Source: Naegleria gruberi (Eukaryota). Taken from it: a DNA stretch of 64,000 bases. The translations under genes were made by a program, and so were the position numbers. The notes below the pieces were generated by a model. The model did not search any database. It was given only the letters and a program-made list of their open reading frames with translations, and had not been told where the DNA came from. Positions 1 through 64,000 of the stretch are shown here, one piece after another (within the stretch, counting starts at the first letter, position 1; the number at the start of each line of letters is the position of its first letter). The stretch is taken from NCBI GenBank assembly GCA_000004985.1, contig GG738926.1. The stretch is one strand, 5' to 3'.

Positions 1-1565
1 AAAACACTTTCTGGACAGTATGATTGTTTGGCAAATGCCAACAAGATATCAAACATTTTCTTGTCCCTGAGCATCTTGATTAGTGCTCCCTTTTCCACAG
101 TAGTTACTCCTTCCTCTTCTTCTACGTCCTTATTCCTCTTTACTGATCCCTTTTGTTTGGAGTAGACAGAGATTAGCTCTGCAATAGCTCTGACAGCTGG
201 AATGAAACCAGTCACAATATTATCAGTCACAACAGCGAAGAACAAGATGAGCCCGTAAGCAAAATATGCATCCGTTAATGAGCCAACCACTGGTATAAGC
301 CCAGCTATAATATAGGCAACAATCCAGAGAACCCATAATATCAAAACTGTAAAGGTCTCAACTCTAATACGCCAAGTGTCATTGTCTTCACGAAGAGTGA
401 AAATCAAAAGGACTAGAATAGCTACCAAGTATGACAAACCTTGAACAGCAACAGTGATCAAAGTACCTGTTCCTGCACCACAACCATGATTGAATACGAA
501 AAAGTCTGCAGTTACAGTGAATTTAGTGGAATCAGGATAAGAAGAGAGATAGAAGGTTTCTACTAAACCACAAATCAACCAAATGAGCAAATGCAAAAAA
601 CTAAAGACAATTGTGACTGCTAAATAGAACCACCACTTTAAAACGTGTTGAATTCTAACAATTCTAGTTTCCAATGCAATGTATTTTGCTAATTCTTCTT
701 GAGTTACAGTTGAAATGGCATTTGCCAATACACTTTTGTGAAGACCACTTGCTTTTGACATTTGTCTTCTGATACCTTGGTTTGGATCGAGAGAGTTTAG
801 TTTTTCATCAGTAGTGACTCCTCCAGATGAAGTGGAAAGTGAATCATCCATTTCCATAGTGACAGAACCAGCATCTGAATCAGTGTCATCTGAATCCTCA
901 TCGTAAGAGTCTGTATCCGTCACTGTTGTAGTATTGAAGAGGACTATTCCAGAACCAGTTCCTGGACTATCCTCAACATCTGAAACGTTTCCAGAAGATG
1001 TAGATGGTTGTACTTGTACGGTTTCTCTCTTTCTTCTCGGTTCTCCTCCCTTCTTAATGAGACTCTCTTCGAGACGAAACAATTCAACACGAGTCTTATT
1101 CAAACGAGACATCCAAATCAATCTCCACAATCTCAAAAGTGTTGGGAAGAAGACAACCGGAGCAGCAAAGAAATAGGTCAACATGTAGATGAAACAAGGG
1201 AATATTTTACGACCAACAGTCAAACGTAAGATGAAAATAAAAGCAAATAGACCTGTCAAAAGCAATGCACCAATCATGACAGCAACTTCTCTATATTTTA
1301 CAAGAGGAACTTTCCTAGTTTTGATAACTGAAGCAATTGTGAAAACCACAAATATTAGATAAGTGCCCAGAAGAATACCACTGACAGCTTGACTGCTAAC
1401 AGTCTCTGGACAGAGGCCATATTCTTCCTTTTCTGTTCCATTCTTCAAGAGACTGGGATCACAGACACTTGTAGTATTTGTAGATGTGGAATTTGTGGTT
1501 GTTTGTAGAACACTGAGAATGGATATTAACCCTGTTGATATCCAAGAAGAGGGACCCTCGTTCAT
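1..1565 (-). CDS. 7TM receptor-like protein with C-terminal RGS domain (N-terminal part; 3' end runs off the window start)
   Basis: A continuous minus-strand ORF starts at the ATG at 1563-1565 (plus-strand CAT). The N-terminal ectodomain is predicted to be N-glycosylated. Seven hydrophobic helices follow, with a long Ser/Asp-rich loop between TM3 and TM4. The last in-window residues (..KKMFDILLAFAKQSYCPESV) align with the start of the RGS domain of the paralog at 11131..13116. This ORF is absent from the six-frame track because it has no in-window stop. Confidence 0.6.
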   Translation of the reverse strand, partial: MNEGPSSWISTGLISILSVLQTTTNSTSTNTTSVCDPSLLKNGTEKEEYGLCPETVSSQAVSGILLGTYLIFVVFTIASVIKTRKVPLVKYREVAVMIGALLLTGLFAFIFILRLTVGRKIFPCFIYMLTYFFAAPVVFFPTLLRLWRLIWMSRLNKTRVELFRLEESLIKKGGEPRRKRETVQVQPSTSSGNVSDVEDSPGTGSGIVLFNTTTVTDTDSYDEDSDDTDSDAGSVTMEMDDSLSTSSGGVTTDEKLNSLDPNQGIRRQMSKASGLHKSVLANAISTVTQEELAKYIALETRIVRIQHVLKWWFYLAVTIVFSFLHLLIWLICGLVETFYLSSYPDSTKFTVTADFFVFNHGCGAGTGTLITVAVQGLSYLVAILVLLIFTLREDNDTWRIRVETFTVLILWVLWIVAYIIAGLIPVVGSLTDAYFAYGLILFFAVVTDNIVTGFIPAVRAIAELISVYSKQKGSVKRNKDVEEEEGVTTVEKGALIKMLRDKKMFDILLAFAKQSYCPESV

Positions 1566-2950
1566 TTTGGAGTGATGGTTGTTATTATGGTTTAATCCCA
1601 ACGACTATGGTTGTTGTCATAATTGGTATTGGTTCACGAATGAACAGTAACACCCGAATAATTTAGTTGTGAAAATAATTGACAGACAGGCAAGGCAAAA
1701 TAGGTTGATTTCGTTAAGACTTATGGTGTGAAAATCTTCTACTTACAAGTTGATGAACTGCAAACAAGTTAGAGGAGGTGAGTAGTTGAGATTGTCAATA
1801 CAATCGAGTTGATGATTTTTCTTTTGGATTTTCTGCTAGAAGATCGTGAAATGCTTCTCATCGTATGTCCCATCACATAGACAGATATTCTCCATTCTCT
1901 TTATTGTGAAGGACCCAGTGACCAATCATGCAATCATTCGAGTTAGCAAATGCATTATCACTTGTCGCACCACAGGGCATCACCAAAGAAGAATCTACAA
2001 ATTGCTTTGGTTATGCTTTACCATCAAGTCAAAGAGAGAAATGCTAACCAATGAAAGCAACCTTTCGAAGTAGAAATAATCGAGTAGGTGAAGTAATGAG
2101 CAAGTATCTGATTCTTCATCATCGGAAAGAAATGCGCACCTTAAATTACAAGCCTTGACTGGAAGAAGCCTATTCAGGTACCTCCATTAATGGCTCTTCT
2201 TTTCTGGATTCATTATTATTGTAAAGTAAATATCAATTCATTTGTTGTTGTTATTGTAGTAGAGTTGATGTAAGGAAGAAAAAAGTAAATATTGATATTT
2301 TGTTGAGTTGGTTGTTTTCATCATCAAGTAACAGATTTTACAAAGATTGCAAGAAAGGAGATGAAGTGCTCTAGTAGATAACGTTATGATTTGTTTTCTC
2401 ATTTGCCTTCCAAACTAGATAGCTAAGATAAGAGGTTGGTGCAATTCCGATTCCACCACAATAAAAATTCACCACCATATTCACTTCATGATTTGACTCT
2501 GCTTTTTTAATATTTTTTAAGTCTTAACAATTTCTATTTTTCTAACAGAAATTTACAGTTGGCGGCAAAATTCAACAAAAAAATTATTCATATTTAATGA
2601 TAAATTAGATATTTAGATCTTCAAAAATTAGATATTACAGGGTTTACGTAACTACAAGTATTTTGATTGAACAAAGATTTAATACAATCCAATGTTCTCA
2701 TCCAATAACTTGTTGTTACTCCCGAATAGACTCTTGTCGATCTGACTTCATGCAGGCTAAACGAACAAGCCTATCCGAAGAAGGATGAAATTGTGAATAA
2801 GGCCAAAATCGAACGTTGCCAATGAATGGCTCGACGAGGAAACTGTGATAATGCTTTTCCTAATAACCTGATTCGTACATTGACAACTTGTTTCTTGGTG
2901 ATTGTTGACGTCCTCTCCTGCCAGAAAAACACACAAAAAAAACGAGCAAA

Positions 2951-5900
2951 ATGAGATCTCACAACATCATTGGCTGTTTTTTATTTACCCTGCTATTTAT
3001 TATGATTTTTGGCAGCTGGGTTTCCAATGCCGCTGTATCAATAGATGTAAATTATAATATCTACCAATTAGTTGCCTCTTTCTACAATATCAGATCTATG
3101 GACTTTGACAAGCAAAATAATATCCTGTACATTGTCGGCGCTAATAACAAGGTTGTAAAATATACTGCTGCAAGTGGTACGACTGAATATGATGCATCAG
3201 CATATACTCCTTATGGCATTGCTGTCAATTCTACAAGTGCCTATTTTTCAGTATTTAATCCAGCTTCATTAAAAAAGTGGGACGGAGCTGTAGGAACCTC
3301 ATCTTATCATCTCATTATGCCAGGTTCAGTTTCTACATCAGGTTCAGATGATATAGTAGCAAATTCTTCATTGACGACGAAGCCGAAATATATGAGAATA
3401 TCATCAACCACAGGTGATTTATACTTTACGGAAGCATGCAGAGTGAGAAAAATATCAAATGGTATGGTTCGTGCTGTTGCAGGTAAAACTACTTGTACTT
3501 CCTCATCAGGAGATGGTGGTTCAGCCACAAATGCAGAATTTAATGGAGCTCCATATTATATTGCCTTAACACCAGAAGATGATTTACTTGTCATGGATAA
3601 TGTAAATAGACTGAGAAAAGTTAGCAATGGCACAATTACTACAATTCTATCACCTACCTCTTGTAGAGGTCTTGCTGTCGGTACTAATGGAGATATTTAC
3701 ATAATAGGTAAGTAATTGGATAAGAGCAAATTTCAATAATTATTATGTAGATGATCAAGTAGTTAGTAAGGTGAGGAATGGAGTTTCAACCACTATTGCT
3801 GGTGGTGGTGGAACTTCAACGAGCTCTTTTTCCTCAAATGATCCTCTATCATATGGTTTTGCTTATGCAGAACTCAGTGATATTGTCGTTGGTGTGAATA
3901 ATAGTCTTTATTTTGTTGCTGATCAGAAGTTATTCAAATTAGAACCTTATTGCAGTTCAGGTTATGTACTTTCACCTGATTATACTATTTGCTATCCTGT
4001 CTGCTTTAATACAGTAGCAACATCTCAATCAGTGTGCTCTAATTCAAATGGTACCTGTATTGCTCCTGATACATGTTCTTGCAAAGCTGGTTATACTGGT
4101 TCCAAATGTGAAATTCCAATCTGTTACGGATTACTCTCCAATGACACAGCCAATGCTTGCAGTGGAAGAGGATCTTGTGTAGCAAAGGACACTTGTGTCT
4201 GTCAACCAAATTATTCTGGACTTGCTTGTAATATCACTACCTGTTCTTCAATTTCTAGTACCAGTGCAAATGTTTGCTCTAGAAGAGGGTCATGCACTGC
4301 CTATAATACTTGTACTTGTTCGCAAAATTATTATTATGGAACAGATTGTCAAAATACTTACTGTTATTCAATTTCCTCTACTGATTCAAGTGTTTGTAGT
4401 GGACATGGTAACTGCTTAGATTATAATCAATGTTCTTGTTCTTCAAAATGGTATGGTTCCTATTGTAACATCACAGAATGCTTTTCTATGTTAAGTAACT
4501 CTTCAAATGTTTGTTCAGGTGCTGGTACTTGTAATTTGCCAAATAATTGTACTTGTAATGCTGGATATAATGGAACTAATTGTGAAAACTTTGATTGTTT
4601 CGGAGTGTCTGTGAATAGTGGCCAAAGTGCATGTCAACACAATGGAACATGCTCAGGACCTGGAGCTTGCTCTTGCTTGCCAACATACTATGGAAAAATT
4701 TGTGAAATATCAACTTGTTATGGTATATTGAGCAATTACTCTAGTGTTTGTTCAAGTCATGGAACCTGCACAATGTTGAATACTTGTGAATGCAGCCAAA
4801 ATTATTATGGAAATAATTGCAGCTTCCCTATTTGTTATGGAATAACATATGATGATACTAGTGTATGTTCTGCTCGCGGAAAATGTATTGGCGGAAATAA
4901 TTGTAAATGTAATAATGGTTATACTGGAGCTAATTGCGAGCTCAATATTTGTTATGGTGTTAACTCTGACCAATCTAATGTTTGCTCTTCACGTGGTTCA
5001 TGTGGTGCACCTGATTCATGTCAATGTACTAATGGATACAGAGGTCCAAATTGTCAATATGTTGAAATGATAATGGACGCCAAAGCGGCAGTTTTATCTA
5101 CAGCAGTCTCCAACGTAATAGCTTCCTATGCTCCTAAAACAGCAACATCTTGCAGTTCTATTTTCTCCTCAAAGGATTTGACATATCTTGGCTCCTCGGA
5201 AACTGTCAGATGTATTTGGAATCAAAACACATTCAAAATTTATTTAGGCTACAGACACTTTGTTTATGATAATATGACCATGGATATCTTTGGTAATGGC
5301 ATGAATTTCACTTTGCAAGTAGTCTTGACAAAGGCCATACAAGATAGTGCCAGTGCTTCTATTTCCATATTACCTCAACTATCTAAGGTACCAAAAACAG
5401 CAATTATTGTTAAATCTTACTCACCATTTGTTTTCCAAGCTTTTAGAAATACTTCAATTGCTTGGTCTAACTCAGGTAATACCGATATCTCTACATTGCT
5501 TTCAGGAATGAGCAACAAACCAGTGGTAGTCATTCCTTCTACAGAAATAACCTCAGCTTCAACCAAATTTTCCTTAAATGTAACAGGTAAAAACTGGATT
5601 GGTGCCACTTCAACTAGTGCAAAAGTTGATATTGATTATACTGCAGCCTATCCATACTTTGAATTAGTATCGGAGACAAGTGGTAGTCAATTTACTTGTT
5701 CTGGTTTTGACTGTATTATTGAAGTTAATCCGTATGTTACACCAACTCCTACAGTCTATTTTGATGTACCATTCAATGCTCTCAATAGTGGTTCTGGAGA
5801 TTATGTAATTAGATTTTTGAATAGAGTTGGCTCTACCATTCTAAACAGTTACTATGAGGGTTCAATGAAACTTCAAACAACCTCTAGTGCCTTAACCTAT

Positions 5901-8900
5901 ACAATGTCCTACACTGGCTTTGAAGAAGTGCCAATCGTGTTGCTCAATACTGAAAAACAATACTATGGAAACAAACTCACAATTACTGCTTCTTTTATTG
6001 ACCCGATGGTTGAATATTTGTTGAGTAGTAATAGTATTAGTGTTTCATGGTTTTGTTTTAGAGGTACTTCAAAGACTGGTCCTTTTTCTGCCTATGACTG
6101 TACTTCTCAAACTAAGGAATTAATCATTGGAGAATCTAACCTTATTGAAGGATACCATCAATTCCAATTCACAGCCACTTTGACAAATTCAAAAATCACA
6201 TCCGTTACCAAAACAGCAATTGTGCAAGTTGTTAAAACAAATATTCCAGATATTCTCTTTGACTCTGTTCCTCCAGTTTATCCATCATCAAGAAACTTGG
6301 TATTGAATGCAGTTATTTCTTCTTCCACGCAAATCGGTAGCGTTGTGTGGCAAGTAACCAAGGGTAATTTACTCAATGAGAATATTCTTAGTCAATCAAG
6401 TACTCTCTCATTGGATGGATACAATATCAAATCAACTTTGGTTATTGACAAGTCTTATTTATTACAAGGTGATTCTTATACATTCACTGTTACTGCTTCC
6501 AATGGTATTGGCTCTTCAACTGCAGCTGTTTCAACTGTTATTGATGTAGCTCCAAGAATTGCTTGTCAAGCCTATGACGCAGCCATAACCAATTCCGTTA
6601 TCTATGCTTACTCTAGTGATGTGGTAATTGATTGTGCTTCACTCTCTGACTACTCAATTGCTTCCTATCATGTCGATATATATGCCAACTCAACCAGGGT
6701 AATGACAGTATCTAAAACAATGAAAAAGACTTTTATTACAAAGGTACCATACGGTCCAAATGGAAATATCAGACTGGATGTACGAGCTGTAAACAAGATT
6801 GGATCTATTTCATCTGCTTCTATTGATCTCAAGGTTTCTCTTAAAAATACTGATAACACCCTCGCTGGAAGAATTGGATTTGCTAGTTCTGAATATGAAA
6901 GCAACAAAGCAAGCTTTACAAGATTAGAAAGTGTTGTTACTATGCATTCTTTATTGTTACTTATTATTCAACAAAATTCTGTTAGTGAATTTGCCAGTAT
7001 AGACTCTACAGCCAAAACTACTCTCACCACCTTGATAACCAATATGTTAACTACTTTGAGTGGTCTGAAGAGTATTAGTTACAACGCAGATGACAAATTA
7101 GCTCCTGTTTTTATTCCATTTGCAAATGATGCTTACAGGTTACTTGCTGTTATTTCTCCAACTACAGTGGCTTCCAATGCTGATCTACTCACTTGGGTTA
7201 AATTCTTCATAACGTCATTCAATGATTACAAGACATATTATAGATCTACAGTTGTACCTACTATTTACGACTCTAAACACTTGACAGAAATTGATTCCTT
7301 GATAGGTATTGGCGCAAAGTATATTAGTGATAGTAGTTTCAGTCCATTATATAAGGAAACAGCTATTATTTCCAAATTGATTACTGACGTTACCAATTCC
7401 ACAACAACGACAACCTCCACCATCGTGGATTCCAGTGGTACGGAGACAAGATTTGATATTGTTGACAGAATTCAACAACTGAATGCCAAGACAATTACAT
7501 TCGCTAATTATCCTTCAATTTCTATTTCCTTCCCATCAGATTTCTACTCACAACTCGGTGTTGAAAATTCAGGATCAGGAGTAACCCTCACTTCTGCTGT
7601 TTCAACCTCTAAATATTCCCAACTAGTAAGCCCTTCTGTTGATATTTCTCTTTCTACCTCTTCAGACGCTGTTATTTCTGTGAGTGGATTGCAAGGAAAT
7701 TTGATTCAAATCAATTTTGGCACCTTATCACAACCTAAAGCTAACTTTACCAGTTACAATTATACTTGCAGATTCTTGAATACTACCTCATCACAATGGA
7801 GTCAGTCAGGAGTGTCAAGCTCTATTTCCATTTTGTCAGATGATGGCCAAACTGTCACCTTTTCTCTTTCATGTTTAACTTCTCACTTGACTTCTTTCGG
7901 AGTTGTTTCTGCTATCATCCCTCCAACATCACAATCTAAAACAGTAACAACAGATAATACTGGTGTTGTTGTTGGTGCTGTTTTGGGTACACTCTTGCCA
8001 TTGATTTTGATAGCTGTTATTGTTGTCGTAGTGGTGATAATTGTAATTATTTTATACAAGAGAAAGAAATCTCTCGACTCATCACAAGTTCAAAATGTTG
8101 AATTGGTCAATAAGAATGTTTCAAGTGTTCATATTAGTGACTTCCCTTCAGAAGAAAGCACTCACTTTAAGCAATTGGTTAGTGTATCTTCTGGATCTAC
8201 TAATTCTGATCCACTTGCAAGATATGCTGATATGGTAAAGATTGGACAAGGCGCATTCGGAAGTGTGTTCAAAGGTGTTGATACAAAGCAAGCAGGAAAG
8301 TTGAAGGCCATCAAGGTTATTAGATTTAATTCTGTTGGTGAATTGAACAATATGCTCAAAGAAGGAACTATGCTCATGAACATTGATCACCCACATATTC
8401 TAAAAGTCAACGAGTTTATTATTGACAAAGATAACATTCTCTGTATTGACACAGATTTCTGCGAAGATGGTGATTTGACCAAGCTTACTCTTTCTGCAGA
8501 GCCAATCCCAGAACCAATCATCAAACAAGTAATTTATCAAATGTGTTCTGCTTTGGCCTTTATTCACAACAAGCTCAAGATTATTCACAGAGATGTTAAA
8601 CCACACAACATTTTCTTGAAAGAATTGACAGATTTTTCAGTTCAAACAGTTTTGGCTGACTTTGGTCTTGCTAAACAAGATCAAAACAACAGCATGAATT
8701 CATATGCTGGTACACCACTTTGTAAGTTTTTATTTTTAATTATTTAATTAACAACCAATTAAATAGACATGAGTCCAGAACTTGCCCTTGGAGGTAAATA
8801 TAACTATAATACTGACACTTGGTCTCTTGGTGTTGTAGCCTATCAATTAATGACTAAAGATATCACAACTGCTCTAAGTCATTTGTGCTTAACAGGAGAT

Positions 8901-9125
8901 TCAGAAGATACTAAGAAGAGAATTAGAGCCAAATTGGATGAGACTGGTCAATACTCTGAAGCATTGAAAGAGATTGTCATTTCCATGTTAGAAAAAGATG
9001 CTGCATCACGTCCATTTCCTCAAGAATTAGTCGATCGTCCTTTCTTCCAAGATTATAGACCAAAGAAGAAGAAGAATAACATTTTCAGATCCAGTTCTGC
9101 AGGAGAAGATGATATGTATATGTAA
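2951..9125 (+). CDS. Receptor Ser/Thr protein kinase with an NHL-repeat + tenascin-type EGF-repeat ectodomain (about 2030 aa)
   Basis: Exons are 2951..3707, 3751..8721 and 8767..9125. The introns are 3708..3750 and 8722..8766, both GTAAGT...TAG. It opens with a signal peptide (MRSHNIIGCFLFTLLFIMIFGSWVSNA). NHL-like repeats are recognisable (YIVGANNKVVKY, LLVMDNVNRLRKVSNG). About 9-10 repeats follow of the form C-x11-13-C-S-G-x-G-x-C-x5-C-x-C-x2-(Y/F)-x-G-x2-C. A roughly 900-aa S/T-rich ectodomain leads to a TM helix (AVLGTLLPLILIAVIVVVVVIIVIILY). The kinase domain carries GQGAFGSV, AIKVI, HRDVKPHN, DFG and GTPL-Y-MSPE. The Tyr codon of that last motif is split by intron 2. Confidence 0.8.
3990..5060. 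repeat. Tandem array of about 9-10 tenascin-type EGF repeat units (period about 93-99 nt) inside the receptor kinase ORF
   Basis: The protein shows a reiterated motif ...C(Y/F)G..S...S.VCS.(R/H)G.C.....C.C...Y.G..C. The alternate and reverse frames of this Cys-codon-rich array produce the spurious His/Val-rich ORFs in the track. Confidence 0.75.
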
Positions 9126-9225
9126 ACTTATTAAACAAATTTTAATGACCTGTTGATTTCAGTAGATGCATAAAAATTATCCAACACTGGATGAAGAGAA
9201 CCCAGTAATTGCCTTCCTTTATGGA

Positions 9226-10650
9226 CTACTCCTCATCAGAGCTAGGCTCATCAGAGAAATACACTTTATCAAATAATTTTAATCCAGCAGGTGTTGAACT
9301 AATCTCTCCAGATATGGAATTCCTTTTAAAATATGTTTCATGATAGGAAGCAATTTTTCTCAATTTAGGAAAAACATCATTAAACAATAAATTCACTTCT
9401 GTTAAATTAGCAACTTCCAAAGTTGTAAAAATCAATTTTTCAATACCGTTAAATTTACCCCTTATATCCCAATCAAAATTATCAATGTTAATAATTTTAA
9501 GTTGATTGGAAAATACAGAATGTGAAATAAGGTTATACGAATCGTCTGAACCACAATTATCAATCATTAAGGTGGTTAGATTAATCATATTTGGACTGTC
9601 AACAATCATTTTTACACCCTCACTCCCAATATCATTGTTACTGATATCCAAATAAGTCAACTTGGTAATATACTTGCTTTCACATAAATATTTACATGCT
9701 TGTTTAGTACACAAGCCATGATAAATGATAAGACTCGATAAATTACTCATATTTGGGCTATTGGCGATGTCAATTATTCCATCTCCAATTCTACACCCTC
9801 CTAAATTCAAATAGGTCAATTGATTTAAATATTTGCTATTAGCAATTTCCTTACATCCTTCTCTCTCAAAACTATTTGAACATAAATTGAGACTAGTGAG
9901 ATTCTTAAAATGTTCATTCCTTGTTATTGGTTCCATATTTTTTATGTAACTTATTTCTAAACATAAGCTTGTCAATTGAGTTAATTGACCAAAATCCAAA
10001 GCTTCATCAACAAAAATATCATTAATTTCCAAATTTGTTAAATTAGTGAAATATTTTCCATAAGCAAGAGCTTTTAAAATTGACTTATTCGCATTGAAAA
10101 GTGATTCCAATTTCAATATCCGTAAATTTTTACAATTTTCACTATTTGCCAAATATTCAATGCCCTCCCTAATTTCTGATTCTCCAAAATCTAAACGTGT
10201 TAAATTTTTCAAATAAGGACTGGTTGCTATTAATTTACAACATTCATCATCAATTTCATTGGCAAACAATATCAGACTCTTCAAATTGCGCATCTCTTCA
10301 CACTGACACAACTCTCTAATACACTCCAATCCAACAAAATCATCGAGACGATAACAATTACTTGCATCCAATTGAGTCAAATTGGAAAGTAATTTGTTTT
10401 TGAACAATAAATTGTTTAATGTACTTCCTCGGGTGAGTTTAATGGAGAGAGGTAGTTTGCAGCACTGATCAAACCATTGTTTGGAAACGAGTGAACAAAT
10501 TGGAATAATTTCCTTCCTATTATGGAGAAATGGTAAAATATTCAGTAGAATATCATCGTATAATGTGGGGGAGGAGTATTCGTGCATTTTCTTACATTTT
10601 GATGGTGGTTGAACACCAGTACCACTTTCAGCACTAAATATTCTTTTCAT
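9226..10650 (-). CDS. F-box-like / leucine-rich-repeat (RNI-type LRR) protein, 474 aa
   Basis: The single-exon ORF starts at a real ATG at 10648-10650. The N-terminus has an F-box-like motif (ILLNILPFLHNRKEIIPICSLVSKQWFDQ). More than 10 RNI-like LRRs follow (L..L.L..C/N.I.D.G...). It lies convergent with the receptor kinase, with about 100 bp between the two stops. Confidence 0.7.
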   Translation of the reverse strand: MKRIFSAESGTGVQPPSKCKKMHEYSSPTLYDDILLNILPFLHNRKEIIPICSLVSKQWFDQCCKLPLSIKLTRGSTLNNLLFKNKLLSNLTQLDASNCYRLDDFVGLECIRELCQCEEMRNLKSLILFANEIDDECCKLIATSPYLKNLTRLDFGESEIREGIEYLANSENCKNLRILKLESLFNANKSILKALAYGKYFTNLTNLEINDIFVDEALDFGQLTQLTSLCLEISYIKNMEPITRNEHFKNLTSLNLCSNSFEREGCKEIANSKYLNQLTYLNLGGCRIGDGIIDIANSPNMSNLSSLIIYHGLCTKQACKYLCESKYITKLTYLDISNNDIGSEGVKMIVDSPNMINLTTLMIDNCGSDDSYNLISHSVFSNQLKIINIDNFDWDIRGKFNGIEKLIFTTLEVANLTEVNLLFNDVFPKLRKIASYHETYFKRNSISGEISSTPAGLKLFDKVYFSDEPSSDEE

Positions 10651-11130
10651 TTTTTTATTTCAGATAATTAATTTTTAATGAAATGGATTTGATGAGTTCC
10701 CAATTTGGGGTTCTGAACTTGTTATTCAAACTGATGATACACAAACTACAGAAGAATGCTCTGAGAACAGTCATACGATTGTATTCTAAACTATCATACT
10801 CATTAAATATAACAATGCGAAACTCTGAAACACTGGATTTGCAGAGTTTCTTGAAGATCATTCCATTATTTAAATTGCTGCAGTGCCTGTTGATCTATTG
10901 TTGGGCTCAAAGAAGAATAAACAGTTTCGTTTTGTAGTGTATTTCGAATAAATCTTGTTTTCACAATTTAAACTAATGTTAAAGGACTAACTCTCTCAAC
11001 AACTCTTTCTTATTTGAATTGTCCTTTCTCAAAGTGGATGGGGATCAAGATTAGCATCAGCAACATGTCAAACTTTCGAATAAAAAACACTTCAAAAAAA
11101 TAGCGCAACCACAAGTTCATCTCTGTAGCC

Positions 11131-13116
11131 ATGTCATCCATGTGGCTTTCAAGTGCATCAACCATTGACATTTCTCATCTGGTGGTTTCAACTTCATATC
11201 AACTAAACGAAACCCTTTCGAATAATTCCACAAATTCAACAATATGCCATCCCATTCTCTTTCAATTGGGCAACTTTTCCCGCGAATCCACTCCACAAGA
11301 ACTCTACGGACTTTGCCCCGACGCTCTCACCACTCCAATCTTTAGTTCAATTTTATTATTTCTAATCATTCTCATGTCCATGGCCAGCATTTTAGGAATC
11401 ATTGCCTACAGACACAGTGGACACATCAAAGCCAGAGGTGCAACCACCATTTCCCTCTCAGTTTGTGTCCATCTGGTGTTCGTGTCCATTTTCTTCCTTC
11501 GTCTAATGATCGATCGAAAGACATTTCCGTGTGCAATTTATACATTGCTCTATTTTTTATTACCGGCAGCTGTTACATTACCCATGATATTGAGGTGCAT
11601 TCGTCTCTATTCAATGTACAAATTGAATTTAATCAAGACGAGGATATTTGATGTGGATGGAGTGGATTCGGTGAATGGTGGAGGTGGACGAAAGAAAACT
11701 AATGAAATGGTGAAGAAGGAAGAAATTGTGAGTTCAGTAGTGGAAATTGTGGAAGAATCGAACCATGTGGAAATGAAGAATTTTGAGAATCGTCAACATT
11801 CGGTTCATTTTGAAAAAGTGTTGAGTGAATCGACAATTAATCAAGAAACACCTTCTTCATTGAATACCACCTCAATAACTCATAACAGTTCATCCAATGT
11901 CGATTCTCTAAATAATTCAGGAATAGACGAAACTCTCAAGCAACAGGAAAATAATTTACAAATCTTGTCAGAGGTGAAGGGAACTCAATCGACTTTTGAC
12001 GTGAATGAAAATATTCACACCAATGATGAATCAACAGTGACTGACGATGAGGACATTACCAACACTTTCACATTGAATACTTCACGGTCAACTTGGAATC
12101 TTTCAGACATTAATTCAAAGGAAGTTCAATCACAAGCCAGAAAGCTCAATATTTTGACATTTATTTCATCGTACAAGTTTATGGTAATTTGCTATGCCTG
12201 TTTGCTGATTTTACAATTTTTGCTATGGCTTGGTTTGGGAGGAATTGAGGAGATTATTTTTACAGTTTCTCCTCCTGCAGATAATTCAAGAATTTTCCTA
12301 TTGGAAGGAGGAATGTTACTCTTCTCTCATGGATGCAGTATCAGTACCAAGTTTGTCATTATATTTGGAGTGATTACTGTCATTTACTTTATTATTGAGA
12401 TTGGTGCATTCATTTTGTGTCTGTTTGCTGATAGAGATACTTGGAATATTAAGAAGGAAACTGTCATTTTGCTAATTTTTCAAGTAATATGTCTACTCTT
12501 GTTTGTCATTACGGGAAATATTGACATTATTGTGATATTGACAGATTATTTTATTCCATACGGATATACCTTAATGATCTATTCCTATATTGAAATTCTG
12601 ATTTATTCCCTTATTCCAATAATGAGATCCATGTATGAAAATTACAAAAAGAAACGTCAGGTAAAATTCATGCAACAGGAGGCCTCAGAATTGAGCAAAT
12701 CAACAAGTTCCTACCATTTGAAACCTGTCCCATTGTCAGATGTCGAACGAGTTCTTATGAATAAGAGAACATTTAACATTGTTTTGGATTTTGGAAGAAG
12801 ATCCTATTGTGTGGAATCAGTTCTTGCATGGAGAGACATCCAGAGGTATCAAAAATCGAGAAGACATAGAAAGAAAATTGCCCAACACATTATTAGTACC
12901 TATTTAACAATTGGATCTCCTTTCGAATTGAATATTTCGAATATTGAAAAGAAACGATTGGAATACTCAACTATTATTGAGGAATCTAAGAAATTGGAAA
13001 GTTCTTTATTTGATTCTTTAGAATCACATTGTCTGTCAGATATGACAGATTTATTCGATCGGTTGAGATCATCAAATGCTGAAATTGATACCCTAGTCAA
13101 GTCATTTAAAAACTAA
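11131..13116 (+). CDS. 7TM receptor-like protein with C-terminal RGS domain, 661 aa
   Basis: Single exon. Seven predicted TM helices include IFSSILLFLIILMSMASILGIIAY and YGYTLMIYSYIEILIYSLIPIM. A long S/T/N-rich loop sits between TM3 and TM4. The C-terminal ~130 aa match RGS-fold signatures (F..VLDFGRRSYCVESVLAWRDIQRY ... LFDSLESHCLSDMTDLFDRLRSS). It is a paralog of the minus-strand gene at 1..1565. Confidence 0.7.
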   Translation: MSSMWLSSASTIDISHLVVSTSYQLNETLSNNSTNSTICHPILFQLGNFSRESTPQELYGLCPDALTTPIFSSILLFLIILMSMASILGIIAYRHSGHIKARGATTISLSVCVHLVFVSIFFLRLMIDRKTFPCAIYTLLYFLLPAAVTLPMILRCIRLYSMYKLNLIKTRIFDVDGVDSVNGGGGRKKTNEMVKKEEIVSSVVEIVEESNHVEMKNFENRQHSVHFEKVLSESTINQETPSSLNTTSITHNSSSNVDSLNNSGIDETLKQQENNLQILSEVKGTQSTFDVNENIHTNDESTVTDDEDITNTFTLNTSRSTWNLSDINSKEVQSQARKLNILTFISSYKFMVICYACLLILQFLLWLGLGGIEEIIFTVSPPADNSRIFLLEGGMLLFSHGCSISTKFVIIFGVITVIYFIIEIGAFILCLFADRDTWNIKKETVILLIFQVICLLLFVITGNIDIIVILTDYFIPYGYTLMIYSYIEILIYSLIPIMRSMYENYKKKRQVKFMQQEASELSKSTSSYHLKPVPLSDVERVLMNKRTFNIVLDFGRRSYCVESVLAWRDIQRYQKSRRHRKKIAQHIISTYLTIGSPFELNISNIEKKRLEYSTIIEESKKLESSLFDSLESHCLSDMTDLFDRLRSSNAEIDTLVKSFKN

Positions 13117-13260
13117 TTTAACCTATTCAATATTTTAAATTGTTTCATTCCCATTTTCTTAAAATTGCCAACTGGAAAGTTTACAATGGCTTAATTCCTA
13201 TAATTAGTCCACAAAGTTTGTGTTGTAAACAGCACTCTAGTCCTTCCATTTCAAAAAAAA

Positions 13261-14196
13261 ATGAAACTACTTGAGCTTCCCATTGAGATGATCCTCCACA
13301 TGATTGATTTTATTATCGAAAAGGATCCGCTCCGATCAAGATTTCCAGAAAATATTAAAAATTTGTGTAAATTGGATTTAATTTCCATGGAACTTTCGAA
13401 TCATCCTCTCTTTCATCAGCATTTGGATAATTACTGGGAAATTATCTTGCTCCATTTCGTCCATATTACCCTCGACAAAAATGGAAAAGTTAATGGTGCT
13501 AAAAGTGGAATTGAATTTTCCACAGTTGGATTTGAAGCTAATTTCAATCCGATAAAGGAAAGGAAAATGTGTAAAATGTGTTTCTTCACGATCAATAGCA
13601 TTGAAAAGCTAAAATTTAAAGCGTTTCGTATTCAACTTTTGCATGATTTATCCGAAAGTTCAAAACCAGTGTTAGAAACCTATAATTTGTTGAGAGTATT
13701 TACAGAAGAAACATCATCCGTTAATTTTGGCAAATCATACATGATGCAGGTTGTTAGAACAGCCCAAAATAATTACGTTACATACGATCGTAAGTTTACA
13801 ACAAATTTTTGTAAAAAGTTAAATTTTAAAATTCAAGAAAAAAAAACAAATTCTTTTGTAATCTTTCCAAAAACATTGAAATCACTTTCTGAATTTGTGG
13901 AATTGGCTGACAGTAGAGATTCCACCACCCCAAAATTAATTTGTTTATGTGAAGAATCTGAATTGAGTTTCGAACAAGTTTCAAATTATGTGGAAACTCA
14001 AAAAGTAACCGATTGTGAAATTATTGGAATAGGAAAAGGAGAAGATTTGGAACTCATCAACAAATCCCTTAAAAATCTTGTAGAAACTTCTTATTTTCAT
14101 GAATCTGGGCTTTTATATTTGGAAAGGAGAAATAATATTCGAAAGTTTGCCAAAAAAATTCCTAATTTTCATGAAACAATTCCTAATTTGGATTGA
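13261..14196 (+). CDS. Hypothetical protein with an F-box-like N-terminus, 311 aa
   Basis: The ORF starts at a real ATG. The N-terminus (MKLLELPIEMILHMIDFII) resembles an F-box. The ORF contains an in-frame candidate 48-nt intron at 13790..13837 (see findings). Confidence 0.5.
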   Translation: MKLLELPIEMILHMIDFIIEKDPLRSRFPENIKNLCKLDLISMELSNHPLFHQHLDNYWEIILLHFVHITLDKNGKVNGAKSGIEFSTVGFEANFNPIKERKMCKMCFFTINSIEKLKFKAFRIQLLHDLSESSKPVLETYNLLRVFTEETSSVNFGKSYMMQVVRTAQNNYVTYDRKFTTNFCKKLNFKIQEKKTNSFVIFPKTLKSLSEFVELADSRDSTTPKLICLCEESELSFEQVSNYVETQKVTDCEIIGIGKGEDLELINKSLKNLVETSYFHESGLLYLERRNNIRKFAKKIPNFHETIPNLD

Positions 14197-14286
14197 TGAG
14201 CTTATTTCATGAAACTTTTTGAGAATTAAAATATTTAACATAAAAAAATATTTAATTTTTATTACAAAATAATTTAATAAAAAAAA

Positions 14287-16938
14287 ATGTCAGAATCAAA
14301 TCTTGATCGTCTGATCACGCTCTCGGATCTACGAAACAACTTTTCCGCAATCAAAAGCCTCACCAACACGACCTTTGCAAAAGAATACAAAAACGACGAA
14401 TTATTTTATCAGAATTTGCTGGAAACACAACAAAAAGAAATTTTACCAATTCTCCAGCAGTATAGCATGTCAAATTTGTATAGTGAGTGCATACATAGAA
14501 CGTTGGAAATTGGTGATAATGATGGTGAGAAGGAAATTTGTATGAAAACAATATTGTTAATATATGTGTACATGTTGGAAATTTCAAAAAGTGGATACAC
14601 TTGGAATATTCCAGAGTTTCGATTGTTTATTTATTATGTGGAAGAGAAGGCATTAAAACAGTTCTTTGATTGTTGTAAAAGAATTTATCAATCAAAACAA
14701 GAAGCTGAGTTAGAAACTGGAGTGGAGAGTTTGGAAAATTGGCAATATTTCATATTGCATATTTACATTCGTATACACAATGATATTATTACAATCGATA
14801 ATGGAATTGAAGGATTCACTGAATGCCCTCCCTTCTGTGTCTTATTGACACTTTCTAAATACTTTTGTGAGAAGAGGGACAAATTCGTCAATGAAAATCC
14901 TGGAAAATTCTGGAAAAAGAGCAAAATTGAAAGCTTTGTATTGCACAACCACTTGTTGTTTTGGAATAGATTGATTGAAGTAATATATGAAATTGATATT
15001 TCCTCCCACTCATCAGATGCTGTTTATAGAGCAAAATTGAAAACTACTGTCTTTGCTAAAGTTGTAATGGACTGCTTTTATAATATTGCAGACCTTAACT
15101 CCACAAAGAAGGAAGGGAATTCATTTCGTGTTGTTTTGTTGATTATAGCCAAATTGTCTCACGTATCTCCTCTCCACTATGATCTATTAATGAAGTTAAT
15201 GGCACATGACTATGAACAGATCAAAAATACCCCTGACTCGACTGTGCTTTCTGCCAATGATATTTCGAAGTCTGGAGAGATTGCCAACTCTAAATACTGT
15301 GGAAAATATGCATGGATAATTAAGCACAAAATATTGAGCATAATAAGTTCACTACTGAATGATGTTGCCGGACTAGGAACAAATATGCAATTTGTTTCAG
15401 ATTATTTTTATTATTTCAATTTCATTACTGAAATGTTGAAAAATGAATCTGAAATTGAATCAGGAAGTTTATTGGGACAGCAGGCAATTATTACTGCAAT
15501 TGAAACTATTTCATTGAATGCCAATTTAAATAGAGAAGAGTGTACAGTGCTTTCAGAACATGAATCGAACGTATTGAATTACTGCAAGAAGTTGATCTTC
15601 TCAAAAAATAGAAGATTAAGAAGACTGACTAATACCTATCTTGGTAAATTCTTTGACAAAACTGAATATTGTTCTGATGATTTACTAAAATCAATTATTC
15701 AGTCTCATGAATTGGTTACTGATGATGTCACTGATTTTTGCGAGATGCTACAGGGAGTAGCTAAATGCTTTGGAAATGATCATTCAATTGTTGGAGAATC
15801 AGTTTTGGAAAGCTTTGGATCATTAATTTACAAAATCTTTGAAATAGTATGTGTGGATGATAAAAAGAAATATTTGCAAGATTCTAAAGATAAAGGTGAA
15901 GAAGGAATGATGAAAATTCATAAGAGAAATGTAGAAAAAGTATTTGAGTTACTTGAAGAAACCTATTCATTAATTCAAAAACATATCCAACTTGAAGTAC
16001 TTCTTACATATATGAAGAAAACAACAGAGGAACTGGTTGACAACGTTGGTGCTTTAGATACATCTATTCTTCCATTATTTTCTCTAGTTCTTAATGAAAT
16101 TTGTGTGTCAACCAAAACAGATGATTTAGTAGAATCGTTTGAAAAGCTTGGATATTATCAATTCCTAATTGAATTCATAGAATTTTTCATTAATGAAGGA
16201 GAACATTTTTCACTTATTGAAGTTGGCCCAATATTCATTCTCATTGCATGTCTGAGTGATATTCAACTATTACACACCAAATTTACAATAGATATGGTTA
16301 GTGAACACAAAATGCATGGAAAACAAAGTATTAGGAATTTTGTTTACGATTACCTCATTCCAATTATTATTAAGAGCTCCAATTTACCAATTGATATTCA
16401 TGAATACATCGGAGGGGAACGCTACTTTTGTTATTTGGATAAAATTAGTGAATCTTACTACGCATGGAACAGAATAATGTTGAATGATATTGCATACACT
16501 GGACGATGTCAGATACTGCCTTCAATTATTGATAGCTCAACAAAACGGATAAGGGAAGATCTCCAAACTCTATTAGGTTTAGAAAAGCCATTGACTGAAG
16601 AAGATGCTTTGGATGAAGCAATATCAAATGCAGTTATTACTTTGATACTACTAAATAGACACCAAATAGAAAAGGTAGCTGAAATTGTTATGCAATTCAT
16701 GCCAGTAATATACAAGGATTCCTTTTATGAAATTATGGTGCACAGATATGGAAGGGTTAATATTTTAATCACATTAATGGAAATAGTTGAATACTCAATG
16801 TATATTGGCATTTTCAAATTTAATTATTTAACAGAGGAGTGGATAATTGGTTTGCTTGAACAACCAATGAACAATATCTATTTAAGAGCATTAATTCAAA
16901 GAGTTTTTGCTCACATTGAAATTTCGAATGCTTATTAG
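14287..16938 (+). CDS. Large hypothetical protein (883 aa, predicted mostly alpha-helical)
   Basis: A long uninterrupted ORF with a real ATG. I recognise no catalytic motif. The composition is consistent with an ARM/HEAT-like helical scaffold. Confidence 0.55.
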   Translation: MSESNLDRLITLSDLRNNFSAIKSLTNTTFAKEYKNDELFYQNLLETQQKEILPILQQYSMSNLYSECIHRTLEIGDNDGEKEICMKTILLIYVYMLEISKSGYTWNIPEFRLFIYYVEEKALKQFFDCCKRIYQSKQEAELETGVESLENWQYFILHIYIRIHNDIITIDNGIEGFTECPPFCVLLTLSKYFCEKRDKFVNENPGKFWKKSKIESFVLHNHLLFWNRLIEVIYEIDISSHSSDAVYRAKLKTTVFAKVVMDCFYNIADLNSTKKEGNSFRVVLLIIAKLSHVSPLHYDLLMKLMAHDYEQIKNTPDSTVLSANDISKSGEIANSKYCGKYAWIIKHKILSIISSLLNDVAGLGTNMQFVSDYFYYFNFITEMLKNESEIESGSLLGQQAIITAIETISLNANLNREECTVLSEHESNVLNYCKKLIFSKNRRLRRLTNTYLGKFFDKTEYCSDDLLKSIIQSHELVTDDVTDFCEMLQGVAKCFGNDHSIVGESVLESFGSLIYKIFEIVCVDDKKKYLQDSKDKGEEGMMKIHKRNVEKVFELLEETYSLIQKHIQLEVLLTYMKKTTEELVDNVGALDTSILPLFSLVLNEICVSTKTDDLVESFEKLGYYQFLIEFIEFFINEGEHFSLIEVGPIFILIACLSDIQLLHTKFTIDMVSEHKMHGKQSIRNFVYDYLIPIIIKSSNLPIDIHEYIGGERYFCYLDKISESYYAWNRIMLNDIAYTGRCQILPSIIDSSTKRIREDLQTLLGLEKPLTEEDALDEAISNAVITLILLNRHQIEKVAEIVMQFMPVIYKDSFYEIMVHRYGRVNILITLMEIVEYSMYIGIFKFNYLTEEWIIGLLEQPMNNIYLRALIQRVFAHIEISNAY

Positions 16939-17180
16939 AAATGCATCAAGGAAGTATTAGATTTTGTAAAAAACCTTTCTTAAGCCACATATTTCCTAGA
17001 TTTTCGATAAATTTTTAAATTAAAAAAAGTTTAAAAAAAAATTCAAAGACTTTTTCTCTTCTTTTGAATTCACCGTAATTCTTTAATTTGCTCTCGTTTC
17101 TTCTTACCTGGCAAAAAGCAAACCATCCAACTACAACACTTCAACCACATCCACCATTTCTTTGTAGCTTTCTATAGAAA

Positions 17181-18176
17181 ATGTACACTAATGAAAATAC
17201 CTTTAGCGACAATACTGATGAAGAATTGTTTGACTTTAATTTTGGTTTTCCGTTAACTCATGATGATGAACAAGTATTGTCAACAACCACTGAATATTTA
17301 GGTAGCTTCCAACAACAAAAAGAACATTTACAAGAAGATTTTTCAACAACTTCAGTTGATTCTGTCTTTGTTGATGATCAAGATTTGGTTGATGGTTTTG
17401 CTGCTTTGGAGCAACAAGAAGCTCAACTTATGAGCAATTTGCATGCTTTTGTCTCCATGTATTCTACAGTAGAGATGGATATTCTTGTTGATCAATATTC
17501 ATTAGCTTCACCAACAACAAGAACTTTCCTCAGTCTTGATCAAAACACTTCTCCTGAAAGTGTTGTCGATCAAGTTGTTATTGGCAAGAAGTCTTCCAAA
17601 GACATCTCCAAAGGAAAGTTTGAACACTCTTCGTTTGTGGAAAAGAGAACCAAGAAGGCAAAGAAATCAGAAGAGCAATCGATCAAGAAACGTGCAAAGA
17701 AGTCTTCTCCTGATTTATGGGAACACACAAAATTCTCTGAGAGTGCACCTTACTTTGAGATTGTCACTGATGTGAAGGAGATGGAGCTGATTCTTGAAGT
17801 AGCTCAAACAAAACGAAGACAAAATGGTCCACTAAATTCAGATAAGAATGATATTGTCCATTACTGTGATTTGTCGTACAAGATTGAACAATTGGATATC
17901 AACAAGGTAAATTATGTTTCCCTTAAAGGTTTACTTGATAAGAAGACCATTTACAATGGTGAAAAGTCATCCAAAAGTTATACATGGATTAGATTGAAGG
18001 GTACGTCAGAGTACTTCTTTTTATATTGCCAAACTGGCAAAACCAATGCTGTTCATAACATCATGTCAATCAACAATACTGAACTGGTCAGTACAAGATC
18101 TGACCATCTCTCTAAATATTCTGCAAAATGTTCTGACACTGTCAGAATCATAGGTCCAAAACAAACCAAGTACTAA
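17181..18176 (+). CDS. Hypothetical protein, acidic N-terminus with a basic KKRAKK (NLS-like) middle, 331 aa
   Basis: Single ORF with a real ATG. I recognise no domain. Confidence 0.5.
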   Translation: MYTNENTFSDNTDEELFDFNFGFPLTHDDEQVLSTTTEYLGSFQQQKEHLQEDFSTTSVDSVFVDDQDLVDGFAALEQQEAQLMSNLHAFVSMYSTVEMDILVDQYSLASPTTRTFLSLDQNTSPESVVDQVVIGKKSSKDISKGKFEHSSFVEKRTKKAKKSEEQSIKKRAKKSSPDLWEHTKFSESAPYFEIVTDVKEMELILEVAQTKRRQNGPLNSDKNDIVHYCDLSYKIEQLDINKVNYVSLKGLLDKKTIYNGEKSSKSYTWIRLKGTSEYFFLYCQTGKTNAVHNIMSINNTELVSTRSDHLSKYSAKCSDTVRIIGPKQTKY

Positions 18177-18903
18177 CCTACCTGGTTTGCTATGAACCTC
18201 GCAAGCGAATACTTAATTTCCCTCAATATTACTCTCAGTATCATACATAAGGATTCACCCATCTTATGTGTGATATTGCTGTGATACGGATTGGAAAATA
18301 AGGTTTCTATTGCGAATTGAATTCAATCATTGTTTTAATAATTAAATAAAATTCTTTGTAAATAACATAATTAAATTTAATACTCGGATCAGCATTGAAA
18401 TTAATCATTTAAAAATTCAATAATTCAATGATGTTAAGGGTGGAACAAGTTTTATTATTACATTCTTTGCACGTTTCTTCAAAAAAGGATGATGAAAATC
18501 CACCTTTGAACAACGTGATTTCCAACCTCACGTTTCATCCATTTCAATCCTGCACCTAAAGTGATGATTTCAAAGCTTTAAAGAAGGTTACGTTCCTTCA
18601 TCAAAGCCTAAAAAAACAACACAAAAACAATTCGAAAAGTTCTTTCAATACAATAATAACGGCCGTTATTAGGAGGCTCCTATTGATTCAGGAAATTCAT
18701 TTTGTTATATAGATAATATATATTAGTGTGAATTGAAAACGGACGTTAATCATTTTACATTCATCATCACATTTGGGAAAATTAAATTATAAAAGTTGAT
18801 AAATCACTTCCGATTATTCATCATCATCATCAGTGTAAATAGTAACACCACCAAATAATTGTAGTATATAATAGTAGTATTTAAAATAGTATATTAATAA
18901 TAA

Positions 18904-20585
18904 TTGAAAATGCTCAATACAACACTTCATAAACAGAAAAAGAAGGTGAGCAAGAAATCTCAACCTAAAATTCACCAAATTACCATCTCTAAATATATCA
19001 ATGATAAATATGCTCTAAAATCTGTTGAATTGGGAACTGGTTCCTTTGGGGATGTTTATTTGGGAGAGGAAACAGATCCGATCACTAGAAAGAAGAGAGA
19101 TGTGGCTATTAAGAGAGTGAGATTGGAAAGATATGGTCCTGAACATTTCAAATATTTGGTGGCAGAAATTGAAATTATGGCTGGTTGTCAAAATGAGTTT
19201 GTCATGTCACTTGTTGATAAAATTGAAATTCCAAGAAAGGAACTCTATTTGGTAATGGACTTGTGTGAGGCAAATTTTAAATATTACATGAATAATGCAC
19301 GAAAGAGGAGGCAAGATAAGAGATTGCCTTTACTTTCAGAGAAGGAAATTCAATATTGGATAAAACAAATTAGTAGTGGATTGGGATATTTACATTTGGA
19401 AAAGAAGATTTGCCATCGTGATATTAAACCACATAATTTGCTACTCAAGAAAAAGGGTCACGAAGTTGCTTTTGATTTCTATGCCAAGATTGGAAATTAT
19501 GATGAATATACCATTCTGATTAGTGACTTTGGTCTTTCCAAAGTGTTGGATAGCAATCCAATTGCAGAGACAATTCTTGGAACTCAATGTTATAGATCTC
19601 CACAGCTGGCACTCTTCCAACCATACTCATTCGATGCAGATATATTTGCTTTGGGTGTGGTGCTGTTTGAAATGATTGCTGGTTACTGCTTGTTTGGTGC
19701 TCAAGTTACTAATCCAAAGCCAAAATATGGTGAAATTATTAGTACTTTAACAGAGAATATTGACTGGAGCTTTTTATCTGATGCACTTGATATTTCTCCA
19801 GAGCTGGTAGATCTTCTCTCTGGCATGTTACAATTTGAAGTGGAGAAACGTTTGAATATTGAACAAATTTTGCAACATCCCTTCCTTAATATGGATTTTT
19901 CAGAAAGTGAAGTTACTACTACCAGGTCATTCCATCTGAAACTATACCAACTGTATCATATATTGAAATTCCTCTTACTACCACTACTACAACTGACAAT
20001 GATTCTCCAAACAACTCAACTCAACAACAGCAACAAGTTCCTGTACAAATTATACTACCAACCAGCGAGGAAGAAAAAGAAAAAGAATTGCCAGTTAACG
20101 AACCAATCCAAGTAATACAGTTGGAACGTGATGAGCCAACTCCTACAACCTTTTCAGAATTTGTCTCCTTCTCCTATGAAAGAGTTGGACTGCCCCAAGA
20201 TTATACACGAGTAAGCATTATCAAGGATGAGATTGGTTGTGAACCTGCCCTTGTTAAAACTGAAAAAATTTCCAAGAGCAAACACTCCAAAGTTCTCATT
20301 CTTCTCAGCAGTGACAGCAACAAGGCAATTAATTATTCAATCAAGGTACTAGAGTCGCCAGTCAAACACACACAAACAGGAACAGTTTCTTCTACTGTGG
20401 AATATGAATTGGAGAATATTGAAATGGAAATGATTACTCTAGAGTTTGAATTTACTCATTCTCTCACCAACAGATGGCTTTCTTATTTCACAACTCCAGA
20501 ACAGATTCCATTCACTATTGAAATTTATGTTCAATCGAGAATTCCAGAACATACCTCAACTCTTTCTATTGAATCAATCAATTAA
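18904..20585 (+). CDS. Cytoplasmic Ser/Thr protein kinase with a T/S/Q-rich C-terminal tail; the reading frame switches near 19911-20066
   Basis: The kinase domain is in the frame of ORF 18904..20115 (GTGSFGDVYLG, AIKRV, HRDIKPHNLL, DFGLSK, SPQLA). After ..SESEVTTT that frame degenerates into low-complexity junk. A second frame stays open from 19911 to 20585 with a plausible tail (..IPSETIPTVSYIEIPLTTTTTT..QQQQQ..EEEKEKELPVNEPIQ..) and has no ATG of its own. I read it as one gene with either an unusual intron or an indel. Confidence 0.55.
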
Positions 20586-20907
20586 AATTATTTGTGACTC
20601 TTTCAGAATTGTGAAATTGAGAAATTTGTATGAGAACAATTAGGATAAATGTAAATTTGCAGTTGTTAACTATCCAACGCCTACTGACCTTTCTTTTTCA
20701 ATAGCAAAGTTTATAAAGTACAAGTTTACAACATGTTCCTTTGCTTACGGTTTCAATTAGAAACCATTCGAAATTAGATGAATTCAACTCATTCATTTTA
20801 GAAGAATGTTCTCTTAACTTCCCAAGGGCGCCATCAATTAAAACAAAAAAACCTTCAAATAACAAAGACATGCTCACCTGTCAACATTCAAAAAACAACA
20901 AAAAAAA

Positions 20908-21720
20908 ATGTCACTACGGGACACTATGCGTGAATATAGAAAGGCCACTTTCACCATCTTTGCAGGAATTGGCCTCATTATCTTTGGATTCATCGTTGGA
21001 TTCGTCAGTATTGCCCTGGGAGTCCTCTTCCTCTACACTCCAAGTGATTATTCGTATTCGTCTTCCAAATCCGATTCTGAACTATTTAAATGGGCTGTGA
21101 GTGCTGGTGCATTTGGATTTTGTTGTATCATTGCTGGATATTCAATGATTGGAGGTGGATGCAGAATGTGTTTCTCAAGTTGTTCCGAATGTTGTTCGAA
21201 TGGATGTGGACGAATGGATTGTAGTGATTTTGAGTGTTGTGATTGTGGGTCATGTTGCTCAGATTATTGTTGGAGTTTGGGAGAAATGATGAAGAGTTGT
21301 TGTGGATGTTGTGTTGGAAAGGTAGCAGAGAATCAAGTTTCGTATAATATGGATTCGTATGAGGCGAGTCGTCAGGAACATACTATTGTGCATTTGGTGT
21401 ATGAAAATAATGAAACGAAGGAGGAAATTCCATTGGAAGTTCTTCAAATGCAACAACAACAATTATCAGTGCAACCAATTCATGCTGCAGATGTGAAAAT
21501 TCAAAATCCAAACGTTCCAGCTGAAGATTCTGATAATAATTATTCGAATGATCATCAATATGGTGGATTTAGTGGAGTTGTTGCACCACCTATTCAAGAA
21601 GAACCAACTGTTTCTTCTGCATTTGTGCAAGTTGGCATAGTTGACCAAGCAATGGTTGAATATCATAGATCTGAATCTAATAATGAAGTGATGGAAATCA
21701 ATGCTCCAACACAAGTTTAA
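20908..21720 (+). CDS. Cys-rich two-TM membrane protein, 270 aa
   Basis: The ORF starts at a real ATG. Two TM helices are predicted (IFAGIGLIIFGFIVGFVSIALGVLFLY; AFGFCCIIAGYSMIGGG). A dense CC/CxxC cluster follows (CRMCFSSCSECCSNGCGRMDCSDFECCDCGSCCSDYCW..SCCGCCVGK). Confidence 0.55.
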   Translation: MSLRDTMREYRKATFTIFAGIGLIIFGFIVGFVSIALGVLFLYTPSDYSYSSSKSDSELFKWAVSAGAFGFCCIIAGYSMIGGGCRMCFSSCSECCSNGCGRMDCSDFECCDCGSCCSDYCWSLGEMMKSCCGCCVGKVAENQVSYNMDSYEASRQEHTIVHLVYENNETKEEIPLEVLQMQQQQLSVQPIHAADVKIQNPNVPAEDSDNNYSNDHQYGGFSGVVAPPIQEEPTVSSAFVQVGIVDQAMVEYHRSESNNEVMEINAPTQV

Positions 21721-21755
21721 ATTTCATAAAATCTTAATATCAGGAAATAATTTTT

Positions 21756-22718
21756 TTATTGATCTAGAATTGTAACTGAATCATTGGCATTAAACACATT
21801 GAGGTGAAGATAATAAGTGTTAGGAGGGAGGTTTTGCCATTCTTCATATTTGCCAGTATTCAAATTTGTAATTTTCAAAGTGTTTTTGCTGCAATCGAGG
21901 TCAACTTGGATAATATGTCCAACAGCCCAATCATTTGATGCAGTGGTTGAGGAGCTTGAACAGTCAGTAAATTTTTGATTTCTACTTGAAATACCAAAAT
22001 TATTTGGTTGCTCGAACGAGTTTTGATAATCAGTTAACGGCTTACTTGCTACACCAACCATAATCCAATGGGAAGTTGATGCAAAATGATTCATTCTGAG
22101 CTTCCAAGTTCGTTTTCCACTGGAAATACCATCACTACCAAGTGCACAAGTATTACCTGTTTGAGAAGCAGTTGCCGTCTTGTTATTATCAGACAAGTCA
22201 GTATAGGGTCCTTTAAGATTCATATCAAATGTATCAGCAATGCCATTTCGTTCCTGATCAGCCGATTCATCAGAAAACATTTCAGAGATCAAATAATAAT
22301 CTGCCTCCTCTCTCAACAAATCTCTTTTAGATTTATCGAGTGCTGATAAATCAACCTTTCCATATCTCATAAAATCCAAAACATAGTGAAATAGTTTAGG
22401 ATTTCTATCAATGAAATAGGATCCGTCCTCATCAGGCAACCATTTTCCACTCGAAATCATTGCATAAAAGAAGGTATCCTTCTTTGATAGCAATGTTTCC
22501 CTGCTCGTTTTAAAAATCTTTCCTCCGACATCCAATTTAATTGTGGATTTTGCCTTGTTGGCATTTTCTTCCATTAATTTTTCCTTCTCCGACCATTCTT
22601 GCTCCAATTTTAAAAGATGGGAAATTCGTTCCTCAATGGAAAGTTGTGCAGCGAGAAGTTGTTTGGCGCCTTGATCGAGTTGGTTTTTGAGAGATTCGTA
22701 TGACGAGTTGTTGGACAT
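21756..22718 (-). CDS. BTB/POZ (K+-channel-tetramerisation-type, KCTD-like) domain protein, 320 aa
   Basis: N-terminal coiled coil. The BTB_2 signature is KLDVGGKIFKTSRETL ... GSYFIDRNPKLFHYVLDFMRYGKVDL. The C-terminal half is unassigned. Confidence 0.75.
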   Translation of the reverse strand: MSNNSSYESLKNQLDQGAKQLLAAQLSIEERISHLLKLEQEWSEKEKLMEENANKAKSTIKLDVGGKIFKTSRETLLSKKDTFFYAMISSGKWLPDEDGSYFIDRNPKLFHYVLDFMRYGKVDLSALDKSKRDLLREEADYYLISEMFSDESADQERNGIADTFDMNLKGPYTDLSDNNKTATASQTGNTCALGSDGISSGKRTWKLRMNHFASTSHWIMVGVASKPLTDYQNSFEQPNNFGISSRNQKFTDCSSSSTTASNDWAVGHIIQVDLDCSKNTLKITNLNTGKYEEWQNLPPNTYYLHLNVFNANDSVTILDQ

Positions 22719-22887
22719 TTTTTTTTTTGAACAGAAAAGAATTCTATAAATAATTCACAAATTACGATGGGAATTGGTAAATTGGACAAGAAGTTGTGAA
22801 AAGAAGAAGATAATTTTATATTTAATGTTTATTATTTGGTATTGAAATTAGTTTTCAATTTTTTATTAGAAAGTTCTGTTAAAAAAA

Positions 22888-25800
22888 ATGAAACTATTAA
22901 ACTTGTTTATTTTTCTAATATTATTTCCCACACTAATTTATTCATCATCCGCAGAGGATACGAGAAATTATTCCAGCTCATCCATTAATAATTCGAATAA
23001 TTTTCCTTCATCCTCTTTGAAAACTAATGTTGTTAACTATTCGAAAGGAATTAATTTACAAATAATTTATTACATTAATTCTGATGATGTCAAATATCAG
23101 AATACAACTTGTCAAGACGAAAGTCATCCATGTTCAGATATGAACCAAGTGATCTTGGCAGCAAATACGAAACTATTCGAAATATTTCATGAAAATGATC
23201 AAACTAAATTAGATTCTTTTACAATGATTGTCATGATTGATTCGAAATTGGAATGTAACAAACTGCTCTTTGATTTTTCAAATTATACGAAACGATTCGA
23301 AATGAGGTGGAAAGGATACGAAAATGGTTTATTCTCTGCTTGTCTAAATAGTTTAGATGAAAATTCCATTTTAGATGCTTTCACTGTTGAGAATGGAAAG
23401 ATTTCAGGCGAATTGAATAATAGATTAGGTATCAAGAATTTGGAAATTCGAAACTGTCACGATGGTGGAATGATTTACTTTTATACTAAAATAGAAAATT
23501 TGCTGATTGCTGACAGTTTCTTTCATGAAGATACTGAAATAACTGAGATTACAAATGTACGAGTGGAAAATACGCAATTGGATGATTTTGAAATTGTTTC
23601 GAATGGAGCAAGTGTTGAAATTTCAAATTCTAAAATTCAAGGAATTGTTGATTTGCAGAATTTTAAATCATTTTCTATTCGAAACTCAATTTGGAAAAAT
23701 AACCGAGTTCATGAGGATTATTCATCAACATTTAATTTAGGACAAGATGTTTCATTTGATAATGTAACAACTAATGCTAAAATTGTGTTTATTTCAATCA
23801 AGTCAATCAAGATGAATGGGCTAATTGTACACAATTATGGAAACGGATATTTCTTGTATCAAATGATACGAGTTTCTCATTTCTATCTAAGCAACAGTTC
23901 GTTTGTGGGAAATTTCGTGCTCAACAACTATTTACTCTCCTTGCAAATAGTTGAATCTATACAAATTGAAAATTGTACAGTTTCTAATAATGTTGGAGGT
24001 TTCATCATGGTAACAGATGCTACTTTGATAATGGGACAGGTGAATATACGAATTAGTAAGAGTGTATTTCAATCCAACGAGATGCTGTCAGATATTGCTC
24101 TAATTGACATTGTGGATCAAACAAGAGAGATGTATTTTATCACAGTTGACCATTGTAAATTTTTGGAAAATACAGGAGAATCCACTTTACACATTGATGG
24201 AGGACTTGCCCAAATTTCCAATTCAGACTTCTACTTTAATATTGCAAACGAACATGGTACTGCATACTTGAATTGCTATGTTACAATTTCAAACTCTAAA
24301 TTCATCGCTAATCAAGCCAAGTTAGGAGGAGCCATTTACATTGGTCCTGCTGGAAATATTGATGCATCTCAAACAATTGATTTTACTTGTGATAATAATT
24401 GGGCAACCTACGCTGGAGGATGCATTTATTCAGAAAATTTGGATTTTTCAAAATTGAAACGCATGAATGGAACTAATATTGCTAAATATTATGGAAATGA
24501 TGTGGCCACACCTATTGTGAGTCTGGATGCTACATTTGATGAGGTAGATTCTAATGGAAATATTGAGGTTTACCCAGGTCAAGCATTCCAAATTAATTTT
24601 TTCCCAAGAGACAAGTTCAATCAGAGCACCTCTTATTTATTGAATCAATATTTGTTTATCAATTCAGAAAAAGGTCATTTTACAATCTCTCAGAATTTTT
24701 TAGATGGAATCCATTCTATTCCAGTAGTTTTGCAAATATTTCCAATTGACGACTACAACCCATCATTGCCACCACTTGTAATATTGATTTCTTCAAAAAT
24801 TGAAATCAAAATTCCTGTAAATATTCTCCCATGTCCAGATAGTTCTTTCCTGAAATTATCTCAAAATGGACATTACTGTGAACAAATTCCATTAGCAGCG
24901 ATTCTGTCATCTGTAATTTTGGGAATTATTTTGATAACCATTATATTGGCAGCATTAATAGTGATAGCTAGGAAATTATTGAAATTGAGAAAACAGGAAC
25001 GTGCTGAAAAGAAAATGGAGCTATTGTTCAAAGATAAGGAATTTATATTCGAAACAGAACAAGCACCTCTATTACTTTCTAATACCATCAACAGTAGTGA
25101 TTCAGGTGAAAGTAGATCAATAATTGGAAACAGGCAACAATACATCATTCCAATTTCTGAAATTAATATTTTGAAAAGAATAGGAGAAGGTGGAATGGGT
25201 GTCGTATATCACGCGAAGTGGAATCGAACTGATGTTGCCATCAAACAATTGAAAACAGATTCCAATGATGAAGAATTCGAAAATGAAGCAATTTTAATGA
25301 GCTCACTTCGACATCCATGTATTGTGAGCTGTTTTGGAGTTTCTCTGACAACCAATGGAAAATATATGATTGTAGAATATTTGGAAAATGGAAGTCTAGA
25401 AAAGGCAATTTATAATTCAAAGATGGGAAGAGCAATTTTGAGATTTGAAACCAAGTTGAAAATATTAACTGATGTTGCCAAAGGATTAGTTTATTTACAT
25501 TCAATCAAACCTCATAGAATTATTCATAGGTATGTTTACTACTTTTATTGGAATAGATATTAATTATGGAATAGAGATTTGAAACCAGGAAATTTATTAC
25601 TCGATAAGAATATGAATGCAAAAGTTGGGGATTTTGGATTGAGCAAAATTGTTTCGAATAATTCTGCAACAATGACAGCAAATGTAGGAACTTTACTTTA
25701 CATGGTAAGTCTAGATAATTTCACAAATTGAATTAAATTGTTATCAATTTAGGCGCCAGTAAGTAATTTCGAAATTTAATTTATTAAAATTTCGAATATT

Positions 25801-26217
25801 TTACAATAGGAATTACTTTCGAATGATCACAAAGGTCAAAGTACAAAAGTGGACGTTTATTCATTTGGAATTATTATGTGGGAAATTTTATTCGAAGAAT
25901 CACCATTTTCAAATGAAATTGATGGTTTCACTAATGTTTTCCAAATATTGAAGAAAGTTACAAAAGGTCATCGACCACCCTTACTATTCGAAACTAGTGC
26001 TTTATTGGAGGCAGATAGAAATCAGAAAGTTGATGAATGGATTGATCATAACTTTACAAAGAAACAAATCGAAACTATTGGAAAGGAAAATATTTCTAAA
26101 TTATATGAATCATATATAGAAATTATGGAACACTGTTGGAATCATGACGCATCTAAAAGACCTGAATTTATTGAAATTACAGATCAATTAGAAACCTTGC
26201 AATCGAACTTTGCTTAA
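22888..26217 (+). CDS. Receptor protein kinase (TKL-like) with a beta-helix-like ectodomain; 4 exons including a 6-nt microexon
   Basis: Exons are 22888..25529, 25575..25704, 25753..25758 and 25810..26217. The introns are 25530..25574 (GTATGT..AG), 25705..25752 and 25759..25809 (both GTAAGT..AG). It has a signal peptide and about 640 aa of NxS/T-rich repeats reminiscent of a parallel beta-helix. The TM helix is [25 protein letters not shown]. The kinase domain reads [21 protein letters not shown]|[21 protein letters not shown]|AP|ELL. Confidence 0.75.
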
Positions 26218-26248
26218 TTTCCTTTTCCAATCTTTTTTCAAAGGTTTA

Positions 26249-26944
26249 TTATTTCTTATTATTATTAATGTCACTAAATTCATAGATTCCATTTCCATAT
26301 TGTGCCATTTCTTGCATGTTAGGTGCAGAACCTGACCCAATTCCAGTAAAATGGAATGCATCTCTAATAGATTTAAAGGCATCAACAGAGCTGATATCCT
26401 GAATATGACCATCACACATAATCAAAATATTTTCAATCTTTGGAAATTTCCTAAAAGTTTGGTTTAGGGCTTGTTTAAGCAAAGTATTACCCAATAATGG
26501 AACTGACCACACATTAAGAAATTGGTTTAGAGCATCCAAATCAGTAGGTTCAATTGTGTCTCCGTGTTTAAACCACTCAGTTGTAGATCCCCATAAGGCA
26601 ATGGAAATTTTTAGATCTCCAGTATTAAACGCCTTGGATTGAACAAAATTATTAAAACAATCAATTAAAGTTTTGAAAGGAGATCCTTTCATTGATACGG
26701 AAGCATCACCCAGAATAACAATCTGGCCCTCTTCAATGATAGATGATCCAGCAAGTTTTGAATTCTTACTGGTTGTCTTGAGAGAGGTATTGATTTTCAA
26801 AGCATCTGCTCTAGTGGTCACTTGAGCTGGTTCAATAATCTTTGAATTCACCTCGATACCAAAAGAAGGTATTTTCCTTTGGAACATTGTGCTTTGAGCG
26901 TTTAATATTGGTTCTGGCATCAGGTTATTATGATTATGATCCAT
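26249..26944 (-). CDS. von Willebrand factor type A (vWA) domain protein, 231 aa
   Basis: Real ATG at 26942-26944. A MIDAS-like motif is present (IVILGDASVSM, i.e. DxSxS) with the downstream hydrophobic beta-strand pattern of a vWA fold. The stop lies 31 bp from the stop of the convergent receptor kinase. Confidence 0.6.
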   Translation of the reverse strand: MDHNHNNLMPEPILNAQSTMFQRKIPSFGIEVNSKIIEPAQVTTRADALKINTSLKTTSKNSKLAGSSIIEEGQIVILGDASVSMKGSPFKTLIDCFNNFVQSKAFNTGDLKISIALWGSTTEWFKHGDTIEPTDLDALNQFLNVWSVPLLGNTLLKQALNQTFRKFPKIENILIMCDGHIQDISSVDAFKSIRDAFHFTGIGSGSAPNMQEMAQYGNGIYEFSDINNNKK

Positions 26945-27011
26945 GGACCTACTACTTACTTTTCAGCATCTTTGTTCTTCTTGTCAATGTCTTCTACGTT
27001 GTTCTTGACAG

Positions 27012-27296
27012 CTACAGTTGCAAAGACATCATCAAGTTGGAGATCTTTGAGCTGTTAGAACCCTCTCCACTTTTAAACTTTTCCTGCATAGCTTTAATGC
27101 TACCTCTTCTTTTTGACAATTCAGTTACTTCCTCTCTTTCCTTGGTAATTGGACTGCTTGAAGTAGAAGCAATCAAAGGAACTTGAAGTAATGATGGCCT
27201 GACTGGAGTCCTCAAATACTTTTGATCAGTTTCATTGCTTGGCTTTTTCTCAAATTGTTGGGAAAGATTTTTAACACTGTTTGTTGTTGGTATCAT
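27012..27296 (-). CDS. Small S/T/K/E-rich ORF (94 aa); could be a separate small gene or an upstream exon of the vWA gene
   Basis: The ORF has a real ATG and a non-random, protein-like composition. I could not find a splice linking it in-frame to 26944. Confidence 0.25.
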   Translation of the reverse strand: MIPTTNSVKNLSQQFEKKPSNETDQKYLRTPVRPSLLQVPLIASTSSSPITKEREEVTELSKRRGSIKAMQEKFKSGEGSNSSKISNLMMSLQL

Positions 27297-28160
27297 GTTA
27301 GAGTTGATTTTTTTTGATCATTATTTTCCATGACAGCAAGTCAAATGAAAGAATTTCAAATAATTATTGTAAACTGATTTTTTAGCAAATTTGCACCAAC
27401 CTACCCTGTTTGATGGAAAAGAGCAACCAATCCCCAAACAGAAATAAATCAAACATGTCTATGCTGACCTTATTTCATAATTTTCTGGAAACTAAAGGCA
27501 AGAAATAGTACTCTAGTACCGATAATAATTCTTTACAATCTTTTACTACAGTTTTCATGTCAAATCACCTGATAAATTTATCAACCATGTTCCATTCCGA
27601 CCAAATTGTAATCCAACATCTCAGTTCTTGAGTGAGTAAAGGAGTTGTTCGCGAAAATTAAATTGATGATGGAAAGCAAGAAAGGATGCTAAATATTCTA
27701 TTATACTATTACGAATATTCTTGTTGTTATTGGCTGATAATTTATTATTAATCTCCATTGAATATTATTCTTGATGATGAATTTAAAATCCAAGGAAGGC
27801 TTCCGAACAACATGTTTTTTCTTGATTGTTGCGCTTTCATTTTCCGTTACAAATTTGCAAATAAAAAATATTTCAAAATTAAAATCACTGATGATGAAGC
27901 CATCAATTATTTCAAATAATACTTGTATCTATTCCGTACAGTAATGATGATGAAACTGGCCAAAACTCTAGAAAGCCAGGAAGATCGGATTTTTTACTGT
28001 TAGCATTCTTCCGAACCTTCCTTTCTCTAAGCCTTCCTTTTTTCAACACCATCACAAAGCCTTGTTATAATAATTTAATAATTTGCAACGTTTATTCATC
28101 ATCAAATTCCTTACTTTCAAAGCCATGAATCTTCATTCAGGCAACAAACCTTCCTCCTTT

Positions 28161-28308
28161 ATCACAACAATTAATCATCAATTCTACAACATATGATCTT
28201 ATATTCAATTGTTCATAGATGAAATAATTGCCCTTCATCACAAAAATTAATCATATCAATTCTACAACTTGTGATCTTATATTAAATTGTTCATAGATGA
28301 AATAATTG
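28161..28308. repeat. Tandem direct repeat, 2 copies of about 70-72 bp (period 76), about 450-600 bp upstream of the pyruvate carboxylase ATG
   Basis: Copy 1 is 28161..28230 (atcacaacaattaatcatcaattctacaacatatgatcttatattcaattgttcatagatgaaataattg). Copy 2 is 28237..28308, about 90% identical, with a 2-nt insertion and a few substitutions. Confidence 0.8.
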
Positions 28309-28769
28309 ATCAGCCTCGGCAAATTAGATTAGTCCCCACCTTCACAATGGCATAAACAATCTCATCATTAGCAACCAACTTTCTATTATGTTGCAAAAGG
28401 GCCTGAAAAAGATCTTGAAAATTCGCGAAAGATTTTCGCTTATTTTTACAATGAACACTCGATTCGGATTTTTGAGGAGAATAACAAGCAAGAAATTGAG
28501 CGAGTACAGAGATAAGCTATTTTGTAAACTCGAGTTGTCTGTATTGGTTGGCGACTTTTAGGATTAATTTGGCCAGTAGGAAGTGTTCACCTACTCTCTC
28601 TCTTTCCACAACTGCAGTTGTTGTTGTGAAAACATTTCACAAACAAAAAAACACAACGAAAACACACTTGTCAATTTGTTGCTGTTGATCAAAGAATTTC
28701 AAATTTTGTAAAATAGGTAAGCTAATTTGAAAAGAGCTTCTTGAGATTTATAATTTGATCAAACTATTT

Positions 28770-31700
28770 ATGAAACCAAACACCAATGTGGATCATTATC
28801 AAAAAAAGGACCACATCAAGTCAATCACAACAAGAATGAAGAAAGTTTGTTTATCCAAGTCAACTTCATCCTCTACCTCTGCCAAACTCAATTTTGCTAT
28901 TCAAAAGCATAAGAAGAATGGTAATTCATCTTCAATCTTTAACAGATCTACTCCAATTTCCTTCTCCAACACTGACTATATTCAACAATTATATCGTCAA
29001 TATGGAACCACAAGAATCTCCTTGAAGGAATTTGAAAAGTTGCTTGTGGCCAACAGAGGTGAAATTGCCACGAGAATTTTACGTTCTGCCCACGAAATTG
29101 GTTGCAGAACTGTTTCGATTTATGCAAAACAAGATGCTTCCTCTGTGCATCGTTACAAAGCAGATGGTAAGTTGTTTTATTTGAATATGTTATTATAATA
29201 ATTGATCGTATTTTGTAATAATATTTGATGAAATAATTGTAAAAATTCCGATCAATAGAAAGTTACTTGATCGGAAAGGACAAGGAATTAGGTCCAGTTG
29301 AAGCTTACTTGAGCATTGATGAGATTATTAAAATTGCCAAGGAGAATGGAGTTGATGCCATTCACCCTGGTTATGGATTTCTTTCAGAGAGAGCTGATTT
29401 TGCACGTGCTTGTTCTGAAAATGGTATTCAATTCATTGGTCCAGTAAGTATTTCATGTGATTGCAATAATATATTTAACAAATTGTTGGTAGACTGCTGA
29501 TGTTGTTGAATCTTTTGGTGACAAGACAAGAGCTAGAAAGGTTGCTACTGATATTGGAATTCCTGTTGTTCCTGGAACTCCAACTGTAAGTATTCTATAC
29601 TTCTTTAATCCTTAATCGATTGTAAATTATTCAAATAACTTATGTTCATTCCTATTTATAATGAACTTGTCCAATTGACCAAAATATTAAGGCAGTAACA
29701 AGTATTGCAGAAGCCAAAACCTTCTGCTCCCAAATTTCCTTCCCAGTCATTTTGAAAGCTGCCATGGGAGGTGGTGGAAGAGGTATGAGAGTTGTTTCCA
29801 AAATGGAAGATTTAGAAGAAGCATTCCAAAGAGCTTCCTCTGAAGCTTTGAATGCTTTTGGTTCTTCAGCAATTTTCATTGAAAAGTTTGTTGAAAAGCC
29901 ACGTCACATTGAGGTTCAAATCTTGGCCGATAAGTTTGGAAATGTTGTTCACTTGTACGAAAGAGATTGTTCAGTGCAAAGAAGACATCAAAAAGTTGTT
30001 GAAATTGCTCCAGCTCCACATTTGAATCCTCAAGTGAGAGAAAAGATTTTGGCTGATGCTGTTCGTCTTGCTCGCCACGTCAAGTATCAAAATGCAGGAA
30101 CATTTGAGTTTTTAGTCGATTCTAATGGAAAGGATTATTACTTTATTGAAGTCAATCCACGTCTTCAAGTCGAACACACTGTTACTGAAGAAATTACAGG
30201 TGTTGACATTGTCCGTTCTCAAATCTTAATTGCCGAAGGAAAGAGTTTGGACGAAATTGGTTTAAAACAAGAAAGCATTTCAGTCAGAGGTTCTGCCATT
30301 CAATGTAGAGTTACCACTGAAGATCCATTGAATGGATTCCAACCAGATACTGGTGTATTGGAAGCTTTCAGAACTGGTGAAGGTATGGGTATTCGTTTGG
30401 ATATTGGTTCTGGTTATGTTGGATCAAAGGTTTGTTTTTTTAACACTTTACAAAATATTTAATTCTTCTCGTTCTTTCACATCAATAGATTACACCATTC
30501 TATGATTCGCTCCTTGTCAAGGTCATTGGTAAAGGTCTCACTCATGAAGAAGCTTCCAACAAATTGAGACGTGCCTTGGCTGAATTCAGAATTCGTGGTG
30601 TCAAACACAATATTCCATTCTTGCAAAAGGTCTTATCTCATGAAAAGTTCTTAAATGGTTATGTTGACACCTCATTCATTGATACTAACCCAGAACTCTT
30701 CCAATTCTCATCCAGTGGTAACAGAGCTCAAAAGCTCTTATCATTCTTGGCTGAAAATGTTGTCAATGGACCAACTACATTACTCGTCACTGATTTGGAA
30801 CCATCCAAGAAGAATCCAACTGTTCCAAAGACACCTACTGGTGCTCCTCCACGTGGCTGGAAACAAGTTCTCGATGAACAAGGTCCTGAAGCATTTGCAA
30901 AGGCCATTCGTGATAGAAGTGAATTGCTCATTACTGACACAACCATGAGAGATGCTCACCAAAGTTTATTGGCAACTCGTGTCAGAACCAGAGATTTAAT
31001 GTCTATTGCTCCATATACTGCTCACGCCATGTCAGATTGTCTTTCATTGGAAATGGGAGGTGGTGCAACCTTTGATGTTTGTTTGAACTTTTTGAGAGAA
31101 TGTCCATTCGAAAGATTGGCTAAGTTGAGAGAAGCCATTCCTAACATTCCATTCCAAATGTTATTCAGAGGTGCAAATGCTGTTGGTTACACTGCTTATC
31201 CAGATAATGTTGTTTACAAATATTGTAAGAAAACAGTTGAACATGGTATGGACATTTTCAGAATCTTTGACTCATTGAACTATGTTCCAAATATGGAGTT
31301 GGGTATTGATGCTGTTGGTAGCGCTGGTGGCGTTATTGAAGCAGCCATTAGTTATACAGGAGATGTCAGTGATCCTAAAAAGTCCAAGTATAATTTGGAA
31401 TATTATTTGAAAGTTGCCAGATCACTTGTTGAAAAGGGAGTTCACATTTTGTGTATCAAAGACATGGCTGGTTTGTTGAGACCTAGTGCAGCAACCTTAT
31501 TGATTGGTGCTTTGAGAAAGGAATTCCCACACATTCCAATTCATCTTCACACTCACGATACTGCAGGAACTGGTGTTGCTACTTTATTGGCAGCTGCTGA
31601 AGCTGGTGCTGATATTGTTGACGCTGCTATTGATAGCATGTCAGGATTGACTAGTCAACCTAGTTTGGGAGCTATTGTTGCTTCATTGAAGAACACTCCA

Positions 31701-32845
31701 TTGGATACTAAATTGGATTTGGGTAAACTCTCCAAAGTTTCTGATTATTGGGAACAAGCCAGAGGATTGTATGCTCCATTCGAATGTACTACTACTTTGC
31801 GTTCTGGTTCTAGTGATGTTTATGTCCATGAAATTCCAGGAGGTCAATATACCAATTTGAATGCTCAAGTTTATTCCATCAATGGTTCACTTGGTAAGTT
31901 TAATTTTTTTACTTTCTAATAGCTAATTATTGTTTTTTTAAATATGAATATAATTTCAGATGGATTCCCTAAGGTTAAGGAATCATATGAAATTGCCAAT
32001 AGATTATTGGGAGATATCATCAAGGTCACACCAAGTAGTAAGGTTGTCGGTGATTTGGCTCAATTCATGGTTCAAAACAACTTGGCTGAAAAGGATGTTA
32101 TTGAAAAGGCCGATCAATTGTCATTCCCTAACTCTGTTCTCGAATATTTTGAAGTAAATTGGGTATTCCATATGGTGGTTTCCCAGAACCTTTGAGAACC
32201 AAGGTTATGAGAGGAAAACCATCCATTGAAGGAAGACCAGGTGCTAGCATGCCAGATTTTGACTTTGTCAAGTTGAAGGACAAGTTGAAGAAGGATTTGG
32301 ATTATGATGCCTCTGAAGAAGATTTGATTTCTTCATCTCTCTTCCCAAAGGTATTTGAGGAATATGTTCAATTCAAACAACAATATGGTGAGGTCACTAA
32401 TTTGGGAACTCGTCAATACTTTAAGGGAATTAAAGTTGGTGAAGAAACTGAAGTTGAATTAGAAAAGGGTAAAGTCTTACATATCAAATTGAAGGCCATT
32501 GGAGAAGTTGGAAGTGATGGTAAGAGAGAAGTTTTCTTTGAAGTAAATGGTCAATCACGTCTTGTTTTGGTTCAAGATAAGAAACTCTCCAAGACTATTC
32601 AAATCAGATCAAAGGCCAATAAGAAGGATCCAAATGAAATTGGAGCACCAATGCCAGGTAAAGTTATTGACATTAAAGTCAAGGAAGGTGATAAGGTCAA
32701 GAAGGGAGATACTTTATTGGTCCAAAGTGCCATGAAGATGGAAACTCAAGTCAAGTGTAACTTTGATGGTATTATCAAATCACTTGGTGTTAAGGTTGGT
32801 GATGAAGTTCAAGGTGGAGATTTGTTATGTATTGTTTCTCAATAA
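28770..32845 (+). CDS. Pyruvate carboxylase (biotin carboxylase + carboxyltransferase + biotinyl domains), 7 coding segments
   Basis: Exons are 28770..29166, 29259..29443, 29493..29585, 29692..30429, 30489..31893 and 31960..about 32153, then a frame-shifted continuation of about 32155..32845. The introns all start GTAAGT, or GTTTGT at 30430. It opens with an N-terminal mitochondrial-type presequence. The motifs are [89 protein letters not shown] and AMKMET (biotin attachment). There is a 1-nt frame discontinuity at 32151..32161 (see findings). Confidence 0.85.
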
Positions 32846-32862
32846 ATTATTATTATCTTTCG

Positions 32863-34275
32863 TTAAAATTGGCTTGACTGGAGCAAATTTGTCTTACATC
32901 GACTTGATATTTCAGAATACATTTCAGAATACCAACTTTCTGGCAGGGCACCTTGGAGAGCCATTTTGTTCATCAGTTCGGTATCATCCAAATATTTCAA
33001 ATTTCCCAATCCAAATAATTGTTCTTTTCGTTGATTGAATTCTTGTTGTGAGAAACGCCACATGAAACCCTTCTCCCTGGCCAAGTTTACAAAGAAATAA
33101 TCGTCAATGAGTGAGGGATGGACATATCTCAGAACTGCAATGTTTTCCTGAACTAATTCTTTGACTAGCTCTAGATTAGTTTGAAGCTCTTCGGAGGCGT
33201 ATTCAATTGAGCGAGGTTGATTTTTGACAGCCTCTGTGAGGATTTCAAAGTTATTGATAATTTTTGGATAGGATTTTAGATATTTCAAAATCAAGCCATT
33301 AATGGAGGCAAATCTTAATATGAGATCAGGAGATCTCTTAACTTTTCTATGAACAAATTCGAATAATCTGATATCCTTTCGAATAACATATTCTATAATA
33401 TCCAAATCCCTTTTAATGAATCCAGGAGCAACTCTGAAAGCTTGAGGATTGACCATTATCAACCTACGCATAAATCTTCCACTATTTCTGAGTTTCTTTG
33501 AAATACTTGGCACTAAACCAGGAGACAACACACAAGCCATGTGTATAATTTCTCTATCTTCTGAAAATTCAGATAAAATAATTTCCAAAAATGTTTTACA
33601 CGACCCAATCAATTGTGTGTAATTTTCCATGATTTTCAGAATGAGATCTCTATTATCCTCAATGAAAAATTCAACAGGTATATATGAAATAGCCTTTGGA
33701 TATTGTCTCAATAGTTCCATTACAATATCTGGATCGAAGGAGAAAGGTTTCGGCAGTGAGAAATAATTAATGGCATCATGGCAGACCAATTGTAAAGCAT
33801 CCAATCTCTTAATGGACTTGTTTTTGAGAGGTTTCACTGTAATGGGACGATCCATAAATATCTTTTCAAGGTTAATTTCATCAGTGATAATTTGAAATTG
33901 TTGAATGGCAGGTGAATTTCTAAACAATTTACTGACAGCTCGCTGGATTTCAGGACTGAGTGCATAATTATATGTAAAATAGTCATGAGTAGTGAAAAAC
34001 TTGGCCAGGAATGTAAAACTCTTCGAATACTCAATTGGAATGTAATCATAATCTCTCGACATGTCCTTCCAAAATTTTCTGGGAAGAGAAAACTTCTCTC
34101 GGAGCCAACTAAATTGTTCCGAATACTTTTCCTGACAAAAATCTATAAGTATAACAACTGTAGAATAATCAGTGTTATTCCCAACCGATGCCGATGAAGA
34201 ATATTTGGTAAATTTGGTCGACGGTTGGAATTCGTTTTTTTCGAGTTGATTTTCTGCTGTTCGCTTTTTGTGCAT
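32863..34275 (-). CDS. Repeat protein with DUF4116-like repeats (about 470 aa)
   Basis: The real ATG is at 34273-34275 (the track ORF starts at an upstream TTG). The recurrent motif ..A(V/I)(K/S)..P..I.Y(A/I)S.EL(Q/R)..(L/R)E(L/I)V..(L/A)V.. (e.g. AVKNQPRSIEYASEELQTNLELVKELVQENIAVLRYVHPSL) resembles DUF4116 repeats. This assignment is from memory of that family. Confidence 0.55.
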   Translation of the reverse strand: MHKKRTAENQLEKNEFQPSTKFTKYSSSASVGNNTDYSTVVILIDFCQEKYSEQFSWLREKFSLPRKFWKDMSRDYDYIPIEYSKSFTFLAKFFTTHDYFTYNYALSPEIQRAVSKLFRNSPAIQQFQIITDEINLEKIFMDRPITVKPLKNKSIKRLDALQLVCHDAINYFSLPKPFSFDPDIVMELLRQYPKAISYIPVEFFIEDNRDLILKIMENYTQLIGSCKTFLEIILSEFSEDREIIHMACVLSPGLVPSISKKLRNSGRFMRRLIMVNPQAFRVAPGFIKRDLDIIEYVIRKDIRLFEFVHRKVKRSPDLILRFASINGLILKYLKSYPKIINNFEILTEAVKNQPRSIEYASEELQTNLELVKELVQENIAVLRYVHPSLIDDYFFVNLAREKGFMWRFSQQEFNQRKEQLFGLGNLKYLDDTELMNKMALQGALPESWYSEMYSEISSRCKTNLLQSSQF

Positions 34276-34444
34276 TTTTTTGGTTTTTTTTGGAATTTTG
34301 TTTTGTTTGAAGGTTTGCAGAAAATTTTGCAAAACTCAAATTGTCAATAATCAAATGAATTAATGAAGAAATAATTGATTTTAAAATCATGGAGTTGTAG
34401 ATATTTGTGTAACTTAAAGATTGAATGCAAAAAATCTTGGTGGT

Positions 34445-34897
34445 TTATTGCTTGGTATTGAGTAATGCAACCATGAATGTCCAAGCAACTTTTGTGGCCA
34501 CAGTCAACCCATTAGTGCCAAAGAAATACCACAAAATCAGCCCAAGAATTGAACAATAGAGAATAATTCTCCAAACAACAAATCCAACCATTTTAAAAAA
34601 CAATCTTCTCATCAAACTAACTATTGGCTCAATAACAATTTTGGCAGATCTCAAAAACTTGAATGTCAACCTAGTGTTGATGTTTTCCATTGCATTCTTT
34701 GCATTTTCTTTTTGAGCTGGTTCTGAGAATCGACGTAAGCTAGAGGAAAATTGATAGTGTTGAGGCAATGAACTGAATTTTGTAAAGGAAATCAACTTTT
34801 TGGATGAAATCAAACCAATCAAAGATGATTTTTGATTGTGGGAAGCAAATCTTGACCGTGTGAATAAAGAACGACTTGGTTTAAAGTGTGAAAGCAT
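34445..34897 (-). CDS. Small protein with a mitochondrial-type presequence and a C-terminal double-TM hairpin (about 150 aa); paralog of 35103..35588
   Basis: The real ATG is at 34895-34897 (MLSHFKPSRSLFTRSRFAS..). The C-terminus reads ..FFKMVGFVVWRIILYCSILGLILWYFFGTNGLTVATKVAWTFMVALL. Confidence 0.5.
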   Translation of the reverse strand: MLSHFKPSRSLFTRSRFASHNQKSSLIGLISSKKLISFTKFSSLPQHYQFSSSLRRFSEPAQKENAKNAMENINTRLTFKFLRSAKIVIEPIVSLMRRLFFKMVGFVVWRIILYCSILGLILWYFFGTNGLTVATKVAWTFMVALLNTKQ

Positions 34898-35102
34898 TTT
34901 TTTGATTCTTGTTTTTCTGGATCTTTTAAATACAGAGCTCAATCAAATAGAAGCAAATTGATTGAATTTTACAAAAAACTTGCTTTCCAGGAGTTTTTAA
35001 AGGAATAGAAATTTATCTTTACAGGAATGATCACAGCTCTCAACATTTTGTCCACATAAGCTGATGAAAGAAGGAAACAACCACAAAAATTGATTGGAAA
35101 CT

Positions 35103-35588
35103 TTATTTACTTTCCTTTTCATTCTTGGCATCACCAGATGCAGTGAAAATGGCCACAATAAACACCCATGCCAATGTCAATGCCGTCGTCACACCAGAAC
35201 TTCCAAAATAAAACCAAACAATGCAAAGAATTGGCACCACAAATATCAACAATCTCCACAATATCATTGAGGCCATTTCCTCCAAGAATTCTCCAATAAA
35301 TTCCATAACATTTCTAATGAATGATTTCTTTTCCTCTCGAGGCACAGCAGCATCCTTATTTTCATCAACATTGGTTGGTTTTTCAGCTGCCTGATTTCTC
35401 CTTATAATTGATGAAGAAAATTGACGATTCGGATTGATTAATGATTGAATATTTGCCAATCTTTTAAAAATTGATTTAAATTGCTGCTGATGATGATTAT
35501 AATGACATAATCTCATGGAAGCCGAAGCAGTAACAGAGGATGAAGATAACAATGATGATGGAAATTTAGTGGTGAGCTTTCGCAACAT
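35103..35588 (-). CDS. Small protein with a mitochondrial-type presequence and a C-terminal double-TM hairpin (161 aa); paralog of 34445..34897
   Basis: Real ATG at 35586-35588 (MLRKLTTKFPSSLLSSSS..). The C-terminus ..EFIGEFLEEMASMILWRLLIFVVPILCIVWFYFGSSGVTTALTLAWVFIVAIF is clearly homologous to the neighbouring gene. Confidence 0.55.
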   Translation of the reverse strand: MLRKLTTKFPSSLLSSSSVTASASMRLCHYNHHQQQFKSIFKRLANIQSLINPNRQFSSSIIRRNQAAEKPTNVDENKDAAVPREEKKSFIRNVMEFIGEFLEEMASMILWRLLIFVVPILCIVWFYFGSSGVTTALTLAWVFIVAIFTASGDAKNEKESK

Positions 35589-36002
35589 TTTTTTTTATTA
35601 ATAATTTTCTCTGATTTTTGATATTTCCAATTGAAATCAAATAAAAGCGAGCTTTGTTATTGGAACTTGTTTTAACGAAGCAATTCAATCAATAAAGTTG
35701 GGAATTGCAAAGTTAAAATGTAACCAATCAATTTCCTTTGAAAAATTGCTCCACTTTTTACTGGAATTGTAGTTCACATTTCACAATGATATGAATATTT
35801 TACAATAAGAGTTACCAGTATGCTGCAGAGAACACAATATTAATTATTGCTACATTTACAATTTTAAATGGTGGGTAAAAGGAAATTTGTTTCGCTGTTT
35901 CATCATTCAATTGTCAAGGAAATATCATTTGTTGTGTAACAATCTCATAATAATATTGCCAATATGACCACAGCCAACAAATAGCATTTCCAATAACAAA
36001 AA

Positions 36003-36569
36003 ATGTCCAAAGTTGCTTTTACCATTGTCCTTGCCGATCAAAAAGCTGGCTACGCCAATGAAAACGTTGCTGGTAACTTGTTCAGTGAGCATGGCTTTAC
36101 CAGTGCAGGCTATTACGACACTTTGCTAATTTCACAAAATAACATTCAACAATTAATGATGAATGCCATTACAAGAAAGATGGAGCAAGTATTCATCTAT
36201 TTTTATGGACCATCCAATGGATTAACCTTGCCATTACTCAATAATCCACCTCTGGATGTTCAATTCTTTGAACAATTATTTACTCAATTCCCAAAAATCA
36301 AATTTACCATCATTTTGGACACTCATGATGGTTCAAAGGAAATTTTAGAGTATTTCACACAAAATAAGGCCAATATTCCAGCTTTATTTACCATTTTGGG
36401 AACCAATACACATGTTAAAAAACCAGGTTTTCTTCAAACATTTGCTGAAGAATTGAACAAACTCAAAACTCCACACGAAAAGAGAAAGGAAGCATTCAAT
36501 ATTTTCAGGCAAGTGACAAAAGGAGAGGTTGTTTCCAATCATGATGGACATTTCCTTGCAGACAAATAA
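36003..36569 (+). CDS. Hypothetical protein, 188 aa
   Basis: A clean ORF with a real ATG. I recognise no domain. Confidence 0.45.
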   Translation: MSKVAFTIVLADQKAGYANENVAGNLFSEHGFTSAGYYDTLLISQNNIQQLMMNAITRKMEQVFIYFYGPSNGLTLPLLNNPPLDVQFFEQLFTQFPKIKFTIILDTHDGSKEILEYFTQNKANIPALFTILGTNTHVKKPGFLQTFAEELNKLKTPHEKRKEAFNIFRQVTKGEVVSNHDGHFLADK

Positions 36570-36631
36570 ACAAGTGAATTTTCTTGTGCAAAACTCTGGT
36601 AATAAAATCTTTGGATGGCTCGCCACGTTTA

Positions 36632-36702
36632 CCGTCTCGGGAGGAATCGAACCTCCGTCAATGGATTCAAAGTCCACTATGCTACCATTACACCACGAGA
36701 CG
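36632..36702 (-). tRNA. tRNA-Gln (anticodon TTG)
   Basis: The reverse complement is CGTCTCG-TG-GTGTAATGGTAGCAT-AGTGGA-CT-TTG-AA-TCCAT-TGAC-GGAGGTTCGATTCCTCC-CGAGACG-G. The 7-bp acceptor stem pairs perfectly, the T-arm GGTTCGATTCC is canonical, and the sequence is close to metazoan tRNA-Gln-TTG. It sits about 60 bp downstream of the preceding gene. Confidence 0.85.
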
Positions 36703-37403
36703 AGCACATTAATTTGAGAACCTTAATGGATATTGAGGAATCAAAACAAAGTTTTCGTTGAATTCAACAACACACACATTGATGAGGGATTGACAGCTTT
36801 ATCGGATATGATGTGGATGGAATGTTGGTTGTACTTTTCCGGTAGAAGGAATTAATTATTCTTGAAGGATATTGTTAATACGGTGGTTGTCGCTTCTTGT
36901 TGAACGTAACTGGAGTGTTTAAATAATGTTGTTTTTCAAAAGATGAATCACACTCATCCACTAATTATTGTTTTGTTACCATCATCATTAAAATTCATCT
37001 CGATGCATTAACGATATTTTTTAAAATATTAAAAAAATCTTCACAATACGTCCACATATTTATTATTAATATCATCTTTGTTGTATCATCATGTAACAGA
37101 TCTACAGAAAAATTAAGGAAGAGGGATTAGAATTTTGAGAGATTCGCTATGGGTCAATCATCATGAACAGAATCTTTTGGCTCATTCGGATTTCCAACAT
37201 CAAGCATCATAGCTTTGCCTCAATAACAATGAAGAAAAGAGAGTACAAAAAAAGAAGTTTAAAGGTCCTTATGCCGCCTAATACCTCCGACTAACTAGGA
37301 AAATTAGAAAATACTAGATTAACTCTTCAAGCAACCTGGAACAATCAATCAAACAACCTAACAAAAAAAAAGATAATCACAGTTGACCTGCTCATCATCT
37401 AGA

Positions 37404-40400
37404 ATGCGAACAATTTTTGTGATATGCATTGCTGTTGTGGCATGGTTTATTCTTCTCTTTCTAACAAGTGAAATCCACTGTCAAACTGTCAAGTATTCAT
37501 TCACTGTTTATCAGAAGGATTTGTCAGGGCCATATTGTGCAGCAAAATCTCCAAATAGTGATGCTGTATACATGTCTGAATATAGTGGACATCGTGTGAA
37601 GAAGAAATCCTATCTAGGTCTTGTTGTTATTGCAGGAACAGGATATGAGGGTTTTAATGGTGACATTTTGGCCAAACAGGCCAAACTGGATAATCCTGGA
37701 GGTGTTCTAGAATATAACAATGAGCTGTATATTATGGACTATGGAAATAATAGAGTGAGAAAGATTAACAGTGAAGGTGTTCTGGTAACAATTGCTGGAA
37801 CTGGTACACGATCTTCAGCAGGTGACAGTAAGTTTTATTTCACACAATTGAATAGACATTCTTTCTTCTTGGCATCATAATCTCACACATTAAAGATGGT
37901 GCAGCTACTTCAGCATCTCTCAATGGACCTTGGGGTATTCATATACCAAGCAATGGAGATATATACATTACAGAATATGTCGGAAATAAGATAAGAAAGA
38001 TTAGTGCATCTGATAATAAGATTTACCTGGGTAAGTGTTTTCAAAGATTATTGTTTATTCATTCCGAAATAATTAGTGGCTGGAACAGGATCATATGATT
38101 TTTCTGGAGATGGTGGCAATGCTGTTAGTGCAAAATTGAAGAGCCCTTGGAGTGTCTTTGTAAATGCAATTGGTGAAATATTTATTGCTGATACGGATAA
38201 TGACAGAATTAGAAAAATTGCAACAAATGGAATTATAACAACTATTGCTGGCTCTGGATCGAGTACTAGTGATGGAGTTCTAGCAACTACAGCTTCTTTG
38301 AAAAAACCAACCTCTGTCTTTATTTCACCAGCAAATGAACTATTCATTGCAGGTATGTGTTTTCACAATTTCATTAATGAATTTTAACATGTCTATTAGA
38401 GGCTGATGGTGGTAGAATCAGAAAGGTCGATCTGTCAACAATGAAAATTTACACAGTTACTAGTTCACTGAATTATCCAACATTTGCATTTGTTGCTGAA
38501 AATAGTGATCTATATATTACAGAGAAAAACAACAACCAAATCAGACTTGGAACAGCTTATTGTGATAGTGGTTATCAAATTAATTCGAATGGAACTATTT
38601 GTAATCCAGTGTGTAATTCACAAATTGGAAGAGCTGGATGCAGTAATCATGGATCATGTACTAGTCCTAATACTTGTACATGTGATACTGGTTATACATT
38701 ATCTGACTGTTCTCAACCTATTTGTTATGGAAAATATGGAAGTACTGCTTGTAGTGGAGCAAATCAAGGAACTTGCTCTGCTCCAGATACTTGTCAATGT
38801 AAGAATGGATTTTCTGGAAGTGATTGTAGTGTTTATTATTGTGGAGGGGTTGTTGCAAGCTCAGCAGGTGTCTGTTCAGGTAAAGGAACATGCTCTGCTC
38901 CAGAAACTTGTTCTTGCCAAACAGATTACGTTGGATCAGTATGTCAATATCCTGTGTGTAACAGCATTCCTTCAAATAACCCAAATGTTTGCAGTGGTGG
39001 TGGTACATGTACTTCTCCAAATTCATGCCAATGCTTTACAAACTATTCAGGAACTCAATGTCAGTACACTACTTGTTCTGGAATAGATAGTACCAATTCG
39101 AATGTGTGCTCTGGTAGAGGAAGTTGTGCAAAATATAATAATTGCACATGCACAGCCAACTTCTTTGGCTCAAATTGTGAGCTCACTCAATGTTATGGAA
39201 TTATTTCAAATTCAGCTTCCACATGCGCTTCACATGGTAGATGTGATGGCTACAATAAGTGTACATGTGATTCTAATTATTTTGGATTGGACTGTAGTGT
39301 AACAAGTTGTTATGGAGTGTGGAGTAATACTTCTAGTGTTTGTACTGCACCAAACAGAGGTACTTGCAATTCCTACAATAATTGTACCTGTACAAACTCG
39401 TATTATGGAACTCAATGTCAAGATTATGATTGCTTTGGAATTAACAAATCTAATAGCTCAGTATGTTCTGGTAAAGGAGCATGTTCTGCACCAAATACTT
39501 GTTTGTGCTCTGATTCTAATTACTCTGGTTCTAATTGTGATGCAGCTGTGTGTTATGGAATTTCAGCAAATGACTCTAGAGTTTGTTCTGGATCAAGAGG
39601 TGCCTGTAACTCTCCAAACACTTGCTCATGTTTTTCAAATTATTTTGGACCTCAATGTCAATATACACAATGTTATGGTATTGACAGTTCCAACACAACT
39701 CATGTTTGTTCTGGTAGAGGTACTTGTTCTGATTTCAATAAGTGTGTTTGTAAAGATGGATACTATGGATCCAATTGTCAACTCAGCAAGTGTTTTGGAG
39801 TTTTATCAAATAGCTCAAATGTTTGCTCAGGTCACGGAACTTGTTCGGATACAGATACTTGTAATTGTGATTCTAATTATTCAGGTAAAAATTGTGATAT
39901 TACATCATGTTATGGAACCTCAAGTACAAATCCACTGGCATGTTCATCTCATGGCTTTTGCTCGTCCTATAATAATTGCACCTGTTCATCAAACTATTAC
40001 AGCCAACAATGTCAAGAGTTCAATTGTTTTGGTGTGAATAAGGCATCTACAAGTGTATGTTCTGGTCATGGTACTTGTTCAGATATTGATACATGCTCCT
40101 GTACAGGAAACTGGATTGGAGGAAATTGTAATCTCACAACCTGTAATGGTGTTTGGAATTATAATTCATCTGTTTGTTCTGGAAACGGTGTTTGCTCATC
40201 TCTGAATAATTGTACATGTAATGTAGGATATTATGGTGCTAATTGTGATTCCTTTGATTGTTTTGGATCTGTATTTACAAACGAAGGTATTTGTGCAAAC
40301 AATGGTTCTTGTACAGGTCCTGGTGTTTGTTCCTGTATTGATGGATATTCTGGATCTCGCTGCCAATATCCTATTTGTTATGGCATTAGTGGTGGTAGCT

Positions 40401-43400
40401 CAAGTGTCTGTTCTGGAAATGGACAATGTATTGATAGGAATATATGTTCGTGCAGTGCTGGATGGACTGAAAACACTTGTAATGTGACAACATGTTCTGG
40501 TAAAAGAAGTGATAATTCATTAGTTTGCAGCTCTCAAGGTTCATGTGTGGGACCAGATAATTGTTATTGTAACAAAGGTTACACTGGACCTAATTGTGAA
40601 TTTAATGTCTGTTATGGAAAGAGTCAGAATGATTCTTCAGTTTGTTTAGGCAGAGGTAAATGTTTGAAACCAGGCGAATGTACTTGTAATACTGGATTTA
40701 GAGGTACAGAATGTCAATATTATCAAATTGATTTTGATGAGAAATTGGCCACTCTCAAGCCAACCCTAACTTCAGTTCTACAATATTCATACCTTTTCAA
40801 TGGAACATGTGAAACCTTATTCGAAAGTAGTGATTTACCAATAATTGGTGAATCTCCAATATGTTTATGGGATAGTAGCAAGATGATTATTTATTTAGGT
40901 TTTGGAACTCATCTTCAAACTGGCAATTTACTAAGAGTGAAGAATAGCAACTTAGCATTCTTTGTTGATACAAGCAACTCTCTTTCCTATACTGGATCTG
41001 GTATTACGCTCAAGAAATTGATGACAAATGTTCCAACAAGTAATCCTTTACCTCTTAGACCTATTGTTGATAGCAATTTCCAATCCTACACCAATTTCTC
41101 AAGTTTAGTTTGGTCATGTATTAGTTGTTCTACAAGTTTGAATGATTACTTGAAATCTCAACAACGTGAATATCTCTACATTCCTCCATCCTACTTGAAA
41201 TCTCTATCAGCATTATATCTGCAATTAGCAGTCTCAAATTTTGCTTCTAATTCCAAAGTTGCAAGTCTTTCATTTACGTTTTCTCAATCAGCTGCTCCTA
41301 ATCTTGATTTAATTACTGACCTGAATAGTGATTCACAAATTTCTTGCACAGGATATGACTGTATTATAGAAACAGAACCAATTGGTTATGGAAACAATGC
41401 AGGATTATTCTTAGGTTCATACCCATCAATCAAATACAATGTCTACCTGTCCAGATTTTTCTACACAGACAGCAGTGGCATTTTGGGAAGTGGATCTACT
41501 ACTGGAAGTGTCTTGCTATTGGCCAAACATACACAATCCACAACTTCAAAAGATTTCTTCATTCAATATTCATTCAATGCCTATGAAAATAAGCTTCCTG
41601 TTGTTATTTCAGCAACAAATCCTGTCTTTTCTCCTTCATCTTTCATTAGATTTAAGGCAACAATCTTCAATCCAATGGTATTCGTGAAAACCGTTCAAGA
41701 TACATATTATCTTTGGAAACTCTTCAAATTTGACGAAACAGGAAAAGCTAAACAAATGAGCACTGAAATTTACATTGATCTGAATTATGATGAAGTAGTT
41801 GTACAGAGAGAATTGGAGGCAGGTACATATTTAGTGAGTCTTAATGCAGTAGCTGCTTATGGATCTACTCTCATGAATACTACCTTTACTGTATTGAACA
41901 CAACAGATAGATTGGCTTCCATCAGTTTTTCTCCTGTGCCAACAATAGTTTCAATTTCAGAAGATTTGACAATTACTGCAACAATTAATGGAACCATAAC
42001 ATCATTTGAATGGATTCAAATTTCTGGAAGGATAAAACCATTGTGCTCTTTGCAAAAAGTAACAACACAACCAAGTGAAAATATTACACAAAGCGAATTG
42101 ACTATAACCAGAGATTGTCTTTTTGAAGGTGAAATTTATATATTCAAGGTTGTTGCTAACAATTCAAATGGCATTTCGTCTTCAGCTGAAATTCAAACTC
42201 AAACAGATATCTCACCAAGTATTCATTGTGATTTTTATTCTACATCTGAAGATGGCTCTTTCGTTGCATTGGACAGCACCTTGCTAATGACATGTAGAAA
42301 TGGAGCTAAGGATACTATCAAATCTTACACAGTTGAAATTCATTATAATGGAGAAAGAAAGTTTATTGTTTCCAATACTCAAAAGAGAAACCTCTATTTT
42401 AGAATGCCTTATCTAATTGAAGGAAGCCAATTGGTTGTCAGAGGTCTCAATTTTTATAATACTGAAGTCATTTACAGAAAGAATTTAACATCAACTCTGA
42501 CTTCTACTGACAAGGTTCAACTCTTTATTGATGGTTATAATAGTATTACAACTAGTGAAACAACAAGTTATTTTGGAGCTATTAATTCTTTAAATTCTCT
42601 CTTGACATTATTTGAATACCAACAATTTGATTCGCTTGAAAATAAGAACTCTCTCCAAACTACTTTGAAATCCATGCTCAGCCTAATCTCTAATCTGAGA
42701 GCTACTGGTGTCAATGTTGATGACAAACTCACTGCTCTCTTACTTCCTCCAGTGTATAGAATTCACAAATACTTGGATAGTATTAATGGAACTAGATCAA
42801 GTGATGATTGGAGAGTTGATGATCTCCTTTCTTGGACATCTTACTTTACTGAGTCTATTCTCAACACCCTTCAATACTATTACTCAACTCAATGGAAATT
42901 CCTTATTGATCAAATTCATTTGAATGAATTGGATGAACTTATCGAACTTGGATCGAGTATGAATTCTGAAAAATTTGTTCTCGTTCAAGTTCAATATGAA
43001 TTATTAACAGATAGCTTGAATGGAGTCGCATCTAAGAAATCACAAACACAGCTCTCTAATGGTATCTTGCTAAGAGAAAAATTGGACTCTGTCGATTCAT
43101 TGAGAAGTCACATTATTAACTTGTACTATTCCAACACTAATGTTTCGATTCAATTCCCATCTGATGTTGCTGATACTTTAGCTTTTGGAGATACAACCAC
43201 AGATAATTCACTCAATTCATTTGTTAAAGTTTCCAAGACTACAAACTCAAAGATTATTGGTGTCATGACAAGTGTCAATATTCAAACTCAAAAATTCAAA
43301 GAATTGGAAATCCAAAACCTTACCACCTCCATCAATATTGCATTCACAGGCTCTCAATATCCTTCCTCCAATGTAACTTGCAAATATTACAATTCCTCAT

Positions 43401-44760
43401 CTCAAGAATGGCTCACTAATGGTGTTCAAACTTTGATTTCTTCTTCCAATAATTTGGTTACCATTTCTTGCTTGACAAATCACCTTACAACATTTGCAGT
43501 TTTCAAGAATGATATTATTTACATTCCACCTACAAATTCTACTACTAATGGCGTACAAACTTCTGATCCAGCTCTTGCAATTGCTCTTGGAATTATTCTT
43601 CCACTTTTGGCAATTGCAATAATTATTGTAATAATTATCATTGTTGTGATTCTGGTATTGAGATATAGAAAGAAGAAACTTTCCTCTGAAGTTTCCAATA
43701 CTTCAGCCATTGAACTGAGAAATGAAAATAAGAGAGGATTATTCGATACTGACATTTCAGACTTCCCTTCAGAAGCAAGTGTCTATTTCAAACATTTGAA
43801 TTCTTCCTCAATGGCTTCAACTGTTTCTTCCACATCTTCTTCTAATGATCCATTCTCTCGTTACAAGGACATGGTTAAAATTGGAGAAGGTGCTTTTGGT
43901 TCAGTCTTTAAAGTTATTGACACTAAAAATAACAATAAGGTGAAAGCCATCAAAGTTATTCGATACAAATCAGTGGAAGAATTAAACTCCATGATGAAAG
44001 AAGGAACTCAATTAATGAACATTAGCCATCCAAACATTCTCAAAGTGAATGATTTCTTTGTGGAAAAGGACAATTTACTATGTATTGACATGGATTTCTA
44101 TCCACAAGGTGATTTGAGTACCTTAATCAACCAACAGGAAGATTGTAAAGAAGTACACATCAAGCAAATTATTTATCAAATGTGTCATGCTTTGCATTTC
44201 ATTCACAATGATTTGAAATTAATTCACAGGTAAGTTTTTTAAGTTTTTTTATGGAATTTCAACAACAAATTCAATTCACAGAGATGTCAAACCTTCAAAT
44301 ATTTTCATCAAGGTATTAAACGGAAATGTCATCCATACAGTATTGGCAGACTTTGGTTTAGCAAAGGATAATAAGAATTCAGCAAGTATGAGCTTTGCTG
44401 GTACTCCACTCTGTAAGTATTTTCATAACTGTCAAAATTCATAAACATCAAATAGACATGAGCCCAGAATTGGCATTAGGAGGTAAATATTATGCCAACA
44501 CAGATGAATACTCTCTCGGAGTGACTGTCTATCAATTAATTACCAAAGACACCATGACTGCCATCAGTCACTTGTACATGTCAAAAGACGCAAAAGAAGT
44601 ACAAACTCTTACACGAAAACGTTTGAAGGAGAGTGGTGATTATTCTGATAGATTAATCGATATCTGTCTACAAATGTTGGAAAAGGATAACTGTGCACGT
44701 CCATACGCTCAAGATATTTTGGAAAATTCATACTTTAATGATATTAGAAAGATTAGATAA
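37404..44760 (+). CDS. Receptor Ser/Thr protein kinase with an NHL-repeat + about 18 tenascin-type EGF-repeat ectodomain (paralog of 2951..9125), 6 exons
   Basis: Exons are 37404..37827, 37896..38030, 38077..38352, 38400..44229, 44282..44412 and 44456..44760. The introns start GTAAGT, GTAAGT, GTATGT, GTAAGT, GTAAGT. It has a signal peptide (MRTIFVICIAVVAWFILLFLTSEIHC) and NHL repeats (YIMDYGNNRVRKINSEGV, YITEYVGNKIRKISAS, FIADTDNDRIRKIATNG). About 18 EGF repeats, a long S/T-rich ectodomain, a TM helix (LAIALGIILPLLAIAIIIVIIIIVVILVL) and a kinase domain (IGEGAFGSV, AIKVI, IHR|DVKPSN, DFGLAK, GTPL-Y-MSPE) follow. Confidence 0.8.
38600..40715. repeat. Tandem array of about 18 tenascin-type EGF repeat units (period about 93-105 nt) within the second receptor kinase
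   Basis: The reiterated motif is C(Y/F)G..S.N.S.VCSG.G.C.....C.C...Y.G..C. The spurious His/Val/Leu-rich ORFs in the track (38484..39086, 39312..40037 and others) are alternate-frame products of this repeat. Confidence 0.75.
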
Positions 44761-45007
44761 CATGTTATTGAATAAACCAACACAATATTAGTAATATTTG
44801 TCATGATATCAAAATTTGCCAGGCTGTGTTGTGTTAAAACATCAACAATATTGTTGATGACATTTTGACGGTTGAAAGATATCATCTCACACACAAAACA
44901 TATCATCACGAAATACAACAATTATCATCATCACAATACAACAACAATCAACAACTAAATTATATTTAAAAAGCTATTTTATTCTTCTGCACAAGTTTGC
45001 ATCAAAA

Positions 45008-45247
45008 TTATTGAGAAGCTTGATAAATCTTGAAACCCCACCAGATGGACCAGAACCAACCGATCAAGAAATAGGCCAAGATGAATTGGAGAATACCAAC
45101 AATAATAGCTGGTGACTTCTTTTCAGCTTCTTGAGTCAAAACACCGGCAATGACGGTACCCCAACCTGGGAAGAAGATGTTCAAGATCAAGACGATCAAA
45201 CCCATGGAGGATTCGACCTTTGGAGTGGAGTTGTTAATCATGTCCAT
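45008..45247 (-). CDS. Small two-TM membrane proteolipid-like protein (79 aa)
   Basis: Real ATG at 45245-45247. Two hydrophobic helices are predicted (LIVLILNIFFPGWGTVIAGVL; AIIVGILQFILAYFLIGWFWSIWWGF). Any resemblance to the Pmp3/UPF0057 family is only tentative. Confidence 0.45.
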   Translation of the reverse strand: MDMINNSTPKVESSMGLIVLILNIFFPGWGTVIAGVLTQEAEKKSPAIIVGILQFILAYFLIGWFWSIWWGFKIYQASQ

Positions 45248-46692
45248 TTTGAATTAGTTTTGTTGTTTTTTTTTGTGAATAGCAAATTGAGTTGAAATTT
45301 TTATTCGAAAGGTTGAAAAGGTTTTTGGGGGCGGTCAGTGAGATGGAGAGACTTCGCTTGGTGTTCATTGTTGGGTAACGGAAGTTCCAGTAAAAAGGTG
45401 TTTGTAATGATTGTAAACGATAATGAGAGATTTTGATTGGACGAAAGGAAGCGAATATTTAGGAAATATTTATCTGATTTGATTACTCTGTGTAATCGGA
45501 AGAAAGTTTTCTACGGAAACGAATGCTACCATTAATAGGAGTTGTTACGGTGACTTGTATTAGGTTTAGATATTGATATTAATAATAATAATAATAAGAA
45601 TAATATTAAGAATGATATTTATTTAATATAATAATAATAATAATATTCGGGTGATGATGAAGGTGAGAAGAAAAAGTTTGATGAGGAGAAAAGGAAAAAT
45701 AAAAAAGGCGGGAGATTGAAAGGTAATTGAATCATGAAGAGGAAATAATTAATTGATAGGAAAGAATCGTTTGATTATACACTGAATCAGAAATTTACAA
45801 CCATCAAGTTCGACTTGAATGAAATGGATGCAGAAAAAATCTAAAGTGACAATTCTTAATTGTGTGGAAAATTTCGTTTACATGCCCTTTCATCCTGATT
45901 CTTAAGCACATGTGGAGATGCAGAAACAATTGAGAATTATGAATTTTGTTGTGGATACAATTCTTGTAAATTACAGATTGAAAATAACTAAATCAAGAAA
46001 CTAACTTTACTATTCTATTTTGAGAATGAAATTGTATTTTTTAAAGAATGAAGTCTGAAAAGAGAGAACTAGAAAACATGATGGTACAAATTTGATAATA
46101 TGACAAGGCCACACCCTTTGACAACATTGAGATAATACCAATCAGAAAAACTAACTTTGAAACATCTCCACCTTAACTCCATCTCTACTACCAATTGAAA
46201 GAAATTACAACTGTAGATGATTTTTTAAGCAATGGACTGATTTGTGCTCGTTCACCATTACCAAAATATCACCTGTCTCAATAACAATAATGCAATATTT
46301 CAAAAGGACAAATAGAGAGATTACAGTCATTGATGGGAACTTAATTCTCAAACACCAACATGTGACATTAATAGAGATTGACAACCATTCTAACCTATCA
46401 AACTAACCTCATACTTGGAGAAATTGCATAGACAGATAACCAAGACTAAAAGGAAAATTTTGGAAGGTTGCTTAATTTCTGTTTTAAAATTCCCAACTTG
46501 GCCTTATCGTTCATTAACCACACTAGTAGTGAGCTCCTATTACGATGTAAACGTCGAATGTCAGCACTAATTGTTAGTAAGGAAACTTTTATTTAGCCTA
46601 TCTATGGATTTAATTACAAAAGTAAATTTACAGAATTGTAAGGATGCTCCAAAATTGTTTTTTTAAATGTTTTATTTACACGCGTATGGTTT

Positions 46693-48283
46693 TTAAGGTA
46701 CAGTTACATTCGATGACTTCTTTCTCTGGTATTCTTCATACCAATTTCTGTTGAGCTTCAAGTTTTCTTCGACAGCTCTCATGTATTGGAAGTGATCGTT
46801 AATCTTGGTTGTATCTATTGATTTGGTTCCATTCTCTGTCTTGAGAGCTAGCAAAGTTTCAAAACCGTTTTGTAATTGTTTGCTTCTCTTCTTCCAAATT
46901 CTATTCAGTACAATATCAGAATCCATGATAACGTGAAGATCTGTATAAACAGTGTGGATGAATCTTGTTGAACGATCACCCATTCTATAGAACATGTAAT
47001 TAAAAAGAATTTCAGCATCAACACGATCCTTTCTTGCAGGTCTGAGTGTTTCTTCAATATCACAAGTATGTCCAATATTCATGTAACAATTAATGGAAGG
47101 ATCGTAAACAGAAGTCATGGTATGAGGCAAATCTCTATTCTTTAAAAGTGGAATGTGCATATCAATACCAAGAGCTCCAATTTGAAGAGCAAGTGGTGGA
47201 TTGTCAACTGTATAATTCTCATCTCTATCTATTACATCTCTCATCGAGGAAGTTGTAATGTTTCTCTTCTCAATTGCTTCTGGAGATGGTGGAATATATC
47301 TGAGTAATTTAAAGTCCTTCATCAAGGTTTCATCAAGTGTAAATCTTGTATCCATATCACAATAGGTAGCCCAAACATCTTCAACTGCGTAAGGCAAATG
47401 CATTACAAGTTTGAACAGTTTCATACCCTTCATTCTATCCTGACCTATCACATAGGATGTCTTGGAGACAAAGGTTTGAAGCATGTTTGGTTTTTCACTA
47501 TAGGTCAATTCTTTCCAATCAGGTGTGTCTTCAGCAAGAGTATAGGCAAAGAAAACGTCCTTCTCAGTCATGAGTTGTGACTTGAAATCGTTTGGTTTAA
47601 ATCTTACATCAACACTGTAACCATTAGAAACGTTCAAAGCAATTGAACGAGTAAATTCTTCTCCCTTCTTCCACAAGAAGCTAATCAACAAGTGAGATCT
47701 AGCATATCTAGGAAATTGATCATACTATTATTATTATTATTGGTTAATATCTCTATAACAATTATTCTAAACTTACCTTCAGATCAAGAACTACATGTGA
47801 GACAATTCTATCAAAAAGTTCGAAAGGATCCAACAATGAAATCAATCCCAGAGGTTTCATATCATTCTGACTTATCAGTGTAGTAAGTCTATCGAAGATA
47901 TCCAATGTTGGTTGATAGGTTGGCTTGCTGAGATTCAATTCCTTTGGTTTTCCTCCACCAATATATGTATCAATAATATTCTTCAAAGCATCAACGACAA
48001 CACTCATCAATTTAATGCACTGTGTATCGAATTCCTTGTTTTGCAACTCTCCAGTCTCTGATCCTGGAGAAATACATGTATTGGTGTATTGAGTAATTTG
48101 CTCCTTTGTCTTTTTATATAAAGTTCTATAGGCATCGACATCATTCAGGAAGAGAATTGGTTCTTCATTGTGTGCTTGTTTTAAAAATTCATGAAAGTTA
48201 TCCCTAGCTTCAGAAACTTTCATCAACTCTTCATAGACAACCATATAATTGTCAGTATTAAACTTGTTAGCCTTCCTAGACAT
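46693..48283 (-). CDS. RGS-domain protein with a large C-terminal domain of unknown function, 2 exons (about 513 aa)
   Basis: Exon 1 is 47777..48283 with its ATG at 48281-48283. The intron is 47725..47776, GTAAGT...TAG on the minus strand. Exon 2 is 46693..47724. The splice joins ..HVVLDLK to YDQFPRYARSHLLISFLWKK.. in frame. Exon 1 has RGS-fold signatures (FHEFLKQAHNEEPILFLNDVDAYR ... IFDRLTTLISQNDMKPLGLISLLDPFELFDRI). Confidence 0.6.
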
Positions 48284-48987
48284 ATTCAACTATTATCTAT
48301 ATTCGATTCTTCAATAAATTAAATGAAATTCTTTAGCAGCAATAACAAAAGAGTATGTTCGTGCCCGTGATAATGTTTGCTGCACAATCTTCCGTAATGT
48401 AAAGAGTCAAATTGCGCTCTTTTTGTTTTTTTTAAAGTGTTGTTTTGCCCATTTTGCGTCGTGTTGAAGTTTTGATGATCTTTGTCAAGCAACCAACAAA
48501 AAAACAACAAAACGGCGGAAAATGATGGCGCTGAAAGCTAGGGAACGAAGCGTGGTGGAGGGAAAATATCGAAAATGACGCCAACACGTTGAATGGATTT
48601 TGGCAGTGAAATTGGATGCTTAACGAATTGTGTTTGTGACGGCTGTGGAAAGTGTTGAAAATCAGTGATGGATGACATTTTTGGGTGAGTCTTTGTTTGG
48701 GAAGACATGGATTAATATGGTTAACTGTTACGCAATGTAAGATTATATCAAAATATCAGTTGATAGAGCTCAAAAGTAGTAGGGAATGGATTAATACAAC
48801 CATGTATCTATGTTTTTAAAACGAAACCTTACAATATTTCACAATTTTTTATATTGAATTTCAAGATTGACCAAATTTTTGTAAACTCTCATTTTCCCAC
48901 CAAATTGTGATAATAATTGTGCTGTTAGGGAAGGTCGCATAAACAATACGAAAGTCTCTTCGTGGGGTGAAGAAACCACCAAAAAAA

Positions 48988-49629
48988 ATGTCTCTAATCA
49001 TTCCAATACTTTGTCAACTGGCTTACATTCCTTTTATTTACTGGTTCGTAGAGTTGGCACAGAATAATTTATACCTCAAACTCACTGGAGCGTAAGTTGT
49101 TAAATTTTCACAATGATATATATTAATATATGCCAAATGTCATCTTTGACACTTCATCATCATGATGATATTTGATTGTGTGGAACCAAACAACGCGCGT
49201 TTTGACAGTTACGGATGGATCTACCCAACCTCAGAATACAATTACTTTGAATTTGCTTCCATCAAATCGTGGGCAATTTTACCAATTTTATTTTGGTCAA
49301 TTTATTACTTTTTCTTACTTCCAAAGAAGATCAATATCTGGTTGGGTTTTTTTATTAATGGAACAGCTGGTTACATTACTGAATTCATTGTTGGATATGT
49401 TTCGTCTGTAATCTTTCACGAAACTATGCAATATTGGCCTAATTCTAGATTTGCTTTTGTTGGAGGTTTGGGTTGTTATTTGTTGTGGCAATTTGATGCC
49501 ATGCTTTACTATTTGTTAGTGTTCAAGATGCCAAACATTTTGATAAAGAGTTTAGAATCGTATAGTGAAAATACGAAATCAGTTTCTAGTGGAGGCTCCA
49601 CTGCTAAGGTTCATCAAGTTAATCATTGA
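48988..49629 (+). CDS. Multi-pass membrane protein, probably 2 exons (about 175 aa)
   Basis: The proposed model is exon 1 at 48988..49091 (MSLIIPILCQLAYIPFIYWFVELAQNNLYLKLTG), a GTAAGT..CAG intron at 49092..49208, and exon 2 at 49209..49629. The alternative is the unspliced ORF 49162..49629 from the track. Four to five hydrophobic helices are predicted. Confidence 0.4.
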
Positions 49630-49916
49630 TGAAAATGAGATGAATAAATAATCTATTGATTATTGTGAAAGTTTGTAACAAACCTTTCGTTTAGTTTTGG
49701 AAATAAATGGCGGAAAGGCTTCGATATCTTTTAGTAAAATCTGCCGAGCGTTTTGTTCATTTCAATCCAGATAATTCAAATACCGGTATCCTCTTCCATC
49801 TTTATCATTTAATTCAGAAAGAAAAGTTTGGTTTGTGTTAAAGAATGCAACTGTCAGTTAGTAAGCTAATAGTTAATATTTATATTTACAAAAAGTTAAT
49901 ATTCATACTGAAATGT

Positions 49917-49990
49917 AGCCCGTCTAGCTCAGTCGGTAGAGCGCAAGGCTCTTAACCTTGTGGTCGTGGGTTCGACCCCCACGGTGGGCG
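49917..49990 (+). tRNA. tRNA-Lys (anticodon CTT); as I read it, 1 nt longer than the two minus-strand copies
   Basis: The body GCTCAGTCGGTAGAGC-G-CAAGG-CTCTTAA-CCTTG-TGGTC-GTGGGTTCGACCCCCAC-GGTGGGC-G is identical to the copies at 57051 and 59869. As printed, the 5' end is GCCCCGTC versus GCCCGTC in the other copies. Downstream T-runs (TTTTTT) look like a Pol III terminator. Confidence 0.8.
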
Positions 49991-50090
49991 ATTCTCTTTT
50001 TTCTCTTTTTTCTCTTTTGAAAAGAATAGTTTAATTTTTGGAGATATGAACTTTGCAAATATTGAGCTATTGATATGTAGCTTTTGAAAA

Positions 50091-50867
50091 TTATTCCGTT
50101 TCTTGACTTTTTTCAATTCTAATAACAGCAAAATCCGTTTTCTCTGGTAATATTTCGGCAATCTTTGTATTTTGAGTAATGTTAGAGAATATGAGTGTTT
50201 GTATTCTTGTATATGATAGCATTTTAGCAATTTCTTTCAATTCTTGCTCAAATCCCATTCCCACCATAAAATCAATATCATCCAATACAAGTGAAATCAA
50301 ATTGGAATGCATAAATCTTGTTGTACCGAATAGGTGGTCCAGTAAGCGACCTGGAGTGGCTATCACAACAGAACAACCCTTTCCAAGAGTTTCAACTTGT
50401 TCTTGTAGCGATTGAGCACCAACTAACAAACAAGAAGTTTGTGGCATAAATGTCATTAATGATTTACAAACAGCATGGGTTTGAATGGCCAATTCTCTAG
50501 TAGGACTCACAACAATAACACCTGTTCCATTTCTTGGTTTGAATTTAGCTCTATGTAATGCTTCCAGACATGGCAAGAGGAAAGCCAATGTTTTACCACT
50601 TCCAGTATTAGCTTGAACAAGTAAATCTTTACCATCCAAAGCAATTGGAATTGAATGGGATTGAACAGGTGTCATATAAGTAAAAGAAAGTTCTGATAGC
50701 GCTCTTGTGAGTGGTTCACACAAATCAAGATTAGTAAATTGGTCATCGGTTAAAAAAGTTGAATTGGATGTGTTTGTAGATATTTCTTCTTTGGCTTCAG
50801 AATTGCTGGTTTCCGATAATGATCCTACAACATCATTCTCTTCCAAAAGGTAGTTGAATGTAGACAT
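50091..50867 (-). CDS. DEAD-box helicase-like protein consisting only of the N-terminal RecA-like domain (about 258 aa)
   Basis: Real ATG at 50865-50867. It has a Q-motif (TPVQ), motif I (ANTGSGKT), motif Ia (PTRELA) and a GG. Motif II reads VLDDID rather than VLDEAD. There is no clear SAT motif and no C-terminal helicase domain: a stop follows ..[10 protein letters not shown], and no donor site or downstream exon is visible before the tRNA at 49990. Confidence 0.55.
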
Positions 50868-50975
50868 TTTTTTTGTTTTCAACTCAACTGGCTTTTAGAA
50901 AATGTTCAATGCTTGTTCTTAATCCAACCATAGCATAAATAAATATATGGTGAATATATTTCTTATGAACAAGAA

Positions 50976-51048
50976 GCTGGCGTAGCTCAGTCGGTAGAGC
51001 GTTGGTCTAATAAGCCATTGGTCGCCGGTTCGATCCCGTCCGTCAGCA
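50976..51048 (+). tRNA. tRNA-Ile (anticodon AAT)
   Basis: The sequence is GCTGGCG-TA-GCTCAGTCGGTAGAGC-G-TTGGT-CTAATAA-GCCAT-TGGTC-GCCGGTTCGATCCCGTC-CGTCAGC-A. The acceptor stem pairs (one G-U), the GCTAATAA anticodon loop is as in eukaryotic tRNA-Ile-AAT, and there is one mismatch each in the anticodon and T stems. A T-run follows. Confidence 0.75.
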
Positions 51049-51062
51049 GTTAATTTTATGTT

Positions 51063-51356
51063 TTATTCCCAATCATATGGAATACTAACCCCATATGTCA
51101 CTTCCGATTCTGGATATTTACAAATTGTATATGGAGTCTTATGAGGATGTTGTTTTAATTTCTCAAAAACATCATCAAAATCATCGTCCGAAAGAGAGAA
51201 GAATCTTACATAGTCCTTATTTTCACAAATATTGTGGAATTGATAATCTTGTCCTTCTTGAAACCAAAACTTTTGCTTTAAACTGTTCCGAATATTGGCC
51301 TTGTTGATAGATCCATTTTTAAAATCAATAAACAGGATGATGTGATACGTTGACAT
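51063..51356 (-). CDS. Small hypothetical protein (about 98 aa)
   Basis: Real ATG at 51354-51356 (MSTYHIILFIDFKNG...). There is no recognisable domain, so it could be a spurious ORF. Confidence 0.3.
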   Translation of the reverse strand: MSTYHIILFIDFKNGSINKANIRNSLKQKFWFQEGQDYQFHNICENKDYVRFFSLSDDDFDDVFEKLKQHPHKTPYTICKYPESEVTYGVSIPYDWE

Positions 51357-51510
51357 TTTTTTGATTGATTTCAAGTCCAATTTCTTTTTACAAGATTTCA
51401 AGAATGTCGGGTTTAACCGCTGTGTTTCATTTTGAAAATTGAAGTCTTTCAACAAGAATATATTAATCCTTGGAATGGATATCAACTTTACAACTTTATT
51501 TTACAATAAT

Positions 51511-53799
51511 TTACAGGTCCAACATTTCCATACACTTTTCCTTGATTGGTACAATTCTATGAGCTCTTCTATCTATGGTTTCAATCTTTTCGACAATTTC
51601 CATACATTTCTTGTATTGTTGATCACTATAACACTCAACTGCATCAGCATACAAATCACAAACATTGATTTCTGCCTCTGGAGCGTTCTCAGTTTCACAA
51701 AGGAGCTCATAAATTACTAATGGCTTGGTCTTACCCTTAACAGTAACTGAATCTAATGGAACACAGAATAATCTATTCGAAACTTGAACATAAGTAGCTT
51801 GACTGATGGCAAGATAAGTTCCATAATTCTTATTAATTCCTTCAATACGAGAAGCAGAGTTGACATTATCACCCAATGCTGTATAATTCATTCTTTCAGG
51901 AGTACCAACATTTCCAATAAAGGCAGATCCTGTGTGAACTCCAATTCTTGTCTTGAATTCTGGAAGACCCTTCTTTTCCCATACTCTATATAGATCTTTC
52001 AATTCTTTTTGAATTCTGAGTGCTGAATTACATGCTTTGTAAGCATGATCTTCAATTGCGAATGGAGCATTCCAGAATGCCATGATAGCATCACCTAATT
52101 TCAATGTCAGTTATCAATGAATAATTGAAACTTACCAATAAATTTATCGACTGTACCTCCAGATTCAATAATGTGATGGGTTGCTCTTTCTAGATATTCA
52201 GAAAGACATTGAACAAGAGTATTAGGATCCATCTTTTCACAAATTGTTGTAAAGTTTTCAATATCTGAGAAGAGCAAGGTCACATTCAATTCTTGCACTC
52301 CAAGACATGCTTCCTTTGAACTTTCTAATAAAGCTTTTACAAGAGAGCTAGGAACATATTTGTTAAATGAACGAAGACCAAATTTCATCTTGTCAACAGC
52401 TAATTGAATTTCTTTGACTTCTGTCAAGAAACTTCTACGTTGTTTTTTTGAAGAAATTTCCAATCTAGCAATCTTGTTAATATCCTTACTAAGGGATGAT
52501 AATGGAAAGGTAATCAACAAGGAGAACACAAAGACAACTGCAGCACCGAATATCATAATTCCCAAACTGATCAACAAACCATTTCTGAATTGAATCCAAA
52601 TGTCTCCCAACACGTCAATTTGTGGAGAGAAGATTACAATAATCCAATCCATTCCATTAATTGAGGATGAGTAACTGTATGGAATGGCATTAACGTCAAC
52701 ATCATAACCGTTCCATTGAATACTAGTAGAAGCAGTTCCATTCAATTTCTTCAAATCATACAAACTTAATAATTTCTGGTAACCTTCTTTTACAAAAGTT
52801 GTGTTGCCTTCGAGTGGAGTTGTCTGAACTGGAATTCCATTCTTAATAATGTATGAAGGATCAGAAGGAGATGAAGAACCAATCAATAATCCGTTTCTGT
52901 CTATTAACATGGTCACTGCATTCTTTGAAACTGGTGTGCTTTGCATGAAACTTGATAATGACCTGCCGAATGTAACAGAAGACCAAGCATAGTGGAATTC
53001 TCCATCAACCCAAAAAGGAGTCACATACGAAATGTAAAAATCTGGATCGACCTGATTGTAACCAACATCCGTCCAACTTTCTTTTGGATTCGAAACATTC
53101 ATCAATTTCCAATAGGGTGATTGAGTGTTATCAACACCAGGAACGTGTACAATCAAATTAACTTCACCACTTGGAGTAACCACAAAGAAATCAGCTCCTT
53201 CCTTTGACACAAAGAGTCCATTAGCAAAACTGTAAATGTTCTGAACTCCCCATGCATAGTAACCTGTCTTGTCTCCTACTGAAGTAAATATAGAATCTGG
53301 ATTCATACCCTTGAAAACATTATACATGTGATTTACAACTAAAGTGGATTGATCTGTTGTGTTGAATAGTTAAAACTTAAAAAACAGTGCTCTACTTACT
53401 ATGCAGATCCCACTTGAATGTCATGAATTGATTCTTATAAATAGTTGACAAATCAACGGCTGGCTTGAATTTAGTATTAAGGTAGTTTGCAAGATTCTTC
53501 GCATAACCTTCCTTTAATTTCGTGTTCATGTCCAACACTGATGTATTACCCGTGTTAAAGCCAATGAACCAGGTAATAATCAAAACGACGAGAACAACCA
53601 ACACGAGAACACACACCAGCAACAATCTAATAGAGAATAAAAAGTTGAGGAAGGAATAGATAGACCGAACAATGAAAGGAGTCTTATCTTCCCCGTAGAA
53701 TAGCGAATCGACAGAATGTGCCTTGTGGAGAGCATATACATCTGCCTTGGAACTGTTTTGTGGTGTTACCACTGGTTGAATACTTGGTGATTTGACCAT
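51511..53799 (-). CDS. Receptor-type class III adenylate/guanylate cyclase (two TM segments flanking an extracellular sensor domain), 3 exons
   Basis: Exons on the minus strand are 53400..53799 (ATG 53797-53799), 52136..53338 and 51511..52094. The introns are 53339..53399 and 52095..52135, both GTAAGT..TAG. TM1 is LLLVCVLVLVVLVVLIITWFIGF. An extracellular domain of about 300 aa and then TM2 (LLISLGIMIFGAAVVFVFSLLITF) follow. The cyclase motifs are VTLLFSDIENFTTICE, KFIG|DAIMAFW (split by intron 2), RIGVHTGSAFIGNVG and YTALGDNVNSASRIE. Confidence 0.75.
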
Positions 53800-54325
53800 G
53801 GAGTGTTGTATTAATGCAAGTAAATTCAATAGGCACAAGGTGTATAGTAGTTCAGGCAACTCAATGGTTGTATTAAGGGTGATTGTTGGTTTGTTTTTTA
53901 TGTGATTCTAACGTGGAGGAATATCTTGATCAAGTACATTCAATCAGCACGTAAACACTCATCATCTACAGTGAATCAGTGATGTGTGGGGTGAATTAAC
54001 TGAAGCAGGCTTCACTACGTTGAAAACCAAACACTTCCAACGTGCTTGGCAGCAACTGAATATTAAGGTACAAGAAAACCAATTTAAGCGAAGAGTCAAA
54101 CTTCCCCCTTAGGATATAAAAGTATATATACGGAGAGTAATCCATGAAGGGCAACATCGATTCTTGTAATATTTCCCCTCTGCTTATTTGGAAGATGCAG
54201 CTATCGGAACTAGATTATAAAAATTAAAGTCTAGATGAACTTGTTGATTCTTAGGAGAAATGAAACACATTTGGTTTATTTCATTCTTATTTAGTAAGAA
54301 TTTATGTTGATCAGGTAAAACGCAA

Positions 54326-55729
54326 CTAGTTTTGAGCAAGCAAATTCATTCCATACTCAGTCATGTAAGCGAAATACTCGGCTCTTTCTTCTTCTGTGAA
54401 AACGGTAACTATTGGACCAGCATAGCCCAATGGCTTCATCAATTGATTGACAACACCTCGAATTGTTTCATTGTTGAAAATCATAGAATGGACTGGAAGT
54501 AACATTAAGGCAATTTCTTCATCAGCTCCAATGACAGTTGAATCTTGCAAATCAGCATTTGACAAGAAGGTGCCATCCTTAACTCTAATGTATGCAATCA
54601 CATCAGGTCCAGTTAATAATGGTGAAGATTGAAGTGAACTGTAGACAAACAAGTTTTCGTTCTGATTGTAAACAACCACCTGATTGTTTGGATTGGTATT
54701 GTCAATGATAGTAACACTTCCCAAATCAAAACCTCCAGAAGTCACAATTTGTTGCTTGAATGAACCAACAACAACCACTTTGCCATATTTGAGCGATTCT
54801 TGCAAAGTAGCAAGTGGATTTTCACTAGTGGATGCTAGTTTGGACATGTAGCCAGCAGCCAATGCAATTGGAATACCTCCAGGAACTGAATAATTCTTAC
54901 ATTGTTGACCTGTCATTTTCCACAATGCCAATCCAGCAACTGAGTTGAATTCACTTGATGAAATGATTGGTCTAGCCAAAGCTTCAACAGCACTTGCACT
55001 GTCCAATAAGATGGCCACTGAATCAGCTGGGGTGTTGGCATTTGACAAGATGGAAGGATTTGTGGATATTCCATTAGCACTGTATGATGTCATTGTGAGT
55101 GTTGGAACAGCTCTTCCCATGGAATCAGACAAAATTACTGGAATTCCAGTTTGAGCAGAAACCAGCATTGGCATGAGAGAATTCAATGCTCCAACTTCAA
55201 CTGGAACAAGATAATCAACATGTTGGCCTTGTGATTGAACAACGTATTGATTGAATGCATTGTAGGCGTTTTGAGCAATGCAAAACTTGGATGAATCAGT
55301 CATGGCAGTTGGAGCTCCCTTAATATAAGAGAAGTTAAACACATATTCATATGTAATGTTGACTTACCATACCAGCAACGACTACTCCCAATTGATCATC
55401 ATTCAAGACAGTTGGATCGATGAGTTGAATTCGTGGGACAAGATTTTCATCTTCCATATATTTAACAAGAACTCTTCCAATTGCAATCTTTAATTAACAA
55501 GCCGATGATCGGAATGATAAGTGTCAAATATATTATTTAAATATTATTAATAAATTGATGAGAATCAACCTACACTGCCACCACCTCCACAGCCCATTAA
55601 GGCTGCTCCGTACATGATTTGTTCCAACTTTTCACTAGTAAGGCCATAAACAGTAGCATAGGCACGATCAATTCTTTGAATACTTTGAGGAAGATAGAAT
55701 AATTGAGGATTAGGTGTTGATGAGGACAT
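54326..55729 (-). CDS. Conserved hypothetical protein, possibly of the DUF917/hydantoinase-like family, 3 exons (about 422 aa)
   Basis: Exons on the minus strand are 55574..55729 (ATG 55727-55729; MSSSTPNPQ...MGCGGGGS), 55368..55487 and 54326..55318. Intron 1 (55488..55573) has a GTAGGT donor and intron 2 (55319..55361) a GTAAGT donor. The family assignment is from memory of the GGGG and GxPV motifs only. Confidence 0.5.
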
Positions 55730-56306
55730 TTTCTTGTGTGAGAAAACATTGTGAAAAAATCAAAAGCAAGACAAACAATGTGATAATTTTTGCATCTTCC
55801 TCAATAGACATAAAAGTGAAACTGCGCCATGTTGGGAAACCGTAGTAATGAAGAGACTTTTTCCGATGCATTAAACAATTAAGGGCAACCTTAGTAGAAA
55901 TGGCTAAGGAAATTTCCGAGTACAAAAACAGTCTACTCCTAACAAACATGTTGTTTTGAAGACCAAAAACATTGCTAATCAAGTACATTAAGGTGACCAC
56001 CTCCAAGAGATGAGAGTGTGTACCTATTATTATGTTGAATGTTTAATCCTATTCAAAAGAGTGAGGGAAATTACGGAAGGATTTCAAGTCGGTATACATT
56101 TTAAAATAACATTCTTTTTGAATATCTTACTTTGATGTGTGTACAATGAAACAGGAATGTTTCCAAAGAAATTGGATAGTCAAGTTGTAATATTTAACTG
56201 TTCCTGATACCATAGGAATGAGGTTCGGAAAGACACTTAACCAGATAATAATCCAAAACTTCTTTTGCATATTTTAAAGAAGGAAATCAATGCTATCAAG
56301 ACATCA

Positions 56307-56504
56307 ATGGAGACTATCTGTTCCAGTCCTCTTTTTCTTTCAGAATTTGATGTTCACGGTGGTGATTGTGGTTGCCAATTCAAGGAGCATCCTTTTTGGC
56401 AAGATTTAAAAAAGAAGAATATTGCCAATAACCTATCTGAGACTTTCATTGCCGTTTATTTTGATTATTATTCATGTGTCTTTACTCGAAATGATAACGA
56501 CTGA
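56307..56504 (+). CDS. Very small Cys-containing ORF (66 aa), doubtful
   Basis: ATG at 56307 (METICSSPLFLSEFDVHGGDCGCQFKEHPFW...). I see no support beyond the open frame. Confidence 0.15.
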   Translation: METICSSPLFLSEFDVHGGDCGCQFKEHPFWQDLKKKNIANNLSETFIAVYFDYYSCVFTRNDND

Positions 56505-57050
56505 CACTGGGAAGACTTCTCTATTGCCTATTATCTCTCAAAATGTAAAGACAAGAATGGGTTGAAAAATTAGCAACGAACTGAACTGAGACGAAGATCA
56601 CTTGAAATACAATCAATTAATATGCAGGGTGTGTTCTCATTCAATTCGTTCAGAATAAGTTCATTCAATTAGAGAAGGTGATACTTCCAAAATCAAACAT
56701 GGACAAGATAAGTTAGTGGATGAGTTATTGAATTCTATTAGTATGGAAAGGTTGAAATTTATCCTTGATTGCTTTTTTACAACACATCCCCAGTTGATTA
56801 ACAAAGCATTTAGTGTTTTGCATGAATCAAAGATTGAGAAGGCAGTGCCAGGTTTCATCCTTCAATAAGAGAGAGACAGCTTTGGCAGAAAGCAATGGTT
56901 GCCAAGAAATATCAAATTCTTTACTCCAGAGCATATTTATTGTGAGACTGTTCATGGAATCAAAAAGAGATTTAATCTTTAAGGGAATAAAAAGTTAACT
57001 TTACAAAAAAGATCTATCCAAATGAATAGTCGAAAAAAGTAAAAGAGAAT

Positions 57051-57123
57051 CGCCCACCGTGGGGGTCGAACCCACGACCACAAGGTTAAGAGCCTTGCGC
57101 TCTACCGACTGAGCTAGACGGGC
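57051..57123 (-). tRNA. tRNA-Lys (anticodon CTT)
   Basis: The reverse complement is GCCCGTC-TA-GCTCAGTCGGTAGAGC-G-CAAGG-CTCTTAA-CCTTG-TGGTC-GTGGGTTCGACCCCCAC-GGTGGGC-G, 73 nt with a canonical cloverleaf. Plus-strand A-runs upstream act as its T-run terminator. Confidence 0.85.
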
Positions 57124-57482
57124 TACATTTCATTAACAATATCAACTTTTTGTAAATAAAAATACTATTTTGGGTGGTGGTAAATCTCCAATATTAAGAC
57201 GTCACCTAACAATGGTTCATCAAATCAAGTTTTGGTGTGTATTGGTGGATCTAATCAATCAATTCTTTCGCACTTAATGTGGAGTTAAATTTTCAGTGAT
57301 GAATTATTCCAACTCGTTGATGGTCTCATTCTTCTCTTGCTTGGAGTCCAATCGGAACAAATGATAGCATTAAATCCGTCATTAGTTCCGTTCGCAATTG
57401 ATGTCGCCAATCCAAGGGAGTTAATTGAAATGTTTCAAGGAACCTTAACAAAAAAAGCAACAACATCAAATTCTGTTGAAAT

Positions 57483-58286
57483 ATGCAAAATAGTCTGATG
57501 AAATATTTAATTGTAATCTTGCTATTAACAATAGCTTTCTCAACAAGAAAAGTTGATGCTCTCAACACAGCTGGCAAAGATGTATCCAAGTGTTCCTATC
57601 AGAATACTGTGAAATTGGGAACAACCATGACTCTGTACTGGAATGTCCTGAAGAATCCAAGTGATTCCACCAACCACATTCTTGAATTTGGTTTAATATG
57701 CGTCAATGCAGGATATTGTGCTATTGGATTTGATCATCCTCTTGACAAGGGAATGAATTCCATTGACACCATGTTTGCCTACACAATTTCTGGAACTGCC
57801 TATTTGAAAGATGCCTATTGTAAGACCAAACATGTGTTTCCAACAATTGATGAATTGAGTGGAGGAACCAATGATTATTTGGAAACCAATGGAGGAGTCA
57901 TTGATGGTCAGTATCATTATAGATGGAGCAGAAAAGTCAATACTGGAGATTCCCAAGATGCCACTTTCAAGAATTCAAATGTCTATGTCAGTTGGGCATA
58001 TCACACCAGTTTAACTTCAATTGGTGCTACTCACTCTGAAGCTGGACAGAACGTTCAGGTTAATTTTCTTGCCAACTCACCAACAGAAACTTACCTTTCT
58101 GGAATGATTTATAATTCTTCGTCTCCCTATCCTACTGATTCTTCTAATGATTCTGTGGTAATTGGTGTTGGACACAGATATCATTTATATGCATTGGCCA
58201 TTGCGGTCGGTTCAATGATCATTCTTGGCTTGATTTGTACCTACTTGGGTTCCATCCAATGTAGTTACTCACTTTTTACTTTATAG
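57483..58286 (+). CDS. Secreted/TM-anchored DOMON-like domain protein, 267 aa
   Basis: Real ATG and a signal peptide (MQNSLMKYLIVILLLTIAFSTRKVDA). The DOMON-like core is ..MTLYWNV....ILEFGLICVNAGYCAIGFDHP...MFAYTISG.. A C-terminal TM helix follows (LYALAIAVGSMIILGLICTYLGSI). It ends only 52 bp before the ferric reductase gene on the same strand. Confidence 0.6.
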   Translation: MQNSLMKYLIVILLLTIAFSTRKVDALNTAGKDVSKCSYQNTVKLGTTMTLYWNVLKNPSDSTNHILEFGLICVNAGYCAIGFDHPLDKGMNSIDTMFAYTISGTAYLKDAYCKTKHVFPTIDELSGGTNDYLETNGGVIDGQYHYRWSRKVNTGDSQDATFKNSNVYVSWAYHTSLTSIGATHSEAGQNVQVNFLANSPTETYLSGMIYNSSSPYPTDSSNDSVVIGVGHRYHLYALAIAVGSMIILGLICTYLGSIQCSYSLFTL

Positions 58287-58338
58287 AAAGGTAACCAAGT
58301 TAATTCCATATGATTTTCTAGGAGTTTCCTACATTAAC

Positions 58339-59757
58339 ATGTTCCTAGATTTGACAGTTGGCGAAATGATTGTCATTTCAGTCTATTGGGCATTGATGGT
58401 GATCTGGTTCAGTTATGGAGTTGTAAATCAAGCAGATCCTTTCATTCCAAGAAAGATTTCTTCTGGATATGTACAAATGATCATTTTGAATTACATTTTC
58501 CTGTTCATTCCTGTAACTAGATATAATGTCTTGCAAGCATTATTCGGTATTTCATTTGAAAGGTCTTTGAAATTCCACAAGTGGCTTGGTTTTATGATTT
58601 TTGGATTTGCTACTGGACATGGTGTGACGGAATTCGTTTCATTCAGAGATAACATACCTTACATGTTCTCTGCAGAGGATCAATTCCCACTATTTGGAAT
58701 AATTGCTTGGTTATCTCTTGGATTATTATTGCTCTTCTCTTTCAATCCTATTAGAAGAAAGCTCTATGAATTATTCTTAGTTTTCCACATTCCTCTAACT
58801 TTGGTCACTGTCACCTTCTCAATCATTCATGGAGAAGGTTGGATTAATTTACTTCCTTATATGGGATTTTCAATTATTTTAATGGTAATTGATTGGGCTT
58901 TGCGTTTAATTATTGGATTTGGAATTCCAACCAAGTTGACTCAGATATCATACGATGAGGATTCTGAAGTAACAACCTGTGTATTTGAAAAAAGATTCTT
59001 GACATTCTTCCATGATCCAAACCATGCTCACTATGTTTTCGTCTACATTCCACAAGTTTCCATCTACCAACTTCACCCAATGACAATCAGTTCCTCTGTA
59101 AAGCTTGAAAATGGAAATCATCAATTCATATGCCATATTAAACGAATGGAAGGAGGTACATGGGCAGCCAAGCTTGCTCAATTGGCTAAATCTAAGAAAA
59201 TGGTTTCTGAATACTACGGAGTCAGAGTGGAAGGAGCATATGGCAACTTGTCAATTCCATTCTTTGCAAAGAAGAATGATCAGAAGAGAACCATTGTATT
59301 CATAGTTGCGGGAATTGGAGCAACTCCTTGTAATGCTATTTTGACAGCACTAGAAGATCCAAAATATAACGATCCAACTCCTTATAAGGTATATGTTAAC
59401 TTTACAATGAGAAATGAGGCAACTTTGGCCCAAATGAGTAAGATTATGCAACAGAAACCAAATGTTGAATGCTCATTCTATGTAACTGGTGTTAAATCTG
59501 TGAAAAAATCAATAGAGTTAATGGAGAAGGGTCAGGATAATAGCGAAGACAAGAGATTTGTCAGAGGATCAAGACCTAACTATGTGGAATATTTGGAAAA
59601 GATCAAATCTCAAATTATTCAATCAAAATCACTTGAATATGTTTCTGTTTTTGCTTGTGGTCCATCTAAAATGATGAATGCAGTGCATAATGCTGTGTGG
59701 ACATGCAGTGATTCATCTTGCCGATTCGAGTTGCACAAAGAAGAATTTGAATTTTAA
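58339..59757 (+). CDS. Ferric reductase / NADPH oxidase (NOX)-like transmembrane oxidoreductase, 472 aa
   Basis: Real ATG. It has six TM helices with paired heme-ligand histidines (HKWLGFMIFGFATGHG ; FLVFHIPLTLVTVTFSIIHG). The FAD-binding motif is HPMTISS and the NAD(P)H-binding motif is IVAGIGATP, with C-terminal CGPxxM (FACGPSKMM). Confidence 0.8.
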   Translation: MFLDLTVGEMIVISVYWALMVIWFSYGVVNQADPFIPRKISSGYVQMIILNYIFLFIPVTRYNVLQALFGISFERSLKFHKWLGFMIFGFATGHGVTEFVSFRDNIPYMFSAEDQFPLFGIIAWLSLGLLLLFSFNPIRRKLYELFLVFHIPLTLVTVTFSIIHGEGWINLLPYMGFSIILMVIDWALRLIIGFGIPTKLTQISYDEDSEVTTCVFEKRFLTFFHDPNHAHYVFVYIPQVSIYQLHPMTISSSVKLENGNHQFICHIKRMEGGTWAAKLAQLAKSKKMVSEYYGVRVEGAYGNLSIPFFAKKNDQKRTIVFIVAGIGATPCNAILTALEDPKYNDPTPYKVYVNFTMRNEATLAQMSKIMQQKPNVECSFYVTGVKSVKKSIELMEKGQDNSEDKRFVRGSRPNYVEYLEKIKSQIIQSKSLEYVSVFACGPSKMMNAVHNAVWTCSDSSCRFELHKEEFEF

Positions 59758-59868
59758 AATTGGTTTTCTTTTTAATAAAATCACCAACATCAACGTTATG
59801 AGTACATTCCTTCAAAACAAAGCAAACAGTGTGTTAGTACAATCATATTCTAAAGCCAAAAGATAAAT

Positions 59869-59941
59869 CGCCCACTGTGGGGGTCGAACCCACGACCACA
59901 AGGTTAAGAGCCTTGCGCTCTACCGACTGAGCTAGACGGGC
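59869..59941 (-). tRNA. tRNA-Lys (anticodon CTT)
   Basis: It is identical to the 57051 copy except for one acceptor-stem substitution (G67->A), which changes a U-G pair to U-A. It is 73 nt. Confidence 0.85.
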
Positions 59942-60025
59942 TACCTTTCACATTGAATATCAACTTTTTATATCCTAAAACTTGAGTTTTTGTAATATTT
60001 TGTTTTTTATTTTATTATCACATCA

Positions 60026-61672
60026 CTAATACAATCGGATAAATGGTTTTGGTTCTTCGTAATAAACAATTCTATAAGGATAATCTCTCTTATAATAAGT
60101 GTTAGAACGGAATTCAATTGGATTAACTTCAACATTTGGAAAATGTGGTTGGAATAATCTTTCAATAATTGCTCTGTTGTCATTTACATTAACATAGTCC
60201 AATTTTGGGAATTTCAGACCGTGTACAGAGCACACATCAGCTGGAAAGTCCCTTTCTAATAAAACAAAATCAAAAGTAACTTTCTTGACGCATTGTGGAA
60301 TTCTATAAATGACATCCATCACAGCCTTTGGTTTAAGCTTGTCATTCTCCAATTCTCTTTCCAAATGAGGAGAAAATAGAACCAATTCTTCAACGTTACT
60401 GCAATTCTTCTCAAAAAACTTGTTTAGTTGAACTTCGTCCTTAAACCAAGTATACAATGGAATGTGCAAGACTTTGACATTTTTCAAAAATCTCTTTTCA
60501 TAACTGATATATTCATGGTAGACATCCTTAATCCAAACTACAGGATTTGGATCAAAATGGAAAGCATATTCAGTAATGGCAACCCTCTTGTCCATAACAT
60601 TTTCAGAATAGAAATCGAATAATGAAGATTTGATGACTTGGTCAAAGATGTGATAAGGTTGTAATGGTTTTTCGGATTTTCCCTTGGTGGAGTTGAATGC
60701 ATTCAAGTGTGAATCGATATTGTTGATAAAGTTTTCATAGGAAATGTCAAGATAATCACGTCTGGATAAACTTTTAGCTGCCAAATGTCTCCACAAACGG
60801 CAGGTGGAGGAAACTTGCATGACTGAATAAATTGGAAGGTAGGAAAAGACTGCATAGATGATTTCATCATTGATCAATTTGTAGAACATCTTGTTGACCT
60901 TGGTTTCATCCTTGAGCAGATCTTGATTCATCTTTAAGATTCTTCCAGTTTCTTCTTGTTTATCCAACTTGTAAGCATTCTCCAAATCGTTAAGGGATTG
61001 CTCACTTGCACTATTCATGAACAAGTAGGAAGATCCTCTCATATAATAACAATAGGCAACAGCTTTAGAATCAGCAGCTAGATAAATGTCATCAATGATT
61101 TTAACACATTCTGCGTATTGGCAGGAATTGTAAAGTGAAACTGCAATGTTGAAATCCAACTCTTCAGCACTGATTAGTGAACCAGTGGATGGTGCCTTGG
61201 AGAAGAAACTAGACCAAACCTTCTCATAGATTAGTTTGTTTTGTTCACAGCATGCATTAACTTTAGTTTCAATTTCGGATTTCAAGTGAGCATGTGTTGA
61301 ATCTTGCAACAAGTCTCTAGTCCTGATCAATAGTTTAGTAGCTTGATCAAAATCACATGCAATAGCATGACAACATGCCTCCAAATATGAGAAAACATAA
61401 ACATTTCCCACACTTTCGTCCATTTCCAAAGCCAATTCCATTGATCTTTTAGCTTCCTTTTCATGAGCAGCTTGTACTTCCAGGAATGCTCTCTGTACAT
61501 ACAAGATTGCTTTCACCTTCTTGTCACTTGCCTTCTTCAAATCTTCTTCGATTGATTGCATCGTTTTGCTCTCTCTATAATTTCTCAACATGCCCAAAAG
61601 TGATGATTTGGCCACGAGTGGACAACCAGTATAATGAAGAAAGAGTGAACTGAATGGAGTGTTTGCAACCAT
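60026..61672 (-). CDS. F-box protein with a TPR-like helical N-terminal region, 548 aa
   Basis: Real ATG at 61670-61672. A central F-box motif is present (IIYAVFSYLPIYSVMQVSSTCRLWRHLAAKSL). The N-terminal ~300 aa are helical-repeat-like. Confidence 0.6.
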   Translation of the reverse strand: MVANTPFSSLFLHYTGCPLVAKSSLLGMLRNYRESKTMQSIEEDLKKASDKKVKAILYVQRAFLEVQAAHEKEAKRSMELALEMDESVGNVYVFSYLEACCHAIACDFDQATKLLIRTRDLLQDSTHAHLKSEIETKVNACCEQNKLIYEKVWSSFFSKAPSTGSLISAEELDFNIAVSLYNSCQYAECVKIIDDIYLAADSKAVAYCYYMRGSSYLFMNSASEQSLNDLENAYKLDKQEETGRILKMNQDLLKDETKVNKMFYKLINDEIIYAVFSYLPIYSVMQVSSTCRLWRHLAAKSLSRRDYLDISYENFINNIDSHLNAFNSTKGKSEKPLQPYHIFDQVIKSSLFDFYSENVMDKRVAITEYAFHFDPNPVVWIKDVYHEYISYEKRFLKNVKVLHIPLYTWFKDEVQLNKFFEKNCSNVEELVLFSPHLERELENDKLKPKAVMDVIYRIPQCVKKVTFDFVLLERDFPADVCSVHGLKFPKLDYVNVNDNRAIIERLFQPHFPNVEVNPIEFRSNTYYKRDYPYRIVYYEEPKPFIRLY

Positions 61673-63109
61673 TGAATCTTATTGTTGTTTAAAGTTTGTT
61701 TTTTTGCTTTGGTTGTGATATTGTTTACGTTGAAGATTTTAAGTTGGTTTTGATTGTTTGTGAACAATATCCTATCATGAGAAAATGAAAATGGCAAAAC
61801 TGTTGTGGGTAATGTTTGTTTGTGATGTATCCCGAGTTGATGATTTCAAATAAATTAAAAGTACCTACAACGTAAATAGAAGGTCTGAAACAAATCATTA
61901 ATTTCTAAACAATGATACGGACGTGATGATTTCTCGCGTGATGAGGAATAATTATACTAGGCCATCTTGCATGTGCCAACGTCAAACCTACACATCTAAT
62001 GATTTTGGTAGTGTTTTATTGTTCTGCAAAACCAATAACAATTTGGTATTAACAATATTTTGATGATTGTTTTAACAGTGGTAAAATTGATAAAAAATTT
62101 TAAAAAGAAAAATTCTTCAACAAATCCAACTCTTTCTCAGTTGGTGATTTTCAACAGCAATACTTGATAACATTTAAAACGATTGGATGCAGAACATGGA
62201 GGTATAATATGGAAGCACCATTATTAGATTTTAGACAATTCTATCATCAATTGCGGATTTTGGAAAGCAATTATTAAATTTATAAAAACTTTTTTGTGGA
62301 TTCATGGCTGGAAACCTTCATCGTTATGAGTAATCATCAAGAATATAACAACAAAGTGGATGCGACCGTTTTATTTCAAGAAGATGACCATCAATTTTAA
62401 TTTTATAATTTTCATCAACATCAACAACATGTAGAACAAAAAGAACAACATTTCCTTGTTCTACATCATCAATTACATCACCCCAGAAAGTTTCAAAACT
62501 TTCCTTCGAGCAAGTGAAGAGCTGTAGAAGATGTAAGTAAAATTAATTTCAGCAAGCGAAAAACACCTTTGAACAAACTTGGTGAGGAGGACGAAGATTT
62601 GTTATCGTACCTCATCAGGATGGGTGATTTGCCAATGCTTTTCGAGCATTTTCCATAATTTGCCAAGTTGAATTTTCACATGCTTCCTAACATTAACCAT
62701 TCATCATCTACTTCTTTAATCTTCATCACCACAACAATAAATACATCCCAGTGATGTTATCTACCAACAGTTTTCTTCTTGTTAATTCATATCAACAGCT
62801 AACAAAGAGAATCATCAAGCCTTCCACCAACAACAAATTAGTCTTGCTTTCCTTGCAACTACATGTATGACAGGATAGACAAGCAACCTTCCTAACCGAT
62901 TTCATACCAATATTTAAAGTCATATCACAACCATTTTGTCAAGAAATATTAAAATAAGTGAAATGATTCTTTGCAGCTTGGATTCAACAACATTAGTAAC
63001 AGAGATGCTGACCAAAATTGGAAAAACTGATGTGAAACTTTGATCAACTTTGCTAAAAAGAGTTGTGACTACATTTCAACAGATTGGAATGTTATTACTC
63101 TTGCACATA

Positions 63110-63970
63110 TTACAATGACAACTTGTAATTTTTCATGTCAGCTTGTTTGGGAACAATCACCATGCATATTGTAGCAGTTATTTCCATCTTATCTTCTGGC
63201 TTACTCAACAATCTACCAGCTCCAAAAGAATGTTCATTGAAAATGTCCCCTTTCTTTTCAACTAATAGCTCTCTACAGAATAGCTTACCAGTTTCTGAAT
63301 GATACAAATCAATAATTTTCGGCAATTCTTCCTCATCATACTCATCCTCTTCCTCTTCCTCATCATAATCCAGGTTCTTACTACTAAATATAATAGTTCC
63401 ATAATACAAATCAAATAATTTAAATCTATTATTGCATCTTGTCAGAAAATCAATAATATTGGCATCATATTTTGTGGTGCATCGTTTAACATATTCCAGA
63501 AACGGCTCATTCTTTCCTCTTCTTGGGTGTTCATTCTCATCATCACTACCCATAATATAAACAGAGAATGGACACTCATGATACCTATTGGATTGTTCAA
63601 TAATAATTCTCAATATATCAGATCTATCTTTTGGATTCTCACTAAAACAAATCTGATTTACTCCACTTCCGATACTTAAAAAGAGAGCATCCAATCTTCT
63701 AGTCAATGCTGTTGGATAATAATCTTCATCTTCATTATTTCCATCAGATTCAGCATCGAAATCAGCAAGTATATCATAAGCTTCCTCTGAAATATCATCC
63801 GTAGTGCCAAATAATTTATCCTTGTATTTATCGTACTCATAATATTCTTCACCATTAATTATTCTTTTCCCTATTCTAGCATAATCATCTTCGGAATCTT
63901 CATCATCTTCCGAAGAAGGGTTTTCGTACTCGGAATTTTCTTCCTCATAATCAATTCTCTTTCTTTTCAT
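63110..63970 (-). CDS. Acidic (D/E-rich) hypothetical protein, 286 aa
   Basis: Real ATG at 63968-63970 with K/R-rich first residues (MKRKRI). It has long acidic tracts and no recognised domain. Confidence 0.5.
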   Translation of the reverse strand: MKRKRIDYEEENSEYENPSSEDDEDSEDDYARIGKRIINGEEYYEYDKYKDKLFGTTDDISEEAYDILADFDAESDGNNEDEDYYPTALTRRLDALFLSIGSGVNQICFSENPKDRSDILRIIIEQSNRYHECPFSVYIMGSDDENEHPRRGKNEPFLEYVKRCTTKYDANIIDFLTRCNNRFKLFDLYYGTIIFSSKNLDYDEEEEEDEYDEEELPKIIDLYHSETGKLFCRELLVEKKGDIFNEHSFGAGRLLSKPEDKMEITATICMVIVPKQADMKNYKLSL

Positions 63971-64000
63971 TTTTTTTAAAATTCTCTTAATTTATTTCAC

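Follow-up and report, generated by a model that had tools for sequence, protein, structure and literature searches.

Mic10 (PF04418) is a small protein of the mitochondrial inner membrane that forms a two-helix hairpin with a short loop, and in which small-residue packing motifs drive oligomerisation. Its motifs are of the GxGxGxG type, its loop is positively charged, and it has no long cleavable presequence. The small Fo subunits f, g, e, k and i/j of the ATP synthase carry one transmembrane helix each, with a GxxxG motif in g and e; subunit c is marked by GxGxGxG and by an essential membrane carboxylate. TatA begins, without a presequence, with an N-terminal transmembrane helix that is followed by a charged amphipathic helix. 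In heteroloboseans, several of the small Fo subunits (f, h, i/j, k) have escaped identification and are probably too divergent (PMC10214729). For Naegleria gruberi a mitochondrial proteome has been published (Horvathova et al. 2021, PMC8134430), and the part of its table considered here includes 'predicted proteins' that were detected by mass spectrometry in mitochondrial fractions, are without homologue or assigned function, and have a long N-terminus free of acidic residues that ends in RxFS(S/T).

Here we describe a pair of adjacent N. gruberi genes, A and B, which can be compared with each of these systems. Like Mic10, their products would be small inner-membrane proteins with a two-helix hairpin, a short loop and a small-residue packing motif; they differ from Mic10 in having GxxxAxxxA, an uncharged G(S/T)xG loop and about 45 soluble residues ahead of the putative hairpin. 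A predicted mature size of about 10–12 kDa and the probable packing of helices by small residues are reminiscent of the small Fo subunits, and the presumed matrix-side N-terminal part followed by C-terminal membrane helices recalls subunits f and g in particular; however, neither the one-helix architecture nor GxxxG, GxGxGxG or a membrane carboxylate is found in A and B. The likeness to TatA/Hcf106 (PF02416) is superficial, in that W-(Q/R)-L-L-I opens a hydrophobic helix ending in F-G, the helix of TatA being about four residues shorter. As there is no Pfam match to this family, and as the hydrophobic helix of A and B lies towards the C-terminus with a further hydrophobic segment behind it, we regard this likeness as coincidence. 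With the N. gruberi predicted proteins, A and B have both the N-terminal features and the lack of homologues in common; in contrast to those proteins, neither A nor B occurs in the 602 table rows that we covered.

Two adjacent genes of Naegleria gruberi

The window, i.e. the whole 64 kb stretch of N. gruberi DNA that was analysed, contains two small genes on the minus strand, arranged head to tail as the original prediction had described them:

35103..35588, minus strand: gene A, 161 aa plus stop codon, taken from the ORF list; identical to XP_002669501 / NAEGRDRAFT_75612 / D2W2J8
34445..34897, minus strand: gene B, 150 aa plus stop codon, from the first ATG; identical to XP_002669500 / NAEGRDRAFT_75611 / D2W2J7

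For gene B the first ATG was taken as the start, while the mechanical open reading frame reaches 34942 via an upstream TTG. A cluster look-up revealed that both products match GenBank proteins of N. gruberi NEG-M residue for residue; both are located on a 174,974-bp scaffold and both carry the GenBank name 'predicted protein'. No literature on the pair was found by searching with its locus tags and accessions. In both genes a run of A precedes the ATG and an AATAAA overlaps the stop codon. A and B are genuine single-exon nuclear genes of N. gruberi.

The G/C content of the window (31–39%) fits the Naegleria nuclear genome, and five nuclear-type tRNA genes are present. In the neighbourhood of the pair we found a pyruvate carboxylase gene split into exons (29752–32845) and a gene for a DUF4116 protein (32863–34332); an adjoining ORF of 188 aa, when used in a protein search, likewise proved to be specific to N. 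gruberi. Elsewhere the window codes for receptor kinases of the EGF/teneurin type and for LRR, BTB, VWA, DEAD-box and ferric-reductase proteins.

Paralogy and the membrane part

The paralogy of A and B had been proposed from a C-terminal homology of about 40 aa. We found a similarity far beyond chance (BLASTP E=2e-14; 28/97 positions identical, i.e. 29%, and 56% positives), so that the paralogy holds and the homology is indeed present, its length being about 97 aa instead of 40. Its start is a common QFSSS, at residue 56 in A and at residue 49 in B, and its end coincides with that of the second hydrophobic segment. With tblastn each copy recovers the other at ~1.7e-11, and a third copy was not found within the 64 kb window. 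A four-sequence alignment contains 16 invariant columns, nearly all of them within the membrane part: W111, R112, I123, W125, F128, G129, G132, T134, A136, A140, W141, F143, V145 and A146 in the numbering of A. The membrane parts are as follows:

35136..35276, minus strand: A residues 105–151, hydrophobic segments MASMILWRLLIFVVPILCIVWFYF and VTTALTLAWVFIVAIFTA joined by GSSG, assigned from hydropathy and invariant columns
34466..34591, minus strand: B residues 103–144, homologous hydrophobic segments MVGFVVWRIILYCSILGLILWYFF and LTVATKVAWTFMVALL joined by GTNG

Conserved within residues 105–151 of A are W111-R112, W125, F128-G129 and G132xxxA136xxxA140-W141. The first hydrophobic segment is strong in both proteins (TM1; A ~105–128, B ~103–126), with Kyte-Doolittle means over 19 residues of up to 2.5 and 2.25, respectively. 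The second segment (TM2) is clearly hydrophobic in A (1.99), which places both segments of A well above the threshold. In B it is weakly hydrophobic and contains a Lys; every 19-residue window covering it stays below 1.4, and an estimate by hand gave ~1.0. In both proteins the two segments are linked by a conserved FG(S/T)xG, the second segment displays a conserved GxxxAxxxA face of small residues (G132, A136 and A140 in A), and the hydrophobic pair is located at the extreme C-terminus, ending 4–11 residues before the stop.

For the membrane part the original prediction had envisaged a double transmembrane hairpin. Two hydrophobic segments are present, with the weaker TM2 in B, but the turn was not recovered by structure prediction: in both AlphaFold2 runs, made with shallow alignments of two and four sequences, one uninterrupted helix passes straight through the proposed turn (pLDDT in the membrane part ~80–89, 85–89 for the helix of A). 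As the alignments are so shallow, this straight helix weighs little in either direction. A hydrophobic stretch of 42–47 residues would, as a single helix, be about twice as long as the core of a bilayer, and a hairpin would thus be the simplest way to bury it. From hydropathy and conservation a hairpin is plausible for A; for B it is uncertain, and B may instead span the membrane with a single true helix, the other one being interfacial.

Ahead of the membrane part, the mature proteins would open with about 45 hydrophilic residues that have an amphipathic helix at their end (the hydrophobic moment peaks at residues 88–101 in A and 75–100 in B). The two copies differ in charge. Mature A is predicted to have ~11.8 kDa and a pI of 5.5, with a net charge of -3 over the last 20 residues before TM1; for mature B the corresponding values are ~10.8 kDa, a pI of 10.3 and +4 over 20 residues. 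The acidic juxtamembrane helix of A and the basic one of B are complementary, which suggests that A and B might form a heterodimer.

Presequence-like N-termini

Both proteins begin with a stretch resembling a mitochondrial presequence (↓ marks the putative cleavage site):

35418..35588, minus strand: A residues 1–57, presequence-like, no Asp or Glu, net charge +8, with R55-Q-F↓S58 (R-3 type) as the putative cleavage site
34727..34897, minus strand: B residues 1–57, presequence-like, no Asp or Glu, net charge +10, with the motif R55-R-F↓S58

We compared these N-termini with those of the other ORFs in the window. Among 41 ORFs that start with ATG and have at least 100 aa, A and B contain the two longest N-terminal runs without acidic residues (68 and 58 residues, respectively), the median being 7 and the third-longest run 33. 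An R-2/R-3 motif, R-x-(F/Y/L)↓(S/A), is found within residues 16–90 in 5 of these 41 ORFs, and only in A and B does it occur together with an acid-free run of 25 aa or more. Both N-termini are rich in Ser. They hardly align with each other, yet their composition is kept. Targeting peptides are known to evolve in this manner, keeping their composition while the sequence alignment fades.

As a positive control we used the N-termini of 12 N. gruberi proteins taken from the mitochondrial proteome table (Horvathova et al. 2021, PMC8134430). In these 12 the acid-free runs measure 23–57 aa (median 40.5), and several of the N-termini end in RNFSSS, RSFSTS, RSFHSS, RLFSTL, RSFGTQ or RFYSNS; the runs of A and B (58–68 aa) are slightly longer than that of any of these 12 controls. 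Judged by their sequences, A and B look like N. gruberi presequences in both composition and cleavage motif, a resemblance and not a proof. The claim that these N-termini are typical of mitochondrial targeting peptides is therefore in good agreement with the data as far as composition is concerned, and the R-x-F↓S ending is that of published N. gruberi mitochondrial proteins. Neither the accessions nor the N-terminal peptides of A and B occur among 602 rows of the proteome table (PMC8134430), which formed the scope of this look-up, 344 further rows lying outside it.

A different location for such proteins also has to be considered. A and B might be hairpin- or tail-anchored proteins of the ER, lipid droplets, peroxisome or mitochondrial outer membrane, in which case the N-terminus would be a disordered cytosolic region. 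The position of the hydrophobic pair at the extreme C-terminus is what one finds in post-translationally inserted anchors, the first 85 residues of A have low pLDDT values in the AlphaFold2 model, which fits disorder, and neither the literature nor the 602 table rows provided localisation data. However, a cytosolic region of this kind would have to coincide with 58–68 residues free of acids, a net charge between +8 and +10 and an R-x-F↓S that the two copies have in the same place, all of it as in the N. gruberi mitochondrial proteins that we compared. Moreover, the acid-free property stops abruptly where the conserved mature region begins, in both copies, and the N-terminus has no hydrophobic core of a signal peptide. 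Weighing these points, we consider an anchor in one of these other membranes unlikely.

Search for relatives

No known family could be assigned to A and B in the original prediction, and our searches lead to the same result: Pfam, NCBIfam, PDB sequences, 1.84 billion representative proteins and the JGI metagenomes are all without a relative outside the N. gruberi lineage. Pfam gave no match for either protein at the default threshold, and NCBIfam gave no family either at default or at E<=10. The sub-threshold Pfam/NCBIfam matches at E<=10 (Pox_E8, ABHD16_N, SDF, DUF6594, WTF and others) differ between the two paralogues and were rejected as noise from membrane composition. Chain sequences of the PDB, a library that includes solved ATP synthases, respiratory complexes and translocases, were searched at E<=10 with both proteins and two profiles and contained no relative; the sole match, Kir3.2 at E=0.79, was discarded.

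An exhaustive HMMER search over the 1.84 billion representatives retrieved three proteins (P0001, P0002 and P0003). Two of them, P0001 and P0002, are the copies of B and A on a 1237-bp ENA metagenome contig (L001) that carries both genes and is ~97% identical to them at the DNA level. The third, P0003, is a repeat protein of 523 aa. With A, each of its repeats reaches about 22 bits, outside the membrane part; with B there is no score at all, and P0003 was dismissed as an artefact of summed repeats. A word-indexed search of 5.8 billion proteins yielded no match with A, and with a profile only the same two environmental copies. In the JGI metagenome contigs, scanning with back-translated peptides found no relative; a degenerate DNA pattern for W(F/Y)(F/Y)FGxxG...WxF produced 26 matches there, all of them stop-ridden frames or unrelated bacterial membrane proteins. 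Exact-sequence contig look-ups with A, B and one neighbour did not give a match.

By our own estimate the detection limit for a library of 2.4e11 residues is ~45–50 bits. The alignment of A with B reaches only ~53 bits, so that a homologue from another Naegleria species, if diverged to the same degree, could fall at or below this limit. Small genes, moreover, often escape annotation. On the evidence of these sequence searches, no homologue of A and B can be detected beyond the N. gruberi lineage.

With regard to the described systems, the outcome that had been named as speaking against a new family, namely a match to a known one such as an ATP synthase or MICOS subunit, was looked for in Pfam and the PDB and was not found. 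For Mic10 (PF04418) there is no Pfam match at E<=10, and its GxGxGxG is missing in A and B. For subunit c of the ATP synthase (PF00137) there is no Pfam or PDB sequence match, and the second segments contain no acidic residue. Subunits f/g/e/k/i-j likewise have no Pfam match, and no chain of any solved ATP synthase was matched.

It could still be argued that A and B are extremely diverged members of a known and not of a new family, e.g. an Fo subunit (f, h, i/j or k), a Mic10-like MICOS component or an accessory subunit of a respiratory complex. Homology among small membrane subunits often escapes sequence methods, and the architecture would fit several such subunits: a presequence would be followed by ~45 aa on the matrix side and by membrane helices at the C-terminus, with a small-xxx-small motif. 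The heterolobosean gaps among the small Fo subunits, put down to probable excessive divergence (PMC10214729), would leave room for such a protein. On the other hand, neither a Pfam model of these families nor a solved chain of an ATP synthase, respiratory complex, MICOS or translocase was matched at E<=10, and GxGxGxG, the membrane carboxylate and GxxxG are all absent from the sequences. An ancestral subunit would, furthermore, be expected in the other annotated Naegleria proteomes, and none was found there. We therefore hold such a descent to be improbable.

Coding signature, selection and age of the duplication

We scored codon usage by log-odds trained on 16 Pfam-supported ORFs of the window. 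In frame, A reaches 0.24 and B 0.21, which is within the range of the training genes (minimum 0.14, mean 0.31), and the five other frames are all negative. The environmental contig allowed a comparison of substitution rates as well. Between N. gruberi and this contig the mature part of B differs by 3 non-synonymous and 4 synonymous changes (pN 0.014, pS 0.067), and residues 43–161 of A show a pN of 0.014 and a pS of 0.039; pN/pS of the mature parts thus amounts to ~0.2–0.36, with ~0.2 for mature B. These values indicate that the mature parts are under purifying selection, the counts of changes being small and all in the same direction. The presequence of B evolves faster than the rest of the protein (pN/pS 0.71) and contains in-frame deletions totalling 4 codons; all indels in B are multiples of three. 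In the environmental copy of A we observed a deletion of 1 nt in a T5A4 run of the presequence region, leading to a frameshift. This may be an assembly error or a real lesion; if real, A loses its N-terminus there.

Upstream of both genes we found two common boxes:

35635..35648, minus strand: upstream box GCTTTTATTTGATT, common to B, 47–60 nt before the ATG of A
34941..34954, minus strand: upstream box GCTTCTATTTGATT, 44–57 nt before the ATG of B
35664..35672, minus strand: second common upstream box AAACAAGTT, ~80 nt before the ATG of A
34977..34985, minus strand: second common upstream box AAGCAAGTT, ~85 nt before the ATG of B

The 14-mer GCTTYTATTTGATT, at about -45 to -60, has exact matches in the 64 kb only at the sites of A and B, and the second box has the consensus AARCAAGTT at about -80 to -88 in both genes, so that both boxes stand at matching distances from the two start codons. 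The region upstream of the ATG of B (~34898–35006), which includes the GCTTCTATTTGATT box, is 100% conserved in the environmental contig. From codon usage, pN/pS against the environmental contig and the retention of the upstream boxes we conclude that A and B are real coding genes. That they are instead non-functional or barely functional ORFs, i.e. a young lineage-specific or decaying pair, is very improbable: the lack of homologues beyond one near-identical lineage, the frameshift in the 5' part of the environmental A and the lack of expression or proteomic evidence in the literature and in the 602 table rows would be compatible with this, but 16 invariant positions are kept at 29% overall identity and are concentrated in the membrane part, codon usage is typical of the genome solely in the correct frame, the mature parts have a lower pN than pS, the indels of B are in frame, and the upstream boxes are kept in both copies.

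The suggestion that the pair has recently been duplicated is not supported. The copies are just 29% identical and their presequences barely align, yet each is ~97% identical at the DNA level to its counterpart on the environmental contig. The duplication must therefore be old relative to the split between N. gruberi and the environmental lineage; with a pN of only ~0.014 across that split, the divergence of the paralogues corresponds to far more time. With a duplication this old, other Naegleria species probably have homologues or had them in the past.

A possible mitochondrial membrane protein pair

Taken together, the features of A and B would be best explained by an old, lineage-restricted pair of small inner-membrane proteins that are imported by means of a presequence and possibly form a heterodimer; we assign this reading a probability of roughly 50%. 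In such a scheme, the precursors would be synthesised in the cytosol, and the Ser/Lys/Arg-rich, acid-free presequence of ~57 residues would direct import through TOM/TIM23, followed by a cut after F57 (R-x-F↓S) by the matrix processing peptidase (MPP). The C-terminal 42–47 hydrophobic residues would then form a helical hairpin in the inner membrane, with four residues of FG(S/T)xG making the turn. With both termini in the matrix, W-R would be placed at the matrix interface, and the turn, together with the aromatic belt W-(F/Y)-(F/Y)-F, would face the intermembrane space. The soluble stretch of ~45 residues with its terminal amphipathic helix would remain on the matrix face, and the GxxxAxxxA face could pack on another helix, be it one of the same hairpin, one of another copy or one belonging to a larger complex.

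As to function, an inner-membrane pair of this kind would most likely serve a complex of that membrane as a structural or assembly subunit specific to the lineage. If this were a core complex, one would expect a recognisable homologue in other Naegleria, and the fact that none is present among the annotated proteins counts against that role. In view of the gaps described for heteroloboseans (PMC10214729) a role in the ATP synthase would be conceivable. One might go further and suppose that an A–B hairpin heterodimer or oligomer is a heterolobosean-specific subunit of a cristae-shaping or energy-converting complex, such as a membrane-bending protein akin to Mic10, or one of the missing Fo or dimer-interface subunits in the ATP synthase of Naegleria. 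On this view the true age of the family would exceed its apparent one, with homologues in other Naegleria species that are unannotated or diverged beyond detection. We regard this extension as a distinctly doubtful proposition.

A lineage-restricted pair of small putative mitochondrial membrane proteins is an ordinary finding for a protist genome. The two orphans had already been deposited as 'predicted protein', and they are an entry for a list of candidates and no surprise. If A and B are indeed located in the inner membrane, the mitochondrial membrane proteome of the heteroloboseans, which is poorly charted, would gain a further small subunit restricted to one lineage, and the pair would also offer a compact test case for targeting peptides that retain their composition and lose their sequence after duplication.

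Sequences shared upstream and at the stop codons of the two genes

Apart from their coding regions, the paralogous genes A and B share short sequence elements at both ends:

35635-35648 (A) and 34941-34954 (B), minus strand: upstream box GCTTYTATTTGATT, common to both paralogues
35664-35672 (A) and 34977-34985 (B), minus strand: upstream box AARCAAGTT, common to both paralogues
35103-35108 (A) and 34445-34450 (B), minus strand: AATAAA hexamer that overlaps the stop codon TAA; sequences AAATAAAG and CAATAAAC

Both boxes lie at matching distances from the ATG in A and B, and they have been kept in the two genes despite a coding identity that falls to 29%. Scanning the 64 kb for exact matches to the 14-mer GCTTYTATTTGATT returned only two sites, namely those upstream of A and B. 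It probably represents an element of the promoter or 5' UTR that both genes have retained. The overlap of AATAAA with the stop codon in both genes may reflect very short 3' UTRs.

Neighbouring genes

The surroundings of the pair comprise the following features:

29752-32845, plus strand: pyruvate carboxylase gene, in at least three ORF pieces
36003-36569, plus strand: 188-aa ORF, divergently transcribed from gene A
3771-8747, 22888-25563 and 38441-44233, plus strand: several very large ORFs that combine EGF repeats of the teneurin type with a protein kinase domain at the C-terminus
36631-36703 (minus), 49918-49990 (plus), 50976-51048 (plus), 57051-57123 (minus) and 59869-59941 (minus): five tRNA genes, interspersed among protein genes

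In the 188-aa ORF a Pfam domain was sought and none was found, and among 5.8 billion proteins its sole match was itself, an N. gruberi 'predicted protein'; it is a second orphan gene, directly adjoining the A/B pair. Pyruvate carboxylase, for which a mitochondrial location is expected, is encoded about 1.6 kb from gene B. Its division over several pieces (ATP-grasp domain; HMGL-like/carboxylase domain; PYC_OADA plus biotinyl domain) indicates short introns. In the teneurin-type EGF ORFs, which represent the expanded receptor-kinase family typical of Naegleria, the kinase domain is truncated by the ORF end, so that a downstream exon is likely. The tRNA genes are those for tRNA-Gln(TTG) (one), tRNA-Lys(CTT) (three) and tRNA-Ile(AAT) (one).

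Gene A in an environmental relative

With gene A as query, a word-indexed protein search gave no match, although the collection includes the identical N. gruberi protein; a negative from that method alone is not reliable. The N. gruberi protein sits in a cluster represented by an 80-aa protein, P0002, which a profile search recovered. P0002 is the gene A product called on a metagenome contig (ENA ERZ929261, 1237 bp) that is ~97% identical, positions 1-220 aligning to about 35460-35565. On this contig a T5A4 run within the presequence region of gene A lacks 1 nt, which shifts the frame, and the product called there has only 80 aa. The missing nucleotide may be due either to misassembly or to a genuine lesion.

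Charge of the predicted mature proteins

Predicted mature A (35106-35417) has a pI of 5.5 and a juxtamembrane helix of net charge -3, whereas predicted mature B (34448-34726) has a pI of 10.3 and a corresponding net charge of +4. Such opposite charges would fit a heterodimer of the two proteins.

Follow-up and report, generated by a model that had tools for sequence, protein, structure and literature searches.

The window, a 64,000-nucleotide stretch of Naegleria gruberi contig GG738926.1 (assembly GCA_000004985.1), carries two large genes on the plus strand, as are all features described here. The downstream gene, copy 2 (37404..44760), is a complete predicted model of six exons (37404-37827, 37896-38030, 38077-38352, 38400-44229, 44282-44412 and 44456-44760) encoding 2,366 amino acids, and its spliced open reading frame has no internal stop. 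Its five predicted introns, of 43-68 nt, all have the form GTAAGT/GTATGT...AG, and their removal restores conserved kinase motifs. The upstream gene, copy 1 (2951..9125), has three predicted exons (2951-3707, 3751-8721 and 8767-9125) and encodes 2,028 amino acids.

The copy 2 protein opens with the hydrophobic stretch MRTIFVICIAVVAWFILLFLTSEIH, taken on inspection of the sequence to be a signal peptide (residues 1-25; 37404..37478), and Pfam finds NHL/TEN_NHL, EGF and Pkinase families in what follows. The NHL beta-propeller (residues ~40-332; 37521..38560; TEN_NHL 1.6e-18, NHL 5.6e-8) has six blades, marked by six hYIh motifs, and is interrupted by three phase-1 introns. It leads into an array of 18 six-cysteine EGF units with a period of 39-41 residues (residues 350-1050; 38612..40714; EGF_2 4e-56, EGF_TEN 1.7e-48). 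Beyond this lies a beta-rich stalk of ~590 residues (1051-1639; 40715..42481), which is retained in four Naegleria homologs and probably includes at least one FN3/PKD-like module: in Pfam nothing in the stalk rose above threshold, with PKD-type matches at E 0.02-0.06 only, while a stalk profile searched against PDB sequences matched FN3 domains through the motif LxxGxxYxFxVxAxNxxG, in titin only, and gave no REJ or PKD assignment.

A GAIN domain (residues 1640-1981; 42482..43507), with a helical subdomain A and a beta-sandwich subdomain B, then brings the chain to the membrane. It ends in a GPS motif (Pfam PF01825; residues 1938-1979; 43376..43501) with a putative cleavage triad, H1973-L1974|T1975, at 43481-43489. 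A single hydrophobic run (residues 2003-2034; 43571..43666) forms the predicted transmembrane helix and is followed in the sequence by the positive-inside residues RYRKKK. The cytoplasmic part is a Ser/Thr protein kinase domain (residues 2100-2359; 43862..44736; Pfam Pkinase 1.9e-49) with two introns inside it. Alignment found the full set of kinase motifs (GxGxxG, the VAIK lysine, HRDVKPSN, DFG and SPE), and the closest PDB kinases are NEK1, ULK3, NEK2 and MST3; it is predicted to be a catalytically complete, NEK/STE20-like Ser/Thr kinase. Taken together, copy 2 reads as an intact N. gruberi gene whose product is a type-I membrane protein, with its parts in the order NHL-EGF-stalk-GAIN-TM-kinase.

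The exact copy 2 protein model had no match among public proteins, which means that the public annotation differs from this model. On the strength of this absence copy 2 could be seen as an assembly artefact derived from copy 1, or as a pseudogene in decay, but we consider either highly improbable. The 7.1-kb spliced reading frame has no stop, the catalytic and GPS residues are all intact, and in the kinase pN (0.28) lies well below pS (0.73), so that the kinase appears both intact and under constraint. Nor can copy 2 be a collapsed or duplicated assembly of copy 1, because the two are only 36% identical.

The copy 1 model agrees, residue for residue, with the N. gruberi protein EFC36719.1 (D2W2I6), which bears the public name "basal body protein NBP-2"; a literature search for the origin of this name traced no source. 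Seven ORFs near the two genes likewise match N. gruberi proteins exactly. Copy 1 encodes nine EGF units (EGF_2 7e-30), a GAIN domain (6825-7910) with HL|T at 7884-7892, a hydrophobic transmembrane helix (7977-8060) and a kinase (8223-9047; Pfam Pkinase 1.1e-49), and the EGF_2/EGF_Teneurin and Pkinase models match both copies. Its NHL propeller is assigned from a 25-28% alignment to copy 2 and from six hYIh blade motifs, because Pfam gave no NHL family there at E<=0.1.

The original prediction, that copy 2 is a second gene of like architecture and orientation some 34 kb away, holds, and the two are true paralogs. In a tblastn search of the window with copy 2, the sole match was copy 1 (36% identity over 1,751 amino acids, E=0), which lies 34,453 bp upstream. 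Identity falls from 59% in the kinase and 47% in the EGF array to 29% in the GAIN domain and 26% in the stalk. The overall identity and the saturation of synonymous sites (pS 0.64-0.73) indicate that the duplication is ancient rather than recent.

Both genes belong to a Naegleria-restricted family, of which N. gruberi shows five long members and N. fowleri a single one, together with many kinase-less NHL/EGF/GAIN-B/TM proteins. A search of JGI metagenomes with the GAIN-B-to-kinase segment of copy 2 found no relative. In a tree of the whole post-EGF region the two copies group at 99%; in a kinase-only tree that grouping has a bootstrap of just 47%, and P0092, an environmental short receptor without either kinase intron, joins copy 2 at 90%.

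The gene models bear out the earlier count of five introns in copy 2 against two in copy 1. The last intron of each gene (copy 2 intron 5, 43 nt, 44413..44455; copy 1 intron 2, 45 nt, 8722..8766, where read-through meets TAA) is phase 1 and splits the Tyr codon of GTPLYMSPE as T|AC. As the original prediction had stated, the position is identical: both introns fall after the first base of the codon and in the same alignment column, and on this sequence evidence the Tyr-codon intron is certainly common to both copies. A second intron may also be shared. Copy 1 intron 1 (43 nt, phase 1, DIYII|D; 3708..3750) and copy 2 intron 3 (47 nt, phase 1, ELFIA|E; 38353..38399), both with predicted splice sites, occupy the same site within a blade, in the same phase and in the same ordinal blade, the fifth of six. 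That ordinal count is at odds, however, with global and E-INS-i alignments and with a 6x6 matrix of blade scores; the blade register is ambiguous, and the blade-5 intron is only possibly a second shared one.

Three copy 2 introns are without a counterpart in copy 1, in agreement with the number first proposed. Two lie in the NHL region: intron 1 (68 nt, phase 1, in GD|N; 37828..37895), which runs GTAAGT...AAAG and gives a stop codon if read through, and intron 2 (46 nt, phase 1, in YL|V|AG, predicted splice sites; 38031..38076). The proposal that the extra NHL introns are specific to copy 2 stands for these two. The remaining one, intron 4 (52 nt, predicted; 44230..44281), is indeed specific to copy 2 relative to copy 1, as had been claimed, but it lies in phase 2 inside the Arg codon of the HRD motif (AG|A) and not, as had been written, between the Arg and Asp codons.

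The earlier reading left the direction of change after duplication open between gain and loss. Turnover is supported, and gain is the favoured direction for the HRD intron, because it is absent from five relatives (all five related genes with readable DNA: copy 1 and L001-L004) and carries a direct repeat. This repeat, AATTCACAG, is found at the exon end and at the intron end, perfect over 9 nt and matching at 14/15 with one indel, and no repeat of 6 nt or longer occurs in any of the 313 other matched AG...AG control pairs. Intron gain by staggered-break repair or by local duplication is known to leave direct repeats of this kind. On parsimony, gain in copy 2 is the likeliest origin of the HRD intron and of the two NHL introns.

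It is rather unlikely, in our view, that these three introns instead go back to the ancestor, copy 1 and the other homologs having lost them by, for example, recombination with reverse-transcribed mRNA. Naegleria genes are intron-poor, and loss clearly happens in this family, as the L002 paralog is entirely intronless and the N. fowleri gene is without any NHL or kinase intron; L004, an environmental relative of copy 2, also lacks the Tyr-codon intron, which requires at least one loss. Against this, an ancestral HRD intron would need independent losses in copy 1, L001, L002, L003 and L004, and the 9-nt repeat at that intron, matched by none of the control pairs, speaks for gain. Polarity is judged here with few outgroups and in an intron-poor genus. 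Elsewhere in the family P0002 and P0004 may carry a phase-0 intron, judged from read-through tails only, and an apparent near intron pair lies 5 nt away in two other paralogs.

The twofold difference in EGF units between the paralogs is confirmed. Counted with a regular expression for six-cysteine units (CX..CX..CX..CXCX..C), copy 2 has 18 contiguous units, exactly as first estimated, and copy 1 has nine rather than about ten; linkers are always four residues. That difference, the range of about 8 to 13 units in other family members, and a ~500-bp, 90%-identical tandem duplication of three EGF units in the N. fowleri homolog could all suggest, as the original prediction had it, that the arrays of both genes are actively expanding and contracting by single-unit duplication to give 18 and nine. 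For the genes in the window we think this improbable, and for recent events the sequences largely refute it. All unit pairs across the two genes are between 24 and 62% identical (mean 41%, sd 6.8) and no pair stands out; mean identity within each gene (40.8 and 41.3) equals that between genes (41.3), and adjacent units are no closer (40.5). TRF run on both arrays detected no ~117-nt period and no DNA tandem repeat. That the pairwise method works is shown by N. fowleri, where it picks up unit pairs of 98-100% identity. This is essentially the pattern, interleaved units with no evidence of local duplication, which the original prediction had itself set against its reading; the family does have a case of block duplication of EGF units, but it is found in the N. 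fowleri homolog and not in the window genes.

A doubling of a nine-unit block within copy 2 was also considered and rejected, as the diagonal of units 1-9 against units 10-18 stands at background level, with 39.5% identity. Between the genes, copy 1's nine units show a weak collinearity with copy 2 units 10-18 and would, by parsimony, correspond to them, the remaining nine units of copy 2 being apparently equally old.

Both copies are predicted to carry a putatively self-cleaving GAIN/GPS module, of a kind otherwise familiar from animal adhesion GPCRs and polycystin-1; it had gone unnoticed in the original prediction, as had the ~590-residue stalk. The copy 2 GPS scores above the Pfam cutoff (PF01825; E=1e-6, 29.6 bits against 22.5) and that of copy 1 below it (17.2 bits, E=0.008); four relatives, P0015, P0016, P0017 and P0025, also have a GPS match, with only P0015 (23.2 bits) over the cutoff. 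The domain fits the description of the GAIN fold, in which about 320 residues form subdomains A and B with the GPS strands built into the fold. The triad stands before the last beta strand (NHL|TTFAVF in copy 2, SHL|TSFGVV in copy 1) and aligns with the HLT of ADGRL3. Of the canonical GPS residues, two of four Cys and one of two Trp are present in the family alignment. An AF2 model built on a two-sequence alignment reached pLDDT 48 and was discarded.

In both copies the GAIN domain lies directly before the first transmembrane helix, as it always does in known proteins (Arac et al. 2012, PMC3321182). From the cleavage Thr to the start of the helix there are ~27 residues in copy 2 and ~23 in copy 1, a longer linker than in adhesion GPCRs, where 5-6 residues follow the cleaved strand (PMC3321182).

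We put at roughly 0.7 the probability of a joint explanation in which an intact receptor kinase gene with an ancient paralog encodes a GAIN-coupled signalling mechanism. The NHL/EGF ectodomain would bind a surface or matrix ligand, and the GAIN domain would cleave itself at HL|T, leaving two fragments in non-covalent association. A bound ligand, or a mechanical load borne by the N-terminal fragment, could then alter the state of the membrane-bound fragment, and with it how active the cytoplasmic kinase is or how it oligomerises. The more specific proposal, that these proteins are autoproteolytic "adhesion receptor kinases", in which the NHL/EGF fragment stays bound after HL|T cleavage and its mechanical removal or its engagement by a ligand switches the single-pass Ser/Thr kinase, we advance tentatively and regard as rather unlikely.

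It is possible, if short of probable, that the GAIN domain is a non-cleaving spacer in an ordinary single-pass receptor kinase, which would act by ligand-induced dimerisation with neither autoproteolysis nor a tethered peptide. Cleavage fails in some GAIN domains whose triad is intact, and several animal adhesion GPCRs with GAIN stay uncleaved; the incomplete canonical Cys/Trp set, the long linker to the helix and the lack of a 7TM pocket for a tethered agonist all point the same way. However, 18 diverged family members all have the H, the L and the F, and keep T or S at P1', although their neighbouring sequence is only ~25% identical; this suggests that the catalytic triad as such is under selection, and it counts against the spacer reading.

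The best structural and profile matches are adhesion GPCRs (BAI3/ADGRB3, latrophilin/ADGRL3, CD97/ADGRE5 and GPR126/ADGRG6), which share with the Naegleria proteins a long adhesive EGF ectodomain, then a two-subdomain GAIN and a GPS HL|T before the first membrane helix. They differ in that the Naegleria proteins have one transmembrane helix and a Ser/Thr kinase in place of a 7TM core (no 7TM (class B2) Pfam match follows the GAIN domain, and one hydrophobic helix leads to the kinase), no HormR, one predicted GPS disulfide and the longer linker from cleavage site to membrane. Polycystin-1 and sea-urchin REJ likewise combine a large ectodomain with Ig-like (PKD/FN3-type) modules and then a membrane-adjacent GAIN/GPS, and suREJ1 is single-pass; here, by contrast, the output is a kinase, the PKD-type matches are sub-threshold, at E 0.02-0.8, and Pfam found no REJ (PF02010), PLAT or 11-TM channel-like part in the Naegleria copies.

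The resemblance to teneurins is confined to the EGF and NHL sub-models: EGF_TEN, EGF_Teneurin and TEN_NHL match the Naegleria EGF units and propeller. Teneurins are type-II proteins with a YD-repeat shell and a toxin-like C-terminus (Tox-GHH/TCAP) and without a kinase, whereas the Naegleria proteins are type I, with NHL preceding EGF. The receptor kinases of Entamoeba (TMKs) and plants (RLKs) also combine a signal peptide, a repeat-rich ectodomain, one transmembrane helix and a cytoplasmic Ser/Thr-type kinase, and show lineage-specific expansions; the Naegleria kinase, however, is nearest to NEK/ULK/STE20 and not to IRAK/Pelle or TKL, and we know of no Entamoeba TMK or plant RLK with a GAIN domain.

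A pair of paralogs that differ in intron and repeat counts is ordinary comparative genomics; copy 1 already carries an annotation, and publication of the N. gruberi genome dates from 2010. The locus does offer a clean, small case of intron turnover: one intron matches to the base between the copies, another was probably gained recently and is flanked by a direct repeat, and a near intron pair is inferred. What is unusual is the architecture, a GAIN/GPS directly before a single transmembrane helix and a Ser/Thr kinase predicted to be active, in a free-living amoeboflagellate far from animals. Our literature search found no paper describing GAIN-kinase receptors, and current accounts partner GAIN with 7TM or polycystin cores (PMC3321182, PMC12716839). 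If the name "basal body protein NBP-2" reflects a real localisation, this would parallel the ciliary location of polycystin-1. If cleavage occurs, Naegleria would be a simple system for the role of GAIN without a tethered-agonist pocket; and if the adhesion-receptor-kinase reading is true, GAIN would be a general force- or shedding-sensing switch, at work in a distant eukaryote (Discoba) with an output that is neither 7TM nor polycystin.

In both receptor kinases, copy 1 (2951..9125, + strand) and copy 2 (37404..44760, + strand), ~950 residues separate the EGF array from the one transmembrane helix; they gave no full-length Pfam match, and in them the original prediction, sound as to the NHL, EGF and kinase modules, had overlooked a GAIN/GPS region, a self-cleaving module known from animal adhesion GPCRs and polycystin-1. 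In both copies the region closes with SCLT(N/S)HLT(T/S)F, which resembles a GPS site. As isolated segments searched against Pfam, copy 2 scores 29.6 bits for GPS (PF01825; E=1e-6), over the curated 22.5-bit cutoff, and copy 1 scores 17.2 bits (E=0.008), under it. Across an 18-sequence alignment C, G, C, H, L and F are invariant and W is nearly so, with T or S at the predicted cleavage position. A profile of the region run against PDB sequences matched only adhesion-GPCR GAIN domains (ADGRL3 best, E=6e-5, then ADGRG1, G3, F1 and D1), the HLT triads being in register; and AlphaFold2, given the same alignment, returned a model (pLDDT 84.2, pTM 0.77) in which seven helices precede a beta sandwich, the final strand of which is the post-cleavage TFAVFK.

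On the GPS match, the HLT alignment, the adhesion-GPCR profile matches and the modelled fold taken together, we classify aa 1640-1981 of copy 2 as a predicted GAIN domain and, by homology, aa 1278-1639 of copy 1 as its putative counterpart, with the caveats that one of the two canonical disulfides is kept in the family and that the linker to the membrane is ~23-27 residues long. The ~590 aa ahead of the GAIN domain are beta-rich, with PKD matches that are all sub-threshold and an FN3-like motif.

Copy 2 is described by a 6-exon model with canonical GTAAGT/GTATGT...AG introns of 68, 46, 47, 52 and 43 nt and a stop-free translation of 2,366 aa; an imperfect 23-25-nt tandem repeat (ATCATCATCACAATACAACAACA, ~3 copies) lies just 3′ of its stop at 44881..44950, in intergenic DNA or the 3′ UTR. 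Copy 1 has 3 exons (introns of 43 and 45 nt) encoding 2,028 aa, and matches EFC36719.1 / XP_002669463.1 / UniProt D2W2I6 at every residue. The source name of EFC36719.1 / D2W2I6, ‘basal body protein NBP-2’, is an odd one for a 2,028-aa NHL-EGF-GAIN receptor kinase; a literature search for its origin found no explanatory paper, and we therefore treat it as a label rather than as a finding. No public protein was identical to the copy 2 model or to three variants of it; either copy 2 is annotated differently in public records, or its annotation was not retrievable. Seven window ORFs near the copies are exact N. gruberi proteins (NAEGRDRAFT_75601, 75602 and 82145 among them).

The two copies are separated by 34,453 bp and share a strand, with ~18 ORFs of at least 150 aa between them. 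When copy 2 was searched against the window by tblastn, copy 1 was the sole paralog match (36% identity over 1,751 aa, E=0), the other match being an unrelated kinase at about 19.0-19.9 kb. The window is crowded with further signalling genes (18904..20115, 22888..25563, 52107..53327, 32863..34332 and 58339..59757): two unrelated kinases, a DUF4116 protein, a NOX-type ferric reductase beside a DOMON protein, and a Cache-domain protein with the start of an adenylate/guanylate cyclase. LRR/F-box, RGS and BTB-SPRY genes are likewise present.

A profile of the two stalks, searched against 1.84 billion representatives, recovered four full-length homologs with the architecture of both copies, one from N. 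fowleri (FDP41_013523) and three from N. gruberi (NAEGRDRAFT_70317, 49308 and 70916). It also matched many shorter Naegleria NHL/EGF/GPS/TM proteins, and one short Naegleria relative is named ‘GAIN-B domain-containing protein’ in UniProt. The kinase carries the full set of catalytic motifs, its nearest solved structures being NEK1, ULK3, NEK2 and MST3; pN is 0.28 vs pS 0.73, and the domain evolves under constraint. A compact relative, L004 (1227..3301 on a contig of JGI metagenome 3300002220; its protein is P0092), combines a signal peptide with a very regularly built NHL propeller, a TM helix and a kinase that shares 67-69% identity with the copy 2 kinase; it has the juxtamembrane motif DFPS(D/E)ES.YFKPL in common with copy 2 and is without EGF, stalk or GAIN, its frame breaks being located elsewhere. 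Ectodomain modules have evidently been swapped within the family.

The copies have type-I topology, an adhesive-type ectodomain, a predicted GAIN fold with an intact triad adjoining the membrane, and an intact kinase. We propose that the GAIN domain would cleave itself, the NHL/EGF fragment being kept attached non-covalently; ligand or force acting on that fragment could then alter the membrane-bound fragment, which in turn might change how active or how clustered the kinase is. In the main rival reading, GAIN is an uncleaved spacer in a receptor that signals by simple dimerisation; however, H-L-(T/S)-x-F is strictly conserved against a background of ~25% identity, and this tilts us toward cleavage as the favoured, sequence-based reading.

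Identity between the copies differs from domain to domain: 59% in the kinase, 47% in EGF (units 1-9 of copy 1 vs 10-18 of copy 2), 29% in GAIN, 26% in the stalk and ~25-28% in NHL, with synonymous differences saturated (pS 0.64-0.73). An NJ tree built on the 1,093 post-EGF columns free of gaps makes the copies sisters at 99% bootstrap, the N. fowleri gene being next. In a kinase-only tree with more taxa their grouping reaches just 47%, and the environmental short NHL-TM-kinase gene P0092/L004 pairs with copy 2 at 90%.

The gene models bear out the counts of 5 vs 2 introns, and the intron in GTPLYMSPE does fall at an identical site in both genes, splitting the Tyr codon behind its first base (T|AC), and in a single alignment column. 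Four relatives with DNA were available for comparison: the N. fowleri gene is intronless in its NHL and kinase parts, the NAEGRDRAFT_49308-like contig is a single unbroken ORF, and in P0017 and in P0092 the frame runs continuously through HRD and GTP(F/L)(Y/F)M. Because all four lack an interruption there, the Tyr-codon intron is, in this comparison, common to copies 1 and 2 only, and the simplest reading would place it before their split; if the kinase tree is right in setting P0092 beside copy 2, the intron was lost in the P0092 lineage.

The intron at HRD, predicted to be specific to copy 2, is indeed found there alone, but it lies in phase 2 within the Arg codon (AG|A) rather than between codons. 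A 9-nt direct repeat, AATTCACAG, stands at the end of exon 4 (44221..44229) and again at the end of this intron (44273..44281), extending to 14/15 with one indel; among 313 other GT-flanked AG...AG pairs of intron-like spacing in the window, none had a repeat of at least 6 nt. Direct repeats shared by exon end and intron end are a known signature of intron gain, and this intron was quite probably gained in copy 2. Slightly upstream, at 44187-44228, TRF picked up a further, imperfect repeat of 21 nt. The NHL intron of copy 1 (after DIYII|D) and the third NHL intron of copy 2 (after ELFIA|E) agree in phase, intra-blade position and ordinal blade (5/6), although by sequence similarity blade 5 of copy 1 pairs with blade 4 of copy 2, against the ordinal count.

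Two annotated relatives end shortly after the Tyr-codon position, the public model of NAEGRDRAFT_70317 with ...GTPLFM-VCYLSILWHVNSNIYYC and that of NAEGRDRAFT_70916 with ...GTPIFM-VSFFNSSLIINKFSLLNLA. Their tails (VCYL..., VSFF...) begin with VCY and VSF, which back-translate to GTATGT and GTAAGT, and run for 18 and 19 codons plus stop, typical intron lengths here. From these GT-like starts and intron-like lengths we infer an unannotated phase-0 intron that directly follows the Met codon and lies 5 nt away from the position in copies 1 and 2 (a near-intron pair); both annotated kinases look to be truncated by intron read-through.

By the six-cysteine pattern, copy 2 has the 18 contiguous EGF units predicted (aa 350-1050) and copy 1 has 9 (aa 337-687), not ~10, with 4-residue spacing throughout both. 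Pairwise identity among the 27 units is 24-62% (mean 41.1, sd 6.8); on average, units are as alike within a gene (40.8 and 41.3) as between the two genes (41.3), neighbouring units are no closer than others (40.5), and TRF found no ~117-nt periodicity in either array. The sole positional signal is collinearity of copy 1 units 1-9 with copy 2 units 10-18 (47.6% vs a permutation null of 41.1±2.1, P=0.0014). That copy 2 is a doubled block was rejected, its units 1-9 vs 10-18 giving 39.5%.

As a positive control, the identical analysis detected unit pairs at 98-100% in the N. fowleri gene FDP41_013523, where a ~500-bp tandem duplication (2970..3970 of VFQX01000019; 90% DNA identity) spans three EGF units and a GTAAGT intron; the 124 aa concerned are not present in a second N. 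fowleri protein record, CAG4715597.1, through either strain polymorphism or a difference in assembly or annotation. Block duplication thus shapes EGF arrays in the family, but the window arrays bear no recent event. The idea that these arrays are expanding and contracting by unit duplication falls by its own refuting condition, with no local duplication in evidence; and the original prediction, while confirmed as an observation with minor corrections, told a paralog, intron and EGF story that is ordinary and was partly over-interpreted.

On the outer side both copies are like adhesion GPCRs and polycystin-1, and on the inner side like protist/plant receptor Ser/Thr kinases. They are not adhesion GPCR, polycystin/REJ or teneurin family members, because the defining features of those families were tested for and are lacking; they do belong to the GAIN, EGF and protein-kinase domain families, with NHL repeats assigned from sequence, by profile in copy 2 and by alignment to copy 2 in copy 1. 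GAIN domains occur in Dictyostelium and Tetrahymena, always ahead of the first TM helix, in an account that leaves kinases unmentioned (Araç et al., PMC3321182), and a 2025 survey (PMC12716839) places GAIN outside holozoans in non-GPCR genes, of which it gives no description. Our literature search for GAIN or GPS in connection with either Naegleria or receptor kinases turned up no relevant paper. The genes are part of a genome already published, in which copy 1 carries an annotation; what is new here is therefore the recognition of a GAIN-coupled receptor kinase family.

Follow-up and report, generated by a model that had tools for sequence, protein, structure and literature searches.

In a 64-kb stretch of Naegleria gruberi DNA, analysed here at its full length and referred to as the window, three tRNA-Lys(CTT) genes are preceded by near-identical sequence that reaches up to their first nucleotide. 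[quoted passage not shown] A second question is attached to the first one, namely whether the gene on the plus strand is intact, since the original prediction had read an additional C in its acceptor stem.

Gene bodies

ARAGORN detected five tRNA genes in the 64-kb window, three of which are tRNA-Lys(CTT). Rfam recovered the same five genes and nothing further above its gathering scores. Ordered along the window, these genes are:

36631-36703, minus strand: tRNA-Gln(TTG); ARAGORN and Rfam.
49918-49990, plus strand: tRNA-Lys(CTT) copy A; 73 nt long, with an intact cloverleaf and CCA not encoded; ARAGORN, Rfam RF00005 with 66.4 bits.
50976-51048, plus strand: tRNA-Ile(AAT); ARAGORN and Rfam.
57051-57123, minus strand: tRNA-Lys(CTT) copy B; 73 nt, identical to copy A; ARAGORN, Rfam with 66.4 bits.
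59869-59941, minus strand: tRNA-Lys(CTT) copy C; 73 nt, G66A; ARAGORN, Rfam with 59.7 bits.

The scores of the three Lys genes compare with a gathering score of 29 for RF00005. Copies A and B are base-for-base identical, and a pair-by-pair check of their sequence found 21 out of 21 cloverleaf pairs to be canonical. Copy A starts with GCCCGTC and reads GCCCGTCTAGC... from there. The 74-nt length and the extra C that had been proposed for this copy do not hold, with ARAGORN and Rfam both giving 73 nt for 3/3 copies. Furthermore, the string that would contain the extra C, GCCCCGTC, has zero occurrences on both strands of the window. The miscount is explained by flank coordinates that had been placed one base too low (49889-49916 for the plus-strand copy, the correct ones being 49890-49917), together with a gene start that falls two bases before a printed line break. 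The count itself is the one point in favor of a pseudogene or a sequencing error with an additional acceptor-stem C. Set against a gene of 73 nt with the same sequence as copy B and canonical pairing throughout, it leaves this explanation with practically no probability.

A weakened acceptor stem does exist among the Lys genes, in copy C only and not in the plus-strand copy. More specifically, G66A turns the C7-G66 pair at the base of the acceptor stem into a C7·A66 mismatch, and the energy of the cloverleaf is -23.2 kcal/mol in copy C versus -26.3 kcal/mol.

All three Lys genes end in GGGCG without an encoded CCA and continue with ATTCTCTTTT(TT) or ATTTATCTTTT, so that a run of T4-T6 lies at +7 to +12 after the genes. 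The A box, TAGCTCAGTCGG, fits the consensus TRGYnnARBGG with one additional D-loop base, and the B box, GGTTCGACCCC, matches the consensus GGTTCRAnYCY (both consensus sequences from PMC7279448). With a predicted cloverleaf, A and B boxes, no CCA and an oligo-T run, the three genes appear to be eukaryotic nuclear tRNA genes.

A common upstream box

The observation that a near-identical flank directly abuts position +1 in 3/3 Lys-CTT genes was confirmed. Each copy carries the motif AAAAAGTTRATATT-N5-TGAAAKGTA, referred to below as the box:

49890-49917, plus strand: upstream box of copy A (-28 to -1), AAAAAGTTAATATTCATACTGAAATGTA.
57124-57151, minus strand: upstream box of copy B (-28 to -1), AAAAAGTTGATATTGTTAATGAAATGTA; homology with copy A runs on to about 57164.
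59942-59969, minus strand: upstream box of copy C (-28 to -1), AAAAAGTTGATATTCAATGTGAAAGGTA.

Compared in pairs, the boxes are identical at 24, 23 and 22 of 28 positions, versus 7.7±2.4 for random 28-mers from the window. No fourth site was found in the 64-kb window when up to three mismatches to the full motif were allowed, and the expectation from dinucleotide-preserving shuffles is 0.00 matches. Matches to AAAAAGTTRATATT with one mismatch at 2280, 4706 and 5620 were rejected as chance occurrences, as they lie in coding-like sequence with no RNA gene downstream.

Variation is distributed unevenly within the box. Seven of the 28 sites vary among the copies (-20, -14 to -10, and -4), and five of these seven are contiguous at -14 to -10; with 7 variable sites out of 28, a run of at least five has a permutation p of 0.005. 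The distal 14-nt block AAAAAGTTRATATT (-28 to -15) differs by a single transition, and the proximal TGAAAKGTA (-9 to -1) by a single change among the three copies. The degenerate consensus (G/C)(T/A)TA(A/C) that had been given for -14 to -10 describes copies A and B but not copy C, which reads CAATG. The block that lies farther from the gene is better preserved than the nearer spacer, which argues against simple decay or a gene-conversion gradient. The clustering of the variable sites in the spacer hints at constraint on the sequences around it.

Within the window, the box is carried by 3/3 Lys-CTT genes and by 0/2 other tRNA genes. Its absence at tRNA-Ile and tRNA-Gln, the two other genes checked, indicates that Pol III genes of Naegleria do not carry it in general. 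With n=3 copies, all located within 10 kb, the specificity for this family is not separable from recent common descent, nor is selection on the box separable from its youth. It seems unlikely that AAAAAGTTRATATT-N5-TGAAAKGTA serves Pol III as an upstream box that is specific to Lys(CUU) and present at most or all members of the family in N. gruberi, and perhaps in other Heterolobosea. We consider it quite improbable that such an element, carried by most members genome-wide, is recognized by a dedicated factor or a TFIIIB variant and provides isoacceptor-specific control. The distribution among the five tRNA genes speaks for such control, as does a 14-nt block with a single transition, which exceeds the length of a TBP site. 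However, the sample consists of three linked paralogues, and the homology of copies A and B past the box points to descent.

Several other flanking sequences in the window were inspected. At locus A, the distal box is present twice, 23 nt apart, within 49868-49907 on the plus strand: as AATAGTTAATATTTATA at -50 to -34 and as AAAAGTTAATATTCATA at -27 to -11. Copy B has a weaker form of this upstream repeat. The flank of tRNA-Ile(AAT) (50931-50975, plus strand), GTGAATATATT...TGAACAAGAA, is loosely similar by eye to GTTGATATT-N5-TGAAAKGTA in content and spacing, and this single case (n = 1) hints at a more general ATAT...TGAA layout. The flank of tRNA-Gln (36704-36745, minus strand) has no resemblance to the layout at the Lys genes. 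We found no published description of tRNA upstream elements in Naegleria.

Extent of the duplicated unit

The limits of the homology were determined by BLAST with a word size of 7 on each Lys gene ±300 nt. Copy C aligns with copies A and B from -28 to +10 (112 nt). The alignment between copies A and B is longer, spanning from -41/-44 to +10/+20 (127-134 nt). Within the ±300 nt around the Lys genes, nothing matches beyond these blocks of 112-134 nt, and no additional or partial copies of the unit are present in the 64-kb window. The sequences that flank the box and the gene bodies are:

49874-49889, plus strand: upstream homology restricted to copies A and B (about -44 to -29), AT-rich and of the TATTTAC type; from the A-B BLAST block.
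49991-50019, plus strand: trailer of copy A; ATTCTC and a T-run terminator, then two further tandem TCTCTTTT(TT) units.
57041-57050, minus strand: trailer and first T-run of copy B, ATTCTCTTTT.
59858-59868, minus strand: trailer and T-run of copy C, ATTTATCTTTT; the BLAST block ends at 59858.

On the downstream side, positions +1 to +10 are identical between copies A and B. The matching downstream flank that had been reported for all three genes is therefore exact in these two copies, which read ATTCTCTTTT, but not in copy C, where ATTTATCTTTT differs by one indel and one mismatch.

Two additional features were seen behind copy A. Its trailer comprises three tandem terminator-like TCTCTTTT(TT) units, compared with one or two T-runs in copies B and C. 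The sequence at 50024-50090 (plus strand), which lies about 35 nt beyond the terminator of copy A, resembles the upstream flank of copy A joined to the end of the trailer, with no tRNA body in between. Its junction reads ...AATATTGAGCTATTGATATGTAGC followed directly by TTTTGAAAA, and the intact locus reads ...AATATTCATACTGAAATGTAGC, then tRNA and trailer, then CTTTTGAAAA. Tentatively, this sequence may be what is left of a tandem copy after loss of its tRNA, or it may be empty-site-like; with a post hoc p of about 0.002-0.01, it is possibly due to chance.

Outside the box, the three copies behave differently. Between -45 and -29, copies A and B are identical at 14/17 positions, which is about equal to the box (24/28). 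For this pair, the box shows no excess conservation over the presumably neutral -45 to -29 region, and since the similarity beyond the box is the same as inside, recent descent alone suffices to account for it. Beyond -29, copy C agrees at 7/17 positions, which is background for A/T-rich DNA, and inside the box it is diverged by ~20%. A similarity that ends exactly at -29 with only ~20% divergence on the inner side identifies -29 as a true breakpoint for copy C. The character states group copies A and B together to the exclusion of copy C, as ((A,B),C), a branching order that agrees with duplication in steps.

These patterns bring up a strong alternative to any role of the flank, which we regard as possible but less likely than not: the copies are young duplicates, and the flank is a neutral leftover that has simply not diverged and has no role of its own. 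The location of all Lys copies within 10 kb, the equally high similarity of copies A and B at -45 to -29, and tRNA-Ile and tRNA-Gln genes without the box all agree with this explanation. About 924 tDNAs have been counted in N. gruberi (PMC2888827), a number that implies rapid tDNA turnover and leads one to expect many young paralogues. Neutral divergence fits less well with the clumping of the variable sites and with the position of the most invariant block, which is the farthest from the gene.

Genomic surroundings

The window, part of the nuclear genome of the amoeboflagellate N. gruberi, has a GC content of about 34%, and its genes are long and intron-poor, including EGF-repeat kinases and cyclases. 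Copy A has a small membrane-protein ORF and a DEAD-domain ORF as neighbors. Copy B is located upstream of a ferric-reductase gene and is divergent from it, and copy C lies between the 3' ends of the ferric-reductase gene and an F-box gene. The neighbor genes of the three copies are mutually unrelated and belong to large or lineage-specific families. The synteny of tDNAs is known to be lost at a roughly neutral rate (PMC2888827).

Due to these unrelated neighbors and a homology of no more than 134 nt, the three loci are not a segmental duplication in the usual sense. The original prediction had offered two explanations of the flank, an upstream element for Pol III that is specific to the gene family or a segmentally duplicated unit; what stands is a small paralogous unit with a flank at the place expected for a promoter, and what falls is the segmental duplication. 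Three copies lying close together in both orientations could in principle result from a large segmental duplication, or from a tRNA unit carried by a SINE or a transposon. Both are extremely unlikely given where the homology stops, the unrelated flanking genes and the lack of further partial copies in the window. Furthermore, the three loci have no target-site duplications or terminal repeats in common. Over the flanks, the scores of all other Rfam families stay far from any gathering threshold.

Two of the neighboring loci deserve a short description. The ORF at 50091-50882 (minus strand), between copy A and tRNA-Ile, encodes 263 aa with a DEAD/DEAH helicase domain (Pfam E = 4.7e-40), and it ends before any Helicase_C domain. 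Truncation of the gene, a pseudogene or an intron structure that escaped recognition could each account for this. On the plus strand, about 50 nt lie between a DOMON ORF (57483-58286) and a ferric-reductase ORF (58339-59757). Both are 100% identical to one annotated N. gruberi protein of 665 aa (P0001), which is encoded on a 175-kb scaffold, and they are probably the two exons of a single gene whose intron is short. Another N. gruberi scaffold carries two paralogues of this protein, with 72-76% identity. The orthologous ferric-reductase locus of Willaertia magna (L001, 22 kb) contains no tRNA.

Proposed promoter architecture

In type-2 Pol III genes, TFIIIC bound to the A and B boxes positions TFIIIB over the 5' flank. 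At this place, copy C reads TATAAAAAG, the sequence of a canonical TATA box, at -31 to -23, formed by the box and the 3 nt upstream of it (to 59972). The corresponding sequence of copies A and B is TATTTACAAAAAG, which in comparison with TATAAAAAG is A/T-rich and not a canonical TATA; with TTTACAAAAAG, these two copies have no canonical TATA box. The position in copy C matches those of published elements of plants and fission yeast, which are TATA-like at about -34 to -29 from the mature 5' end (PMC3082873) and TATA or TA-rich at -30/-24 from the start site, itself located 12 nt ahead of box A (PMC7279448). The CAA start-site motif of the plant and yeast type, expected at -7 to -3, is found in none of the three copies, all of which read TGAAAKGTA.

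The TATA box of copy C spans its breakpoint at -29, where the sequence that is particular to copy C completes TATAAAAAG. That copy C regains a TATA box exactly at this point argues against a flank that is only a neutral leftover, and so do the two ends of the unit common to all three copies, which coincide with the limits of what a Pol III gene needs to function.

We rate the chances as even that the Lys(CUU) genes are paralogous copies of one compact Pol III unit of ~112 bp, spread over 10 kb in both orientations by small-scale DNA duplication. Such a unit would begin at -28 and end with the first T-run, 10-11 nt after the 3' end of the gene, and would hold little beyond the needs of a type-2 Pol III gene: A and B boxes, an A/T-rich upstream stretch, a start region and oligo-T. 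The internal A and B boxes would be bound by TFIIIC. The A/T-rich stretch at about -31 to -15 is where TFIIIB (TBP, Brf1, Bdp1) would be expected, with an A-rich, ATATT-containing block at the predicted DNA contacts of TBP, Brf1 and Bdp1. Transcription would be expected to start within TGAAAKGTA (-9 to -1), which offers pyrimidine-purine steps, and to end at the T-run after the trailer, the putative oligo-T terminator. From this arrangement, we infer that the retained flank represents the portion of the promoter that comprises the TFIIIB site and the start site. The pattern of substitutions further suggests that the invariant blocks at -28 to -15 and -9 to -1 are at least partly under selection, with the 5-nt spacer at -14 to -10 drifting between them.

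The same outer limits could also be those of a primary transcript. If the sequence from -28 to the T-run were a pre-tRNA that had been copied through RNA, its first 28 nt would correspond to a 5' leader of considerable length. A three-way homology bounded by -28 and the first T-run agrees with such retroposed transcripts, and so does a pyrimidine at -29 with an A at -28 in all copies; moreover, internal tRNA promoters would leave copies of this kind active. However, a start at -28 would place box A at +36, compared with a normal position of +12 to +22 from the start site (PMC7279448). The homology between copies A and B also reaches upstream of -28, and neither target-site duplications nor A-tails are common to the copies, so that we consider retroposition very unlikely.

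Implications

On its own, the finding matters little: a false pseudogene call is corrected, and what remains is largely ordinary. As duplicates of a compact Pol III unit, the three loci would indicate that tRNA genes of Naegleria can be duplicated in very small pieces of 112-134 bp, closely delimited by the promoter and the terminator for Pol III. If the box should accompany Lys(CUU) genes genome-wide, it would be the first defined heterolobosean Pol III upstream element and a candidate promoter context for small RNAs, such as guide RNAs, in Naegleria. If it were truly specific to Lys(CUU), its 14-nt block, which exceeds a TBP site in length, would imply that Brf1, Bdp1 or an additional factor contacts it in a sequence-specific manner, and this would offer a route to isoacceptor-specific control of tRNA transcription in a deep-branching protist.

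Comparison with other genomes and known systems

When metagenomes were scanned with the first 49 nt of the tRNA, 97 loci of various eukaryotes matched. As 97/97 of these carry a TTCGAGCCCC T-arm, compared with TTCGACCCCC here, none of them is of the Naegleria type. The proximal flank together with the tRNA gave 0 matches in metagenomes, and the full Naegleria-type tRNA gave 0 matches in prokaryote genomes and 0 in viral contigs. Seven pairs of Lys-CTT genes whose first 49 nt are the same as here, each located on one contig of another eukaryote, agree at 4-10 of 28 upstream positions, with one pair reaching 16. The retention of 22-24/28 in Naegleria is therefore not an automatic consequence of proximity.

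A eukaryote from a compost metagenome (35-41% GC) provides a second family for comparison. At least 11 distinct Lys-CTT loci of this organism (L008, L010, L023, L029, L042, L044, L064, L075, L082, L092 and others) have YGGAAA at -6 to -1 and a TTCTTTTTT trailer in common. On contig L023, the flanks of tRNA-Gln and tRNA-Asn read ATCAAA and CAAGAA, and not YGGAAA. Judged by sequence, the flank of the compost eukaryote is thus a family-specific proximal flank in dispersed copies. The family resembles that of Naegleria in having the same first 49 nt and a family-wide proximal flank and trailer. It differs in extent, with about 6-7 nt over 11 dispersed loci versus 28 nt over 3 linked ones. Functional constraint by itself thus seems to maintain, as a rule, much less than 28 nt, a point that counts in favor of the flank as a neutral leftover.

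A different arrangement was seen on a metagenome contig with 53% GC (L039, 1899-2333). Two Lys-CTT genes located 362 nt apart have a distal upstream motif, TTTTTTCGGGAARTCGATTCA, in common, which starts about 55 and 57 nt before the genes, and their proximal flanks differ.

[quoted passage not shown] The Naegleria genes resemble them in that the DNA about 24-31 nt ahead of the mature 5' end is A/T-rich or TATA-like, that a short conserved block lies just upstream of +1, that oligo-T follows within about 10 nt, and that the A and B boxes are canonical. They differ in that TGAAAKGTA takes the place of CAA and that copies A and B are without a canonical TATA. Furthermore, the TATA and CAA signature of plants is general and common to all tRNA families (PMC3082873), whereas the Naegleria box is absent at the nearby tRNA-Ile and tRNA-Gln genes.

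Motifs that are restricted to one group of tRNA genes provide another comparison. Isoacceptor-specific upstream motifs are present in the 5' flanks of Drosophila tRNA-Lys2 and silkworm tRNA-Ala genes. Beyond these examples, animal tRNA genes that read the same codon have upstream motifs in common (Zhang et al. 2011, PMC3082873). As in Naegleria, genes for the same codon are alike upstream, and other tRNA families are without the motif. In contrast to the animal genes, the Naegleria genes are three linked paralogues that agree over a long stretch of 28 nt, which may be due to descent.

Finally, the three loci can be compared with the local duplication of tDNAs (Bermudez-Santana et al. 2010, PMC2888827), with which they have a high copy number, close copies with the same anticodon, and identical gene bodies in common. 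The Naegleria copies are located 3-7 kb apart and in mixed orientation, beyond the 1-kb definition of a cluster in that study, and compared with such local duplications, the duplicated unit of 112-134 bp is unusually short.

Follow-up and report, generated by a model that had tools for sequence, protein, structure and literature searches.

What becomes of a DEAD-box helicase gene that encodes only the first half of a helicase: is it retained as a protein with a different purpose, or is it a remnant whose reading frame happens to be open? This question is raised by NAEGRDRAFT_54205, a short gene of Naegleria gruberi on contig GG738926.1 (assembly GCA_000004985.1), of which we analyzed a stretch of 64,000 nucleotides, referred to as the window in the following. 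To our knowledge, DEAD-box proteins are normally viewed as obligate two-domain machines, and single copies of their first RecA domain (RecA1) have been studied only as laboratory truncations. An earlier note, made from the letters of this DNA alone, had described the gene as a DEAD-box helicase reduced to a stand-alone N-terminal RecA domain with degenerate catalytic motifs, and had offered two explanations for it, a pseudo-helicase with a regulatory role or a decaying pseudogene.

The gene and its flanking tRNA genes

The open reading frame (ORF) that is called mechanically at this locus starts with TTG and spans positions 50091..50882 on the minus strand. The earlier note had adopted this span, which is correct as a mechanical call but has to be shortened at its 5′ end: translation in fact begins with the ATG at 50867, just before which lies a run of A. 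From there, the complete coding sequence (50091..50867, minus strand) runs uninterrupted through 258 codons to a TAA stop codon at 50091–50093, with no frameshift or internal stop. Its 258-aa product is 100% identical to a Naegleria gruberi protein (EFC36759.1 / XP_002669503.1 / D2W2K2_NAEGR) encoded on a 174,974-bp scaffold. This protein is already annotated as ‘predicted protein’ or ‘uncharacterized protein’, so that the sequence itself is not new; its locus tag is mentioned neither in the literature that we searched nor in the supplements of heterolobosean genomics papers.

In its composition, the gene is coding-like. The GC contents of the first, second and third codon positions are 0.44, 0.38 and 0.23, and the overall GC content of the reading frame (0.35) changes sharply at both ends, to 0.24–0.26 in the immediate flanks. 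The window does not contain a single N, which excludes an assembly gap at this locus and thereby also an assembly gap as the cause of the truncation.

The gene is flanked by two tRNA genes, both of which lie on the plus strand. A tRNA-Ile(AAT) gene (50976–51048) is located 108 bp upstream of the ATG and is divergent from the reading frame, and a tRNA-Lys(CTT) gene (49918–49990) follows 100 bp past the stop codon. The earlier note had given the latter distance correctly; to be added to it is that the tRNA-Lys gene lies on the opposite strand and is convergent with the reading frame. It is one of three tRNA-Lys(CTT) copies (49874–50000, 57041–57167 and 59866–59972) that share a common unit of 107–127 nt with 93–95% identity. 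This unit consists of the 73-nt tRNA together with flanking sequence of about 44 nt on the 5′ side and about 10 nt on the 3′ side, and the copy beside the DEAD ORF (127 nt, 49874–50000) is inverted with respect to its two counterparts. That the 5′ flank is conserved may reflect either a Pol III promoter element located upstream of the tRNA or a trace left when the tRNA gene was duplicated. A segmental duplication around the tRNA-Lys gene can be dismissed as the cause of the truncation, because the repeat stops short of the reading frame; it is possible that a breakpoint near the tRNA-Lys gene was part of the truncation.

Beyond the tRNA-Lys gene, a small multi-pass membrane protein without a Pfam match is encoded on the plus strand (48967–49629) and converges on the DEAD ORF. 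Its gene has two exons, of which the first appears to end at a GTAAGT 5′ splice site near 49091–49096 and the second corresponds to a 155-aa ORF (49162–49629). Beyond the tRNA-Ile gene, a minus-strand gene (51511–53327) encodes a dCache_1 domain and an adenylate/guanylate cyclase in two ORFs that join at 52104/52107; the split in the cyclase domain (‘...VDKFIG / DAIMAFWNAP...’) has the appearance of a short intron and not of a frameshift. Between this gene and another tRNA-Lys gene lies a minus-strand ORF (53392–55342) with S-Me-THD-like N- and C-terminal domains (PF06032/PF20906). This family is found mostly in bacteria, and the ORF is a possible candidate for horizontal transfer. Adjoining DOMON and ferric-reductase (FRD/NOX-type) ORFs on the plus strand (57483–59757), with a tRNA-Lys(CTT) gene on either side, are probably one gene with an intron. 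Finally, two large plus-strand ORFs of 1658 and 1930 aa (3771–8747 and 38441–44233) contain many teneurin-like EGF repeats and a C-terminal protein kinase, which suggests that they encode receptor kinases; since both ORFs end within the kinase domain, further exons are likely to follow. RGS proteins are also encoded in the window. Together with the EGF-repeat receptor kinases, the cyclase and the DOMON and ferric-reductase ORFs, they agree with nuclear DNA of N. gruberi as the source, and so do the inferred short intron with GTAAGT and the tRNAs, which are of the eukaryote type.

A single RecA1 domain of the Has1/DDX18 subfamily

NAEGRDRAFT_54205 consists of one complete RecA1 (DEAD) domain and ends seven residues past the last strand of this domain. 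Pfam matches the DEAD family (PF00270) at residues 71–234 with an E-value of 4.7e-40 and 137.5 bits, at a cut-off of 26, and beyond DEAD/ResIII it detects no further domain of note. The Pfam match, the complete RecA1 fold and the lack of a second domain thus bear out the earlier description of a stand-alone N-terminal RecA domain.

Within the DEAD-box proteins, NAEGRDRAFT_54205 is clearly derived from the Has1/DDX18 subfamily. The best named matches in both a protein search and an exhaustive HMMER scan are all DDX18/HAS1 proteins, with 43–50% identity. When scored against the sequences in the PDB, Has1/DDX18 entries reach 183–195 bits, compared with 131 bits for DDX10 and at most 113 bits for all others. 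Has1/DDX18 structures, among them Has1 in pre-60S particles and the crystal structure of the human DDX18 DEAD domain (3LY5), also rank first in a fold search, with an rmsd of 1.2–1.6 Å and TM-scores of 0.90–0.92 when normalized to 3LY5.

The AlphaFold2 model of the protein has a mean pLDDT of 86 and a pTM of 0.83, with pLDDT values above 90 over most of residues 41–230, although this confidence is largely inherited from homologues and is no proof of protein stability. As modeled, the protein is a complete RecA1 fold with the truncation exactly at the domain boundary: according to the AlphaFold2 secondary structure, the last RecA1 β-strand, AVIRI (residues 247–251), is followed by only a seven-residue tail, EKSQETE, before the stop codon (50094..50129, minus strand). 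At the other end, residues 1–43 (50739..50867, minus strand) form an extension that is, by composition count, acidic and rich in Ser/Thr (9 Asp and Glu, 1 Lys and Arg, 14 Ser and Thr). Its first 23 residues have pLDDT values below 50, and the Lys-rich N-terminal region of the retrieved Has1/DDX18 sequences is missing.

Intact and altered motifs

An alignment with its relatives shows which of the helicase motifs NAEGRDRAFT_54205 has preserved (all coordinates refer to the minus strand). The Q motif region, comprising the aromatic F44 and FTYMTPVQ at residues 62–69 (50661..50738), motif I or Walker A with the sequence ANTGSGKT at residues 86–93 (50589..50612), and motif Ia with PTRELA at residues 122–127 (50487..50504) are all intact, in agreement with the earlier note, and so is motif Ib with TPGRL at residues 171–175 (50343..50357). 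The second position of motif I, an Asn in NAEGRDRAFT_54205, is a variable site in the family. Between motifs I and Ia, the stretch KFKPRNGTG (residues 108–116; 50520..50546) agrees with the Has1/DDX18 consensus.

Three other motifs are altered. The GG doublet has become GA (residues 150–151; 50415..50420). Motif II reads DDID instead of DEAD (residues 196–199; 50271..50282), just as the earlier note had read it; here, the catalytic Glu is replaced by Asp (E197D), and the next conserved Arg by Phe (R200F). Motif III, which had been thought unrecognizable, can be recognized by alignment, but it is broken: FSATQTTK has changed to FS-N-I-TQNTK through an Ala to Asn substitution and a one-codon in-frame insertion, leaving S-N-I-T in place of S-A-T (residues 228–231; 50175..50186). 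Both changes are peculiar to this protein. Among 377 aligned relatives, DDID occurs once, namely in NAEGRDRAFT_54205 itself, and the other 376 have D-E-x-D; likewise, of the 333 relatives aligned at motif III, NAEGRDRAFT_54205 alone has SNIT, and the remaining 332 show an uninterrupted S-A-T. The possibility, considered in the earlier note, that DDID is the norm of a family that is still active is thereby ruled out. With regard to the features of a DEAD-box helicase, NAEGRDRAFT_54205 accordingly has the Q motif and motifs I (AxTGSGKT), Ia and Ib, whereas it has neither D-E-A-D nor S-A-T nor a second RecA domain (Helicase_C, PF00271), which would carry motifs IV, V and VI.

The missing second half

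The protein ends at residue 258, right after RecA1, and contains neither the Lys-rich terminal extensions nor the C-terminal DUF4217 domain (PF13959) of Has1. In a tblastn search of the whole 64 kb, a query comprising RecA2 and the C-terminal domain of Has1 returned only noise (E > 1). We also built a Has1 HMM of 500 positions from 60 full-length Has1 proteins and ran it, with filters switched off, against all six-frame segments of at least 10 aa. Its sole match across the window is the NAEGRDRAFT_54205 ORF itself, which covers profile positions 16–233 with an E-value of 1.2e-74. All other six-frame segments have E-values above 4, with no RecA2/Helicase_C or Has1 C-terminal domain among them, and DUF4217 is found in no frame of the 64 kb. 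The earlier claim that the C-terminal helicase domain is absent therefore holds for the entire window in both searches. A spliced downstream exon that encodes helicase domain 2, which would have overturned the description of a single-domain protein, is ruled out by the same searches, as nothing rises above noise in the window, which extends 50 kb to the downstream side of the gene and 13 kb to its upstream side.

The immediate surroundings of the stop codon give the same picture. The next downstream gene, on the plus strand, ends at 49629 and thus only about 460 bp from the stop codon. As RecA2 and the C-terminal domain need about 800 nt or more, there is no room for them in this gap. Nor is there a convincing GT-AG intron at the end of the reading frame, where the nearest GT is part of GTCAAG, unlike the GTAAGT in the neighboring gene.

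Relatives of the truncated form

The protein search covered matches no longer than about 1.75 times their query, with a maximum of 451 aa for the 258-aa protein. Among relatives of this size, none is more than 50% identical to NAEGRDRAFT_54205. With the nearest-match protein as a query (307 aa, matches of up to 538 aa), fungal and metagenomic Has1 proteins were retrieved, and with the C-terminal half of NAEGRDRAFT_54205 (120 aa, matches of up to 202 aa), 11 short, mostly bacterial fragments. The exhaustive HMMER scan covered 1.84 billion representatives of clusters at 50% identity, a library in which NAEGRDRAFT_54205 is its own representative. Here, the protein matches itself with 557 bits, and the next best match reaches 199 bits; the top representatives are Has1 proteins of Plasmodium, Entamoeba, plants and fungi. 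A metagenome scan found only generic Has1-like loci with 35–46% identity and no close locus. Hence, neither the proteins of up to 451 aa nor the 50%-identity representatives nor the metagenome loci include an orthologue of the truncated form, and NAEGRDRAFT_54205 may be young or strain-specific.

Uneven constraint along the reading frame

In a set of 78 non-redundant Has1 relatives, we found 64 near-invariant columns (at least 97%). NAEGRDRAFT_54205 violates 11 of these (17%), while the family mean is 0.7 and the maximum 6, so that it has diverged much further than any of the family members in the sample. The changes are G146C, G151A, E157Q, N166S, E197D, R200F, L202V, P218S, R222I, L226I and A229N, and they cover the GG doublet, motif II, motif III and the residues around them. 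All of them fall into the C-terminal half of the domain: the N-terminal half, with Q, I and Ia, has 29 near-invariant columns and keeps every one of them, whereas 11 of the 35 columns of the C-terminal half, with GG, Ib, II and III, are changed, a difference that yields p = 6e-4 in Fisher's test, for a split that was spotted in the data before it was tested. An order statistic, the one-sided chance that all 11 changes lie within the last 35 of the 64 columns (C(35,11)/C(64,11)), likewise gives about 6e-4, and at the rate of the C-terminal half, the chance of observing 0 of 29 would be 2e-5.

Neutral decay is expected to strike invariant and variable sites, and both halves of a gene, equally. 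The variable columns of NAEGRDRAFT_54205 are off consensus in 61% of cases in the N-terminal half and in 73% in the C-terminal half, whereas family members average 29% and reach 50% at most. Given the 61%, the N-terminal half is not simply young or unchanged overall.

The second line of evidence is the reading frame itself. In a neutral simulation of the coding sequence, which was restricted to substitutions and used the base composition of the window and a kappa of 2, a stop-free ORF was left in 15%, 2% and 0.2% of runs at 10%, 19.5% and 32.5% amino-acid replacement, respectively. For comparison, of the 64 sites at which the parent must have been intact, 11 (17%) are replaced in the gene. Indels, if simulated, would lower the open-ORF figures further; in the conserved core, the gene has a single indel relative to the family, and this indel is in frame. 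Taken together, the constraint pattern, the open ORF, the coding-like composition and the truncation at the fold boundary argue against a long-decaying pseudogene.

Discussion

The explanation that we prefer, and that we consider to have about an even chance of being correct, is that NAEGRDRAFT_54205 is a lineage-specific, truncated Has1/DDX18 paralogue that is kept as an ATP-binding but non-hydrolyzing protein. Judging from the constraint pattern, a copy of Has1 would have lost RecA2, would thereby have been released from Has1 function and would then have stayed under purifying selection. The same pattern suggests that the retained function uses the face formed by the Q motif and the P-loop, and that it does so without hydrolysis or inter-domain coupling. 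The likeliest roles would be those of a non-catalytic adenine-nucleotide-binding module, or of a decoy or competitor for a partner that binds the RecA1 face of Has1.

This proposal is consistent with the way in which DEAD-box proteins work. Their ATPase site and RNA clamp form only once RecA1 has been closed over by RecA2, which contributes motifs V and VI, and the catalytic base is the Glu of the DEAD motif. A structural study further describes how the terminal Asp of DEAD interacts with an Arg in motif V, and states that closure of the cleft is required for an active ATPase site (Schutz et al. 2010, PMC2948006). From this mechanism, the missing RecA2 and the E197D replacement, we strongly infer that NAEGRDRAFT_54205 would be unable to hydrolyze ATP or to unwind RNA; having lost both RecA2 and the catalytic Glu, it is predicted to be neither an ATPase nor a helicase. 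It may plausibly still bind an adenine nucleotide, because the adenine-stacking Phe, the Gln of the Q motif, the whole P-loop and the first, Mg-coordinating Asp of motif II (D196) are intact. The released sites include those for hydrolysis and for communication with RecA2, as would be expected if RecA2 was lost and a function of the nucleotide face was kept. Since the Lys-rich N-terminus, DUF4217 and the tail are all missing, a Has1-like seat in pre-ribosomes would not be expected for this protein.

One could go further and imagine a stand-alone RecA1 ‘half-helicase’ that binds ATP or ADP without hydrolyzing it and that was selected in the N. gruberi lineage, either as a nucleotide-sensing regulator or as a decoy. 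It would compete with full-length Has1 for a partner that binds RecA1 and might, for instance, adjust ribosome biogenesis in this way. We put this more specific scenario forward tentatively and think it rather unlikely in this form; were it true, it would be a rare single-domain neofunctionalization of a DEAD-box protein.

That the gene is instead a non-functional relic is an explanation to which we give real weight, while doubting it somewhat. It would then be a partial Has1 duplicate whose 3′ half was removed by a rearrangement and which has been drifting since, with a reading frame that is open by luck, by youth or by periodic gene conversion of its 5′ half from the parent. Such an origin would fit the degenerate catalytic residues, which are unique in the family, and the missing RecA2 and C-terminal domain, as well as the failure to find an orthologue or close relative in searches that were able to detect one and the lack of expression evidence in the literature and supplements that we looked at. 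Moreover, the probability of an open ORF by chance is not negligible at low divergence (the 15% at 10% replacement), and a 5′-half gene conversion by a divergent parent would yield the same asymmetry of constraint. However, this conversion has to be added ad hoc, and a drifting duplicate does not readily account for a reading frame with its own ATG and a sharp shift from coding-like to flanking composition at both ends. Nor does it account for 0 of 29 against 11 of 35 changed invariant columns (p ~6e-4, with the split spotted before testing) when the variable columns of the same N-terminal half are 61% off consensus, for a sole indel that is in frame, or for a truncation precisely at the fold boundary. 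On the strength of this asymmetry, the intact ORF, the in-frame indel and the truncation at the domain boundary, we favor the pseudo-helicase of the earlier note and disfavor its decaying pseudogene.

Two further explanations appear very improbable to us. NAEGRDRAFT_54205 could belong to an ordinary helicase gene for two domains and represent its 5′ part, while the second half is supplied by a distant exon, is provided in trans by a separate gene or was lost through an assembly error. The break does lie exactly between the RecA domains, where a reassembly is possible in principle, but no frame of the 64 kb contains a Helicase_C or DUF4217 signal, the introns inferred from ORF breaks in the window are short, the next downstream gene, which is on the opposite strand, ends at a distance of about 460 bp, and there are no runs of N. 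Even with a partner, DDID and SNIT would cripple hydrolysis and coupling. Equally hard to credit is a role of the locus at the DNA or RNA level, for instance as a transcribed spacer or a non-coding RNA between two Pol III genes, in which the ORF would be incidental. It is true that the ORF occupies the 985-bp interval between the two tRNA genes, but the conserved ATP-binding residues, the codon-position pattern of GC content and the kept frame are protein-level signals.

What is new here is modest: a candidate for a natural, RecA1-only and catalytically degenerate copy of Has1 that appears to be under residual constraint. If the non-catalytic paralogue that we prefer is indeed expressed and selected, it would be a small and tractable case in which a helicase has become a pseudo-enzyme. 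Such a case would show which RecA1 residues are needed in the absence of hydrolysis and coupling, with the Q motif, the P-loop, Ia and Ib being kept and GG, DEAD and SAT being released, and it might point to a RecA1-binding partner of Has1. If the gene is a relic, our findings are limited to a remark on how the N. gruberi genome is annotated. In both cases, NAEGRDRAFT_54205 is a member of the Pfam DEAD-domain superfamily but should not be annotated, filed or counted as an RNA helicase.

Comparison with known systems

The closest known system is Has1 in yeast and its human counterpart DDX18, nucleolar proteins of 90S/pre-60S ribosome biogenesis (PDB 8esq_D, 8i9p_CE, 8fkp_SW, 3LY5). NAEGRDRAFT_54205 resembles them in a RecA1 domain of 43–50% identity with a fold within 1.2–1.6 Å, in the KFKPRNGTG stretch and in the intact motifs Q, I, Ia and Ib. 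Unlike them, it has no RecA2 with motifs IV–VI, no DUF4217 and no Lys-rich N- and C-terminal tails, and it carries DDID for DEAD, SNIT for SAT and GA for GG.

In its extent, the protein is nearly equal to the crystallized construct of the DDX18 DEAD domain, 3LY5 (258 vs 262 aa), with residues 21–239 aligned to residues 30–249 of the construct. Isolated human DEAD domains of this kind fold autonomously and were crystallized with ADP, AMP or AMPPNP bound (Schutz et al. 2010, PMC2948006), the DDX18 domain with phosphate (PMC2948006). NAEGRDRAFT_54205 would be expected to act like such an isolated domain, as a nucleotide-binding RecA1. These constructs are, however, laboratory truncations of active enzymes with intact DEAD and SAT motifs, whereas NAEGRDRAFT_54205 occurs naturally as a gene and has motifs II and III altered.

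Among inactive helicase domains, the C-terminal cassette of Brr2 offers a parallel. This cassette binds ATP without hydrolyzing it and regulates the active cassette. It has in common with NAEGRDRAFT_54205 that the nucleotide site is kept while catalytic residues are degenerate, and that a regulatory or scaffolding role is possible. Yet the inactive cassette of Brr2 has retained its two RecA domains and forms one protein with the active cassette, whereas NAEGRDRAFT_54205 has a single RecA domain and is a separate gene.

The human DDX11L and DDX12P loci, lastly, are truncated duplicates derived from DDX11, a DEAH-type DNA helicase. They carry disabling lesions or are non-coding transcripts. Like them, NAEGRDRAFT_54205 copies only part of a helicase gene and lies at a new locus; unlike them, it has an uninterrupted reading frame that encodes exactly one domain and along which constraint is uneven.

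Follow-up and report, generated by a model that had tools for sequence, protein, structure and literature searches.

Two neighbouring open reading frames of Naegleria gruberi are very probably the halves of one DOMON–ferric reductase gene split by a small indel

Introduction

Are two ORFs that lie 52 bp apart on the same strand of the Naegleria gruberi genome, one encoding a DOMON protein and the other a ferric reductase-like oxidoreductase, separate genes or one fusion? The question arises at positions 57483-59757 of a 64,000-nucleotide stretch of DNA (hereafter the window), which is the N. gruberi NEG-M reference. According to the ORF list, ORF1 occupies 57483..58286 (plus strand, 267 aa) and ORF2 58339..59757 (plus strand, 472 aa), leaving 58287..58338 between them. 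ORF1 is read in frame 0 and ORF2 in frame +1 relative to it, so that both the spacing and the difference in frame were correctly described in the initial annotation. Its remark that such a short gap is unusual for the window did not hold, as short gaps between ORFs of the same strand also occur at 52104/52107 and 53327/53392 (minus strand). Both of these minus-strand gaps correspond to introns in a cyclase-like gene, 41 and 46 nt long and with GTAAGT as the donor.

The combination of a DOMON domain with a ferric reductase (FRE) is already known, and the locus does not represent a new kind of system. Zhang et al. 2013 (PLoS One 8:e58126; PMC3591440) defined a DOMON-FRE clade and counted seven paralogues in N. 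gruberi; they also list Albugo F0X089 and Phytophthora D0MUZ3 in this clade and describe members with one and with two DOMON domains. Here, we find that ORF1 and ORF2 are very probably the halves of one N. gruberi DOMON-FRE gene, which is split by a small indel in 58234-58254, rather than separate genes or parts of a fusion made by splicing.

Results

Domain content of the two ORFs

Analysis of ORF1 bore out its reading as a signal peptide followed by a DOMON domain and a C-terminal TM helix, and ORF2 is indeed a six-TM oxidoreductase with matches to the Pfam families Ferric_reduct, FAD_binding_8 and NAD_binding_6 (Table 1). From 'NSLM...' on, the N-terminal part can be aligned with paralogue P0002, and residues 3-27 form a hydrophobic signal-like segment. 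The DOMON domain is placed on the extracellular side, with the signal-peptide-like segment preceding it and the additional helix TM0 coming after it; TM0 lines up with a hydrophobic helix in all 27 of 27 homologues. A PDB sequence search with the DOMON ORF alone as query returned a chance match only, and the family profile reaches the DOMON domain of dopamine beta-hydroxylase (4zel) at 8.4e-7. His184, located just beyond the Pfam DOMON envelope, is invariant in 28/28 DOMON-FRE proteins, and Met91 is present in 19/28. The DOMON domain would bind haem, with Met91 and His184 as candidate ligands.

In the part encoded by ORF2, the four haem histidines H365, H379, H435 and H449 are invariant in 28/28 sequences. 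H531 and P532 of the HPMT motif are invariant in both alignments and T534 in the 8-sequence alignment only; G610, G612, T614, C725 and G726 of the NADPH-binding domain are invariant in the family alignment. AF2 prediction of the repaired protein (see below) with the 28-sequence alignment yielded a mean pLDDT of 81.5 and a pTM of 0.70, and this run was used throughout; an earlier one on the 8-sequence alignment was too poor to interpret (pLDDT 52). TM0 and the linker that follows it are predicted as ordered helices. For TM0 the block-mean pLDDT is about 88-89 in residues 231-250 and 75 in 251-260, and for the linker helices 260-267 and 281-288 the pLDDT is about 75-86. The fold of the model matches NOX2, NOX5, DUOX1 and SpNOX.

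Table 1. Features of the DOMON–ferric reductase locus, with positions in the window and residue numbers of the encoded protein
Feature	Position	Strand	Evidence
Gene part in frame 0: signal peptide (about residues 1-26), DOMON, TM0	57483..58247	+	ORF list, paralogue alignment, hydropathy
DOMON domain, residues 48-174	57624..58004	+	Pfam PF03351, E = 3.8e-18
Candidate haem ligands Met91 and His184	57753-57755 and 58032-58034	+	Family conservation
133-nt 'intron' of the public NCBI/JGI model P0001	58158..58290	+	Judged spurious
TM0, extra helix, residues 233-255, chain running from outside to cytosol	58179..58247	+	Hydropathy peak 2.42, AF2 helix
Frame break interval, frame 0 to +1	58234..58254	+	Junction scoring, frame translations
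Out-of-frame ORF1 tail GSIQCSYSLFTL with stop	58248..58286	+	No homology to any family member (alignment, frame translations)
Conserved cytosolic linker VPSNVVTHFLLYRKVTKLIPYDFLGVSYINMFLDLT, frame +1	58249..58356	+	Matches KSNIITHFLFYRKISKVIPYDFPLVSYVNQFLDLT in P0002, equivalents in P0003-P0013
Six-TM ferric reductase domain	58357..58920	+	Pfam PF01794, E = 8.8e-22
Haem histidines H365, H379, H435, H449	58576-58578, 58618-58620, 58786-58788, 58828-58830	+	
FAD-binding domain, HPMT motif	59026..59247	+	Pfam PF08022, E = 5.6e-6
NADPH-binding domain (GIGATP, CGP motifs) and stop codon	59290..59757	+	Pfam PF08030, E = 3e-10

A conserved linker runs across the gap

The 52 bp had been taken for intergenic DNA. 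They are in fact part of a conserved coding linker in the frame of ORF2, which is open back to 58234, and the 35 codons upstream of its ATG encode the linker of the family (PSNVVTHFLLYRKVTKLIPYDF...). The whole gap as well as the start Met of ORF2 (58339) fall within this linker, and the Met itself is not conserved, being replaced by Q, V, S or P in homologues. Both frames are open over 58234-58286. Frame 0 reaches its stop at 58284-58286 and the conserved continuation is in frame +1; the frames switch upstream of the ORF1 stop, and the conserved protein sequence crosses the gap uninterrupted.

Removal of one base restores a 757-aa protein. Single-base deletions anywhere in 58234-58254 gave junction scores of 839-862, the best of them dropping one G of the GGG at 58247-58249. 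The best fix overall was re-insertion of CCTACTTG, an 8-nt tandem copy, after 58247, which lets the protein align with the paralogues without a gap and scores 935; this model is based on alignment parsimony, and the gain in score mostly reflects an avoided gap penalty plus one aligned Pro/Thr. The assembled sequence lacks three residues that are present in all close homologues. The most economical lesion would be the loss of one tandem 8-mer copy, converting A-CCTACTTG-CCTACTTG-GGTT to A-CCTACTTG-GGTT, which accounts for both the +1 shift and the three missing residues. The intact allele would then read ACCTACTTGCCTACTTGGGTT at the junction. Instead of an 8-nt loss, a 1-nt insertion may have occurred on top of an older 9-nt deletion.

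Homologues are single polypeptides

A search of homologues for DOMON-FRE fusions, as proposed earlier, revealed a single DOMON–TM–FRE polypeptide in every homologue found. Among the 150 best representative clusters, 28 align in one stretch from the DOMON domain to the C-terminal part of the profile, and the order DOMON, Ferric_reduct, FAD, NAD is present in 10/10 tested of those 28. Albugo F0X089 is in the set, as are Willaertia magna and a further N. gruberi paralogue; F0X089 corresponds to P0093 and aligns in one piece across profile positions 51-710. A second, word-indexed search with the alignment as query produced fewer matches than the first. The N. gruberi paralogues are 64-71% identical. 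N. gruberi, Willaertia and Albugo possess one DOMON domain, N. fowleri and N. lovaniensis two. In genomic DNA, the genes of N. fowleri (L001/L002, 3001-6021) and of the metagenomic sequence L003 (718-2829) are uninterrupted ORFs, and the N. lovaniensis gene contains one 70-nt intron with a GTGAGT donor in the first DOMON domain, away from the junction. Thus, the earlier idea of a DOMON/FRE fusion was right in that the ORFs belong together and homologues are single-chain proteins; the splicing or bicistronic route that it envisaged has no support in the sequence.

Mutation, assembly error or fission

Neither half has lost any of the residues that are invariant in the family, and the break must therefore be either recent or artefactual. 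Exact-sequence look-ups of P0001, P0002, ORF1 and ORF2 for independent contigs or transcripts found none, and P0001 is the only homologue match above 90% identity. Judging from the sequence, we lean slightly towards a real mutation over an assembly error, because an 8-nt loss is atypical of base-calling errors and the family has spare paralogues. The gene would then be a recently formed pseudogene or, in a heterozygous diploid, a null allele.

If the indel is real, the gene may also have undergone fission. ORF1 would then give a DOMON protein that is anchored in the membrane and resembles plant AIR12 in form, a stand-alone FRE would start at ATG 58339, and the two might re-associate in the membrane. 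Although we consider this improbable, both ORFs are intact, free of additional stops and complete in their invariant residues, and DOMON-less FRE as well as DOMON-only proteins exist (PMC3591440; AIR12, PMC10784544). However, the halves would be just as intact if the lesion were very recent or the assembly wrong. The ATG of ORF2 lies just ahead of TM1 and would yield a complete 6-TM/FAD/NADPH core, but this Met is the non-conserved one, and a terminator, a promoter and a 5' UTR would need to be fitted into 52 bp of conserved coding sequence. A promoter/terminator scan of the junction found nothing; the scan is of bacterial type and hence uninformative for a eukaryote. Reinitiation after an 800-nt ORF, in turn, is rare for eukaryotic ribosomes. 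There is only a slim chance that the indel is real and that both pieces are used and re-associate. If true, a three-haem trans-membrane electron conduit would have split naturally in two, which would show that a DOMON module is able to work in trans with a NOX/FRE core.

The intron of the public gene model is very probably spurious

P0001, deposited as 'predicted protein [Naegleria gruberi]', is identical to the window sequence apart from its modelled intron and joins 57627..58157 exactly to 58291..59757. The initial annotation had found no in-frame GT..AG pair that would remove the stop by splicing. A systematic scan finds 54 GT/GC..AG combinations with an open fused frame, one of which is used by the NCBI/JGI model; as noted before, the GT at 58291 sits 3' of the ORF1 stop codon. 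Nevertheless, a spliced fusion is highly unlikely. None of the 54 splices reproduces the conserved junction, and every candidate, among them 58158..58290 (133 nt), 58264..58321 (58 nt) and 58249..58264 (16 nt), either drops conserved TM0/linker residues or retains the non-homologous frame-0 tail. All score below simple indel repair, with 770 for the best, 16-nt intron and 374 for the 58-nt one. The intron of the public model was rejected, as its excision costs both TM0 and the THFLLYRK linker and its score is 281 vs 862-935. Most of the junction is kept by the 16-nt candidate alone, which is far below the roughly 30-nt intron minimum applied in N. fowleri read mapping and the mean N. gruberi intron of 203 bp (PMC8296547). 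Moreover, the candidate donors GTAATT (that of 58158..58290), GTTACT and GTTCCA differ from the GTAAGT of both in-window introns, which is close to the GTGAGT of N. lovaniensis, and homologues lack an intron at the junction.

The defects of the public model arise because the gene predictor bridged the frame break with a false intron. Its 665 aa lack TM0 and the conserved linker and also, since the model starts at Met49, the signal peptide. Consequently the predicted topology is wrong, as the DOMON domain would end up on the opposite side of the membrane.

Finally, programmed +1 ribosomal frameshifting near 58247-58251 could in principle produce the full-length protein from the sequence as assembled, as the required shift is +1 and the frames overlap, but is barely credible, because TTG-GGT-TCC is no known +1 slippery or hungry-codon context, the switch point has no stop or rare codon, RNA folding of the junction revealed no notable structure (z = -1.44), all relatives are read in a single frame and need no frameshift, and a deletion better accounts for the three-residue deficit.

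Comparison with known systems

The closest relatives form the DOMON-containing eFRE subfamily (model M10), which is known from the same organism and whose members likewise consist of an extracellular DOMON domain followed by FRD, FAD and NADPH domains. The N. gruberi protein shares with them the N-terminal DOMON domain, the ferric reductase TM domain with four His, the C-terminal FAD and NADPH domains and the clade relationship. The subfamily is also characterized by a single polypeptide, which is found in the homologues and is obtained here only after repair of the indel in 58234-58254. In contrast to the subfamily, the assembled copy is frame-broken between TM0 and linker, and the deposited model masks this break through its spurious intron and late start codon.

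CYBDOM proteins of plants and animals (HYP1, CRR, SDR2/FRRS1) combine cytochrome b561 with DOMON. In these proteins the b-haem of the extracellular DOMON domain is the terminal relay of a trans-membrane di-haem conduit that reduces extracellular Fe(III) or Cu(II); a conserved Met/His pair is the candidate ligand set of the DOMON haem, and M90/H174 of HYP1 compare with M91/H184 here (PMC10784544). However, the membrane parts are not homologous: the CYBDOM core is a cytochrome b561 that uses cytosolic ascorbate, whereas the Naegleria protein has an FRD of the NOX/FRE type, served by NADPH via FAD on the same chain. Indeed, Pfam reported Ferric_reduct and no b561 family at E <= 0.1.

DUOX1/2 resemble the Naegleria protein in several respects: the N-terminal domain is extracellular and redox-related, TM0 and a cytosolic linker are present, and the 6-TM NOX core is joined to FAD and NADPH domains. 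For this core, both sequence and fold comparison place DUOX1 among the best matches. They differ in that their ectodomain is peroxidase-like, where the Naegleria protein has DOMON, and in the EF-hands of their linker; the Naegleria linker is short and has none. In addition, the Naegleria protein lacks the NOX signature His. In NOX2 this residue is His-119, which follows the outer haem His of TM3 by four positions, and the TM5 histidines 209/222 are 13 apart (PMC3591440). The corresponding residue here, H379+4, is Glu383 (HGVTEF), with E or M in homologues, and H435 and H449 of TM5 are 14 residues apart. Yeast FRE1 and plant FRO2 share the FRD, FAD and NADPH core, the four haem histidines and the FRE-type TM3 signature, but lack the DOMON domain and TM0.

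Discussion

Taken together, the repaired 757-760-aa sequence and the family alignment provide a clean definition of the DOMON–TM0–linker–FRE architecture and also reveal the invariant DOMON histidine H184 and a testable Met/His haem site. The intact protein would comprise a signal peptide, an extracellular DOMON domain, TM0, a cytosolic linker of ~35 residues, a six-TM di-haem FRD and cytosolic FAD and NADPH domains, with the indel breaking the frame at the cytosolic end of TM0. Electrons would pass from cytosolic NADPH via FAD to the inner haem (H365/H435) and further to the outer haem (H379/H449). From here, they may reach a third b-haem in the DOMON domain, putatively held by Met91/His184, and finally an extracellular acceptor, for which Fe(III) chelates appear most likely. 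A three-haem conduit that ends in an Fe(III)-reducing DOMON domain has a precedent in the CYBDOM proteins (PMC10784544).

The main value of our analysis lies in annotation hygiene, its practical outcome being a corrected gene model. Extracellular ferric reductase activity has been reported for N. fowleri (PMC7326272). As far as can be told from sequence comparison, the DOMON-FRE family is a candidate source of such activity in Naegleria, including this pathogen.

The two ORFs as probable parts of one coding sequence

The ORF listing and Pfam analysis agreed with the initial annotation on the features of ORF1 (the DOMON-side half) and ORF2 (the ferric-reductase-side half), their 52-bp spacing on the plus strand and their differing frames, ORF2 lying in frame +1 relative to ORF1 (see table; DOMON domain of ORF1, E = 3.8e-18). 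As to whether they represent separate genes or one fusion, the frame of ORF2 is open upstream as far as 58234, and its translation upstream of and into ORF2 reads FVPTWVPSNVVTHFLLYRKVTKLIPYDFLGVSYIN-M-FLDLTVGE. The paralogues carry ...KSNIITHFLFYRKISKVIPYDFPLVSYVNQFLDLTIGE at the same stretch, and N. fowleri, N. lovaniensis, Willaertia and the metagenomic proteins have linker-equivalent sequence too, showing that the 52 bp are conserved coding sequence. The starting methionine of ORF2 is a normal internal residue, homologues having Q, V, S or P at this position, and the final twelve residues of ORF1, GSIQCSYSLFTL, have no match within the family. Homology crosses from frame 0 (…GLICTYL) to frame +1 (…PSNVVTHF) inside 58234-58254. 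We consider it very likely that the locus is one gene with a broken frame; functional fission into two proteins appears improbable.

Features of the DOMON–FRE locus and its surroundings
Feature	Position	Strand	Description
tRNA-Lys(CTT)	49918-49990	+	one of three nearly identical copies
Cyclase-like gene	51511-53859	-	three same-strand ORFs = exons; 753-aa membrane protein
Intron, cyclase-like gene	53399-53354	-	46 nt, GTAAGT donor
Intron, cyclase-like gene	52135-52095	-	41 nt, GTAAGT donor
tRNA-Lys(CTT)	57051-57123	-	one of three nearly identical copies
ORF1	57483-58286	+	267 aa; hydrophobic N-terminus, DOMON, strongly hydrophobic C-terminal helix
ORF2	58339-59757	+	472 aa; Ferric_reduct, FAD_binding_8, NAD_binding_6 (Pfam)
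tRNA-Lys(CTT)	59869-59941	-	one of three nearly identical copies
F-box ORF	60026-61672	-	548 aa; PF12937, E = 3.1e-7

Homologues and public gene models

When a provisional fusion of ORF1 and ORF2 was used to search for homologues, the best-matching locus proved to be that of the N. gruberi protein P0001 ('predicted protein [Naegleria gruberi]'), which corresponds with exact identity to window 57627..58157 plus 58291..59757 and thereby identifies the window as the NEG-M reference. The public model thus already joins both ORFs, using a 133-nt 'intron' (58158..58290) and a start at Met49. This 'intron' eliminates TM0, the extra helix between DOMON and linker, together with the linker itself, and the late start loses the signal peptide, so that the DOMON domain would be misplaced. 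Further matches were the N. gruberi paralogues P0002 and P0003, two metagenomic proteins, and proteins of ~1006 aa each from N. lovaniensis and N. fowleri, in which two DOMON domains are arranged in tandem (L004 2001-5094, 1007 aa, and L001/L002 3001-6021, 1006 aa, respectively). In the N. fowleri gene and a metagenomic gene (L003 718-2829), a single unbroken ORF spans DOMON through the C-terminus, and the N. lovaniensis gene has one 70-nt GTGAGT...TAG intron within the first DOMON domain, away from the junction. An Fcf1/PIN gene adjoins the homologue in both N. fowleri and N. lovaniensis, whose loci are therefore syntenic mutually and not with the window. An exhaustive profile search yielded 8755 relatives; among the best 150 clusters, 28 showed a single alignment extending from DOMON into the C-terminal region of the profile, and all ten tested of these 28 have DOMON, Ferric_reduct, FAD and NAD domains in this order. 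Single-chain members include an additional N. gruberi paralogue, Willaertia magna and Albugo laibachii F0X089. The public models of P0002 and P0003 (397-kb scaffold, outside the window) also look defective, the FAD-binding domain of the former being short of ~85 residues and the latter beginning mid-DOMON. NEG-M gene models of the DOMON–FRE family need re-annotation.

Nature of the frame break

Candidate repairs were scored via junction alignment to six homologues. Re-insertion of CCTACTTG after 58247 reached 935 and one-base deletions at any position in 58234-58254 reached 839-862; the 12 top-ranked candidates of a first repair scan were all single-base deletions. Removing one G from GGG (58247-58249) gives a 757-aa protein without three residues found in all close homologues. 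Re-inserted CCTACTTG, which makes the 8-mer tandemly duplicated, gives TYLPTWVPSNVVTHF, aligning ungapped with TYLPTAFKSNIITHF of P0002. A single slipped-strand deletion of 8 nt would account for the +1 shift and the three missing residues alike, a model that we infer by parsimony and that was not observed as such. Within the one-gene reading, a real lesion is only slightly favoured over an assembly error. Every invariant residue is retained in both halves, so the break is either very recent or an artefact. A null allele is conceivable, given that Naegleria is reportedly a heterozygous diploid (PMC9928731).

The initial annotation had found no in-frame GT..AG splice, a claim that did not hold: 54 GT/GC..AG pairs yield an open fused frame. 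However, introns bridging the ORFs score below the indel repairs (770 for the best, of 16 nt; 374 for the 58-nt intron 58264..58321; 281 for the public-model intron) and are unlike real Naegleria introns, for which both introns of the cyclase-like gene (see table) provide a local reference and a mean length of 203 bp is given for N. gruberi (PMC8296547). A spliced fusion is thus very unlikely. Programmed +1 frameshifting, supported by neither junction context nor RNA structure and needed by no relative, is hardly credible.

Neighbouring features

Two tRNA-Lys(CTT) genes in the same orientation as each other flank the DOMON–FRE gene. A ~25-nt conserved block lies directly 5' of all three copies, on the plus strand TTTCAnnnnnAATATCAACTTTTTGTA immediately after 57123 and 59941, and could represent a pol III upstream element or, alternatively, a remnant of segmental duplication. 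Removal of both introns from the cyclase-like gene restores one continuous 753-aa open frame, on which the splice check rests; the first exon junction falls inside cyclase-like sequence (...FIG/DAIMAFWNAP), and the motif FIGDAIMAFWNAP suggests that the product is a class III nucleotide cyclase. The F-box ORF is immediately downstream of the DOMON–FRE gene and convergent. GC skew is strongest within the window in its final 2 kb (-0.219 at 62001-64000), a drop probably caused by a gene on the minus strand (ORF 63110-63970).

Predicted structure and family

The model of the repaired protein (mean pLDDT 81.5, pTM 0.70; 28-sequence alignment) comprises a DOMON beta-sandwich, TM0 (residues 233-255), linker helices 260-267 and 281-288, six TM helices and a ferredoxin-reductase-like dehydrogenase domain. 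Invariant across the 28 sequences are H365/H379 (TM3) and H435/H449 (TM5) in the membrane core, H531 and P532 (HPxT motif), G610, G612 and T614 (GxGxTP motif), C725 and G726 (CGP motif) and His184 of DOMON, where Met91 is present in 19. NOX2, NOX5, DUOX1 and SpNOX match the core in both sequence and fold. By the criteria of PMC3591440, a NOX-type assignment was rejected in favour of FRE-type, since the position four residues past the outer TM3 His, where NOX proteins have their signature His, holds Glu, and the two TM5 histidines are spaced by 14.

In CYBDOM proteins, the DOMON b-haem (M90/H174 in HYP1) terminates a three-haem conduit reducing Fe(III) (PMC10784544). By analogy, electrons would likely pass from NADPH via FAD, two FRD haems and the DOMON haem to Fe(III) outside the cell. 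Naegleria has extracellular ferric reductase activity, to which the respective paper assigned no gene (PMC7326272).

The DOMON–FRE subfamily was already described by Zhang et al. 2013 (PMC3591440), so the architecture is not new, and the locus is very probably one of their seven N. gruberi paralogues. What is useful here is the corrected gene model and the position of the lesion: the locus belongs to an unremarkable gene family that was known before and is viewed here through a disrupted reading frame.
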